Notes under the pieces: model-generated | The model's database searches: none | Told to the model about the DNA's origin: nothing | Seen by the model: only the letters and a program-made list of their open reading frames with translations | Made by a program: the position numbers and the translations under genes | Origin: Pristiophorus japonicus | Lineage: Eukaryota | NCBI RefSeq assembly: GCF_044704955.1 | Contig: NC_091977.1 | Location: 74,958,001 to 75,022,000, forward strand | Reading direction: 5' to 3' | DNA length: 64,000 nt | Part shown: one piece after another, positions 1 to 64,000 of the stretch | Numbering within the stretch: position 1 is the first letter of the stretch | Layout: every line of letters begins with the position of its first letter

Positions 1-252
1 TATCCTCACAGGTTTGTAGAGCTGTTGCATTGTGGAGTGGTTTAGCCAGTCACATGACGTTTACAAGACTCAATAAAACCGCAGTCAGTTGGGTCTAGGT
101 TATCCACAATGAGGTATGTCGTTGTGAGCCTGGTGGATGAACTGATAATGTGTAATGTGATTGTTAAACTTTGTTAATAAACTAACTAGTTCTTAATAGC
201 AATGTGTTGCTATGAATTCTTAAGCAAAGAACCCATGAAGCAATACATTACA
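1..252 (+). mobile_element. 3' part of an LTR cut by the window edge
   Basis: Ends ...TACATTACA and contains AATAAA motifs. Reverse-complement similarity to the solo LTR at 51249-51823 (shared gaattcttaagcaaagaa.ccatgaagcaa..ac block). Confidence 0.7.
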
Positions 253-1004
253 CTTGGAACAGCCTCTCTTACCATTGAAAGGGCACTTCTGTCATCTCAA
301 CCTCATCCACCATCTATTCGAGCAGCATCAGTGCCCATGAAAAAATCTCACCTTGGTCCTTAGAATCCCACTACAATCAATCCCAACACCAACATCACTA
401 AACACACCAACATCACCAGCAACAACACCAACCTGTTCCGCAATTACCTGATGGTGCACAGGACACAGGGCATCAGCACCCGACCACATTGCTGCTTGGG
501 AGGACAGTGATGGCCTCACCATAGCCACATTTATTTCACTTCACACTGTACACCCTGACTGCATCAGGTTGGCACCACCCCACACCAGCTCCATAAAGCA
601 TCCCTACAATGTCCAAGCCATTCCTTTCACACTCATGACCATTGTGGGGGTTACCCTTATGTCTCACCATTCACTACAACTCACTAAGCCACTTCCAAAG
701 GTGCCAACAAATTTGTTCGAGAACGCAAAGTGCTGAAAATAAAGATTTCAATGTTTGACAATACATCAACGGGTAATTATACATGAACATTGGCTAAAGG
801 ACCCAAGTGCCTACCCTTAGTTGGTATGATTGGACAAGGATGAGGGTGAGTGAAATGGGGAAGTGATAATGTAGATAGAGAGTGGGATGGGTGGAAGTGC
901 AAGGTAGGTTGGTGTGAATAAGAATGTGCTGGGGTAGAGTAGGGAAGGCAGAATGATGGGGATGTGATGAATGGCACAGCAGAATGAGGTTGAGTGTGGC
1001 ATTG

Positions 1005-1250
1005 TAGTAACGTTTCGTGATCTACTGAGATCATTGAAAGGTTTGCGCCACTGCAGCCAGCTCCTCCAGACGACAGCCCTCCTTCTGCCTTACTATGCAA
1101 TGTGCACCCAGGCTGCATTGGTGTCCTGGGGAGGTCTCCTCTGTGCATTGGAATGGAAGAGAACTTCCCTGAATTCTGGGACTCCCACCATAAGCATCAA
1201 GAGGGAGTTATGGGAGAGCCTGGGTGCAACCGTGCACCTTTGTGCCGTGC
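1005..1250 (-). pseudogene. Degraded Myb/SANT-like DNA-binding ORF of a PIF/Harbinger element
   Basis: Minus-strand REVLF...AAWVHIA is followed, after a frameshift, by W.QWRKPFNDLSRS. This resembles the QCRKRWNDL motif of the Myb/SANT ORFs at 42448 and 49279. Confidence 0.55.
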
Positions 1251-3073
1251 ACGTCAGTGTTTGCAGTAGCTTAATGTTGCAAAACACTGACAGAAGAACT
1301 ATAAAAAAAAGTTGGAAATGGTCCCTTTAAGGAAACCAGCTGATAACGCATCATCAGATGACGTCATCAGAGCCGCTTCTAGTTAATTGGCTGGGAAAGC
1401 AGCAGGGGGGGCTTAACAAGATTGAAGGGAGAGGATGGGCTGCACTTCGGAGCGGGTTTCCAATACTGCACAAATGCTGCCCGCATTGAACTTGCCTCTG
1501 TTGGCAAAATCCCTGCCAGTAAATGGTGTTTACAATGTGTTTCTGAGATTTCTGCAGCTCTTTTGTTGAAGTTAACAGTGGACAAGTGAGAGAACCTCTG
1601 CAGAAATTTACCCTGAAGTCTCAGACTGAAAAATTTAATTAGTCATATTCAGGGACTGAAAGCAAATTGAACCAGTGGAATAAGTGATGAGAATGAAATT
1701 GCTATGGTTGATGACTTGATTTAATGTTTAACTGGAAAATCACAGTATATTGTGAGAAAAACCTGACCAGAAACATCACGAAAAATTACTTAAATGTTAT
1801 ATGTCATTTTTATAGGTCAGATCAATTCACTGCAATTACTTTTGAGTTGGAATGCAACAGCCGAGAATTAACATTTACCAGTAGCTTTTCAAGCAGAACA
1901 GAATCTCCATCAACCTGTTAGCTGTTGTAATCAACATGTTTTTATTTTGGTTTGTTTTTCATGCTGTCAAGTAATCAGCTGGAGCAATTTTCACAGAACT
2001 CCTGCCTCAGGTTGACAGACATGGTTCCCGAGCTGTGTGAATCCTTTGGCCATGCAGGGAAATTTAAAAAGTAGGGTAAAAAAGGCTCTTAAGTGCCTGT
2101 ATATTACCTCATAATGATTTCAATTGGGTAGCCCTGCAGGTCGTGTTGGCTCCACGTTGACAAATGCGTCTGTGGGAAAGGTGCGTGGGAGTGAGTTGAC
2201 AGCAGTTCCCGACCCACTGTCAAAAACAACAACTTTCCCACATGACCCTCCACAATCGCGGCCGCTACCACCATGGAAAATTTAGTCCAGAATGTCTACA
2301 ATGAACATAGAATGATTATACTAATATGGCATGGGCAAGCACTTCACATGTGAATGGTTCAGAGGGTGCGGAATTCCTAAAATGCATTCAGGAGAACTTC
2401 TTTATCCAGTATGTAACAAGCCCAACAAGAGAGGCGGCGGTTCTGGACTTGGTTTTGGGGAATGAAGAGGGGCAGGTGGAAGGGGTATCAGTGGGAGAGC
2501 ATTTTGGTGTTAGTGATCATAATTCAGTAAGATTTAGGATAGTTATGGAAACGGACAAAGGGGGACCATGAATAAAAGTTCTCAATTGGGGTAAAGCCAA
2601 TTTTGCTGAGCTGAGATGGGATTTGGGCAAAGTGGACTGGAAACGGCTACTTGATAAATCAGTGTACAGTTCAAGATGGCAGTTGGCATGGCAGCTCCCT
2701 AGGGAGCTCTACCCAAACAAACTTCCCCCTGGCCATCTGCTGCCATCCTTCACTCTTCTCTCCCTCAATCTCCCTCCCCCACTGTTTAAGATCCCCCTGG
2801 CCCTAATAGTAGGTGCATTTCCCACCCCTAAGTATATTCCTTATCCCTAAAACCCATGCTGCAAGGGCAGCTACCTGGGCCCACTGAACATCCCCCAATC
2901 AAGACATACCTTCCAGATTGACCTCCCTGCTGCCAAGACCTTCCAACTGGACCTTCGTTTTTCGCTCCCCACTGGACGTGTCCGACTCAGCTGCTCCACC
3001 CAATCCCCGATGGCGGTGAGCCTCCGACCAGCTCTGACCACAGGCCCTACCTTCACTCTTCGCCCTCATGTTT

Positions 3074-3312
3074 GGGCCTTCCTCCCCCGGGCGATGTTCG
3101 GGCCTCCATCCCCCGGGCGACATTCGGGCCTCCATCCCCCCTGAGACGTTCGGGTCTCCTTCCCTCCGGCGACGTTTGGGCCTCCATCCCCCTGGCGACG
3201 TCAGGGCCACCACACCTCTGCCGATGTTCAGGCCTCCATCCCCCTGACGACGTCAGGGCCTCCACTCCTCCAGCAACATTCGGGCCTCCATCCCTCAGGC
3301 GTCGTTCTGGCT
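3074..3312 (+). repeat. GC-rich tandem repeat, ~26 bp unit, about 9 copies, in the RTE 5' region
   Basis: Unit approximately GGGCCTCCATCCCCCGGGCGACRTTC, repeated with substitutions. Confidence 0.85.
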
Positions 3313-6300
3313 TCCCCTTTGGCACTGGCCCCACTCAACTGCGGAGCCTCTGTCGAGCACGTGGTGTGCACAATGGCTGTGGGCACTCTGACCTCTCTGA
3401 CCTCTCCTCCTCCCACAAAGCCTGCCCTCAGTCAGGAGCTGATACCTGTGAGAGGGAAGCATTAACTCAAATCTCTCACCTGCACTTTCCATGCCTCGGA
3501 TTTCTCAGCATCTCATCGAAGGGCGCTGCTCAGCGCCGAGCTTACGGCTCGTATCCCACCGTAGGCAACTAGGCCCATACAGTGGAGCCTGGTCTCCAGT
3601 TGTCTTGGACCCACTTGCCACTGGACCTGTTTGTTTGCCAGTGTGCAATGGCCACCCCACGTTAAAAGAACTCATGCAGAGGCATCTTCCACCCTTTAAA
3701 ATGAAGTTCAGAACCTGGAATGTCAGGACACTCATGGACAACCCCAACTGCGACAGACTGGAATGCTGCACCTCCATCATTGCCCAGGAACTCAGATGCT
3801 TCGACCTCGACATCGCCTCCCTAAGCGAGACCCAGTGGGCAGGGGAAGGCCAGCTCAAAGAACAAGGTGGAGGTTACACCTTCTTCTGGAAAGGCAAACC
3901 AGAAGAAGAACGCCGTCTCCATGGAGTTGGCTTCGCCATCAAGAACAAGCTGCTGGCCACCTCAGAGACTCCCCCTGCGGGATTAGTAAACATCTCACGA
4001 CTCTCCTGCTCACCCCAGCTGCGTCATCAGTGCGTACGCCCCAACACTCGACGCAACAGATGAGGCCAAAGAGTAATTTCACTCCAGCCTTGTACAATCC
4101 CTGTGCCGAAAACCTACGGACGACAAACTGATCCTCCTTGGTGACTTCAACGCCAGAATCGGTAAGGACACAGACCTCTGGGGAGGCGTGACCGGTAGAG
4201 AGAGGGTAGGGAAAACCAACTCCAGCGGTACCCTGCCCCTGACAAAATGCCGAGAATATGGCCTTGTTATCACCAACACCTTATTCCGCAAGAGGGACAA
4301 GTACAAGATATCGTGGCAACACCCTCGCTCCAGGCACTGGCACATGTTCGATTACATCATCATCCGAGCGAGGGACGCAAGGACGTGCACATCACTCACG
4401 CCATGACAGGAGTCGACCACTGCTGGATGGACCACCGCCTAATCCATTCCGTCATCAACATTAATCTAGTCCCAAAGCGGCAACGGCAACAGAAGCAGTG
4501 TCACATAAAAATCAATGGCGGGGCACTCAAAGACCCAGCTGAGAGAGTCTCGATGACCTCGAGACGCAGAGTGCCCACAGCTCTTGGTCTGCCCTCCAGG
4601 CCACCATAACCAGCGCCTGCGAAGAGACGCTTGGTCATTCAACCAGGAAACACCAGGACTGGTTTGACGAGAATGACCAGGAGATCCAGAAGCTAATAAA
4701 CCACAGCGCAGGGCATTTCTGAAAAAGCCGCAACCCAATTCGGAAGCAGCAAAGCAGCTCTACAGATGGCTGAAGGCCGAGGTCCAACAAAAAACCCACG
4801 ACCTAAAGAATAGATGGTGGATGGAGAAAGCATAGGAGATTCATCAGCTGACCGACAGCCATGACATACGAGGATTCTTCATCGTAGTTAAATCCACCTA
4901 TGGCTCAACCACCTAAGGCCCCACCCAACTGCTGGCCAAGAATGGGGAGACACTCATTAAGAACACCGAGGCAGTCAGAACCCGCTGGAAGAAGCACTTC
5001 GAAGATCACCTTAATCAAGACTCTGCCTTTGACATGAGTGTCCTCAACTCCATCCCGCAGCATGCTGCCCACCACCATCTCAGCTAAATCCCAGCCCTGC
5101 ATGAGGTAGAAAAGGCCATCCATCAGCTCAAGGCATCAGGAGCAGATGGAAACCCTGCTGAGGCATGAAAGTCTGGCGGAGAGGCACTGTTGGCGTGAAT
5201 ACATGACCTATCTCTCTTATCTGGAAGGAGGAGAGCATGTCGGGAGATCTCAGAGATGCCGTAATCGTGACCATCTTTTAAAAAGAGGACTAGTCCAACT
5301 GCGGCAAATGCAGAGGAATCTCCTTGCTGTAGGCCACTGGGAAAGTTATTGCAAGAATCCTCCTCAACCGTCTTCTCCCTATGGCTGAAGAGCTCCTCCT
5401 GAGTCACAATGCAGATTCCATCCACTAAGGGTTAAAACTGACATGATCTTCACTGCGCGACAACTACAAGAGAAATGCAGGGAACAGCACCAACCCTTGT
5501 ACATGGCATTCTTTGTCCTCACAGAGGCCTTTGACACGGTCAACCATGAGGGACTATGGAGCGTCTTCCTCCGTTTCAGCTACCCCCAAAAGCTTGTCAC
5601 TATCCTTTGTCTGCTCCACGACAACATGCAAGCCATAATCCTGACCAACAGATCCACCACAGACCCAATCCACATCCGAACCGGGGTCAAGCAGGGCTGC
5701 GTCATCGCACCAACATTTTTCTCTATCTTCCTTGTTGCAATGCTCCATCTCACACTCAACAAGCTCCCGGTTGGAGTGGAACTAAACTATAGAACCAATG
5801 GGAACCCGTTCAACCTTCGTCGTCTCCAGGCCAGATCCAAGGTTGTCCCATCCTCTGTCATTGAACTACAGTACACAGACGATGCTTGCGTCTGCGCACA
5901 TTCAGAGGCTAAACTCCAAGCCATCATCAGCAGCTACACCGAGGCATACGAAAGCAAGGGCCTTACATTAAACATCCATTAGACAAAGGTCCTCCACCAA
6001 CCTGACCCCGCCACAGAACACTGCCCCCCCCACCGCCCCCCCCCCCCCCGCCCACAGTCATGAAAATCCACGGCGCGGCCTTGGACAACATACAAACATA
6101 TTAACATAGAAAATATGTGCAGGAGTAGGCCATTCGGCCCTTCGAGCTTGCACCACCATTCAAGAAGATCATGGCCGATCATTCACCTCAGCACCCCTTT
6201 CCTGCTTTCTCTCCATACCCCTTGATCCCTTTAGCCGCAAGGGCCATATCTAACTCCCTCTTGAATATATCCAATGAACTGGCATCAACAAATCTCTGCG

Positions 6301-6413
6301 GTAGGGAATTCCACAGGCGAACATAGAAACATAGAAAATAGGTGCAGGAGCAGGCCATTCAGCCCTTCTAGCCTGCACCGCCATTCAATGAGTTCATGGC
6401 TGAACATGCAACT

Positions 6414-9319
6414 TCAGTACCCCCTTCCTGCTTTCTCGCCATAACCCTTGATCCCCCGAGTAGTAAGGACTTCATCTAACTCCCTTTTGAATATATTTAG
6501 TGAATTGGCATCAACTACTTTCTGTGGTAGAGAATTCCACAGGTTCACCACTCTCTGGGTGAAGAAGTTTCTCCTCATCTCGGTCCTAAATGGCTTACCC
6601 CTTATCCTCAGACTGTGACCCCTGGTTCTGGACTTCCCCAACATTGGGAACATTCTTCCTGCATCTAACCTGTCTAAACCCGTCAGAATTTTAAAAGTTT
6701 CTATGAGGTCCCCTCTCATTCTTCTGAACTCCAGTGAATACAAGCCCAGTTGATCCAGTCTTTCTTGATAGGTCAGTCCCGCCATCCCGGGAATCAGTCT
6801 GGTGAATCTTCGCTGCACTCCCTCAATAGCAAGAATGTCCTTCCTCAAGTTAGGAGACCAAAACTGTACACAATACTCCAGGTGTGGCCTCACCAAGGCC
6901 CTGTACAACTGTAGCAACACCTCCCTGCCCCTGTATTCAAATCCCCTCGCTATGAAGGCCAACATGCCATTTGCTTTCTTAACCGCCTGCTGTACCTGCA
7001 TGCTAACCTTCAATGACTGATGTACCATGACACCCAGGTCTCGTTGCACCTTCCCTTTTCCTAATCTGTCACCATTCAGATAATAGTCTGTCTCTCTGTT
7101 TTTACCACCAAAGTGGATAACCTCACATTTATCCACATTATACTTCATCTGTCATGCATTTGCCCACTCACCTAACCTATCCAAGTCACTCTGCAGCCTC
7201 ATAGCATCCTCCTCGCAGCTCACACTGCCACCCAACTTAGTGTCATCCGCAAATTTGGAGATACTGCATTTAATCCCCTCGTCTAAATCATTAATGTACA
7301 ATGTAAACAGCTGGGGCCCCAGCACAGAACCTTGCGGTACCCCACTAGTCACTGCCTGCCATTCTGAAAAGTACCCGTTTACTCCTACTCTTTGCTTCCT
7401 GTCTGACAACCAGTTCTCAATCCACGTCAGCACACTACCCCCAATCCCATGTGCTTTAACTTTGCACATTAATCTCTTGTGTGGGACCTTGTCGAAAGCC
7501 TTCTGAAAGTCCAAATATACCACATCAACTGGTTCTCCCTTGTCCACTTTACTGGAAACATCCTCAAAAAATTCCAGAAGATTTGTCAAGCATGATTTCC
7601 CTTTCACAAATCCATGCTGACTTGGACCTATCATGTCACCATTTTCCAGATGCACTGCTATGACATCCTTAATAATTGATTCCATCATTTTACCCACTAC
7701 TGAGGTCAGGCTGACCGGTCTATAATTCCCTGTTTTCTCTCTCCCTCCTTTTTTAAAAAGTGGGGTTACATTGGCTACCCTCCACTCCATAGGAACTGAT
7801 CCAGAGTCAATGGAATGTTGGAAAATGACTGTCAATGCATCCGCTATTTCCAAGGCCACCTCCTTAAGTACTCTGGGATGCAGTCCATCAGGCCCTGGGG
7901 ATTTATCGGCCTTCAATCCCATCAATTTCCCCAACACAATTTCCCGACTAATAAAGATTTCCCTCAGTTCCCCCTCCTTACTAGACCCTCTGACCCCTTT
8001 TATATCCGGAAGGTTGTTTGTATCCTCCTTAGTGAATACCGAACCAAAGTACTTGGTCAATTGGTCTGCCATTTCTTTGTTCCCCGTTATGACTTCCCCT
8101 GATTCTGACTGCAGGGGACCTACGTTTGTTTTTACTAACCTTTTTCTCTTTACATACCTATAGAAAGTTTTGCAATCCACCTTAATGTTCCCTGCAAGCT
8201 TCTTCTCGTACTCCATTTTCCCTGCCCTAATCAAACCCTTTGTCCTCCTCTGCTGAGTTCTAAATTTCTCCCAGTCCCCGGGTTCGCTGCTATTTCTGGC
8301 CAATTTGTATGCCACTTCCTTGGCTTTAATACTATCCCTGATTTCCCTAGATAGCCACGGTTGAGCCACCTTCCCTTTTTTATTTTTACGCCAGACAGGA
8401 ATGTACAATTGTTGTAATTCATCCATGCGGTCTCTAAATGTCTGCCATTGCCCATCCACAGTCAACCCCCTAAGTATCATTCGCCAATCTATCCTAGCCA
8501 ATTCACGCCTCATACCTTCAAAGTTACCCTTCTTTAAGTTCTGGACCATGGTCTCTGAATTTACTGTTTCATTCTCCATCCTAATGCAGAATTCCACCAT
8601 ATTATGGTCACTCTTCCCCAAGGGGCCTCGCACAATGAGATTGCTAATTAATCCTCTCTCATTACACAACACCCAGTCTAAGATGGCCTCCCCCCTAGTT
8701 GGTTCCTCAACATACTGGTCTAGGAAACCATCCCTTATGCACTCCAGGAAATCCTCCTCCACCGTATTGCTTCCAGTTTGGCTAGCCCAATCTATGTGCA
8801 TATTAAAGTCACCCATTATAACTGCTACACCTTTATTGCATGCACCCCTAATTTCCTGTTTGATGCCCTCCCCAACATCCCTATTACTGTTTGGAGGTCT
8901 GTACACAACTCCTACTAACGTTTTTGCCCTTTGGTGTTCTGCAGCTCTACCCATATAGATTCCACATCATCCAAGCTAATGTCTTTCCTAACTATTGCAT
9001 TAATCTCCTCTTTAACCAACAATGCTACCCCACCTCCTTTTCCCTTTACTCTATCCTTCCTGAATGTCGAATACCCCTGAATGTTGAGTTCCCAGCACTG
9101 ATCATCCTGGAGCCACGTCTCCGTAATCCCAATCACATCATATTTATTAACATCTATTTGCACAGTTAATTCATCCACCTTATTGCGGATACTCCTTGCA
9201 TTAAGACACAAAGCCTTCAGGCTTGTTTTTTTAACACCCTTTGTCCTTTTATAATTTTGCTGTACAGTGGCCCTTTTTGTTCTTTGCCTTGGGTTTCTCC
9301 GCCCTCCACTTTTCCTCAT
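6414..9319 (-). pseudogene. CR1 ORF2 (APE endonuclease + reverse transcriptase) with two lesions
   Basis: [49 protein letters not shown] and FADD motifs. One frameshift near 8920 and one TGG>TGA stop at 7152-7154. Confidence 0.93.
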
Positions 9320-9396
9320 CTCCTTTCTGTCTTTTGCTTTTGCCTCCTTTTTGTTTCCCTCTGTCTCCCTGCATTGGTTCCCATCCCCCTGCCATA

Positions 9397-10059
9397 TTAG
9401 TTTAAATCCTCCCCAACAGCACTAGCAAACACTCCCCCGAGGACATTGGTTCCGGTCCTGCCCAGGTGCAGACCGTCCAGTTTGTACTGGTCCCACCTCC
9501 CCCAGAACCGGTCCCAATGCCCCAGGAATTTGAATCCCTCCCTGCTGCACCACTGCTCAAGCCACGTATTCATCTGCGCTATCCTGCGATTCCTACTCTG
9601 ACTATCACGTGGCACTGGTAGCAATCCCGAGATTACTACTTTTGAGGTCCTACTTTTTAATTTAGCTTCTAGCTCCTTAAATTCGTTTCGTAGGACCTCA
9701 TCCCTTTTTTTACCTATGTCGTTGGTACCAATGTGCACCACGACAACTGGCTGTTCTCCCTCCCATTTCAGAATGTCCTGCACCCGCTCCGAGACATCCT
9801 TGACCCTTGCACCAGGGAGGCAACATACCATCCTGGAGTCTCGGTCGCGGCCGCAGAAACGCCTATCTATTCCCCTCACCATTGAATCCCCTATCACTAT
9901 TGCTCTCCCACTCTTTTTCCTGCCCTCCTGTGCAACAGAGCCAGCCACGGTACCATGAACTTGGCTGCTGCTGCCCTCCCCTGATGAGTCATCCCCCTCA
10001 ACAGTACTCAAAGCAGTGTATCTGTTTTGCAGGGGGATGACCGCAGGAGACCCCTGCAC
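9397..10059 (-). CDS. CR1 ORF1 C-terminal SGNH/GDSL esterase-like domain (5'-truncated)
   Basis: IVIGDSMVRG, PGA, HIGTND and DGLHL blocks typical of the CR1 ORF1 esterase. Confidence 0.88.
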   Translation of the reverse strand: MQGSPAVIPLQNRYTALSTVEGDDSSGEGSSSQVHGTVAGSVAQEGRKKSGRAIVIGDSMVRGIDRRFCGRDRDSRMVCCLPGARVKDVSERVQDILKWEGEQPVVVVHIGTNDIGKKRDEVLRNEFKELEAKLKSRTSKVVISGLLPVPRDSQSRNRRIAQMNTWLEQWCSREGFKFLGHWDRFWGRWDQYKLDGLHLGRTGTNVLGGVFASAVGEDLN

Positions 10060-11625
10060 TACCTTCCTTGCACTACTCTCTGAGTGAAGAAGTTTCTCCT
10101 CATCTCAGTCCTAAATGGCTTACCCCTTGTCCTTAGATTGTGTCCCCTGGTTCTGGGTTTCCCCAACATCGGGAACATTCTTCCAGCATTTAACCTGTCC
10201 AGTCCCGTCAGAATTTTATGTTTCTATGCGATCCCCTCATCCTTCTAAGTTCCAGTGAATACAGGCCCAGTCGATCCAGTCTCTCCTCATATGTCAGTCC
10301 TGCCATCCCTGGAATCAGTCTGGTGAGCCTTCGCTGCACTTCCTCAATAGCAAAGACGTTCTTTCTCAGATTAGGAGACCAGAACTGAACACAATATTCC
10401 AGGTGAGGCCTCACCAAGGCCCTGTACAATTGCAGTAAGACCTCCCTATTCCTATACTCAAAACCCCTAGCTATGAAGGCCAACATACCATTTGCCTTCT
10501 TCATCGCCTGCTGTACTGCATGCCAACTTCCAATGACTGATGTAGCATGACACCCAGGTCTCGTTGCACCTCCCCTTTTCCTAATCTGCTGCCATTCAGA
10601 TAATACTCTGTCTTCATGTTTTTTCCGACAAAGTGGATAACCTCACATTTATGCACATTATACTGCATCTGCCATGCATTTGCCCACTCACCTAACCTGT
10701 CCAAGTCACCCTGCAGCCTCTTAGCATCCTCCTCACAGCTCACACCACCACCCAGTTTAGTGTCATCTGCAAACTTGGAGATATTACACTCAAATCCTTC
10801 ATCCAAATCATTAATGTATATTGTAAATAGCTGGGGTCCCAGCACTGAGCCCTGTGGCACTCCACTAGTCACTGCCTGCCATTCTGAAAAGGACCCATTT
10901 ATCCCAACTCTCTGCTTCCTGTCTCCCAACCATGGACTATTTTCCATACCTTCGGAGCCTACTATCATCAAGGGCAGACATTGAAGATGAGGTCTAACAT
11001 CGCCTCCAGTGCGCCAGCACAGTCACTTGAAGAACAGAATGTTCGAAGAATCTGGCACCAAGCTTATGGTCTACAGGGCTATAGTGATACCCGCCCTCCT
11101 ATATGGTTCAGAGACGGGGACCATATACAGGAGAAATACCACCAACACTGCCTCCGCAAGATCCTGCAAATCCATTGGGAAGATAGACGTACCAACATCA
11201 ATGTTCTCGCTCAGGCCAACATCCCCAGCATCGAAGCACTGACTAGTTCCATTGGGCAGGCCACATTGTCCACATGCCTGACACGAGACTGATAAAGCAA
11301 GCCTTCTATTCGGAATTCTTACACAGCAAGGGAGCCCCAGGTGGGCTAAGGAAATGTTTCAAGGACACCCTCAAAGCCTCCTTGATAAAGTGTAACATCA
11401 CCACCGACACCTGGGAATCCCTGGCCCACGACCGCCCTAAGTAGAGGAAGAGCATCCGGGAGGGCGCGGAGCACCTCGAGTCTCGTCGCCAAGAGCATGC
11501 AGAAAACAAGCACAGGCAGCAGAAGGAGCGAGTGGCAAACCAGACTCCCCACCCACCCCTTCCTTTCAATGACTGTCTGTCTCACCTGTGACAGAGACTG
11601 TATTTCCCATCTTGGACAGTACAGC

Positions 11626-14600
11626 TGTTAGGTCTTGAATAAAAAATCTGACCAGATATGTAAACTCAAAGTAATATGTGACTGTAGTCCTTTATTACAG
11701 GTTTCCAGAGTGCCTCTCCAGCCTGTGAGGTCTCCTTACATACAGGTGCTCCCAAGGGATTGTGGGATCCCTTGGGACTCCAGGGGATGAGCCCTCCGGT
11801 GGTTAAACAAGGTATTTACAGGTTTTCATACATAACAACATTCCCCCCCAAAGTCAATCGTGCAACTATTTACAACGTGAGTCTATCTGGGGCCTTCCTT
11901 TCCCTGGTTGATCGTCTCGGTGCAAATGCTGGTTTTGGTGAGTCGTTTGTTGGGCCCTCGCTGGGCTGCTGCGCAGCTGGCCTTGTCGGGCTGCTGGGTG
12001 TGGTGAGTCCTGCTGGGCTGCTTCAGGTGATGGGTTCTGCTTCGTGGTCAACCGCTGGGTCGGTTGCCACTTGTGTGTGTGTTGGGGGGTCGAAAAAGGT
12101 AGAGTCTATTGTGGGTTGTTCTGGATAGTCCGTGAATCTGAGTTTGGTTTGGTCCAAGTGTTTCCTGTAGACTAGTCCATTTGAAAGTTTGACCTGAAAC
12201 ACCCTACTCCCCTCTTTGGCCACTACAGTGCCGGGAAGCCACTTGGGACCTTGTCCATAGTTCAACACAAATACAGGATCATTAATCTCGATTTCGCGTG
12301 ACACATTTGCGCGATCATGATATGTATTCTGTTGAAGCCGCCTGCTCTCTATCTGGTCATGCAGATCAGGGTGGACTAATGAGAGTCTTGTCTTAAGTGG
12401 ACTTTTCATGAGCAGTTCAGCGGGGCGAACCGCAGTGAGCGAGTGCAGTCTTGTGCGGTAATTAAGCAGGACTCAGGATAAGCGAGTCTGCAGTGAGCCT
12501 TCAGTTACCTGCTTTAAGCCTTGCTTGATTGTTTGCACTGCTCGCTCTGCCTGACCATTGGACGCTGGTTTAAACGGGGCAGATATGACATGTTTGATCC
12601 CATTGCGGGTCATGAATTCTTTGAACTCGGCACTGGTGAAACACGGCCCATTGTCACTCACAAGGATATCAGGCAGGCTGTGCGTGGCAAATATGGCCCG
12701 CAGGCTGTCAATGGTGGCAGCGGACATGCATCCCGACATTATCTCACATTCAATCCATTTCGAGTATGCATCTACAACTACAAGGAACATTTTTCCCAAG
12801 AATGGGCCTGCATAGTCGACATGGACCCTGGACCACGGTTTGGAGGGCCAGGGCCATAAACTTAGTGGCGCCTCCCTGGGTGCATTGCTTAACTGTGAAC
12901 ATGTGTTACATTTGCGTACGCAGGACTTTAAGTCTGCATCGATACCGGGCCACCACTCTTAGGGTCTGGCTATCACTTTCATCATTACAATGCCTGGGTG
13001 GGTACTGTGGAGATCACTAATGAAAGTGTCCCTGCCCTTTTTTGGCACCACTACCCAATTACCCCATAGGAAGCAATCTGCCTGTATAGACATTTCACCT
13101 TTGCGCCGCTGGTATGGCTTTATTTCTTCCTGCATCCCTAACGGGACACTAGACCAACTCCCGAGGAGCACACAGGTTTTTAACTAAGGACAGTAAGGGG
13201 TCCTGGCTCGTCCAGGTTCTAATCTGTCGGGTGGTAACAGGTGATTGCTCACTTTCGAATGTTTCCATTACCAAAGTAAATCTGTGGGCTGTGCCATCTC
13301 CACCCCTGTGGTGGGCAATGGCAACCTACTGAGAGCATCGGCACAGTTGTCTGTGCCTTGCCTGTGGCGGATGGCATAGTTGTATGCGGACAATGTGAGC
13401 ACCCATCTCTGGATGCAGGCCGATGCATTCGTATTTATCCCCTTACTTTCAGAAACGAGGGATATAAGTGGCTTATGGTCGGTTTCCAATTCAAATTTGA
13501 GTCCAAACAGATATTGATGCATTTTCTTTACCCCATAAATATACGCTAATGCTTCTTTTTCAATCATGCTGTAGGCCCTCTCAGCCTTAGACAGACTTCT
13601 GGATGCATAAGCAACCGATTGCAATTTCCCAGATTCATTAGCTTGTTGCAATACACACCCGACACCGTATGACGATGCATCACATGCTAGTACCAAAAGC
13701 TTACATGGATCATACAACACAAGCAACTTGTTTGAGCATAACAGTTTCCTAGCTTTCTCAAAGGCATTCTCTTGGCTTTTACCCCATACCCATTCGTCTC
13801 CTTTACGCAGTAAAGAGTGCAGTGGTTCTAACAGTGTGCTAAGACTCGGTAAGGAGTTACCATAGTAGTTCAGGAGTCCTAGGAATGACCACAGCTCTGT
13901 CACGTTCTGTGGCTTCGGTGCATTCTTGATTGCCTCCGTCTTCGAATCGGTGGGCCTGATGACGTCCGCTGCGATCCTTCTCCCCAGGAACTCCACTTCA
14001 GGTGCCAAGAAAATGCACTTCGAGCATTTTAACCTGAGCCCCACACGATTAAGCCGATTAAGAACCTCCTCCAGGTTCTGCAGGTGCTCGATGGTGTCCC
14101 GACCTATAACCAAGATGTGGTCCTGGAAGACCACGGTGTGCGGGGCTGACTTCAGCAAGCTTTCCATGTTCCTCTGGAATATCACCGTGTCTGATCGAAT
14201 CCCAAATGGGCATCTGTTGTAAATGAAGAGACCTTTGTGCATGTTGATGCAGATGAGGCCCTTCGATGATTCCTCTAACTCCTGCGTCATGTAGGCCGAG
14301 GTCAAGTCCAGCTTCGTGAATGTTTTTCCTCCCGCCAACGTCGCAAATAGGTCGTCTGCCTTTGGTAGCAGGTATTGATCCTGCAGGGAGAAACGATTGA
14401 TAGTTACTTTATAATCATCACAGAATCAGAAGGTGCCGTTTTCCTTGAGGACTGGGACAATCAGTCTGACCCACTCGTTGAATTCGATCGGCGAAATGAT
14501 GCTCTCTCATTGCAGCCGGTCCAGCTTGATCTCCACCCTCTCTCTCATCATGTAAGGTACCACTCTGGCCTTGTGATGGATGGGTCGTGCCCTCGGAATC

Positions 14601-16190
14601 AAGTGGATCTGCACTTTTGCTCCTTGGAACTTCCCGATGCCCGGTTCGAACAGCAAGGGGAACTTGTTTAGGACTGGGCACATGAAGTGTCGTCGACGGA
14701 CGAGAGTGCTCGGACATCGTCCCAGTTCCAACGTATCTTTCCCAGCCAGCTCCTGCCAAACAGCGTGAGGCCATCGCCCGGTACCACCCAGAATGGTAAA
14801 TTGTGGACTGCTCCATCGTAGCAGACCTTTACAGTAGCACAGCCGATTACGGGAATCAGTTCCTTTGTGTACGTTCTCAGTTTAGTACGAATGGGGGTCA
14901 GGAATGACCTTGAGGCCTTGCTGCACCACAATTTATCGAAAGTCTTTTTGCTCATTATGGACTGGCTCGCAACCGTGTTCAGCTCCATTGACACCGGGAG
15001 TCCATTTAATTCAACCTTCAGCATTATCAGGGGACACTTTGTGGTAAATGTGTGAACCCCATATACCTCTGCCTCCTTAGTCTGAGGCTCTGGTTCGTCG
15101 TGATCTGCCGTGGATCTGTCCTCCTCTGCAACATGGTGATTTGCAGGATTAGCAGGATTTGCAGCTCATACGTTGGAGGTGTCCCATTGTTCCATAGCCC
15201 TTGCAAACGTATCCTTTGAAGTGGCATGAATGGAAGCGATGATCACCTCTGCAGCGCCAACAAGGTGTTAATGACCTTGCATTCACCATCCTTGATGGTG
15301 GACTCTGAGACATCTGCAGACGTGCAGTTGAAGGCATGTGAGTCCTGCCCTGTACGTTATGATTCGAAAACAACATTACTTTGTTCACAGTGCTTGCAGC
15401 AGCACTGGTGTGCTGAGAGATTTGTTTGGTATTGTCACTGGTGGCGATGAATGCCTGGGCTATCGCTATGGCTTTACTCAAGGTTGGAGTCTCTACAGTC
15501 AAAAGTTTGTGAAGTATTACTTCATGGCCAATGCCAAGTACAAAGAAGTTCCTGAGCATGTGCTTCTTCAAATTCACAATGTCCTGCAAGGTGCCTTAGC
15601 TCAGCAACGTAGCTCACACCTTCCTAGCCTTCAGACCTCTTGTATGTGTAGAACCGGTACCTCACCATCAGAACGCTTTCCTTCGGGTTTAGATGTTCCT
15701 GGACCAGTGTGCACAAATCATCGTATGACTTCTCTGTGGGTTTCACTGGAGCAAGCAGATTTTTCATGAGGCCATACTTTGGTACCCTGCAAACGGTGAG
15801 GAGCACTTCGTTAGGCAGCTTTCGCTTCTCCTTCCAGTTCGTTGGCCACGAAGTATTGGTCGAGTCGCTCCATGAAGATTTCCCAATTTCCCTCCCTCCC
15901 TCCGAAAATTTCTCCAGGATGCCCACGGTTCTCTGCATTGTTGGGGTAGGCTTCATTATCTGTATCTCATCGCCAGTTGTTATGTCTTGAATAAAGAATC
16001 TGACCAGATCCTGTACGGTCAAATTAATGTGTGACCGTAGTCCTTTATTACAGGTCTCCAGAGTGCCTCTCCAGCCTGTGAGGCCTCCTTATGTACAGGT
16101 GCTCCCAAGGGATTGTGGGATCACTTAGGACTCCTGGGGATGAGCCCTCTGGTGGTTAAACAATGTATTTACAGGTTTACATACAAAACA
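11626..16190 (-). mobile_element. Full-length degraded Ty3/Gypsy LTR retrotransposon (gag-PR-RT-RH-IN, no env)
   Basis: LTRs at 11626-11837 and 15978-16190 (TG..CA) with TSD ACAGC/ACAGT. PBS-like TGGCGATGAG at 15966-15975 (minus), PPT near 11843-11850. Gag CWRC..H..C knuckle (15149-15589), degenerate protease (14668-15024), RT/RNaseH (13268-14338; KLDL, LACDAS, ETDHKPL) and integrase (12473-12799; VSDNG, SNGQAER). Confidence 0.95.
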
Positions 16191-16749
16191 ACAGTCACTT
16201 GAAAACTCACTTTTTAAAGTGGAAACAAGTCCTCCTCGCTTTCGTGGGACTGCCTATGATGATGATGAGTGGGACATTTCAAGGAGGAGATCCTGAGGGT
16301 ACAGAGCAAGTATATTCCCCTTTCAAAAAAAGGTTGGGGCTAACAAATCTAGAGCCCCCTGGATGTCAAGGGTCATACAGGGTAAGATAAAGAAAAAAAG
16401 GGAAGCTTATGACAGATACCGAGAACTCAACACTGTAGCAACTCTAGAGGAGTATAAGAAGTGCAGGGATGCAATTAAAAAATATATCAGGAAAGCAAAG
16501 CGAGAACATGAAAGAATGTTGACAAGTAAAAACAGGGAAAGTCCAAAGATATTTTATAAATACATTAAGAGCAAAAGGATAACTAGAGAAAGAGTGCGGT
16601 CTATTAGAGACCATAAAGGAAATCTGTGTGGAGGCGGAAGACGTGGGTAGGATTCTTAATGAATAATTTGAATCTGTTTTCACAAAAGAGAAGGGCGGTG
16701 CAGACTTTGCAATGAAGGAGGAGGAGTGTGAAATATTAGACGAGATAAA

Positions 16750-17108
16750 CTTAACAAGGTGGATGCAGAGGGGATGTTTCCACTGATGGGGGAGGCTAGA
16801 GCTAGAGAGCACGATCTTAGAATAAGGGGCCGCCCATTTAAAAAAGAGATAAAGAAAAATTTCTTCTCTCAGAGGGTTGTAAATCTGTGGAATTTGCTGC
16901 CTCAGAGAGCTATTGAAGCTGGGACATTGAATAAATTTAAGACAGAAATAGACAGTATCTTAAATGATAAGGGGATAAGGGCTTATGGGGAGTGGGCGGG
17001 GAAGTGGAGCTGAGTCTACGATCGGATCAGCCATGATCGTATTGAATGGCAGAGCAGGCTCGGGGGGCCGTATGGCCTACTCCTGTTCCTATTTCTTATG
17101 TTCTTATG
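16750..17108 (+). mobile_element. Short CR1 3' fragment nested in the old CR1
   Basis: MFPLMGEAR..FFSQRVVNLWN plus 3' UTR and (TTCTTATG)n tail, with TAAAC on both sides. Confidence 0.8.
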
Positions 17109-20100
17109 TAAACATCGTGAGAGAGGAAGTATTAAGGGGCTTAGCAGCTTTGAAAGTGGATGAATCCCCAAGCCCTTATGAAATGTATCCCAGGCTGTTA
17201 AGAGTAGCAAAAGAGAAAGTAGCAGTCTCTGACCATCATTTCCCAATCCTCTCTGGCTACAAATGTGGTGCCAGAGGACTGGAGGACTGCTAATGTTGTA
17301 CCTTTGTTTAAAAATGGAAAGAGGGATAGACCGAGTAATTACAGGCCAGTCAGCCTAACCTCGGTGGTGGGAAAGTTATTGGAAAAAGTCCTGCAGGAAA
17401 TGATAAATCTTCATTTGGAAAGACATGGATTAATCAAGGACAGTCAGCGTGGAGTGGTCAAGGGAAGGTCGTGTCTGACTAACTTGATTGAATTTTTAAA
17501 GGAGGTAACCAGGAGAGTGGATGAGGGCAGTGCGTATGATGTAGTGTATATGGATTTTGGCAAAGCTTTTGATAAGGTCCCACATGGCAGATTGGTTATG
17601 AAAATAATAGCCCAAGGGATCCAGGGCAAAGTGGCAAGTTGGATCCAAAATTGACTCAGAGGCAGGAAGCAAAGGGTAATCTTTGATTGGTGATTTTGTG
17701 ACTAGAAGACTGTTTCCAGTGGGGTTCCGCAGGGCTCAGTGCTGGATCCCTTGCCTTTTCTGGTATATATAAATGATTTGGACTTGAACATAGGGGGTAT
17801 GATTAAGAAGTTTGCAGATGACAATAAAATAGGCTGTGTGGTAGATAATGAAGAAGAAAGCTGCAGACTGCAGGGAAGATAACAATGTACTGATCAGATG
17901 GGAAGAACAGTGGCAAATGGAATTCAATCTGAATAAGTGTGAGGTAATGCATTTGGGGAGGTCTAACAAGGTAAGGGAATACACAATTAATGGTACAACA
18001 CTAAAAAGTGTGGAGGAACAAAGGAAGTGCAGGTCCACAGATCGCTGAAGGTAGCAGGACAGGCAGATAAGGTGATTAAGAAGGCATATGGAATACTTGC
18101 CTTTATTAGTCGAGGCATGGAATACAAGAGCAAGGAGGTTATGCTTGAACTGTATAAAACACTGGTTAGGCCATTCTGGTAACTACATTACAGGAAAGAT
18201 ATGATTGCACTGGAAAGGGTGCAGAGGAAATTTAAAAGAATGTTGCCTGGACTGGAGAATTTTGGCTATGTGGAATGATTGGAGATGATGGGTTTATTTT
18301 CTTTGGAACAGAGGAGGCTAAGGGGACACCTGATTGAGGTGTATAAAATTATGAGGGGCCTGAATAGAGTGGATAGGAAGGACCTGTTTCCCTTGGCAGA
18401 GGGGGGTTAACAACCCGGGGGAGATTTAAATTAATTGGGGGGAGGTTTAGAGGAGATATGAGGGGAAATTTCTTCACTGAGAGGGTGGTGGGAGTCTGGA
18501 ACTCACTGCCTGAAAGGATGGTAGAGGCAACAACCCTCACCACATGTAAAAGATACTTGGATGTGCACTTAAAGTGCCGTAACCGACAGGGCTATGGACC
18601 AAGAGCTGAAAAGTGGGATTAGGCTGGATAGCTCTTGGTCGGCTGGCACAGACACGATGGGCCGAAATGGCCTCCTTCCGTGCTGCAAATTTCTATGATT
18701 CTATGACATGTTTCCAATGCTCATGGAAAGCTTGTACGACAATCCTTGGGATACTAACTGCTTGCTGGGAATTATCCTCCTACTTTTCCACTTCCCAGAG
18801 TTTCCAGGATTTGGTGTCATTGGATGGAATGGCTCATTCCTCCCAGGGACTGAATTGTGTTATAGCACACAGAAGTAACATTGAAAAAGCCCATGTCAGA
18901 AGAAGGGATAATTACTGAAAAATATATTTCTTGCAGAGGAGGACGCATTGAAGTTTGGAAACTTCCAGCAGTGGGCTTGCTTGTGCTGAGAGAATAAGTG
19001 GTGCTGAAAGAAGATTTAGAGGAGTGAAGACTGGAAGCTTTCAAGAAACAGGCAAAAAATTTGTGACAAGCAGAATTTGCACACAACAATCACCTTATCC
19101 TTACTGAAAGGCCTGCAGCAGCAATATTGGCTGTCAACTGAGGGGACTTCTCACCACTGTCCAAAAGCAGCAGTCAGATGGCTTCTAGGACCAATCCTCT
19201 TCTTTCCGCACCTGCAGGAATAGATACTGATCTTCTGCATAGCTGCAGCAGGTGGCATCAAGGCCCAACTCAGGTCTTCTGATTTGAGCAGATTTAAGTG
19301 CAAAACCTGATACCCACTTATTCCGGCTGTTATTCCAAATAGGTGCCTGCTTAGTGCCTCCACAAAAAAATGCGGTGGGAAGGCCCATGATATCTCTCCC
19401 ATGCGTATGCCTGATTTCGGCCCCCTCCCTCCCAGCCCCACCAGGAGAACATGAGGAAATCCCTAGGCTTCCTGTGCACAAAGCAAAGGAAAATTGACCT
19501 CATAATCCTTTTGGTCTCTCTGCAGTGCATTGGAGCTCAAGAAGCAACATTTTGGATTGGTGGAGTTGGAGTAATAACATATAGGTTGGGATGTTGAGAT
19601 TGCTGTTCAACCTGTGGTGCATTGAAAGGCTTTGAGTAGTGTTAACATCTACCATAGCTTGTGAATTTCAGAAACACTTACATAATATAAAGGGATTTGT
19701 TTAATTAAAAATAAAGTGGTAGAGGATTGGCATTATGTTGTTATTATTATGGAGGTGTATATTTGACAGTCAGAAGGACAGTCAAATCATAACCAGAATG
19801 TACTAGTAGTTTGCCCTTCCCCCTTTACTTCTCCTCTTCCCCCACAGAATTACAAAAAAACATCAGCATGAGAAAAGACTATTCAAGATGTTGCTTTAAA
19901 TTATCTTATTCATTTCTTAATATATCTATTTATTTCTGTCAATTTTCTTGCCCCCCACACACTGTGGACCTTAGAATTGCTTTGCATTATCTAAAAGCAT
20001 TGCACGAATTCACTGCAAAAGATTAATAATTTTTTGCACAGATTAGTGTGCTGTATTAATTTAGTGAGTTGACTAAAAGTTGTTGGCCTAGAAATTCCAC

Positions 20101-20799
20101 ATCGCTAAATACCTGCCAGTGCCACCGAAACTGATGGCACCAGCATGATGCTAGTTCCAGTAGGAGGCCCCAATATAGTGTAGCCTTAGTGTCATTGTAA
20201 CAAGCCTTCTCTTAAAGCAAGGCTGTTATTTCAAAGTGGTTAGGTCCCTTAAAGGGGAACTGCCTTTTGAAATTAAAAGAAATAAAATCATGTAAAAACA
20301 GGCAGTTTTTAGTCCTTACTGCACAACTGCCTTCTGAAAAAAAAATATTAAAAAGAATTCCCAAATGGGCGTCTTCAGCTCTGAATGCCAAATTGTATTC
20401 CACACCTAAAAAATGCAAAAGATGCTTCGGCATTAACACAAATGGCACAGCAAGCTTGGGAAGGTGCACCCAGGGTCTTGCAGGTAGCATTCCAGCTTTG
20501 TGCAGGGGGTCAATACTGCAAGAGAGGTCCTCTACCCACAGGAGACCCTCCAGAAAGAAGGTAGTAGGACCAGATCACCAGGCTCCAGTGCCCAAAGAAG
20601 TTTCATGACCTCAGACCAGTGGTCAAAGTCAGTGAATGCATCTTTAAAAGTCATCTCCTACCAACTGCACCACTAGCCTCAAACATTGCCCAATGCACAA
20701 ATGCAACACCGCCCCCCCCCACCACAATCACTCACCTACCAACAATCTGTGCCAAACACGAGGCACACCTCCCATTCTGAGCCTAACCTCATCCCCTTG

Positions 20800-21090
20800 G
20801 AAACATAGAAACATAGAAAATAGGTGCAGGAGTAGGCCATTCAGCCCTTCGAGCCTGCACTATCATTCAATAAGATCATGGCTGATCATTCACCTCAGTA
20901 CCCCTTTCCTGCTTTCTCTCCATCCCTGATCCCTTTAGCCGTAAGGGCCATGTCTAACTCCCTCTTGAATATATCCAATGAACTGGCATCAACAACTCTC
21001 TGTGGTAGGGAATTCCACAGGTTAACAATTCTGTGAGTGAAGGAGTTTCTCCTCATCTCAGTCCTAAATGGCTTACCCCTTATCCTTAGA
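20800..21090 (-). mobile_element. CR1 3' end fragment
   Basis: Tail GAAACATAGAAACATAG and LRIRGKPFRTEMRRN..WNSLP, matching the young CR1 3' end. Confidence 0.88.
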
Positions 21091-21853
21091 CTGGAGGAGA
21101 CGGTGCTGGCCATTCTTGACAGCACCATGGCCGAGCCCTTGGCCAACAGCAGGGATGAAAGGAAACAAGATGCTGGTACCCTCATATGTTATCCTCCTTC
21201 TGGCATGCACCTCTTGCTTTCCCACCCTTCCCTCACCACAAATCCACCCTTGTGCTTCCTCATTTCACACACACAAGAAATGCAGCCTACCCAGCTAGTG
21301 GTTGACCAAGAAGTGGGAGGGTGAAGAGAAGAAGAAAAAAAACCCGTCACTCGATTTGACACTCCCAGCCATTAACTCCTCAAGATCGACCTGTAAGGCC
21401 ATCTGCAGTGTCCCCCACTGAAAGTCACCAGCCATGCTGCAGCCACTGGGGTTGCACTGCATGACTTCAGTAGGATAGGCAAAGGCACACACATGACAGT
21501 CACTAAGGGAATGCATAAGAGTGATGAGTTGATTTATTGGATGGATAGATATATAAAGTTGGATTGGAAGGTTTGCTTTGTGGTAGCTTTTTTTTCAGCA
21601 TTGTGGCTAAGAGGATGCTGCGATGGTCAGTAACAGATGGAAGGTAAGGTGTGGGACAAATGTTGAAAGGGGAATTGGGGTTGTGGTTACTGGTAAGGCA
21701 GGTGGATCACTCCATCCTAGATGTCCCGGAAGGAAAGGGGTTGTCTGGGTTGCATCCTTCCTTCTGTTTGCTCCTCTTCTGCTTCATCCTCTTCTGCATC
21801 TTCCTCTTCCCTCAGTGAGTGGATGCTGTAAATCTGAAATATAAGCAGAAATA

Positions 21854-21951
21854 GCTGGAAATACTCAGCAGGTCAAGCAGCATCTTGACCTGAGACATGG
21901 ACTCTGTTTCTTTCTCCATCGATGCTGTCTGATCTGCTGAGTATTTCCAGC
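21854..21951. repeat. Inverted-repeat hairpin element with ~31 bp arms
   Basis: GCTGGAAATACTCAGCAGGTCAAGCAGCATC ... GATGCTGTCTGATCTGCTGAGTATTTCCAGC. Confidence 0.8.
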
Positions 21952-24900
21952 ATTTTCAGTCTTCTCAGAGACCTTCTTTTACATTCCGAAACTTGCAAGC
22001 GTCCAGCAGCATTCCCTGCACTCACTGCACACTTAATAAACTTTTAACATGTATTGCACCAAGCCACTACTTCAATAAAATAAAAAAATTAATTCAACAG
22101 CTTAAATGCAAACTTATCTGAAAGATGTGTGTGTCCCTTTAAGAAGTGCTGACAGCGTCTCTTCACTTTTCAGATCAATTTTAGGATGCAGCGCTAAACT
22201 CAACGCAAAGGTCCAAGTTCGCAGAGTGTGGTGTGAAGTCAACATTGCACACTGACTGACGTCATGCTCTCCTTGTTTGCATCTCCAGGGCCAGCGCTGC
22301 TGCTAATGCCCTCACAAAAATGGCGGCCGCCAAATCCCACTCCAGAGAAAGGCGTTAGAATGGCGGCCGCCATTTTACGCCAGGTTTGTGTTGCTACCTC
22401 GTGGTGATAAGGTAGGTAATTTTTGGGCCATTGTCTTGAGCATCATATGGAAACTTAAGGGCATGAATTTAATTTGGGGCGAGATCCGTGGGTGTGGGGG
22501 TTAAAGTGGGTGACAAACATTCTGGCCTCCCTGGATTGTGAAGCCTGAGAGATTTTAACTCATTTGAATGCTCCAACATGACTCCTGTCAAAGCTGGTGG
22601 GAATAATGTCATCACCAATGGCCAGGATTTGAAAATGTAGGGATGGTGAGGTTACCGCCGGGGACCGATAAGTTAAGCGAGGAAGGGGAGGAGACCCAAA
22701 GGGAGACCTACCAAACTATCCATGACTGGAATAAACTCTTTCCAAAGCAGGCAAAAGTTGTACAGCACCAGCACAATGTTGTTTCGAGATGTCAGAATTC
22801 ACTTATGAAATGCAGAAAATAGCCCAAAAATGCCCAGAAATTAATTCGCAATTTAAGATGACAAGCTAGCAATTAACCTGAATAAAGGGGAAGAGGCCTC
22901 TAAATAGCATTCCTGCAACACCGTTACCACTGTGAGTTTCTAGTCGAATTTATCACATAACACATCAGGTGCTGGGGCAGATCAATTTCACAAATTTCAC
23001 AATTTAAGTATGCCAATGCCATTTTTGAATGTTTTTGATAAGTGTTGTGGATGCCTATGAGGTGCCCAGACCAATATGGTGCATGGCGCACTTATGGCAT
23101 GGAACAGGTGCGTGTCACCCGTCATATAGAACCTTTAGGCGCCCATTTTTATGTCTGAAAGGCATTTGTTGCGTGATCGAATTTCTAACATGCCATTTTA
23201 CAGGCAGTTCTGTAGCTCTCGTGATTGAACGGGAACTGCTAAACAGGGAGGCTGAGTTCAAGCCAAACTGCATTTGATAGTCAAAATTAATGACACCCAT
23301 TAGATGAAATTCACCAGCACCCTTTTGAGTTGAATGGAGAACTTCATGACAGTGGAATTCTCCATCTCTGGATCGAGAAGTTAGGGAGAAAGAAACAATT
23401 AGAGTGCGGCTGAAAAAGGAAGTGTGGCAGTGAGTGCCTGATACAATGACCCCAGAGACACACACGTTCGTGCTTTCCTCTCTAATGCAATTACAATGTA
23501 TTTTAAGTACGACTCGCAAAAACAATACCATAGAGCTGGCCTCCTGTTTTTGCAAGTGTTTATCCCCAGCGGAGATTGTTTACAGACTCTTGAAAGACCA
23601 TGTTGCAGGAACAAATAGGAAGCAGCATTTTGCTGTGTGCTGATAGCATTACTGACATATAAAGAACATTTTTCAGCCTGCCTAGTCACTGTCTCGTTTT
23701 ATTGATCAGATACTGTTCTTGAATTGTGTGCTGGCAGTACAATCAGCTACAACACTGTGTATGCCTTGCACATCAGGAAACATAATAAGAGAGCTCATTA
23801 GGCAAGTCATATAGAAATAAGCATTCTATTATCTGTGCGGAGAATGTAGCATTCAATATCATTGTCATTAATTTTATAAATCATATTATGCAGCCCGATG
23901 GGCAGTTGGCAGCTAAGTCAAACGGGTCAGATACTCTCAGGTTTGATGCCTAGTCTTTGCTGAGTAAGCAGAATTTAGCTGGGGTAGTAGGAATGCTATA
24001 ATTAATCCAAGCTATAAAGGGCAGACTCAGCCAGGGTTCCGACTCTTGATTGTATTCAGTAAGCTGTTTTAGAAAGTGTCCATGTAAGGACTTTAGGCGA
24101 GAGAAAGGTTTTTGCCTCCATTAGCTTAATTGGAAGACCAATCCATGTGCAGTTCACTCTATGTGAAGAAACATTTTAATGATATTGCTCCAAAGTATGC
24201 TTTTTGTCAGTTTGAATCATGAATTTTATCCTGCTACCAAGGTTTACATTGAAGTAGTGTTTTAGATAAACCTTTACATATCTTATGAACTTTTATAGTG
24301 TCTGTTCTTAGTTGCATCCTTTTCAGGCAGTAAAGCCCCAATTTCTCCAATCTCTCCTCATAACTCAATCAACTGGCCTCAGGGCTCAGCCCTATGTGCC
24401 TCCGCATTGTTTTCAGGGATTGATTATTTCCCTTGTGTCTGGATGACCAAAACTGGATATGGTACTCAAAGTTCAATCTGACCATAACACTGTGTCATTT
24501 CAAAATGACTCTCCTATTTGGTTTATTGCTCCATGGTGACTAGAAATGCTGGTAATAAAATTGTCCCTCCTGAAAAGGCCTCTGGCTGCCTGTAAGCGGC
24601 GCAGAATGGCCGCCAACTCGCCGCGGAGGGGCCGCCATTTTGTAAATTGCCCTACTTCAGGTTTGGATCAGTGTCTCAGTGTCTAGGGCCGCGCGGCCTG
24701 TTTTTCCGCCGCGGCATGCATGCGCTGATCCCTTTCCGTCTGGCTGCGACCCCTTCATGAAATTGCTCCTCGGGAAATTGCCCCTTTCCAAATTTGCCCC
24801 CTGGGAGCACCCCCTTCCCCGTAGGTCGTGCCCCCGATAGCTTTTGCTGTCAGTAAACTCTATTTTGCATGGCGGCCTGGCCACCCTTAAAGGGGAGGGC

Positions 24901-25139
24901 GCACTGCCGTGGCTGTAATGCTAATTTTTTTTGCTGGCCGACTACTAGATCAGCCTGACAATTATGCCCCTGGATTTGGCAGGGACGCCAACAGGCAGCC
25001 TGGCACCCCTTTTGGGTGCCAGGCTGCTGGCCCGGCCGAAACCCTCCCTGGTGGCCCAAAGGACGTAACTTAAAAGTATGCAGAGTTCGCAGTAGCTCTC
25101 CCCTTTAACTGAAGGGGAGAGACATTGTGACGCATCGAA

Positions 25140-26110
25140 GTTGCAGCCTCCATTCCTCTTCCTCCTCTTCTGCCTCCTCCTCGTCTTCCTCCTCCTCAGC
25201 TTCTCGCCTGATAGTTGGTAACAAGCGCAGTTCCCTCATGATGGCAAGTTTGTGCAGCATGCAGCAACCACAAAGCTTGAGACCCGTTCAGTCAAGTACT
25301 GCAGGGCTCCTCCAGAGCAATCAAGGCAGTGGAATCGTTGATTCAGGATGCCAATGGTCTGTTCTATCACATTTCTTGTGATAGCATGGCTCCCATTGCA
25401 TGCACGCTGCGCATGTTTGTGTGGGTTGTGAAATGTGTGGGTTGTGAACTGGAGTCATGAGCCATGTCTTCAGCGGATAACTCTTGTCGCCCAGTAGCTA
25501 CCCTTTGGTTTCAGTGGTGGCTAAAATACAACTGGCACAGCGGACAATCGCAGAATGAACGCATCATGACTGCTGCCAGGATACCGGGCATTGGCCTGCA
25601 TGAGGCGCTGCCTATGGTCACACATCAGCTGCATGTTGAGGGAGTTGAATCTCTTTCGGTTCAGGTACATGTTAGAGATGCACCCAAAGCAATGTGCATG
25701 CGGTCAATAGCAGCCTGCACCATGGGGAATCCTACAATCCTTGTGCTCGCTCTGCCTGCTTTTCTCTGACAAGAAGGAATTAAATCAGGCTATCTCATTG
25801 AATAGAGAGCCTCAGTGACCTCCCTTATGCAACAGTGCACTGCAAAGTGCTAGACGTTGTTAATATCTCCAACAGAAGCCTGAAAGGAGCCAGACAGACA
25901 AAAGTTTAGAGCCACAGTCATCTTCACAGCCACTGACAATGTGATACTTGCCCTGCTCTGAGGTTGCAGTTGTGGATGCAGAAGCTGGCAGATTTCAGTG
26001 ACGACCACTTTAGTGAGGTGCAAGCGTCTCAAACATTGGTCGTCGCTGAGGTTCCGGTAAAATAATTTCCCCCTAAACAGACTGGGTGGATATGGCCTCG
26101 GGCTGAGACC
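25140..26110 (-). pseudogene. Degraded HARBI1-like Harbinger transposase
   Basis: RRLHLTKVVVTEICQLL..LSVAVKMTVALNF..GSFQ, then GFPMVQAAID..HIA, and an acidic EEE tail at ~25150-25200. Confidence 0.75.
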
Positions 26111-26139
26111 ATTCTCCCCCTTAAAAATGGATTTGAAAT

Positions 26140-27365
26140 TGATTTTTGGACTCTAGAGGAATCAAGGGATATGGAGATCGGGCAGGAAAGTGGAGTTGAG
26201 GTCGATTATCAGCCATAAGGCTCAGAGACAGGAAGCAAAGTGTAATGGTTGATGGGTGTTTTTGTGACTGGAAGGCTGCATCCAGTGGGGTTCTGCAGGG
26301 CTCAGTGCTGGGTCCCTTACTTTGTGTGGTATATATCAATGACTTGGACCTTAATGTTGGGGGTGTGATTAAGAAGTTTGCAGATGACACTAAAATAGGC
26401 TGTGTGGTTGATAATGAAGAAGAAAGTTGCTGACTGCAGGAAGATATCAATGGTGGGCAGAACAGTGGCAAATGGAATTCAATCCAGATAAGTGTGAGGT
26501 AATGCATTTGGGGAGGTCGAACAAGGAAAGAGAATACACATTAAATGGTACGACACTGAAAAGTGTAGAGGAACAAAGGGACCTTGGAGTGCAGGTCCAC
26601 AGATCCCTGAAGGTAGCAGGCCAGGTAGATAAGGTGGTTAAGAAGGCATAGGGAATACTTGCCTTTATTATTCGAGGCATGGAATACAAGGGCAGGGAGG
26701 TTAAGTTTGAACTATATAAAACACTGGTTAGGCCGCAGCTAGAGTACTATGTGCAGTTCTGGTCACCGCATTACAGGAAAGATGTGATTACACTGGAAAG
26801 GGTGCAGAGGAGATTTACAAGAATGTTGCCTGGACTGGAGAATTTTGGCTCTGAGGAAAGATTGGAGATGCTGGATCTGTTTTCTTTGGAACAGAGGAAG
26901 CTGAGGGGAGACCTGATTGAGGTGTATAACATTATGAGGGGCCTGGTTAAAGTGGATAGGAAGGACCTGTTTCCCTTGGCAAAAGGGTCAACAACCAGGG
27001 AGAATAGTTTTAAAGTAATTGGGGGGAGGTATAGAGGAGAGATGAGGGGAAATTTTGTTACCCAGAGGATGGTGGGGGTCTGGAACTCACCGCCTGAAAG
27101 GATGGTAGAGGCAGAAACCCTCACCACATTTAAAAAATACTTGGATGTGCACTTAAAGTGCCGTAACCGACAGGGCTATGGACCAAGAGCTGAAAAGTGG
27201 GATTAGGCTGGATAGCTCTTGATCGGCCGGCACGGACACGATGGGCCGAAATGGCCTCATTCCGTGCTGTAAATTTCTATGATTCTATGATAATCTAATT
27301 GAATAGTGGAGCAGGCTTGAGGGGCCGTATGGCCTACTCCTGCTCCTATTTCTTATGTTCTTATG
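26140..27365 (+). mobile_element. CR1 3' portion plus adjacent short CR1 tails
   Basis: QGSVLGP, KFADDTKIG and RPQLEYYVQFWSP (26679-27206), with TTCTATGA and TTCTTATG tails. Confidence 0.88.
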
Positions 27366-27569
27366 TTTATATGTTCGACCTCTCCCTCTTCTAGCAGTTT
27401 GTCTTACTCTGCATGGCCTCTGATCAGTCTCTCAATCATGCTCTATTCCACGAGGAAGCCCTACTTGGCCACCCATATCTAGGAGCAACTGATCCTTCAG
27501 CACCTGACGCACCACTCCCTGTAGACTTTTGAAACTAGAAACAACTACGGAAAGCTCCAAAAACACATA

Positions 27570-28312
27570 GGCCTGAAAATTCCCGTCGGAGGCTTCCCGC
27601 CGGCAATTGCCTTCTGACCAGAGATTTTTTACGTTGAGTTCCAAAATAACAGCGCTGGGGTCAAATCAGCTAACATCATGATCTGCGCTGTGAAGCGCGC
27701 TCCCATCCAGAGGGTTCTCACGCACAAGATGTAGTCACGTGTGACTGCTCAGCCAATCAGGTAGGTAGTTCACAGGTTCCCATTACTAGCACTGAGACTC
27801 GCGTATCTACGAGTTCTCAGTGCTATTAATGGGAAATAAAAACAAACACACACTAATAAAAAATAAAAAACAGACCTCACATAATTGAAATTAATTGAAA
27901 TCAAAGTTAATAAATGCCTTAGAGAAAACCAAAATATTTCCGATTTCTTTTTAAGTTTTGTAATTCAGGTTAAAAATAAACTTACCTTAGTGGGCAGAGT
28001 TTTTAACAGTACAATGTGTTTATTTTATTTTATTGTATTTATGTGTGTTTTTAAACACTTACACCTGTAAAAGTAGGCTATGCGCCTGCTTTTTCAGGTG
28101 CAAGATTTTTGAGGACATTTGTTGGGCAAGATATGCGTAAATCCCGCAATCTTGCCTATGCAAATGTCCTCGCTCCCGATCTGCAGATGATTGACAGATC
28201 GGAAAAGCCGATTTTCAGCACATGCGCATTGCGCGCTGAAAACCGGCTTTTCCGATGCCTTCCCGGGTCCATAGAAACTTCGTACGGGCCCGGGACGTCA
28301 GAATATCCACCC
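27570..28312. mobile_element. Harbinger-type MITE
   Basis: Ends GGCCTGAAAATTCCCGTC.. / ..GACGTCAGAATATCCACCC are imperfectly inverted. No coding capacity. Confidence 0.45.
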
Positions 28313-28959
28313 CATAGAATTTAGCAGGAGCCAGAAGAAATCAACCAGCAACTAACCTGTACTTAGTTGTTGATCCCTTTATATAGTGCTGGTGAGGGGG
28401 GTCCTTCATGTTCCTTCACGTTGTGATCAGCTGCCCGAGGTTAAGAGAGGGCATTGGCTCGAGCGTCGAGCTCCAAAATAACAGCGTTGGGGTCAAATCA
28501 GCTAACATCATGATCTGCCTGCTCTGCATCCGCCAAATATACGTGTGCTAACAACTTTACCAATATGACATTTGGCGCGCTTCGTGTCAGGAGTGCACGC
28601 GCATGTCGCAGACACCATTTTGGAACCTTAAGAGGACTAATAGCCCCTAAAAGCCAGGTGCTACTGAGCCCAATTTCACCCCGAGTACTTTTAAAAGAGG
28701 AGGAGAGAAAATTCGTGTTATATATATATAGTATTTATTGAGTTTTAATCTTTCTAACCATTTTATCATGTGTAATTCAAAATGGCTTTCGGAATTATTT
28801 TTAACACACATATATATAACAAAACCAATTAGCATTCTTGTGTTTTACCAATATACATCCTAAAATATTTGGTTTACGATAACAATGTATCGTAATGATC
28901 TTTTCTGTAATTATCATAATATCAAAATATACTGCTGAAACTGTCACGTGTTTTCTGTA

Positions 28960-31900
28960 TTGCCTTCGGTCACCTGAGGAAGAGAGTATTTGAAGATCAG
29001 GACCTCAAACCTGACACCAAGCTCATAGTCTACAGAGCAGTGGTGATACCTGCCCTACTATATGGCTCAGAGACATGGACTATTACAGCAGGCACCTCAA
29101 AGCATGAGAGAAGTAACACTGGTGCTGCCTCCACAAGGTCCTGCAAATCCATTGGCAGGATAGGTACACCAACGTCAGTGTCCTCGCTCAGGCCAACATC
29201 CCCAGCATCGAAGCACGGACCATGCTCAATCAGCTCTGCTGGATGGGGCACATTGTCCATGTTATATATGCAGACTATAGATATACTGTCTGTGTAGTCA
29301 CTGTATAGTTGCATAAGATGGAGACGTGTTACCTAATGTACTATCAATAAGGTTTACACTGTGTATATACTATGCTGGCACCACTAGAGGGTGCAACTGG
29401 TGGAGACTGGGGTTTCCTTCCCCTGTGACAGAGGCTGTCCACCAGTGGGCATTATAGTGGGAGACCTGAGGGTCACCTGCAAAGGTGTGCAGGGTCCAAT
29501 ATAAAATGCTGCCCACCATGCTTGTGTCTCACTCTGGAGTTACGAATAAAGGACCAAGGTCACTACAGTTTGACTACAACACATTGCCTCGTGGACTCAT
29601 TCATAAGTCATAACAACTGGCAACGAGAATACGGACTTTCATGCGATTATGGCTAACTTTGGCGCACTAAAAGACTTCAGAGGGTGACAATTGGGATGCC
29701 TTCACGGAAAGGCTCGAGCAATATTTCGTGGCAAATGACTTGGCAGGGGAGACGGACACATTGGCGGAGAAGCGCAAGGCTATACTGCTGACCAGTTGTG
29801 GGCCCTAGGTCTACCGCCTTGTCAGGGATTTGCTGGCACCCACGAATGCCAAGGATAAGACATACGATGAGCTGACTGAACTAATTCGCGACCAACTAAA
29901 ACCAAAACAGAGCATCCTCACGGCCAGGCACAGATTCTACACTCACCACAGATCTGAGGGCCAGGAGCTTGCAAAATATGTTGCCGATCTCAGGAGACTT
30001 GTGGCACCATGTGATTTCAGCACACACCTCAACGAAGCATTGTGAGACATTTTCATTATAGGAATTGGCCACGAGGGCCTGCTTCACAAGCTATTATCTG
30101 CCGACACCACAGTCAACCTGCAGAAGGCCATCAGCATCAGTCAGGCGTTCATGACCTCGACCTGCAGCACCAAGCAAATTATTCATCCTGTGGACTCAAA
30201 CTCAGTAAGTACTGTACACAGAATGGTGCCTTTCACAGGCAAGACTGTAGAATGTGGCTCTGCCCAGGACAGAGAGCAAGACCTCAGGGTTCCAGAACTC
30301 AGAGTCCACCGAGGGGTGCTAATCGATTAGCACCATGCTGGCATTGCAGAGGAAACCTTAGGGCTGACCAGTGTCCGTTTCCTGAGTACATATGCACAGC
30401 CTGTAACACGAAGGGCCACCTCCAACGTGTGTAAAAGAAATACGATTCACTGTCTAGCAGAGGAGTCAGTAGATGACTTTGAATCCAGCGGGGAGTATGA
30501 TGATTTGGTCAGAGAGGCAGCTCAGCCCCAAGAAGAAGTGTATGGAATGTATACCTGCACCACTGATTGTCCTCCAGTGAAGATGGAAGTCGAGATAAAC
30601 GGCGTTCCTGTCTTCATGGAAGTGGACACAGGAGCGAGCCAGTCAGTGATGAGCCAGGATGCCTTTGAGAGGCTATGGAACGAAAAATGAGTCGAGCTGG
30701 TTCGAGTACAGGAAAAGCTGCGCACCTACACCAAGGAGCTGATCCCAGTCCTTGGTAGTGCGAATGTAAGTGTAATCCATAATGGCGTGGTGCGCAAGTT
30801 ACCTCTGTGGATTGTTGCAGGTGATGGTCCAACGCTACTCAGAAGAAGGTGGATGGGGAAAATCCAGTGGAAATGGGAAGACCTCTTCACTCCAGCAATC
30901 GATGTCCCCCATGCTCAGAGGCAGAGCAAAACCTCACCTTCACTTGGGCCAGGCACCAGAGAACAGACCAGCATAGCACCTGAAGCACAGACCATCCATC
31001 ATGACTGCGTGGCAATGATCCGACCAGAACGACCTAAAAGTACCTTCCCGGCTCCAGTGGCAGGACTCCTGGGGAGGAAGATCGAATGCACAGGCACTCT
31101 TCCAGCTTTTGTGGCAGAATCGCGGGAGAGAAGGATCAAGGCAGTCGACCTCAAGGACAGAGGCAAGATGATGTTTCTGCTGCAGCGAGGTGCAGGGTGG
31201 CTGAAAAAAAAGATGGCCACAGCCATATCACGAGGTGTAACGCTGAGGGACCAACACGTGGTGTCTAACAAAGAATTTGATTGGGGTAAAGCCAGCAGGG
31301 TTCTCTTAAAGGAGACCTGCAACCAACTGAACTTAAAGAGACATTGTGTGCATGGCAATCAATGTAACGAACCGATTAAGATTGTAAACAAAATATTGTT
31401 GCGAGATGTCGGGAATAGAGTGTCCCCAAAAGTACCAAGCGAGCGAATTCTGGAGGGTAAAGGCGCTGATCCTGTCCCAGGTGTCCCCAGAAGTTATAGG
31501 CCAGCAACCTCAGGAGGGTGAAGGCACTGATCCTGATACCCTGCCCCAGGTCTGTCCCAGGCTGCAGGCAACCGATGGCACTATTGCCACGGACCTGGAA
31601 ACGAAAATGGCGCCAATACACACAGTCGGCCGCCGTTGCCCACCACCCGGGTGGAGACGGCACAGCCCCCAGACCCAGTCGTTATCTCGGCCATGTCTGG
31701 GAGTGAAAGGTCAGAACCAATGAATTCCCGAAACGGGACCTGGAACAGCCAGGTTTCCAACACCATTAGAGAGCAGGCAGAAGATTCTGCAGCCCTCAAA
31801 GGAGGACAGGGAGGCCACAATCTGCCCACCACTAGGCAGCGGCAAAGACCCTGAGTCCTGGCAATGTGTGCGAACTAAGCCCAACCCGCTAGCAGGGGGC

Positions 31901-33110
31901 GCAATGCTGCTACCAGACGACTAGGACTCTTCCGGTTGCTCTGGAATCTGCGTCCTCGCATACCTGTACTGCTACTTCAGTACTTACCATGACTGAACCA
32001 TAAATGCAATCTACCCAATCCTGGCGCACGACTGCAAAACTTAACGAATATAAGTCACTGAACCAAGATGTCACGATACAAACTCTAACTTCCTTTCTTT
32101 CTACTTGCACTGTGTCTGCTCCTGTATGTTAATGTAATGGGCCTGCTGCACAATCTCGCTGTGGCGGGGAGGCGGTGGTGGGTGGAAATGGATGTATGTA
32201 GCCATGGACACACACATGGATCACACCCAGAACCCACTGGAACCTCCACTGCATCATCGAACCATCCAAACTGGTAACCACTACCCAACGTTGTGGCAAA
32301 AGGATTTGGGGGTTAACAGGGAGAGAGCTAAGCCAAAGCACAGCCAATGTGCAAGGGCTATTGGCACATAAGTCTGGGAAGAGCTAAGCCAGAGCACTTA
32401 GTGCAAAGGTAATCGGCACAATGGAGTTGGGGGAGAGTGATGTTATATATGCAGACTATATATATACTGTCTGTGTAGTCACTGTATAGTTGCATAAGAT
32501 AGAGACTTGTTACCTGATGTACTATCAATAAAGTTTACACTGTGTATATGCTATGCTGGCACCACTAGAGGGTGCACTGGTGGAGAATAGAGTTTCCTGC
32601 CCCTGTGGCAGAGGCTGTCCACCAGAGGGCACTGAGGTGAGAGACCTGAGGGTCACCTGCATAGGTGTGCAGGGCCCAGTATAAAAGGCTACCCACCATG
32701 CTTGTACCTCACTCTGGAATTATGAATAAAGAACCAAGGTCACTACAGTTTGAGTACAACACATTGCCTCATGGAGTCATTCATAAGTGCATTACAGACC
32801 AATCAGTCCGCAAGCCTGACATGAGAGTCCCAAAACAAGCGCTCTACTTGGAGCTCCGACACGGCAAGCGAGCCTCAGGTGTGCAGAGGAAACGCTTCAA
32901 GGACACCCTCAAAGCCTCCTTGAAAAAGTGTAACATCCCCACCAACACCTAGGAATCCTTGGCCCAAGACCAGACACCCCACCCTCCCGTTCCTTCAACC
33001 ACCATTTGCCCCACCTGTGACAGAGCATTGGACTCTTCCATCATCTGAGAACTCATTTTTAGTGTGAAAGCAAATCATCCTCGACTCTGAGGGACTGCCT
33101 ATGATTATGA
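28960..33110 (+). mobile_element. RTE 3' fragment interrupted by an LTR element
   Basis: [17 protein letters not shown] (29031-29080) continues after the insert as PKQALYLELRHGKR..RFKDTLKASLK. Ends GGGACTGCCTATGATTATGA. Confidence 0.88.
29260..32805 (+). mobile_element. Non-autonomous Gypsy-type LTR element (gag + protease, no RT/RH/IN)
   Basis: LTRs at 29260-29615 and 32441-32805 (TGTTATATAT..CA) with TSD GTCCA/GTCCG. PBS-like TGGCAACGAG at 29618 and PPT GGGGGAGAGTGA. Gag knuckles CWHC..C..CTACNTKGH and protease MEVDTGASQS (30616-30645). Confidence 0.88.
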
Positions 33111-33660
33111 ATATATCATGGGCCCTTCGATGAGAATTTCTGCATGATTTTGCAGGGAGTAGAAGTTGCATTTTCCAACACATCAGTTGTAAATATTTCA
33201 CTATGCATACTGGAGTACTTCCACTTATATTCATTCACATGTTCTGTTTTTAGAAAATGCGAACTACAGCAATTATTGTTAGCATGCTGTCACATCAGTG
33301 CGAAGGCATACTGTATTTAGGTTCATTTCATGACAAGGATGCACTTGCTTCTCTACAATGACAGGCTTGATGTATTTTAGTGACAGCAAGATTTTTTCTC
33401 TTTTACTTTAGTGAACTATTCTTGTTTTAATGCTACTTAAGTATAGTTTCTGACAAGTCTACATTATTTAAATTGCCCGTTCCCTAGCTTAACGAGTTGC
33501 TTTGAATGACCTTATAGTTAACTTTTCTTTTGCAGTCACAACACTCTTTTTGTTCATTATTAAAAACATCACTTGATTGCTAACGGATAGCAATTATTTT
33601 AAAATATATTTTGTAAGAGAAGTTCCTAGGCAACCCGCAATGGAACAAATAAACCGTAAT

Positions 33661-34055
33661 GAATTATGATAATTGTGAAGCTTGCTGACAGGGCCCAAAT
33701 AGGCCAATAAGTATAAAATGTCGAACTTAGTCTACTTTTATAAAGCGTTTGAACCTGAAATTCCATGCCAGTTTTGGCATTTTTACAGCAACACATCAGG
33801 GCAACTCATTTTTTCAGTTCAACAAATTGGGGTAGAAACCATTTCTATGGAGCATCAGTCCAAACATCAATCCACCCCAAGTTTTCAAACATTTCATTTG
33901 GCCCTTCCTGCAAGCTACCCACCATGTCCCCAGACTTTTAATTTAAATGTCTTGAAATAAGGGTCATTGATGCTGTAACTCTGAATTTCCTGGTTTTATG
34001 CTTGCAATGCACCAATGCTAAGGTACAGTGAGAAAACTAAGGCGCAGCTGTTGTG
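33661..34055 (+). repeat. Left copy of a ~395 bp direct repeat flanking an RTE
   Basis: Near-identical to 36387-36779; compare ORFs 33718-33960 and 36451-36693. Confidence 0.95.
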
Positions 34056-36386
34056 CTGAATGCCCACAGCGCTTGCTCTGTCCTCCAGGTCTCCATAACC
34101 AGTGCCTGTGAAGAGACACTTGGTTAATCAACCAGAAAACCCCAGGACTGGTTTGATGAAAATGATCTAGAGATCCAAGAACTAATAGATCGTAAACACA
34201 GAGTATTTCTGAGTCTCAAGTAACAACCCAACTCGGGAGCTGCAAAGCAACGTTACAGACGGCTCAAGGCTGAGGTCCAACAAAAAACCCGGGACCTAAA
34301 GAACAGGTGGTGGATGGAGAAATCACAGGAGATACAACAACAGGCTAACAGCCACGATATGCAAGGATTCTTCACCGCAGTCAAGGCCACATATGGTCCA
34401 AACTCCCAAGGCCCCACCCCACTCCTGGCCAAGAACGGGGAAACATTCATCAAGGACACCGAGGCTGTCAGGGCCCGCTGGAAGGAGCACTTTGAAGATC
34501 TCATCAATCGAGACTCTGCCTTTGACTCGAGTGTTCTCGACTCCATCCCGCAGCATGCGACCCCCCCCCCCCCAACCACCTCAGTGAAACCCCAACGCTG
34601 CACGAGGTAGGCAAAGCCATAAAACAGTTTAAGAATAACAAGGCTACGGGTGTGGATGGAATTTCTGATGAGGTGCTAATGTATGGCGGAGATGCGTTGT
34701 CCGTGCGGATACATGACTTCATCTCTCTCATTTGGAGGGAGGAGAGCATGCCGGGAGATCTCAGAGATGCAGTGAATGTCACCATCTTTAAAAAGAGGAA
34801 CAAGTCCGACTGCGGCAACTACAGGGGAATCTCCCTGCTATCAGCCACTGGGAACGTTGTCGCTAGAGTTCTCATCAACCGTCTTCTCCCTGTGGCCGAG
34901 GAGTTCCTCCCGGAATCACAGTGCGGATTTTGTCCCCTATGGGGCACAACGGACATGATCGTTGCAGCGCGACAGCTGCAGGAAAAATGCAGGGAGCAGC
35001 GCCAGCCCTTATATCTGGCATTTTTCGATCTTACAGAAGCCTTTGACACTGTCAACCGTGAGGGGTTATGGAGCGTCCTCCTCTGTTTTGGATGCCTCCA
35101 AAAGTTTGTCAACATCCTTTGCCTGCTCCACGATGACATGTTGGCTGTGATCCTTACCAGCGGTACCATTACAGACCTAATCCACATCCGGACTGGGGTC
35201 AAACAGGGCTGCGTCATTGCTCCAACCGTCTTCTCAATCTTCCTCGCTGCCATGCTCCACCTCACAGTCAACAAGCTCCCCGCTGGATTGGAACTAAACT
35301 ACAGAACCAGCGGGATGTTGTTTAACCTCTGCTGCCTCCAGGTCAGGTCCAAGATCACCCCAACCTCTGTCGTTGAGCTGCAGTATGCAGACGATGCTTG
35401 CGTCTGCGCACATTCTGAGGCTGAACTCCAGAATATAGTTGATGTATTCACCGAGGCATATGAAAACATGGGCCTTAAGCTTAACATCTGTAAGACAAAG
35501 GTCCTCCACCGGCCTGTTCTCGCCGCACAGCACTGCCCCCCAGTCGTCAAGATCCATGGCGCGACCCTCCATAACGTGGACCACTTCCCATACCTCGCGA
35601 GCCTTTTATCAACAAAGGCAGACATTGATGCGGAGATTCAACATCGCTTCCAGTGCGCCAGTGCAGTCTTTGGCCGCCTGAGGAAAAGAGTGTTTGAAGA
35701 CCAGGCCCTCAAATCTACCACCAAGCTGTAGTAATACCCGCCCTCCTGTACGGATCAGAGGCATGGACGATGTACAGAAGACACTTCAAGTCGCTGGAAA
35801 TATTTCACCAATGATGTCTCCGCAAGACCCTGCAGATCCCCTGGGAGGACAGGCGCACCAACATCAGTGTCCTCGCCCAGGCTAACATCCCCGGCATTGA
35901 AGCACTGACCACATTCGATCAGCTTCGTTGGGCAGGCCACATAGTTCGCATGCCAGACACGAGGCTTCCTAAGCAATTGCTCTATGCGGAGCTCCTTCAT
36001 GGCAAACAAGCCAAAGGTGAGCAACGGAAATGTTACAAGGACACCCTCAAAGCCTCCCTGGTAAAGTGCGACATCACCACTGACACCTGGGAGTCCCTGG
36101 CCGAAGACAGCCCTAGGTGGAGAAACTGCATCCGGGAGGGCGCTGAGCTCTTCGAATCTTCACGTTGCGAGTGTGAAGAGGTCAGGCAGCGGAAGGAGCG
36201 TGCGGCAAATCAGTCCCACCCCACCCTTCCCCCGACGAATGTCTGTCCTACTTGTAACAGGGTCTGTGGCTCTCGCATTGGACTGTTCAGCCATCAAAGG
36301 ACTCACTTTAGGAGTGGAAACAAGTCTTCCTCGATTCCGAGGGACTGCCTATGATGATGATGATGATTATGATGATGATGATGATG
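34056..36386 (+). mobile_element. 5'-truncated RTE LINE
   Basis: 359 aa RT ORF at 34652-35731 (NYRGISLLS, GVKQGCV, QYADD), C-terminal CPTC..C..H..H finger and a long (GAT)n tail at 36351-36386. Confidence 0.95.
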
Positions 36387-36779
36387 GAATTATGATAATG
36401 TGAAGCTTGCTGACAGGGCCAAAATAGGTCAATAAGTACAGACATAAAAAATGTCCAAATTAGTCTACTTTTATAAAGAGTTTGAACCTGAAATTCCATA
36501 CCAGTTTTGGCATTTTTATAGCAACACATCAGGACAACTCATTTTTTCAGTTCAACAAATTGGGGTAGAAGCCATTTCTATGGAGCATCAGTCCAAACAT
36601 CAATCCACCCCAAGTTTTCAAACATTTCATTTGACCCTTCCTGCAAGCTACCCACCATGTCCCCAGACGTTTAATTTAAATGCCTTGAAATAAGGGCCAT
36701 TGATGCTGTAACCCTGAATTTCCTGGTTTTATACTTGCAATGCACAATACAGTGAGAAAGCTAAGGTGCAGCTGTTGTG
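36387..36779 (+). repeat. Right copy of the ~395 bp direct repeat
   Basis: Starts immediately after the (GAT)n tail and ends at CAGCTGTTGTG, like the left copy. Confidence 0.95.
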
Positions 36780-37099
36780 AGCATCAGCTGGGACTGGCAG
36801 AAGCAAGGAATCTGAAGAGTATTGAAGGTTTCAGTAATGATTATTACAGCTGGGAATGACTTTTTGGAGCAATTATGTTGGCATTTTGCATACATATCCT
36901 TTGCCTTGCTTCGCAGCGTGTGAGACAACTGGGAGATTCTTAGCACCCCCTTCCCCACTCCCAGTCTATGCTTCTCAAGTTCAGCTATGTCATTCTTTAT
37001 AGGCATACCTTTATATTCCATTATCATGGAGGAGGAGGAGCAGCAGAGGATGGAGCAAATAAGAGTGAGGCAGCATCTCAGGAGAATTCATCCAACCAG

Positions 37100-37930
37100 A
37101 TATTAAACCCCATCTCGCCCCCAGAATATACAGACAGCACAGGTCCTAACAGGACCTTAGTGAGAAGATCTGTATTGGAAAAGTTTCAGCAAAGGGCCAA
37201 TAGGGGAATTAGCTCTGACATTTACTGCATGAGGACCTGCACCAAGGTCATTGCTCACACAGCTCTCTATGTGGCAATGAAGGTGGCACCAGTCATTTCA
37301 AACAGTCACGGGGGGGGTGGGGAGGCGGGGGGGTGTATTTATCAGCCAGGGTACAGAATGGGCAGGCATTTGTCAGGTGACTGATGCACTGGACAGGAGA
37401 CCTGCAGAATTCATTGACCTTGGCATCACAGCAGCGAGATAGGGCCATCCAGATTTATAGAATGGCAGGCTTTGCAAGATCCAGGATGCAATTGATGACA
37501 CCCATATTGCTTTATTAGCTCCTGTGGTTAACTCACTTCAATTTCTTCAACGGAAAGGGCTTCATGAATGTACAGATTTTGTGCATCAGTGTGCAAAGAA
37601 TCCTGTATGTCACTGCAGGATTTGCTGAAAGTTGTCATTATACATTCATCCTTAAGAATCTGAACGAAAATCATGTCAATGGAATGCTTTTGGGTGACAC
37701 CACTCTCTTGGATAATAAACCCGCAGTAAGAGCTGCTTGAACAGCAGCTGAGGAACATTACAATGAGGCATATGTCTCTACCAACGTGATCATTGAGAAA
37801 ATCATTGGGGTCTTAAAGGGGCACTTTTGCATCATTAACAGGTCAGGAGGGACTCTACAGTATGCGTCACTTCATGTGTCCTGCATAGTTGTAGTCTATT
37901 TTGCCCTACGCAACTTTGCCTGGACGTGAA
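37100..37930 (+). pseudogene. Highly degraded HARBI1-like transposase
   Basis: MAGF..IQDAIDDTHIA (~37460-37510) and IEKIIGVLKGHFCIINRSGGTLQY..LRNFA (~37790-37920). Confidence 0.7.
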
Positions 37931-38319
37931 CATTTCTAGGGAGGTGACGCTAGCTGCTTTACAAGCTGAAAAGCATGGAGGAGAGCATTAGGGTGATCAT
38001 CACCCCTCAGTGATTACTGCAAGGAGTATCAGAGCACAAATCTTTAGATGCATTGTTCGTTTACATCTAACTAATAATGCTGCCTTTTGGTGACACTCAT
38101 AAACAGATGGAATGTTGCAAGGATATTAAGGGTTACAGAACCAAGGCAGGTACATAGACTTAAGATACAGATCAGCCATGATCTAATTGAATGGCGGAAC
38201 AGGCTCGAAGGACTAAATGGCCTACTCCTGTTCTGTGTTCCTAACTGATCACTGAAGTCTTCTTTTTTTAAAAACGAAAGTCATCACTGCCTTAACTCCT
38301 CTTCTTCTACGTTCAAATA

Positions 38320-40190
38320 GCGGTGATAGGAAAAATAATGGAATCACTACTAAAGGAGAAAATAGAAGAACATCTAGAAACCAAAAATATAATAATGAAT
38401 AGTCAGCATAGATTTCAAAAGGGAAAGTCTTGCTTGACCAACTTTATTGAATTTTTTGAAGAGGTAACAGAGAGTGTAATCAATGGTAATGCAGTGGATG
38501 TAATTTATCTAGATTTTCAAAAGGCTTTCGATAAGGTACCACATAATAGACTGATGAACAAGGACAGAGAATGCAGAGTCAGGGGACAAGTAGCAGAAAA
38601 CGGAGAGTAGGAGTAAAGGGTAGCTATTCACAGTGGGAGAAAGTGGGCAGTGGTGTTCCACAAGGATCAGTGCTGGGACCACTGCTGTTCACAATTTACA
38701 TTAATGATTTGGGAACCAAAATTCGGGTAGCTAAGCACTGCCCATTAGCACCCGAGAGGGACGTTAATGGGCCACTAAGCTCCTCCCGACCAAGTGCCGC
38801 ACTGGCAGCGCCTCCCGGGAACTTCAGTGGAGATTCACTGGTGACAGGGAAAGCAGGCGTTTCCCAACCTCCCGGGGCGATAAGGAGATGGCTGAGCAGG
38901 TGGGTATCCATAAGTTGCGATTTTTGAATTTCCATTTAGTTTTTGTGCACTTATTTCACCTTGATTGCTGTGCAACAGTCTTCAAAGGAGCTCCGGTCCA
39001 TTTTTTTCCAGTCTTCAGGTAGGCCATTGGACCTCCCGTTTAGGCGCTAGGATGCCGGTTTCCTAGCGCCAAAACTTCAGTTGTGATGCCGCACTACCAC
39101 CCCAGGAAGCAGGGTTAGCGTCCAAAGAGGAGTGTGGAATGCTCTACTCCTCTCTTGGGGCGCTGAAACTGAATGTCTCGGTTCGAGGGGGTAAACATTG
39201 CCCTGTGCTAAAGTTAGCGACCAGCTGGTGTCATCGCCTTAATCTGAGCTTTACTGAATTTCCACCTCTTAGACTTTGGAATCAAAAACACAATTTCTAA
39301 ATTTGCAGATGATACCAAATTGGGGGTGATAGTCAATACTGAGAAGGACTGCAACAAATTACTGGAGGACATTAATAAACTTGCAGAATGGGCATTTAAT
39401 TGGCAAATTAAGTTCAACACAGATAAATGTGAGGTATTACACTTTGTTAGGAAGAATAGTGAGCTCACTTGTTACTTGGAGGGTGCGAGTCTAAGTGGGG
39501 CAATGGAACAAAGAAATCTCAGAATACCAATACACAAATTACTAAAAGTTGCAACACAGGTTAGCAAGATCATAAAAAAGCAAAGCCAGACCCTAGGGTT
39601 TATTTCTAGAGGTATAGAATTGAAAAGTAGGGAAATTATGCTAAACCTGTATCGAACCTTAGTTATCACACAGTCGTGGTTGCCATATTATAAAAAGGAT
39701 ATCATCATCATCATCAAATAGGGGCATTGGAGAAGCTGCAGAGAAGATTTACAAGGATGATACCAGAAATACAAATGTATACATATCAGGAAAGGATGAA
39801 CAGTCTGCGTCTCTTTTTTCTTGAAAAAAGAAGGCTGAGTGAGAGTTGACCTAATAGAGGATAGAGTCAATGCAGAGAGAATGTTTCCACTTGTGGGTAA
39901 GAGCATAACTAAAGGCCATCAATATAAGAGTTACCAAGAAATCCAATGGAGATTTCAGAAGAAACCTCTTTACCCAAAGAGTGGTAAGAAAGTGGAACTC
40001 GCTACCACAGGGAGTGGTTGAAGCAAATTGTATAGATGTATTTAAGGGGAGGTTGGACAAGCATATGAGGGAGAAGGGAATAGAGGGTTATAACCTGATA
40101 GATTTAGATGATGAAAGATGGGAGGAGACACAAGTGGAACACAAGCACCAACATGGACTGATTAGATCAAAATGCCTGTTTCTGTGCCAT
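38320..40190 (+). mobile_element. Old CR1 RT fragment interrupted by a MITE
   Basis: [17 protein letters not shown] and QGSVLGPLLFTIYIND continue at 39270 with [11 protein letters not shown]. Confidence 0.85.
38711..39267. mobile_element. Harbinger-type MITE inside CR1
   Basis: GC-rich insert bounded by GGGAACCAAAATTC.. / ..GAATTTCCACC, interrupting YINDL|D of the CR1 RT. Confidence 0.65.
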
Positions 40191-42150
40191 ATATCGTAGA
40201 TAAATAAAGGACTAAAACTTTAATCGAGTATCCATCCAAAAATTACAACACATCACACCTCTTTGCTCTACATGACTATGGCAATAATAATTACCTGATT
40301 GAATAAGTCAGCCCTCGTCCTTTTTTCGCCTGTTAGTGTCAGATCGTGAGGTACCAGACATTCTTCACAAAAACACACATGCACCATTTATTGTGGTTAT
40401 CTGTCAGTGAACTGATTGACCCAAACACTTTCCTACTTACCTGCTCCTTCCCTAGGCTGCTGATGCAATCGAGCCAGAATAGCGTTTTCAAGGCAGGACT
40501 TCAATCTCCAAGCAACCCCAGCTCATTACTTCCATTTTACATGGGATTTGTGGAAATAGATCCTTAAATCAATATGGAAATGAACTAACCCATAAAATTC
40601 TGGTGGATTCGTCACTATTGAGCATCAGCAAGCATAACTCATGACTGGCTGATGCAAACCCAGCATAATTCACCACATGGAATTTCAAGGGTATGATATA
40701 CGTTTTAGATGCAGTGTTAGTCTGCATTTAAATAATAATTCTGTCTTTTGGTGACACTCGTAAGCAGCTGAAATATTGCTAACCTGTGAAATAAATCTGC
40801 TTGCTATTTCACTTGACATTATTAGGGTGGATTTTCCTAGAGAACAGAAATGAATACAACGAGTGAAAATGAAGGGGAAACAGGAAATTTGGATGCTATC
40901 ACATGGTCCCAGGCGTGCTTCACCAAAAATCACATGATTGCATCCGAATTTCCTGTTGCCCTTTCATTTGCTTGAATAGGACACTGTAGTGGTATAAATT
41001 GGGCCTTGTGATTGAGCGCTGCATACAGACACACAGAAAATTAGGGGGCAGTGCTGGCCTTGGTAAATGGCTGCTAATGGGTTGAGATATTTTTTGAGGC
41101 TCACCAAGAACTTCCTGAAATTTCTGTCCCCTATAGTGGCACATCCCTTAAATTGTGTCCGTCCCGTTAAATTTTACTTTCACGTAAATTTATTTTACCA
41201 TCACTGGTGTGCTCACTATACCCATCTGAATCTACACCTGAAGTTATGCTAATGGGTTAACCTCAGAAAATTGGGTTAACCTCAGAAAATTGGGTTCAAA
41301 TAGCACACTCCATTTTAGGTTTGTCTAAAACCCATCAATAGCCATCCTAGAATAAATGACATCAAGATTAGAAAATCTAGGCTACACTTTAATCGCTTTT
41401 TAACAAATTACTTTACCTCGTCAGCTCTATACTGTTTTCAGTGTATTGAAGCATTGGCTCTGATTGATTGAAAATAACACCAAAGGACATCCGGGATATT
41501 CATCCTCACTGCCTGGGTGGTAATCTGGCTGGATCTGATCTCCCACCCTTTATAGAATCAGCCTGATTTCTCTCCATTGATTTCAATGTAATGAAAATCA
41601 GGCAGATTCTGTAAGTGGTGAGTGAAATCTACTTCCAGGTTTCAAGTATTAAACCAGAGTATATGGCTCCACAGCTTGGAAGCACAGTAAGTACCAAGTG
41701 CATGTTTCTCTTTTGCATGCTATATATCAGGTCACCATGCAAACATTAACAATTGTATATACTTGTGTACAAATCTCAAGATCTATATCCCTGTTCAAGG
41801 ATAAAATGATGGGGGATTGTCTTATAGAAAGGTCGCATCTTCCCTCAATGATTTCTTCCCTGGCCATTTTCCTTCTGAGCAAAGAAATGTCTCCAAAGAC
41901 TATGGGGGAACTTCCGCAGGGGATGTCCAGTTCATCCGCCGTAACATTAGCAGGAAAATTCAGTAAAATGGCAGAAGTGTGTTGATGCCATTTTCTTGGG
42001 GTTTCTGCAGTTTTTCCATTTAAGTTACAAGAGATGGGCAAGAGAACATGTGTGCAAATTCATCCCCATCAGAAGCAACAATAGCAATGTTCCTGTCCGC
42101 TATTGTTTCAATGTACTCTGCTCCGCCACGATTAGGATGGGGTAACATAA

Positions 42151-44551
42151 GGGACTCAATTTTCCCCAATGCCATTTTTTGGCATATTGCCAGAGTTATG
42201 CCTGTATTTTTTGGCCCCGACTACTCCAAAAAAATAACTAGCAAGTTTTCCCGATCTATTTTTTGAAATTGGCGCTGCGCAGCCTGTCCTTTAGCTTCGT
42301 GGGGTAGAACCTAATGTCTGCACTGAGAAACCAATGCTCCCCCTTCTACACATGCGCGGAAAAAAAAGACATTTTTGACGTGACTGCTATAAGCGCGCAT
42401 GCCCAGTATAGGTCCCGGTCTGCATTCGGCCATTTTTAAAGGGCTAGTTGTGTGTGAGAACTTTAATTCTCATTGGAAAGATCGGAACTGTAATACAAGA
42501 TGCAAGGACCAAGAATTTCTTACAGGATGAAGTAGAGGCATTGGTTACTATAATTGAGGCTAGATGGCATGAGCTGGACACCAGCAGAGGTCACATAAAA
42601 GATTCACCAAAAGAAATGAAGAAACGATGGAACCAACTTGCAGAAGATTACTGTGCAATGGTGACCACCTCGAGGTCTGGAGGCCAGTGCAAAAAGAAGT
42701 GGCAGGACCTTGGTCAAGTAGTTAGTGTAAGTAATATTTTCATTTATTCACTGGAATTGCAATTGTAAATGTGACCATCTGTATATGTCCCACCCGGCAG
42801 AAAGACACCCTCTCTAAAAAGTTATATTTTCATCTTTGCAGAGGAAGGTGGCACACAACAAAAGGGAAAGTACTCGAACAGGAGGAGGCCGGCAAATCTG
42901 CACCCACTAACACTCTTGGAAGACAGGGTCACTGCTTTGATGGGTCATGCCTGGAGAAAAGCAACCACCACTGCACAAGCTGGGCCCACACTCGAGGGAG
43001 AGGGTAAGTCTGCAAATTCCACAGTCTGGCTTTGATAAATATTAAGTACTGCGCAGATTAACCATGCTTCAGTTCATGGGGATGTCTCTGTCAGCTACGC
43101 TTTGGTTGATGCAATGTGCTATCATTCATCGTGGTCCTTCAAATGAGCCTGCTGCCTGCACTGTGTGAGCCTACTCATGTCACTCTGCTCTGCTGCAAAC
43201 CATTTGTCTGTTCTGTTATATTTTGTAGAACATAAGGCCAACCCTGATGATCCCCTCTCTGTCCTGTCTGAAGATCCTGTAACCAAGAATGTTGAGCTGT
43301 AATACCTGCCCTTCTTTTAGCCATGTCACTGTAATAGCTATAATATCTTACTCCCAAGTGGCTACCTGTGCTCTCAGCTCATCTGCCTTATTCATTATAC
43401 TCCATGCATTGAAGTTTATACCATTTAGTACAGCCAGATCTCCTTGTTGACTACTTTTAGCCCTTGTTTCCTCTGTCCTTCAAATTTATTTTCTACAGTT
43501 TTTCTTTCCACTTCCAGCTTTACTCCCCTCCCGACTAAATCTATTCTCATGTTCCCATCCCCCTGCCAAGCTAGTTAAAACCTTCCCCAAGGTCGACGTC
43601 CTAGTATGGATCACACCCAGGTCTGCGCATGCGCAATAGGCTTGCTTAGAACGGAAAGCTAGGCATTCAAATAAGGACATTTGGGGCAACGAAGGATAAT
43701 GCAATTCTTTAATTTTAAATCTTATTCAAATTACCACCTCACCACCGACCGAATCTATTCTCATGTTCCCATCCCCCTGCCAAGCTAGTTAAAACCTTCC
43801 CCATCATCTACGTGCTCTGAGGTTCCTCATGCGATGATGTTGAATCAATCACCTCCTCCGCAGCACCATCATGAAGAAGCCTTGCACGAGGTATTGCATT
43901 GTCAATATTGCCCCCATGAGTGATCGAGGGTTGGCCGGCAGAATCGTTCCCTCGCTCGGACACAGGGGCTCGGGCTTCTTTTGATGCTGCTGCATAGTGT
44001 AAGGGTTCTCATCCCTTCTGTTTGGCTTTCACACCCCCTACTGCCCCCCCCCCTCCCCCCAGGCTTCTTTTCAAGCCGAGTCCCAAGCCCCGAGCCCCTA
44101 AGCTGCCGGCCGACACTCCGACCCTTGAACTCGGTTTGGAGACGTTCGCTGGTGGCATGGCACTTTGAAAAAAATCCAAAATTAAAGAATTGCATTAGAC
44201 TTCCATTTTCTGCATTTTAAGTTTGAAAAAAAAATAAGCTTCATGATGCATATTTAATGTGTTCTTAATTCCCTCTAAAACTTCACCTAAAAACAATGGT
44301 GCCTTTCTGCAGCATTTTTTTAATGTGCGCTGTTTTTTCTTAAGTGCCCAGAAGGTTTTTTGGGAGTCACATACGCCGTCCTACGAGAAATGTAAGTTGG
44401 CCAAACTTGCATACATGTAAAAAAACTGGCGCAGACATCAGGTTACGCCCTCACGACACAAAAAACACCAAAAAAAATCGTAACTAACAGTTACTCTGGC
44501 GCTCAATCTTTGGGGAAACTTGGATATTTTAATTTAGGGAAAATTGAGCCC
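42151..44551. mobile_element. Internally deleted PIF/Harbinger transposon
   Basis: TIRs GGGACTCAATTTTCCC / GGGAAAATTGAGCCC with TAA-like flanks. Myb/SANT gene on +; probable transposase N-terminus on - near 43800-43916. Confidence 0.8.
42448..43004 (+). pseudogene. Spliced Myb/SANT-like (MSANTD-type) Harbinger gene, exons 1-2
   Basis: ARTKNFLQDEVEALV..W..W..RSGGQCKKKWQDL, GTAAGT donor at ~42727, acceptor TTTGCAG at ~42841, exon 2 RKVAHNKRESTRTGGG. Confidence 0.8.
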
Positions 44552-45164
44552 TTTATCTTTAGCTGTGACAGCTAAAACCACTACCCTGCTCTTTCCCAAG
44601 AGCCCTGTAATTTTTTCCCTTCTAGTATTTAGCAAATTCTCTTTTGAATGTTACAGTTGAATCTGCTTCCACTACCCTTTCAGGTAGTGCATTCCAGATC
44701 ACTGCAACTCGCTGTGTAAAAAAATGTTTCCTCTGGTACTTTGGACAATCACCATAATTCTGTGCCCTCTTGTTACTGACTCTTGTGCCACTGGAATCGC
44801 TTTCTTCTGATTTACTTTATCAAAATCATTCATGATTTTGAACACCTCTATCAAATCTCGTCTTAACCTTCTCTGCTCTAAGGAGAACAACCCAGGTTCT
44901 CCAGTCTCTCTACATAACTGAAGTCTTACATCCCTCGTACCATTCTAGTACATCTCACCCTTCTTAACATCCTTTCTAAAATGTGGTGCCTAGAATCGAA
45001 CACAAGACTCCAGCTGAGGCCGAACCAGCATTTTATAAAGGTTTGCATGACTTCCTTCCTTTTGTATTCTATTTCTCTTTTAATAAAGCCCAGGATCCCA
45101 TATGCTTTTTTAACAGCCTTCTCAACTCTTCCTGCTACTTTCAAAGATTTGTGTACCTACAACA

Positions 45165-48100
45165 GGGCTAGATTTTCCACTATTTTTGCGTCGATACCGC
45201 CCACTTAACGTCCATTTTAACACTGAGATGAGGTATAATTCCCAGACATCGGCCATTTAGGCACAAAATGGAAAATAACGCCCACTTATCGAATATCGGC
45301 CAGCGTTACTTTCGGCATGTAATTAACGCCGAGATTTAATAATTCCGCCCAGCCACTTTTTTTTGTGTAAAGTTCACATTTGCCGAAACTAACGCCCAGA
45401 AATCGCCCAGTGTTACTTTCAACACCCCACACACATCTCACCGACAATATCGCTCGCCGAAAAAACCGCTGTGAAAATGTTGCTCTCACTTGAACTAAAA
45501 TGGATGCCATTTTCTAAATCGCAGTTCGCATCATTTAAAAGGTTGCTTCAACTTCGGGGGAGTTTAGATGTACTCTGGAGTTCTTTTCAGGTGATGTGAA
45601 CATCTGAACAAACATCTTATCATACTGTGGAGAATTGGAATTTACTTTAGGTGTCTTAGCGGGAACATTTATTGTTTGTGAACAATCGGTGTATTACTGA
45701 TAGTTATTGGAATGGGGCCTGTCCTTTCTCAGCCTGTCTTGATGAGTACGCACATGCTGCAGACTAGAGATAGCAGAAGATATATTCGGCAGCATTATGT
45801 GCCCAATCTAAGATGTGCCAGACTGATGAGGAGGACCAGACCTTACAGGGAGGAGCAGTCTTACTTCAACATGTCCGATAACACCTGCCTTAGGAGACAG
45901 TGCTTCCACAATGAGGTTTTCAGTGAGATATGCCAGCTCATCAGGGGAGATCTGCAGCCTGCCACCAGTGTTCCTGGCAATCACCTCCAGGGCCTCCGCC
46001 ATCCGCGGCACGTTCTCCGTCATGGTGGCGGACATGCTGACCAGCTGTTATCCCCCATTGTCTGTAGGATCTGCTGACCTATGTCAATACTCCTCCTGGA
46101 CAAGCCTACCATGTCCCCGCTCAGATCTGCCACTTGTGGAGCAGACCTGCTGCGTCGAACCAACTCTGCTTATCCTGGAGAAACCTCGGGTGCCCTGTGG
46201 CAAGGTGCTTGGGTTCGGTACCTCCTCAGTGGAGGTGGGAATGGCCGCAGTAGCACTCGATATCTTTGGTGCGGACTGCATTATGGAGCTTGGCGATGCA
46301 GGCTCCTCAAAATCGGCACTATTATCCATGGAGAAGGGACCCAGCAGATCCATGGGTGAGAATCGGGGCTCCTCAGCACCAGATGGAGGATCGTCCGATG
46401 AGTCCGGCCCTACGCCCCCACCTGCTGGGCTCAGTGGTCTTGCATGGGGCCGTGCTGCTGGCTGAGCTGCAAAACGTAAATGAGGTTAGAAACATAGAAA
46501 CATAGAAAATAGGAGCAGGAGTAGGCCATTCAGCCCTTCGAGCCTGCACCACCATTCAATGAGTTCGTGGCTGAATATGCAACTTCAGTACCCCATTCCT
46601 GCTTTCTCGCCATACCCCTTGATCCCCCTAGTAGTAAGGACTACATCTAACTCCTTTTTGAATATATTCAGTGAATTGTCAACAACTTTCTGTGGTAGAG
46701 AATTCCACAGGTTCACCACTCTCTGGGTGAAGAAGTTTCTCCTTATCTCGGTCCTAAATGGCTTACCCCTTATCCTTAGACTGTGACCCCTGGTTCTGGA
46801 CTTCCCCAACATTGGGAACATTCTTCCTGCATCTAACCTGTCTAAACCTGTCAGCATTTTAAACGTTTCTATGAGATCCCCTCTCATTCTTCTGAACTCC
46901 AGTGAATACAAGCCCAGTTGATCCAGTCTTTCTTGATATGTCAGTCCCGCCATCCTGGGAATCAGTCTGGTGAACCTTCGCTGCACTCCCTCAATAGCAA
47001 GAATGTCCTTCCTCAAGTTGGGAGACCAAAACTGTACACAATACTCCAGGTGTGGCCTCACCAAGGCCCTGTACAACTGTAGTAACACCTCCCTGCCCCT
47101 GTACTCAAATCCTCTCGCTATGAAGGCCAACATGCCATTTGCTTTCTTAACCGCCTGCTGTACCTGCATGCCTACCTTCAATGACTGATGTACCATGACA
47201 CCCAGGTCTCGTTGCACCTCCCCTTTTCCTAATCTGTTACCATTCAGATAATAGTCTGTCTCTCTGTTTTTGCCACCAAAGTGGATAACCTCACATTTAT
47301 CTACATTATACTGCATCTGCCATTCATTTGTCCACTCACCTAACCTATCCAAGTCACTCTACAGCATCAGAGTATCCTCCTCGCAGCTCACACTGCCACC
47401 CAACTTAGTGTCATCCGCAAATTTGGAGATACTACATTTAATCCTCTCGTCTAAATCATTAATGTACAATGAAAACAGCTGGGGCCCCAGCACAGAACCT
47501 TGCAGTACCCCACTAGTCACTGCCTGCCATTCTGAAAAGTCCCCATTTACTCCTACTCTTTGCTTTCTGTCTGCCAACCAGTTCTCAATCCACATCAGCA
47601 CACTACCCCCAATGCCATGTGTTTTAACTTTGCACGTTAATCTCTTGTGTGGGACCTTGTCGAAAGCCTTCTGAAAGTCCAAATACACCACATCAACTGG
47701 TTCTCCCTTGTCCGCTCTACTGGAAACATCCTCAAAAAATTTCAGAAGATTTGTCAAGCATGATTTCCCTTTCACAAATCCATGCTGACTTGGACCTATC
47801 ATGTCATCTCTTTCCAAATGTGCTGTTATGACATCCTTAATAATTGACTCCATCATTTTACCCACTACCGATGTCAGGCTGACTGGTCTATAATTCCCTG
47901 TTTTCTCTCTCCCTCCTTTTTTAAAAAGTGCAGTTACATTGGCGACCCTCCACTCCATAGGAACTGATCCAGAGTCTATGGAATGTTGGAAAATGACTGT
48001 CAATGCATCTGCTATTTTCAAGGCCACCTCCTTAAGTACTCTGGGATGCAGACCATCATTCCCTGGGGTTTTATCGACCTTCAATCCCATCAATTTCCCC

Positions 48101-50089
48101 AACATAATTTCCCGACTAATAAGGATTTCCCTCAGTTCCTCCTTCTTACTGGATCCTCTGACCCCTTTTATATCCGGAAGGTTGCTTGTGTCCTCCTTAG
48201 TGAATACCGAACCAACGTATTTGTTCAATTGGTCTGCCATTTCTTTGTTCCCCATTATGACTTCCCCTGATTCCGACTGCAGGGGACCTATGTTTGTCTT
48301 TACTAACCTTTTTCTCTTTAATATCTATAGAAGCTTTTGCAGTCCGTCTTAATGTTCCCTGCAAGCTTCCTCTCGTACTCTATTTTCCCTGCCCTAATCA
48401 AACCCTTTGTCCTCCTCTGCTGAGTTTTAAATTTCTCCCAGTTCCCGGGTTCACTGCTATTTCTGGCCAATTTGTATGCCACTTCCTTGGCTTTAATACT
48501 ATCCCTGATTTCCCTTGATAGCCACGGTTGAGCCACCTTCCTTTTTTTATTTTTCCACCAGACAGGGATGTACAATTGTTGTAGTTCATCCATGCGGTAT
48601 CTAAATGTCTGCCATTGCCCATCCACTGTTATTAGAGGAGAAGGGGGTGCCAGGATCACAAGATGATTCCAGCGCTACATGCAACATATGCACGACAGAA
48701 GCACCACCACTATCAAAATCATCACAGACATGACATTTCATGACCATCACCAAATTCTGCATTGCAATGATTCTCATAAGGCCATCATTATTTAGAGAAC
48801 ACTTTTATCATTCATCTATCATATATTATTGGTCAGATATGAGTGGGTGTGGCATCTATTGAATTTACATCACGTAATGGTGTATACACATGGCATCACA
48901 TCAGGTTCTGCAGCTGCTTGCCTGGCCAACCTGGGGTGGCTCCCACTAGTGCCAGCACCCACTCCTCAATGTCGGTGAGCTCGCTGATGACTGGTAGCCC
49001 GCCACCCATTTGCCTCTGCTCGGCCCTATTCTTTGAAAGCTTCTTCTGTAAAAGGTAACACCAGTACGACATGGCATGAGATCAGTGCGTGAGATCATTG
49101 CTAGGTACAGTCACAGAGACTGATACAACACATAACCAACAGATGTAATCATGATTATAATTAAAATTATCATTCTTTACCAAAAGAGGTACACCGTGAA
49201 AACAGGCTTTGAGTAAAACATTCCCGGTATAAGTGCAAGACATCACATCTGATTTTAATCACTTATGGCACTTACAATTCAAATTATATAAATATATAAG
49301 TGCATGTAAATAAATGTAATACTTACTCTGGCAGATCCGACAAGGTCATTCCAGCACTTGCGGCACTGGTTGCCCTCACGCACCTCATTGGTTGCCAACA
49401 AAACCACCTGAGCTATATCGGCCCATATCCTCTGGTAGACCTTTGGGGTGGGCTTCCCATGCTCACCCTGGGTCAATTGACCCCAGCACGACTTGACCTC
49501 CTGCAGGAGGGAGGCAGTTGCCTCGTCCGAGAATCTCACTCTTTTTCATCCTCCCAATTGTTCCTCTCCCACCTCACTGCTTTCACCAGCGTCAGTCTCC
49601 GCAGCATGCTGTGTCGCCTTCTCCATCCCTACCATTGTAAAAAAAAATGTCCACAAAAAATTCGGTGGGAACAACGTTATTTGTGCTCTGAATTCTTTTT
49701 GCTGCTGGAAATTCTTCCTCCTACCTCCCAAAACAGCCAAACAAGCATACACCACACCCACACACGCTTTCAGTTCCTCTCTGCTCCCCCTCTCTCTCTC
49801 TCTCTCCTCTTCCGCGCATGTAATGATGACACCTGACCTTCTGAAATGTGGGAAACGACTGTTGCCATGCCGTTGCTATGGACACCGACACTTTACGGCA
49901 GAGGCTCCAAAATTTTAATGCTAATGCCCATTTCTGATCGCTCGCGGTAACGCCCATTTTATAAAATGGAAAGTTGGGGTTTTGAAAATGGGCGATAATC
50001 CAGCGATCTGAAAAAACCCATATTTACCGCCAACGCTGGAAATAATGCCCATTTTTAGGCGATCTGTACAAAAGTCGAAAGTCTAGCCC
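45165..50089. mobile_element. Internally deleted PIF/Harbinger transposon
   Basis: TIRs GGGCTAGATTTTC / GAAAGTCTAGCCC. Transposase N-terminus on + (45712-45965; SYFNMSDNTCLRR..EICQLIRGDLQP). Myb/SANT exons on - at 49325-49540 (RFSDEA..W..QCRKCWNDL), ~48900-49050 and 45965-46470. Confidence 0.85.
46489..48630 (-). mobile_element. 5'-truncated young CR1, same family as 6321-10075
   Basis: ORFs 46585-47352, 47359-48255 and 48318-48659 are nearly identical to the 6414-8954 proteins, with the same tail. Confidence 0.95.
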
Positions 50090-51248
50090 CAGATCTCTCT
50101 GTTCCTCCACCCAATTTAAATGTATCATTTAGTTTATACTGCCTTTCCTCATTCTTCCCACCAAAATGTATAATTTCACACTTCCCTGCGTTAAGTTGTA
50201 TCTGCCATGTATCTGCTCATTTTACCTGTCTGTCCATGACGTCTGTTATTATCCTCCTCATTGTTTACTACTTTTATGAGTTTGTATCATCTGCAAACTT
50301 TGAAATGATGCCCTCTATACCCAAGTCCAGATCATTAATATATATCAAACCGTGGAGTGGTCCTAATATCAACCCCTGGGGAATACCACTGGACACTTCC
50401 CTCCGGTCTGAAAAAAACATTCACCACTACTCTTTGCTTTCTGTTCCTCAACCAATTTTATATCCATGCTGCCACTGTCCCTTTAATCCCATGGGCTTTA
50501 ATTTTGGTAACAAGTCTATTATGTGGTACTTTGTCAAACACTTTTTAAAAGTCCATTTCTGCAACATCAAACATACTACCCACATCAACCCTTTCTGTTA
50601 TTTTATCCAAGAAAAAACACGATTTGCCTTTAACAAATCTGTGTTGACTTTCATTTATTAGCCCATACTTTTTCAAATGCCAATTAATTTTGGCCTGGAT
50701 TATTGTCTCGACCCCTGGATTAAAGTTTCCCTACCATCGACATTAGGCTGACTGGCTTGTGCTTGCCGGGTTTATACCTCTCCCTTTTTGTAAACAAGGG
50801 TTTAAGATTTGCGGTTCTCCAGTACTCTGGCACCACACCCCCCCTATCCAAGGATGATTGGAAGATTTTGGCCAGAACCTGTGCAATTTCTATCCTTACT
50901 TCCCTCAGTAACCTAGGGTGCATCCCATCCGGACCGGGTGACTTTTCTACTTTGAGGTCTGCCAACCTTTTATGTACATCCTCTTTATCTATTTTTAACC
51001 TATGCAATGTCGCTACTGCCTCATCCTTTACTGCTACATTGGCAGAATTCTCTTCTCCAGTGAAGACAGATGCAAAATTCTCATTTAGTACCTCAGCCAT
51101 ACTCTCTGCCTCCATAAGAAAATGGCCTTTTTGGTCCCTAATCGGCTCTAGCATTCCTTTTACTGGTTATATGTTTATATTGTTTTGTCTGGATATTATG
51201 TACATTCATACTTATAGCTTATTTGCTAGGTTGTTTTGTTTTCCACCT

Positions 51249-51823
51249 TGTAGTGTATTTGCTTCATGGGTTTCTTTGCTTAAGAATTCATAGCTACACA
51301 TTAACTGTAAAAACTAGCTGGTTTATTAGCAAAGGTTTAACAATGAAACTGAACACTGCCAGTTCATACTTTAGGCTCACAACTCTTTTGTAGCAAAACA
51401 AAATTGAACAGTTAGATCAAGTGCCCCCCGACTTGGGGGACACTCCAAACATTTGTTTTTTTGTGGGGTATTTTTGTGTGATTTTTTTGTTTTTTGGGCA
51501 CTGAAATCATAAATTATACAAGTGCCCCCTATAAAAGGGGAGGGGGACACTAAAACCGGCAATAAAACAAATTAAACCTTAAAACATATAAAATCAAATT
51601 AAAATTTGGTTGCCGGGGGTAATGATGCACTCCAGTCCCTCCGGTGCCCACCTCTCACGGAAGGCTGCTCAGGCTCACAACAGCCCACCTCACCATGGGG
51701 AGCCTGAGATCAATTAACTGGGGTTTTATTGCATCTTGTGAACATCACGTGACTGGCTAAGCCACTTGCAGTGTGCAACAGCTCCACAAATCTGGGATCA
51801 TGCTCACAGGTGCATACATTACA
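51249..51823 (-). mobile_element. Solo LTR related to 1-252
   Basis: TGTAGTGTA..TACATTACA termini, flanks CACCT/CACAT, and similarity to the window-start LTR. Confidence 0.75.
51384..51670 (-). mobile_element. 3' end of a Tx1/L1-like LINE inserted in the solo LTR
   Basis: 11 bp TSD AGGCTCACAAC (51373-51383 and 51671-51681). The minus strand encodes AFRERWAPEGLECIITPGNQILI* followed by a T-rich 3' UTR. Confidence 0.7.
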
Positions 51824-52124
51824 CACATACTTCAAAAAGAATTAACTAAAGTCAAGAATTCAGTTGGAGCTTTTCATTGCCCTCCTGACTTTATTTGATT
51901 ATTTTTCTTTCGTAAACTACAAACATTTTCAAATTATTTTTCTTCAGTAAGTAACTCAAAGTAGCAGCAAAATCCTATTTGCTGTTTGGTGGAGATCTGA
52001 TTAATGGTGTCATACGGTTAGCTTGCACCAAAGAGCAACATTACTGGCTCAATACAGCATTGCAGCATTACAAACATATATGGCAGATAAAAAACTTTTA
52101 ATAACATAGATAGATTCAAATTTT

Positions 52125-52262
52125 AAACAGCTTTTTGTTAGATTATCAAGGGATATGGAGCCAAGGCAGGTAAATGGAGTTGAGGCACAGATCAGCCACG
52201 ATCTAACGGAATGTCAGAGGAAGCTCGAGGGGCTGAATGGTCTACTCCTGTTCCTATGTTCA
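52125..52262 (+). mobile_element. CR1 tail or CR1-derived SINE 3' fragment
   Basis: ATCAAGGGATATGGAG..AGATCAGCCA.GATCT..GGCTGAATGG.CTACTCCTGTTCCTATGTT. Confidence 0.7.
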
Positions 52263-54732
52263 TAAATCATGACTGTCGGGTAAAAGCATTATTAATGCAT
52301 TAATGAAAGCTAACCTAAGATGTATCAGTCAATTTGTTGCAAATAATATAAACTTTGGAATTACTGGTGAATAAAAAGGTTAATTGTTTAGCATATGAAA
52401 GGTGTATCATTAGTATATGTACCAGTAATATACCTCAATATAATTCATGACCTTGAACGTAAGGATTTGTATCATGTTTTCTTATAGACTTAACAGCACT
52501 AAAACAGGTATTATTTAGCGTAATGTGTTTTGACAAAACAAGTAAAAATAGAGCCAGAGCACGATTCACCATGCTCACATAGCACAACTGCGAATTAGTG
52601 CAACCCGAGGGAACTAGGAGAGCTTGCGATTTATGCAGCTGTGTGGTTGATTTCAGCTGACCGAGTTTTCTTATTTCTAGGTCAAACTGACATGTGGCAC
52701 CAATACGGGAGTGAAAGGAGCAAAAGGCCCAAGCAAGTGCAAGTATCTAATGGAATTACAAACCCCTTGTTTGCAGGGGGAAATCAGCACACAGAACTCT
52801 GACTCAGTTGAATTTTTAGGCATTTGCAAATTTATAACCCCATAAAAATCCTTTAGTTGCTAAAAGCATTTTAAAATAATCATGATGTATTAAATAATTT
52901 TAATTGTCTCTAAAAATATTGGTACCCATCATTAGTTCTTTCTCGGCCAGCACAGACACGATGGGCCAAATAGCCTCTTTTTCTGCCATAAATTTCTATG
53001 ATTCTATGATTAAGCATTTTAATCTCTTTGAATGAACACATAGCTTACAATAAAAACACTTTTCAGCAGTTATTTATGATTTTTCAAATATTTTGTGGTG
53101 AACAAACTGGAGAGAATGTCAAAAAATTATAATGATTATTTTCCTACCTGATGGTAATTCTTATAATTCCTATAATTCTCTTTATGATGGTAATAATGAC
53201 TGTCACGATGAAAAATTAGAATTAGAATTCTACAAATGTATGCAGGACTGTTTAGCATGATTTGTGTACTAAAATTATATCATTTTGTTTTGTGTTTGGA
53301 TTTACCAAGTACTGGTTGCTGAGGTGTGGCATCCCACATAGCAAAGCTCTGTATTGCAATATCGGCAAGCGATGTAGAAGCAAGTTCCTGATCTGCACTG
53401 GTGGGGCACGTAAATTGACAAGAAAGTCTATTTATCGTTCCCAAATGTGCTCAGCACATTATGCAATATCACTGCGCATCGGGGTGTTACCAAACTGCAT
53501 GGAAGCACCAATATTGATGACCTGATTGAAGCAGATGCATATGCTCCTCCAGCAGGCTCTAGGATAATTGGGCTATAGAAAGTCCACCATCTGCCTGAAT
53601 TGGGACCCTGAGCTGGTTTGTATTCAGAGAGAGCTTTGTTAATAATTAATCCGCCTGTAAAGGGTTTTCCCACTACTCAGCTTCAGAGTGTAGATATTAG
53701 GATAAGTTTGCACATGCTATACTCCTAGCTGAGAGCCATGCTCAAAAGAAGCACGAGTCAGAGAATTAGCTCGACAGGGTTTGAGCGCAGATCCCCTCTG
53801 GAAACATGGAATTGGTGATGTTCCCTGGATGATGTACATCTTCAGGAGACTGATTGTGGTTTCGGCCCATCTCTCATTTAACAATTTACCGACATCTTTT
53901 TCTTCATCACTGTCCTTTTGTGACATAGCTGTAGCCACCAGCCCAAAGTCAGTGGCAGGAGGCCGGAACCAATTTTAGGTTCAGGTCTCATTTGAATTGA
54001 TCTAGCGAGTTGCAGGTGCTCAATGGACGCTCCTCTGCAATTTGCCACTTCTATATAGCTGAGGGGGCAGGCATGAAGGGGCCAGCAGCAAGCTGCTGCA
54101 GTTTTCTCCCCAAATATTTATTTATTTTGTTTTTGGAGTGGCCTCCAGCGATCATTTTAAGGGCTGCTGCTGGAGCCACTTATTGCCTGGCACTTGTGTG
54201 CACAATGCATGCATCACCTTTTTGTTCATGAACATGGCAGTTCGAGTCCAACAACCAGTGTAGGATCCCGGTTTGCATATTAAAATAGTTTGTTTAAATA
54301 GCCGCTAATCAGGCAGAACTTGGGTATCAAAGGGATGTCCTAGATGCCCATTCAATTTCCCCTGTGATAGTTGAAAATTGTCTCAATTGATATTGTGCCC
54401 AAAAAGGTATCTTTGTGTAATTTTTCAATATTTTTTTCAATGGAATGAATAGTTCGGCTTCTGCAAAATGTGGTCACATTTTGAGTTTAGTCTGCGCCAT
54501 CTTTATCCATCCACTACCCCCCATCCAGTTATATGATGTCAATCTACGAGTAATCATTAGAATACATTACATATTTAAGCCATTCCATTCTCACCTGGTG
54601 AAATGTTCGATTTAAATAATTCCATCTAAAATCTTATCGGTATTAAATTGGTAGGTAGTGATGCTATAACATTCCTTATCTGAGCAGTTGGATGTGTGAA
54701 GTACTAAAATGCCTCAATTTACATAAAGCAGG

Positions 54733-55352
54733 TGTAAGGGTCGAAAATCCAGTGCTACACAAAAAAAAAGGCACCCGGTAACAAGGAAACAAAGCATGGG
54801 ATCATTCCATACACCCTTTTAATGGAACTTTGGCCAAGGCAAACCGCAGGAAGAAAGGCAGCTGGGAAATATGTCTGTGGCCAGACACTATGTGAATTCG
54901 GGGGCCACAGGCAGGCTGAGAAGCCAGCCAATCCCGGGAAAGTGCATCCTGGGCCGGCCAATCAGTGAATTGAGCTGGGCCAGAAACAGGGAAATCCTCG
55001 ACCAATAGGGAATACTCGGCCCATTTTGTAAAGGACAGCTTACCTGGATCTAATCAAGGAGAAGGGCCCATCACCAGCCCATTACCCATGTACATAAAGA
55101 CAATAGGAGAGGCCAACACCTCGGTGCACCCCGATCCTGACACAATAGCCAGCCAGACTATCAGGTCTCAAATATATCACTAAGCTTTAATTGGGTATAA
55201 GCAGCCTCAGACATATTGGTGGTATCAAACATATCACTAAGCTGTAATTGGGTATAAGCAGAAAAGGGGTCCACTGGTGATAGCAACTCAAATCACCATA
55301 GTCTGAAGGTTGCGTCCGGTCACAAGCAACAGTAGAAGGAAAAACCCCTACA
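54733..55352 (+). repeat. 5' LTR (620 bp, ~1 kb internal deletion)
   Basis: Matches 61050-61483, then jumps at ~55165 to the equivalent of ~62507-62691. Confidence 0.93.
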
Positions 55353-55357
55353 ACTAA

Positions 55358-55375
55358 TGGCGAGCCAGCCAGGAG
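55358..55375 (+). promoter_or_regulatory. Primer binding site, tRNA-Arg(ACG)
   Basis: TGGCGAGCCAGCCAGGAG is the reverse complement of the vertebrate tRNA-Arg(ACG) 3' end CTCCTGGCTGGCTCGCCA (tRNA sequence recalled from memory). It lies 5 nt after the LTR. Confidence 0.85.
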
Positions 55376-56119
55376 CTCAGTGGGAGAATGAGCTGACCAG
55401 CTCAGAGAAGGTGATCCTGGAACATTCCAAAATGGAGGAAAGAATGAAAGATTATGTGTTTTCTAAAGTTAATTTTTCTAAGGCTTGGGTTCAAAGCCTG
55501 ACTAGGGCGCCGCGTCCAGCAGACGTGGTGGCCCAGTGGACTGCGGGCCCAACCTATAGCAAGAATATAGAGAAGACTATCTGGCTAATCTGCTTGACAA
55601 GGCAGGTTAGAGAGCTAGACCTCCAGGTAGGGAGGTTACAGGATGAACTCAAGGAAGCAGTGATAACCTCAGCAGCCAGCAGTGCAGCGGGCACCCAGGT
55701 CACAGAGGAGCTTATAGCAGAAAGGAACAGGAGAGCACAATTGGAGGAGACTTTCTGTAACCACCAGGAGTACCTGCAGAGTCAGGTTACAGTGTCTCGG
55801 TCTGCAGAGCAGAAACATAGGGAATGAAGTATAACCTATGCGAAGCAAGTACAGGAACTGCAAGGCCAGCTAGAGGATTTGTGTGTTGCCTATAAAGTCA
55901 ACATGGAAATCAGCCGTGAGAAGGCAGAACATGCATCCTGCCAGAAATGGATCCAATCCCTCCTCCAGGCTCTGTCCTAGGTAAAGGGGACAGTGTGTCT
56001 GCTGGGGCCCAGGGGGTCTGCCAATGAATGGGGAGTGGAGGAGGATCCAACGGCAGAAGCCAGTTGACTGCCTTCCGAGGCGCCGGTAATGTGTCCGGCA
56101 GGCTTCAGGGAGGAACAGA

Positions 56120-56280
56120 GGGTGCAGTCCACGAAGCCCACAGGGCATGGGACCGATCAGGGAGAGTCGGTCCAGCCAAAAGGGCATGGGGCCGGCCAGG
56201 GAGAGTCAGTCCAGCCAAAAGGGCATGGGGCCGGCCAGTTGGAGCCGACCCAGACAAAGGGGTATGGGACACCCATAGAA
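56120..56280 (+). repeat. 39 bp coding tandem repeat in gag, about 4 copies
   Basis: QGESVQPKGHGAG units (GTCCAGCCAAAAGGGCATGGGGCCGGCCAG..). Confidence 0.85.
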
Positions 56281-57285
56281 AGGGTCGAGTCTGTCAGTTT
56301 GATCACGGCTGAAGAACAAGGGGAGCCAGTAGTAACATCCGCAGTGGGACCGATGTGCCCGGCTGTGCAGAGAAAATACGGCCCCCCCACAGGGTGCACA
56401 ACTCCAGGGACCGCTCGACAGCGAGTTTATTATCCCGCATGGGGTGCAAGCCCTAAAGGCTATGGTATCGCCCATCCCCAAGCTGACTAGGCAAGGAGAC
56501 CCGTACGCCCATTTCCTGGAAGTAGCGCAGGCAGTAGACCTCAATGCCTGCGATAATGCAGAAGCAGTTAAAGTGCTCTTATTCTCAATAGATGGAAGAA
56601 TCTATCAGGCTCTTCCCCCTGTTTGTCGAGGGGGATGCTGTACCTTGGAGGCTCTGAAAAGGGCCATCCTGGAAGCTGTGGGGTGGAACGAGGGAAGCCC
56701 TTTCGAAAGGATAGCAAAGACCCGTCAGCTAACCGGAGAGGCCCCACAGATCTATGTAGACAGGCTGTGGCTGATGAATAGCACAGTAGAGCAGAGGGAG
56801 GCCTGGTTTCGCACCATAATCGCGAACAGCCTGCCCAGTGTAAAGGAAAGGGCAGACCTCTGGTTTATCCCTGCAGACCCCAACCTCACCGAGGACATCA
56901 TGATAGGCAGACTGACCGCCACACGGCGGATGGAGGAGGAGGAGAAGCCTGAAAAACCCATAAAGGGTCGGGTGCACACGGTGCAACCCAACCAAACCCC
57001 AAGAAAGAGTGGCATCAGGAAGGGGGATATCCTTCCCATAAGAGGGGCGTATGTTACGGGTGCGGCAAGCCGGGCCATTTCCACAACAACTGCCGGCCCA
57101 ACCCGTACCGCACCAAGGAAGTGAAAACACCCCCGGAGGGGAACCCAGGCGGCGAGAAACCCGGGGCCACCGCAGCATTCGAGACTGCGGTGGAAACCCT
57201 CAGGCAGCTGCTGGCAGGTTCCGGCCGGGTGAACATAGCTGTAGGCAGGGAGATCCCAACAGCTCCCCGACAGCAGAAACTGTGA

Positions 57286-58089
57286 CTAGGCCCCACCAAG
57301 CCCACCTACCTGTGTCCGCTGGACTACGACTCGTGGGGAAGACCATGGGTAAAGATGGAGGTGGAGGGGAGCCAGGGTAATTACCTGTTGGACACGGGGG
57401 CTTCAAGCCCACTTGTCCACACAGAGGACCCGGCCTCCTCACCCCTGTTTAACGGTGTACCCTACGAATTGGTCGGCTTCACAGGAGACGAGAGGCCAGG
57501 AAAAAGGAAGGCTTCCACAGGTAAAGAAACCCCACAGGAGACAGAGGACATTCCGGTGGATGTGGAGGCTATAACTGAGGTCAACCCCGGCCCCGAAGCC
57601 CCACAACCCGGAATAGTCCACTGCCACAGTAAGACCATCACACAGCAGAGTGAAGTGGCACAGCCTGCTAGGCAGGAAAGGGACTTAGCACAGGAGAAGG
57701 GAGTCCTGTGCAGTATAACGACAGGGCAGGTAGAGGAAGGGATAAACCAGTGGGAGGACCAAGGGGTGCAGCCCGTAACACGGGACTCCGTGCCCCTGGT
57801 TAGGCGTAGTTCCAGAGTGGGGCAGTCTAGGATGCCTTGGTCCCCTGCATAGCTTCCCGCCCGTCCCAAAGTCAGACGAGAAAAGAAGCACAAGAGTGGC
57901 CGACTCTGTGCGGTAAAAGGAACACCACCGAAAGACCCGGGAAAGATCCCAGATACTGAAGGGCTCACAGAAATAGAAGCAGGACATTTAAAAGAAGTCC
58001 TCCTGCAAGCCCTACAAAAGGGGACAGTCCGGCTCCTGGGGCAAGGTCAGCAAGATGGCCAACCAAGCCAAGTCAGTATCAGAGACTGA
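57286..58089 (+). pseudogene. pro: Aspartic protease N-terminal half fused to a presumed pol C-terminal tail; RT, RNaseH and IN absent
   Basis: In frame with gag: YDSWGRPWVKMEVEG..YLLDTGAS..LVGFTG. Then a low-complexity tail with PLVRRSSRV, a stop at 57850 and further open frame to 58089. No YxDD or DDE motifs. Confidence 0.8.
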
Positions 58090-58250
58090 CCTGGCCACCC
58101 GGAGACGGGTGGCATTGTATAGCCCGGTGTTCTGTATATAGTTTAGGGAGATTTTAAAGTGAGGTGATGGTGTTTTTATTTTGTGATATTACTCCAGTCG
58201 AGCCTGAAGAAGTCTTAGGCAAGACTGTGTTCAATCTTGTGTTCCAGAAG

Positions 58251-60566
58251 ATGCTCCGGACCGTCGCGATGTTATTTACCTACCTGGGGACCTGCACCGG
58301 ACAGAAACTCGACATCGAGACGTCTTTGACATATGGGTGCTCCGGGGGCAGGGCGCCAATTGTGACCATGGGAGAAGGGATCATGGAGGCAGTAGGCCAG
58401 GCCACCTACTGCCACAAGGGAGATGGCCTGGGTGGTTGGGTTCGAATTCCACCCGGTATTTGAGCCATGAGAGTTTTACCTATGTGGAGGCCTCCATCCC
58501 TTACCCCGAAATCGAGATGGCCACATCCCGGGTTAGGATGACAGGGAAGGAGAGTGTGTTTAACGTGTGTTGGGGACATATCTTTGGGACGCAGGTGGTG
58601 GCTCAGGAAACTGAGCGCGGACATCGAGGACAGCAGCTCAGATTGGGAACGTCTGAGCAATGACACCTACCGAACGATCACGGGGTCACCGGGGGGGGGG
58701 GGGGGTCATTGTGTGTTGGGAGAAATGGTGGGCCTATGATCAGGAGATCTATACCTGCTTATGGGGATCAGCCCGAATATGCCCAGCTGGGCTGTCAATT
58801 GCTTTTGCCTGATAGTGGAAGGACTCGGGGAAGGGGATGGAATGGCATCGCAGCAGGGAAGACTGTGTGCTCCCTCACTTCCGGGTACCAGTAAACGCCA
58901 CCGAGCTGCTGGCTCAGGTGCAGAAACCCCTGCCCATACCCAAGCCCATTGACAGTCATGGATATCCGTCCACCACTAGGGGACCTGGGAATGGGTTAGT
59001 GTTAGTACCAACAGATAAGTTAATATACCAGGGAGTACATTATGCAGTTGCTTCAGGAATTCTAAACCTGACAGAAGTTCACCTACCTGCTTTCTGCCCC
59101 AGAGAAACCAAGTTGTTGTATCAAGCTCTACTGAAGGAAATGTTCAGGAGCTTTTACAAGCTGGACTTTGGGGACATCAATGTAGCAGACTTGTACAGGC
59201 AGGAAGACATCACCGAACGAGGCAGACAACGCAGGGGTGTCATGAACGACGTTTTTACGGGGATCAACACTGGGGCCTCTGTCATGAACAGCCTGGACGA
59301 GGTGCAGCTGGCCCTACAGATCAATGGGTTAAAATCACAGCTGCACAGCATCCTTGGCAAAGGGAACCACGTATTGGGTTCCTAACTGTATGAGGGGGTA
59401 GCTATGATGGTACACCTTAAAGAAATCATTACCCAGATAGAGAATCATACCCGAACCATAAACGCCCTGATCAGGGAGGACCGGCTGGCCTCCGATCAAG
59501 CTGCGCAGAATGAGGTGTGTGTACTCTATGGGGCCTGGTTGCTGGGAGAGGGACGGAGTAACTTGGAGGACCTTAGGCAAGGTCGGGTCCCCTCCTGGAT
59601 CAGTAACAGGCACCTGGGGGCACTACACCCCTATAGCAGCACCCTCAGCCCCTGTCAACTCCGGGTAGCGTCCGAGGCCTACCCTGTCCAGGTTGACTGC
59701 GGGAAATCTAACCACACCATCATGGGCATAGTCGTGTGGATGCCAAACCAGCACCCCTGTACCATGTGGAAAACATAGGAATCATTCGAGGGGGGGTGCA
59801 CGTCCGTTTCGCAATGGTCCCACCCTATTTCATTATGTGGGAACACGCAATGACAGGGACAGACTTAGCTGGTTGCTGTAGCCGGGGAGCACAGGTCATC
59901 CTGTGTCCCCAGCACTTGAACGCCTTTGGGAGGCCACAGTGCGGGTTTAGCACTGCTGGGGCAGAACCTATAAATTGCACAATGGAGGTGATGGCACCTG
60001 GCTATGTACCTCCACAGATAGCATATGTAGGTGGTGGGACATATTGTGTCGCCACGGCTGCCCACCGGTATAGACACGGCCCGAGTGAGTGGTGTGATAT
60101 TCCGGACAACAGTTTTTGCTTTAAACCCAGGGCGGAAGTTCAAGTGGCCCAGGAAAGGATCATTCCAATCCCAGAACCCTCCACAATTCACCTCACGGTA
60201 CAATACAACGCGAGTGACCTGCAGAAGTACGCTGTCCCTTTTGGTTATCTTATAACATTACTCCCTGAGAAACTCACCGCCTTGTTGAAGGCAGTGGAAC
60301 TCAGCCAAAAGCATTATTACACTCTGGAACAAAGGACAAAGAGTATAGCCCTCGAGATTGCAAACATACAGTCACCAGCATGGTGGGACTGGGGTACCCG
60401 GGTGGATATCCCTGTTTGGCTCCGTGTGGCCTCCCACACACTGGTTATTGCACAGTTAATTATTGTCCTGTACCTTCTAGCCAGCGCTTGTAAATCTAAG
60501 CAGGCTCAGAGGGCACAGGGCTATTCCGTAATGTTCCAGAGACAGCAGCAAGACAGCCTCGTCTGA
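58251..60566 (+). pseudogene. env: env: class I F-type fusion glycoprotein with stops and frameshifts
   Basis: Acceptor-like TTGTGTTCCAG (to 58247) precedes ATG 58251 and signal-like MLRTVAMLFTYLGTCTG. Furin site RGRQRR ends at 59235, followed by a fusion-peptide-like GVMNDVFTGINTGASVMNS, a heptad helix, a Cys-rich domain, WWDW, a TM VASHTLVIAQLIIVLYLLA and a short tail. N-glycosylation sequons NAT, NLT, NHT, NCT, NAS. Confidence 0.85.
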
Positions 60567-60592
60567 TCATTAAGAACGCCCTTTGTTTCCAG

Positions 60593-60811
60593 GTGTTCTT
60601 CCCTTTTTCAGAAACAAAGAAGGACACTCTGGCTGCCGTAACATCCCGAGAAGTCGCACCCGGAGACGGACCAACCCAGTCAACTATCCCAGGCATGAAG
60701 CACATCATGGACTCGCATACCATGGATATTCTCTGTGCAGTAACTATGTGTGTTGGTGTGCTGTACTGTTTTGAAACTTGGTGCAAGAAGCGCAAGAAAC
60801 ACGTGACATAG
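60593..60811 (+). CDS. Putative small accessory membrane protein or exon between env and the 3' LTR
   Basis: Open frame ending ILCAVTMCVGVLYCFETWCKKRKKHVT*, preceded by pyrimidine-rich acceptors (AG at 60591-2 and 60610-1). Confidence 0.4.
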   Translation: MFFPFSETKKDTLAAVTSREVAPGDGPTQSTIPGMKHIMDSHTMDILCAVTMCVGVLYCFETWCKKRKKHVT

Positions 60812-61037
60812 TGTGATTTTGGGTTTGAAAGCTCTATGTAACTAAAACAAAGAGGTACCTGTTTTGTAATTTACCTGCAAGAAAGTGGGGTTAATGTACA
60901 TAGTAAGAACGTTGTTTGTGCACCTGGGAGTAAACGGGCCCATAGTCGAGGATAATTAATGGGGAAGACTGACAATTTGCAGACCCTAGGGATTTCTTAC
61001 AATCCTTTGACACATTCCGTTTATTTCCGGATCTGTC

Positions 61038-61049
61038 AAGATGGGGGAG
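61038..61049 (+). promoter_or_regulatory. Polypurine tract
   Basis: AAGATGGGGGAG lies immediately before the 3' LTR TG. Confidence 0.85.
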
Positions 61050-62691
61050 TGTAAGGGTCGAAAATCCAGTGCTACACAAAAAAAAAGGCACCCGGTAACA
61101 AGGAAACAGAGCATGGGATCATTCCATACACCCTTTTAATCGAACTTTGGCCAAGGCAAACTGCAGGAAGAAAGGCAGGCTGGGAAATATGTCTGTGGCC
61201 AGACACTATGTGAATTCGGGGGCCACAGGCAGGCTGAGAAGCCAGCCAATCCCGGGAAAGTGCATCCTGGGCCGGCCTTTCAGTGAATCGAGCCAGGCCA
61301 GAAGCAGGGAAATCCTCGACCAATAGGGAATACTTGGCCCATTTTGTAAAGGACAGCTTACCTGGATCTAATCAAGGAGAATGGCCCATCACCAGCCCAT
61401 TACCCATGTACATAAAGACAATAGGAGAGGCCAACACCTCAGTGCATCCCGACCCTGACACAATAGCCAGCCAGACTATCAGGCACCGAGGTGCACAAGA
61501 AACAATGCTTTACCTTAACACCTCATCCCCACCTCGACTCAAACAATGAGACACTGATTCAGTTTGGGCGCGAAAAGGGCCGGAACCGAACCGGGTATAA
61601 AAGTGAGAGTTGGCAGCACTTGAAGAACACAGACAAGGGGACCTGACGACACCACAAAGGAAGAGAGAGGGACTCAGCCTCGCAAAAGAACGAGCCAGGC
61701 TAAAGAACTTCGGAGCGGCCAAAGACAACTACCACCAGCGGACCTAGACTCCATCCGTGTGCTGACCCAGCGACCGAAAACCAAGGAAGAGGAAAAAAGG
61801 GGCCCAACCTTGCCCTAAGCAACCGAGCCGCACACCAGGACCGCGCTCCGAGACCCACCGACTGGACAACCGATGACCGAGGTGACCGGGGGAGGCAACA
61901 TTCACCCCAGTCCACAATGACAACTCACCCGGCCGAAAAGAAACACAACTGCGAGCCCATACAACCTCCAAGGATAACTGGAGCAAATCCGATTTAAGGT
62001 GGGACCCACTATAACCGTCAAAGGAAACTGTGAGTATCACCCTGGAGTCTTCTCCCAACTGTCAGCTTAGGCTAATTAGGTGTAAAGGAGGGGCTGGGTG
62101 ATAGAGTGGGTATAAGGATTTTAAACATGTGTAGAATTTCATTGTGTCCATTCCTCCCATAAACCTTTTTTTCCTTAGTTCAAAGTGGTTCAACAAGCCA
62201 GTGTGTCGACCTTGTATTTCACTTGGTCCACACTTTGGGGGCTCGCACCAATTTTATTATGTGTGTATTAGTTTTGTGTTTTCTTTAGCAACTTAACCTT
62301 GTTTAAACGCTCACCTGGGTTTTAATAAAGTAGGACTTACCTGACTTTTCCAGGAACATTTCTTGTCTTTTGCATCTCTGAGTGTTTTATTGTGGGAAGC
62401 TCATTATCCACCTAAATTCTGAGGTCAGAACTTGATAGGGGTGCAGCACGCCTCAAAACATCAAGGTTGCAATTGGGTATTAGCAACCTTAGTCCTATTG
62501 GTGGTATCAAATATATCACTAAGCTGTAATTGGGTATAAGCAGCCTCAGACATATTGGTGGTATCAAGCATATCACTAAGCTGTAATTGGGTATAAGCAG
62601 AAAAGGGGTCCACCGGTGATAGCAATTCAAATCACCATAGTCTGAAGGTTGCGTCCGGTCACAAGCAGCAGTAGAAGGAAAAACCCCTACA
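61050..62691 (+). repeat. 3' LTR (1642 bp)
   Basis: TG..CA termini, CCAAT boxes, TATAAAA at 61596-61602, AATAAA at 62324-62329, and 57 bp tandem repeats at ~62470-62600. Confidence 0.93.
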
Positions 62692-62809
62692 CAGGGCCTG
62701 GAATTTCCGCACATCTGCTCCAATTGCACTGCAACAATATCCAGTAACGTTACAGTGGTAGAGCATGAGCAACGTTGAGGAAATTCACAGCCAGGAAATC
62801 ACACACAAT

Positions 62810-63803
62810 GGGCCCAAGTTTCCACACGATAAAAAACGGGCGCCCCTCCGAGCTGGGCGCCCGTTTTTCGCGCCTAAAACGGCGCCTAAAAAAAACCTCG
62901 CAATTCTGGAGCGTTCTGCAGCTCCTTGTCTGCCTGGCGCGGTGCCCAGGGGGGCGGAGCCTACACTCGCGCCAATTTTGTAAGTGGGAGGGGGCGGGTA
63001 CTATTTAAATTAGTTTTTTTCCTGCCGGCAACGCTGCGCGTGCGCGTTGGAGCGTTCGCGCATGCTCAGTGTGAAAAAACATTGGCACTCGGCCGTTTTT
63101 GTAGTTCTTTGTAGCTGTTTAATTTTTGAACATTTTTTAATAAAAGCACATTGCCATCAGCACATCAGCACTTGCAGCCTTCTCACTGTCTCCTTCCCCC
63201 CGCCCCCCCGCGGGAACGAAACGGCTGTTTAATTCCCCCCCCCTCCCCCCCCGCGGGAACGAAGCGGCTGTTCCCTTCTCCTCCCCCTCCCCCCCCGCGG
63301 GAACGAACGCCTGCAGCATTCTCTGTGCCTGAAGCACTTTCACACAGGTAGGAAGATGATTTATTTAATCTTTTCTTTGCTTATAAATGTTTATTCAGAT
63401 TAATTTGTATAATATTTGTAGAAGTATAAATAAGGATTTATTGTAGAATTTAATGAGTTCCCTTCTCCCCCCCTCCCCCCCCCCACCTCGTTCTGGACAC
63501 CTAATTTGTAACTTGCGCCTGATTATTTAATGTGTAGAACAGGTTTTTTCAGTTCTACAAAAATCTTCACTTGCTCCATTCTAACTTAGTTTGGAGTACA
63601 TTTTCACTGTGGAAACTTTGAAATCAGGCGTCAGTGGCCGGACACGCCCCCTTTTGAAGAAAAAATTCTGTTCCAAAGTAGAACTATTCTACCTGACTAG
63701 AACTGCAGAAAAAAAAATGTGGAGATTTGCGATTTCTAAGATAGTCCGTTCTCCACCAGTTGCTCCTAAAAATCAGGCACAAATCATGTGGAAACTTGGG
63801 CCC
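62810..63803. mobile_element. Harbinger-type MITE with well-preserved TIRs
   Basis: GGGCCCAAGTTTCCACA.GAT / ATC.TGTGGAAACTTGGGCCC with a 3 bp TSD AAT. Internal CCCCCGCGGGAACGAA occurs three times at ~63205-63308. Confidence 0.9.
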
Positions 63804-64000
63804 AATGAGAGTACAAAGACCTGTGAAAACATATTCAATTACAACGAGAAGAATCAATAGAGCTGTTTATCCTTCACATGATGTATTTATTTGAAAAGGA
63901 TTTGAAGTCTGACAGTACAATATTGGTAGTACACAATAGTCTGCATCACCAGGAACAAAAGATCTGTTTTATTACGTAAATTGCATGCTACAGAATTAAT

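Follow-up and report, generated by a model that had tools for sequence, protein, structure and literature searches.

Readthrough of a stop that separates gag from pol is an old theme among retroelements, and both a UGA at this position in fish and frog retroviruses and a TGA-CT(A/G) in fission yeast are already known. UGA stands at the gag-pol junction of SSSV, ZFERV, and RMEV (PMC13517186). In these viruses, as in the gammaretroviruses, the epsilonretroviruses, and the element described here, an in-frame stop lies between the zinc knuckle and the protease DTG motif, but the contexts in those groups are UGAAGA, UGACGA, UGAAGU, or UAG-G, whereas ours is UGACUA (PMC13517186). Gammaretrovirus readthrough requires a pseudoknot; a type II readthrough site, by contrast, is defined by a UGACUA or UGACGG hexamer, and downstream structure is only conditionally required for UGACUA (PMC13517186). 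Alphaviruses and the human type II UGA-CUAG genes share the UGACUA(G) core with our junction and are not retroelements. In a 2026 review, UGACUA is assigned to PSIV as well as to alphaviruses, and the retroviruses treated there have contexts of other kinds.

The closest described junctions in retroelements are those of the fission-yeast Ty3/gypsy elements Tj1, Tosmo1-3, and Tcry1, in which TGA-CT(A/G) is conserved and removal of the Tj1 stop abolished activity (PMC10085805, PMC4600332). As in our element, gag and pol of these elements are in one frame split by a TGA, which has been read as programmed readthrough. Unlike our element, they are fungal and self-primed, with no env described in the portions of these sources available to us, and the codon before the stop is a conserved GAA rather than CTG.

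In overall layout, the nearest vertebrate comparison is with the lokiretroviruses, which are characterized by their RT grouping, a tether plus RNase H, an smc-like coiled coil before a Ty3/MuLV-like capsid, and a paramyxovirus F-related Env (PF00523) with an RXKR-type site. None of six chondrichthyan genomes was positive for lokiretroviruses, and the word readthrough is absent from the available text and supplement of the report that describes them (PMC7947760). The mode of Pol expression in lokiretroviruses and their relatives was not addressed in the literature that we searched.

The gag-pol junction

We analyzed a window of 64,000 nucleotides from Pristiophorus japonicus (contig NC_091977.1). 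The codons CAG CAG AAA CTG TGA CTA GGC CCC ACC AAG occupy positions 57271-57300 of this window, with the gag stop TGA at 57283-57285 and TGA-CTAG-GC at 57283-57291. The features on either side are as follows.

57052-57093, + strand: CCHC zinc knuckle CYGCGKPGHFHNNC (Pfam zf-CCHC, E = 0.025, under the curated cutoff)
57283-57291, + strand: gag stop and candidate readthrough context TGA CTA GGC, read from the letters; the heptamer is the same in the family contig
57286-57492, + strand: N-terminal half of an aspartyl protease (Pfam RVP profile positions 2-54 of 101), ending at residue 69

The protease motif LLDTGAS is encoded at 57385-57405 (Pfam RVP, E = 0.019, under the cutoff), and both it and the knuckle are plain despite Pfam E values of about 0.02. 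The stretch from knuckle to LLDTGAS is a single frame in which the TGA is the sole stop, 63 codons 3' of the knuckle and 35 codons 5' of the aspartate of LLDTGAS. An in-frame UGA-CUAG between these motifs had been claimed in the initial annotation, and letters, frame, and the lack of a second stop proved exactly as described. The junction thus carries the UGACUA hexamer of a type II readthrough site with pol in frame downstream. The same annotation had contrasted the junction with the UAG of gamma- and epsilonretroviruses; this contrast stands for the context, as UAG-G is absent here and UGA-CUAG is present, but not for the stop codon itself, as SSSV, ZFERV, and RMEV already have a junction UGA.

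What makes TGACTAG notable is its position and frame. Its abundance was dropped as evidence: the window holds 11 copies, where 7.4 ± 2.9 would be expected. Elsewhere in the element, 3 of 1475 codon positions have CTAG in frame (0.2%), and CTA follows none of the seven other in-frame stops listed for it; the TGA at 56065, presumably a decay stop, is followed by CTG and so is also TGA-CT. Frameshift bypass at the junction was rejected, because pol is in frame with gag and no XXXYYYZ slippery heptamer occurs in 57000-57420.

An 8-kb env-carrying LTR element with an internal pol deletion

The junction lies in an 8-kb LTR element with env that spans 54733-62691 and is flanked by 4-bp CAGG duplications. 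Its remaining parts are listed here.

54729-54732, + strand: left target-site duplication CAGG, with four identical bases after the 3' LTR
54733-55352, + strand: 5' LTR (TGTAA...TACA), ~1 kb shorter than the 3' LTR
55357-56067, + strand: N-terminal part of gag with coiled-coil-like heptads (crude heptad count; weak match to Pfam PF24922, E = 0.017)
55358-55375, + strand: primer-binding site, separated from the LTR by 5 nt, in which 18 of 18 bases pair with the tRNA-Arg(ACG) 3' end
56462-56995 (approximate bounds), + strand: capsid-like region of gag (Atlas neighbors Retrotrans_gag, Ty3_capsid, and zf-CCHC; score 0.95, recognition 3419)
57493-57500, + strand: join of an internal pol deletion, 8 nt shared by the two sides
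57493-58089, + strand: pol tail after the integrase C-terminal motif, with a private decay stop at 57850-57852
58167-60566 (start approximate), + strand: env remnant, with RQRR at 59224-59235, disrupted by frameshifts as well as a stop at 59383
61038-61049, + strand: polypurine tract
61050-62691, + strand: 3' LTR of 1642 nt, with the right copy of the CAGG duplication next to it at 62692-62695

Compared with the two ends of the 3' LTR, the 5' LTR shows identities of 96.6% (435 nt) and 96.8% (189 nt), and the ~1 kb missing from it corresponds to 61484-62502. That segment of the 3' LTR includes AATAAA-like signals and, near 61597, a TATA-like box, so this copy is probably without a 5' promoter. 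The tRNA-Arg(ACG) sequence used for the primer-site match was taken from PMC7757669.

Within gag, the N-terminal part has in-frame stops at 55825, 55978, and 56065, and frameshifts near 56382 and 56996 put the capsid-like region, whose Atlas neighbors are Ty3/gypsy-type Gag, out of frame with its surroundings. A predicted structure model of gag had a pLDDT of 43.5, too low to support a fold search. Three to four head-to-tail 45-nt repeats (…PKGHGAGQGESVQ…) lie at 56128-56270, between the coiled coil and the capsid.

The Pfam protease match stops at 57492, the very point at which family contigs part from the window on either side: contigs from sequencing runs X3 and X5 fit from 57493 with different sequence before it, and a contig from run X6 departs at 57500. 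This divergence on both sides indicates the loss of RT, RNase H, the remainder of protease, and most of integrase, and to the right of the join the family contigs encode in frame an INQxK-like motif that by eye resembles an integrase end. This copy cannot make a working Pol, because RT, RNase H, and most of integrase are absent. The join keeps the frame and has 8 nt in common between its sides, as template switching during reverse transcription would leave.

The env remnant comprises a heptad region, a Cys-rich part, and a hydrophobic segment towards its end. Loose contig ends at 58338 in all four runs compared, and at 58380 as well in X5 and X6, suggest that the 5' part of env has been rearranged further in this copy.

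The stop and its context are kept in the close subfamily

A single copy with this many lesions could have acquired one more stop by decay, and the initial annotation had pointed to a sense codon (CGA or TGG) in other copies as the sign of such an origin. We compared contigs from four of seven sequencing runs with window 55300-58400; X1 and X3 come from a single sample, rare variants are lost from contigs, and their depth does not give a copy number. In this sample, the best of those compared, one contig per run bridges the junction at ~98% identity to the window. The X1 contig (record 7; 57124-57408, depth 143.4) has 5 mismatches to the window in 285 bases, and the X3 contig (record 13; 57124-57373, depth 51.9) likewise has five. 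The differing sites are 57235, 57269, 57279, 57304, and 57345, and none falls within 57283-57289, so that the high-depth family contig has no sense codon in place of the stop, a result that applies to the close subfamily.

Contigs of a second subfamily, about 83-87% identical to the window, span the junction with no gaps (42 of 254 letters differ in X3 record 14 and 32 of 255 in X5 record 21). At four of the five differing sites a divergent X3 contig departs from the window as well, so the changes there appear to be private to this copy and the bridging contig would represent the family majority. The distance of 1.75% is about half of the LTR-LTR divergence, as would be expected for an aged copy compared with its family majority. 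As controls, every contig covering the stop at 57850-57852 has another letter there in all four runs, and family contigs vary in length at both gag frameshifts. Thus, stop and context are retained across copies of the close, ~98%-identical subfamily in one sample. In judging whether an element of this kind is intact or dead, TGA 57283-57285 should not count as decay.

The same junction in lokiretrovirus consensus sequences

We searched the text of Dataset S1 in the supplement of PMC7947760, which holds 24 lokiretrovirus consensus sequences. An in-frame TGA-CTA(G/A) closes gag in at least 7 of the 24, as line breaks in the text can hide matches and the junctions of Loki-Lca, -Rca, and -Bpe are outside this count. 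TGACTAG had 17 matches in the supplement, four of them at gag ends (Loki-Ofa, -Cne, -Pyo, and -Sau), and gag ends in TGA-CTA-A in Loki-Bsp, -Dcl, and -Lro; the gag end of Loki-Tfu is TGN-CTA-A, with an ambiguous base (PMC7947760). In all seven, as read from the printed text, the codons after TGA continue in frame to pol, and the Loki-Bsp consensus loses the frame later, ahead of the protease motif (PMC7947760). Six of seven separately annotated gag genes end in TGA-CTA and the seventh is ambiguous; no gag record for -Cne was seen in the supplement as available.

About ten other consensus sequences are labelled as a single gag-pol frame, which fits expression of Pol as a fusion; Loki-Pma is open through gag-pol, and Loki-Aro, -Lch, and -Ape start at or within pol (PMC7947760). 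In the Loki-Npa polyprotein the gag-pol boundary, after ...NPFLG..., is marked by a '?', and that of Loki-Xla reads ...EDFF... in a comparable position (PMC7947760). Amphibian lokiretroviruses may frameshift at this boundary.

The seven TGA-CTA(G/A) junctions of teleost lokiretroviruses, which their describers leave undiscussed, stand whether or not the window element belongs to the lokiretroviruses. Lokiretroviruses have a coiled coil ahead of a Ty3-like capsid (PMC7947760), and the window element has coiled-coil-like heptads, by a crude count, ahead of its capsid-like region; both have an env with a furin-type site, RQRR in the window, and a similar Cys-rich layout by eye. Loki-Sri shares the 5-nt gap between LTR and primer site (PMC7947760), and the INQxK-like motif that precedes the pol tail in family contigs resembles the lokiretrovirus integrase ends WVHINQ[IL]. 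By contrast, our element has a CCHC knuckle, whereas by our own reading, which is not the criterion of the authors, the lokiretrovirus Gag ends displayed have none; a glycine-rich patch has been described in Bik-1 Gag. The primer also differs, being tRNA-Arg here, as does the stop-to-DTG distance (35 codons here and about 65 or more in lokiretroviruses). As this kinship is a likeness judged by eye, the shared junction may be parallel rather than homologous.

Probable programmed readthrough and its alternatives

Programmed readthrough of the UGA at 57283-57285 is the best reading of these data, with a probability of roughly 0.8. TGA 57283-57285 would be both the natural gag end of the family and a programmed leaky stop. 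Most ribosomes would terminate there and release Gag; in a minority, a near-cognate tRNA, with the help of the CUAG(GC) context and perhaps of a stem further downstream, would decode the UGA, presumably inserting an amino acid and continuing into in-frame protease, RT, RNase H, and integrase. Such a presumptive readthrough level would set the ratio of Gag to Gag-Pol. Position and frame of the stop, its retention in the close subfamily, and the matching junction of published lokiretroviruses, from which we infer this scheme, are direct observations. In this copy, the readthrough product would be half a protease joined to the pol tail. The initial annotation had ascribed Gag-Pol to UGA suppression, a proposal strengthened by the kept heptamer and by the junction of seven lokiretroviruses, but one that applies to the family and not to this pol-less locus.

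UGA-CUAG is the best-known leaky context in vertebrate cells, and human genes with UGACUAG show readthrough of about 1.3% or more (PMC13517186). The junction nonamer UGACUAGGC is also the motif of OPRL1 (PMC13517186). Effects of positions outside -3 to +4 carry over poorly between genes (10.64898/2026.07.14.738498, PMC13517186), so the level of readthrough here is not predictable.

Were the TGA simply the natural end of gag, Pol would be made separately, from a spliced mRNA, by use of an internal promoter, or through translation that starts with the AUG at 57355. Foamy viruses make Pol from a spliced pol mRNA. The AUG at 57355 is in frame, with A at -3 and G at +4, and Tca2 offers a precedent for a promoter, as its gag-UGA-pol junction contains a minor promoter and its flanks alone directed no readthrough in an S. 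cerevisiae reporter (PMC2194720). However, this AUG sits 7 codons into the Pfam protease match, and its use would remove the protease start; no T-rich acceptor precedes an AG in 57200-57360; and separate synthesis leaves unexplained both the in-frame pol and the CTA after TGA in seven lokiretrovirus sequences. We consider separate expression of Pol, the main rival, unlikely.

We give still less weight to a TGA that arose as nonsense in a defective founder and was then copied in a non-autonomous subfamily whose ancestor had a single open gag-pol frame. The TGA is seen to be retained only in a roughly 98%-identical subfamily, this copy is itself defective, and many lokiretroviruses are labelled single frame (PMC7947760), all of which such an origin would accommodate. 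It requires, however, that a chance stop fell within the 98 codons between knuckle and DTG and in a context found at 0.2% of codon positions, and the remaining breaks, where a check was possible, are private changes of this copy. A nonsense mutation of this single copy, in line with its several further in-frame stops and frameshifts, is largely refuted and very improbable, as the high-depth family contig keeps the same seven bases and differs at five nearby sites.

Downstream RNA structure

The initial annotation had called for a stimulatory stem to be sought in the 100 nt after the stop, and folding there was no better than in shuffled sequences (z = -0.77; -1.69 for 150 nt); values of -2.5 and -3.4 appeared only in windows picked post hoc. 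The structure predicted for this region is the following.

57303-57363, + strand: predicted branched stem-loop that starts 18 nt 3' of the stop, with pair probabilities of 0.94-1.0 in the outer stem and second hairpin

An Rfam search gave no match above chance.

Affinity of the element and novelty of the junction

The element may be a neighbor lineage of the lokiretroviruses or belong to an env-carrying Ty3/gypsy group. A 2026 survey, in the part available to us, reports no intact vertebrate homologues of invertebrate errantiviruses. The env remnant, lokiretrovirus-like by eye, had no Pfam match and no convincing PDB match, and its predicted structure model had a pLDDT of 33.7, again too low for searching by fold; its Atlas neighbors point weakly to chuvirus/rhabdovirus-type proteins (recognition 1772, under the guide value of 2300). 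Protein searches found no relatives of the protease part among 36 candidates and none of the capsid part among 642, and viral contigs gave no match for protease or env. Five weak protein matches to the protease part were set aside, three being repeat proteins and two resembling bacterial aspartyl proteases; a 17-residue capsid match within an unrelated 577-aa frame of a viral contig was rejected; and the sole metagenome match to the junction pattern (L001), which is bacterial and gave no blastn match to the window, was rejected as well.

In vertebrate elements that carry env, the UGA-CUA context appears to be new. The open-access literature, searched without Repbase, yielded no publication that describes a UGA-CUA junction for retrovirus-like elements of vertebrates. 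In a keyword check, readthrough was absent from PMC9040795, PMC8922424, PMC13524379 (with preprint), PMC5210030, PMC5512871, and 10.1101/2024.03.25.586437, and had one unrelated use in PMC12440569. A conserved junction of this type would add the alphavirus and cellular type of readthrough to vertebrate retrovirus-like elements, and it offers a cheap and direct test of Pol expression in lokiretroviruses and their relatives. More tentatively, and with the odds against it, the element could represent an undescribed env-carrying, knuckle-bearing LTR lineage of cartilaginous fish beside the lokiretroviruses, and UGA-CUA readthrough could be ancient, shared from shark to bony fish in the sister group of retroviruses and overlooked in print.

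Over 154 residues, the C-terminal part of env shares 59% identity with the beginning of the P. japonicus (sawshark) gene model P0006, annotated as 'cadherin-related family member 5-like', whose residues 1-150 correspond to env of this element family (window 59982-60443). The gene model is probably mis-joined with env; capture of env sequence as an exon is the alternative. Other retroelement remnants in the window lie at 13268-14425 (- strand), 30691-31521 (+ strand), 6414-8966 (- strand), 46585-48324 (- strand), and 34526-35731 (+ strand), which we take to be an RT/RNase H frame of gypsy-like type, a fragment resembling a protease, and several RT frames of LINE-like type.
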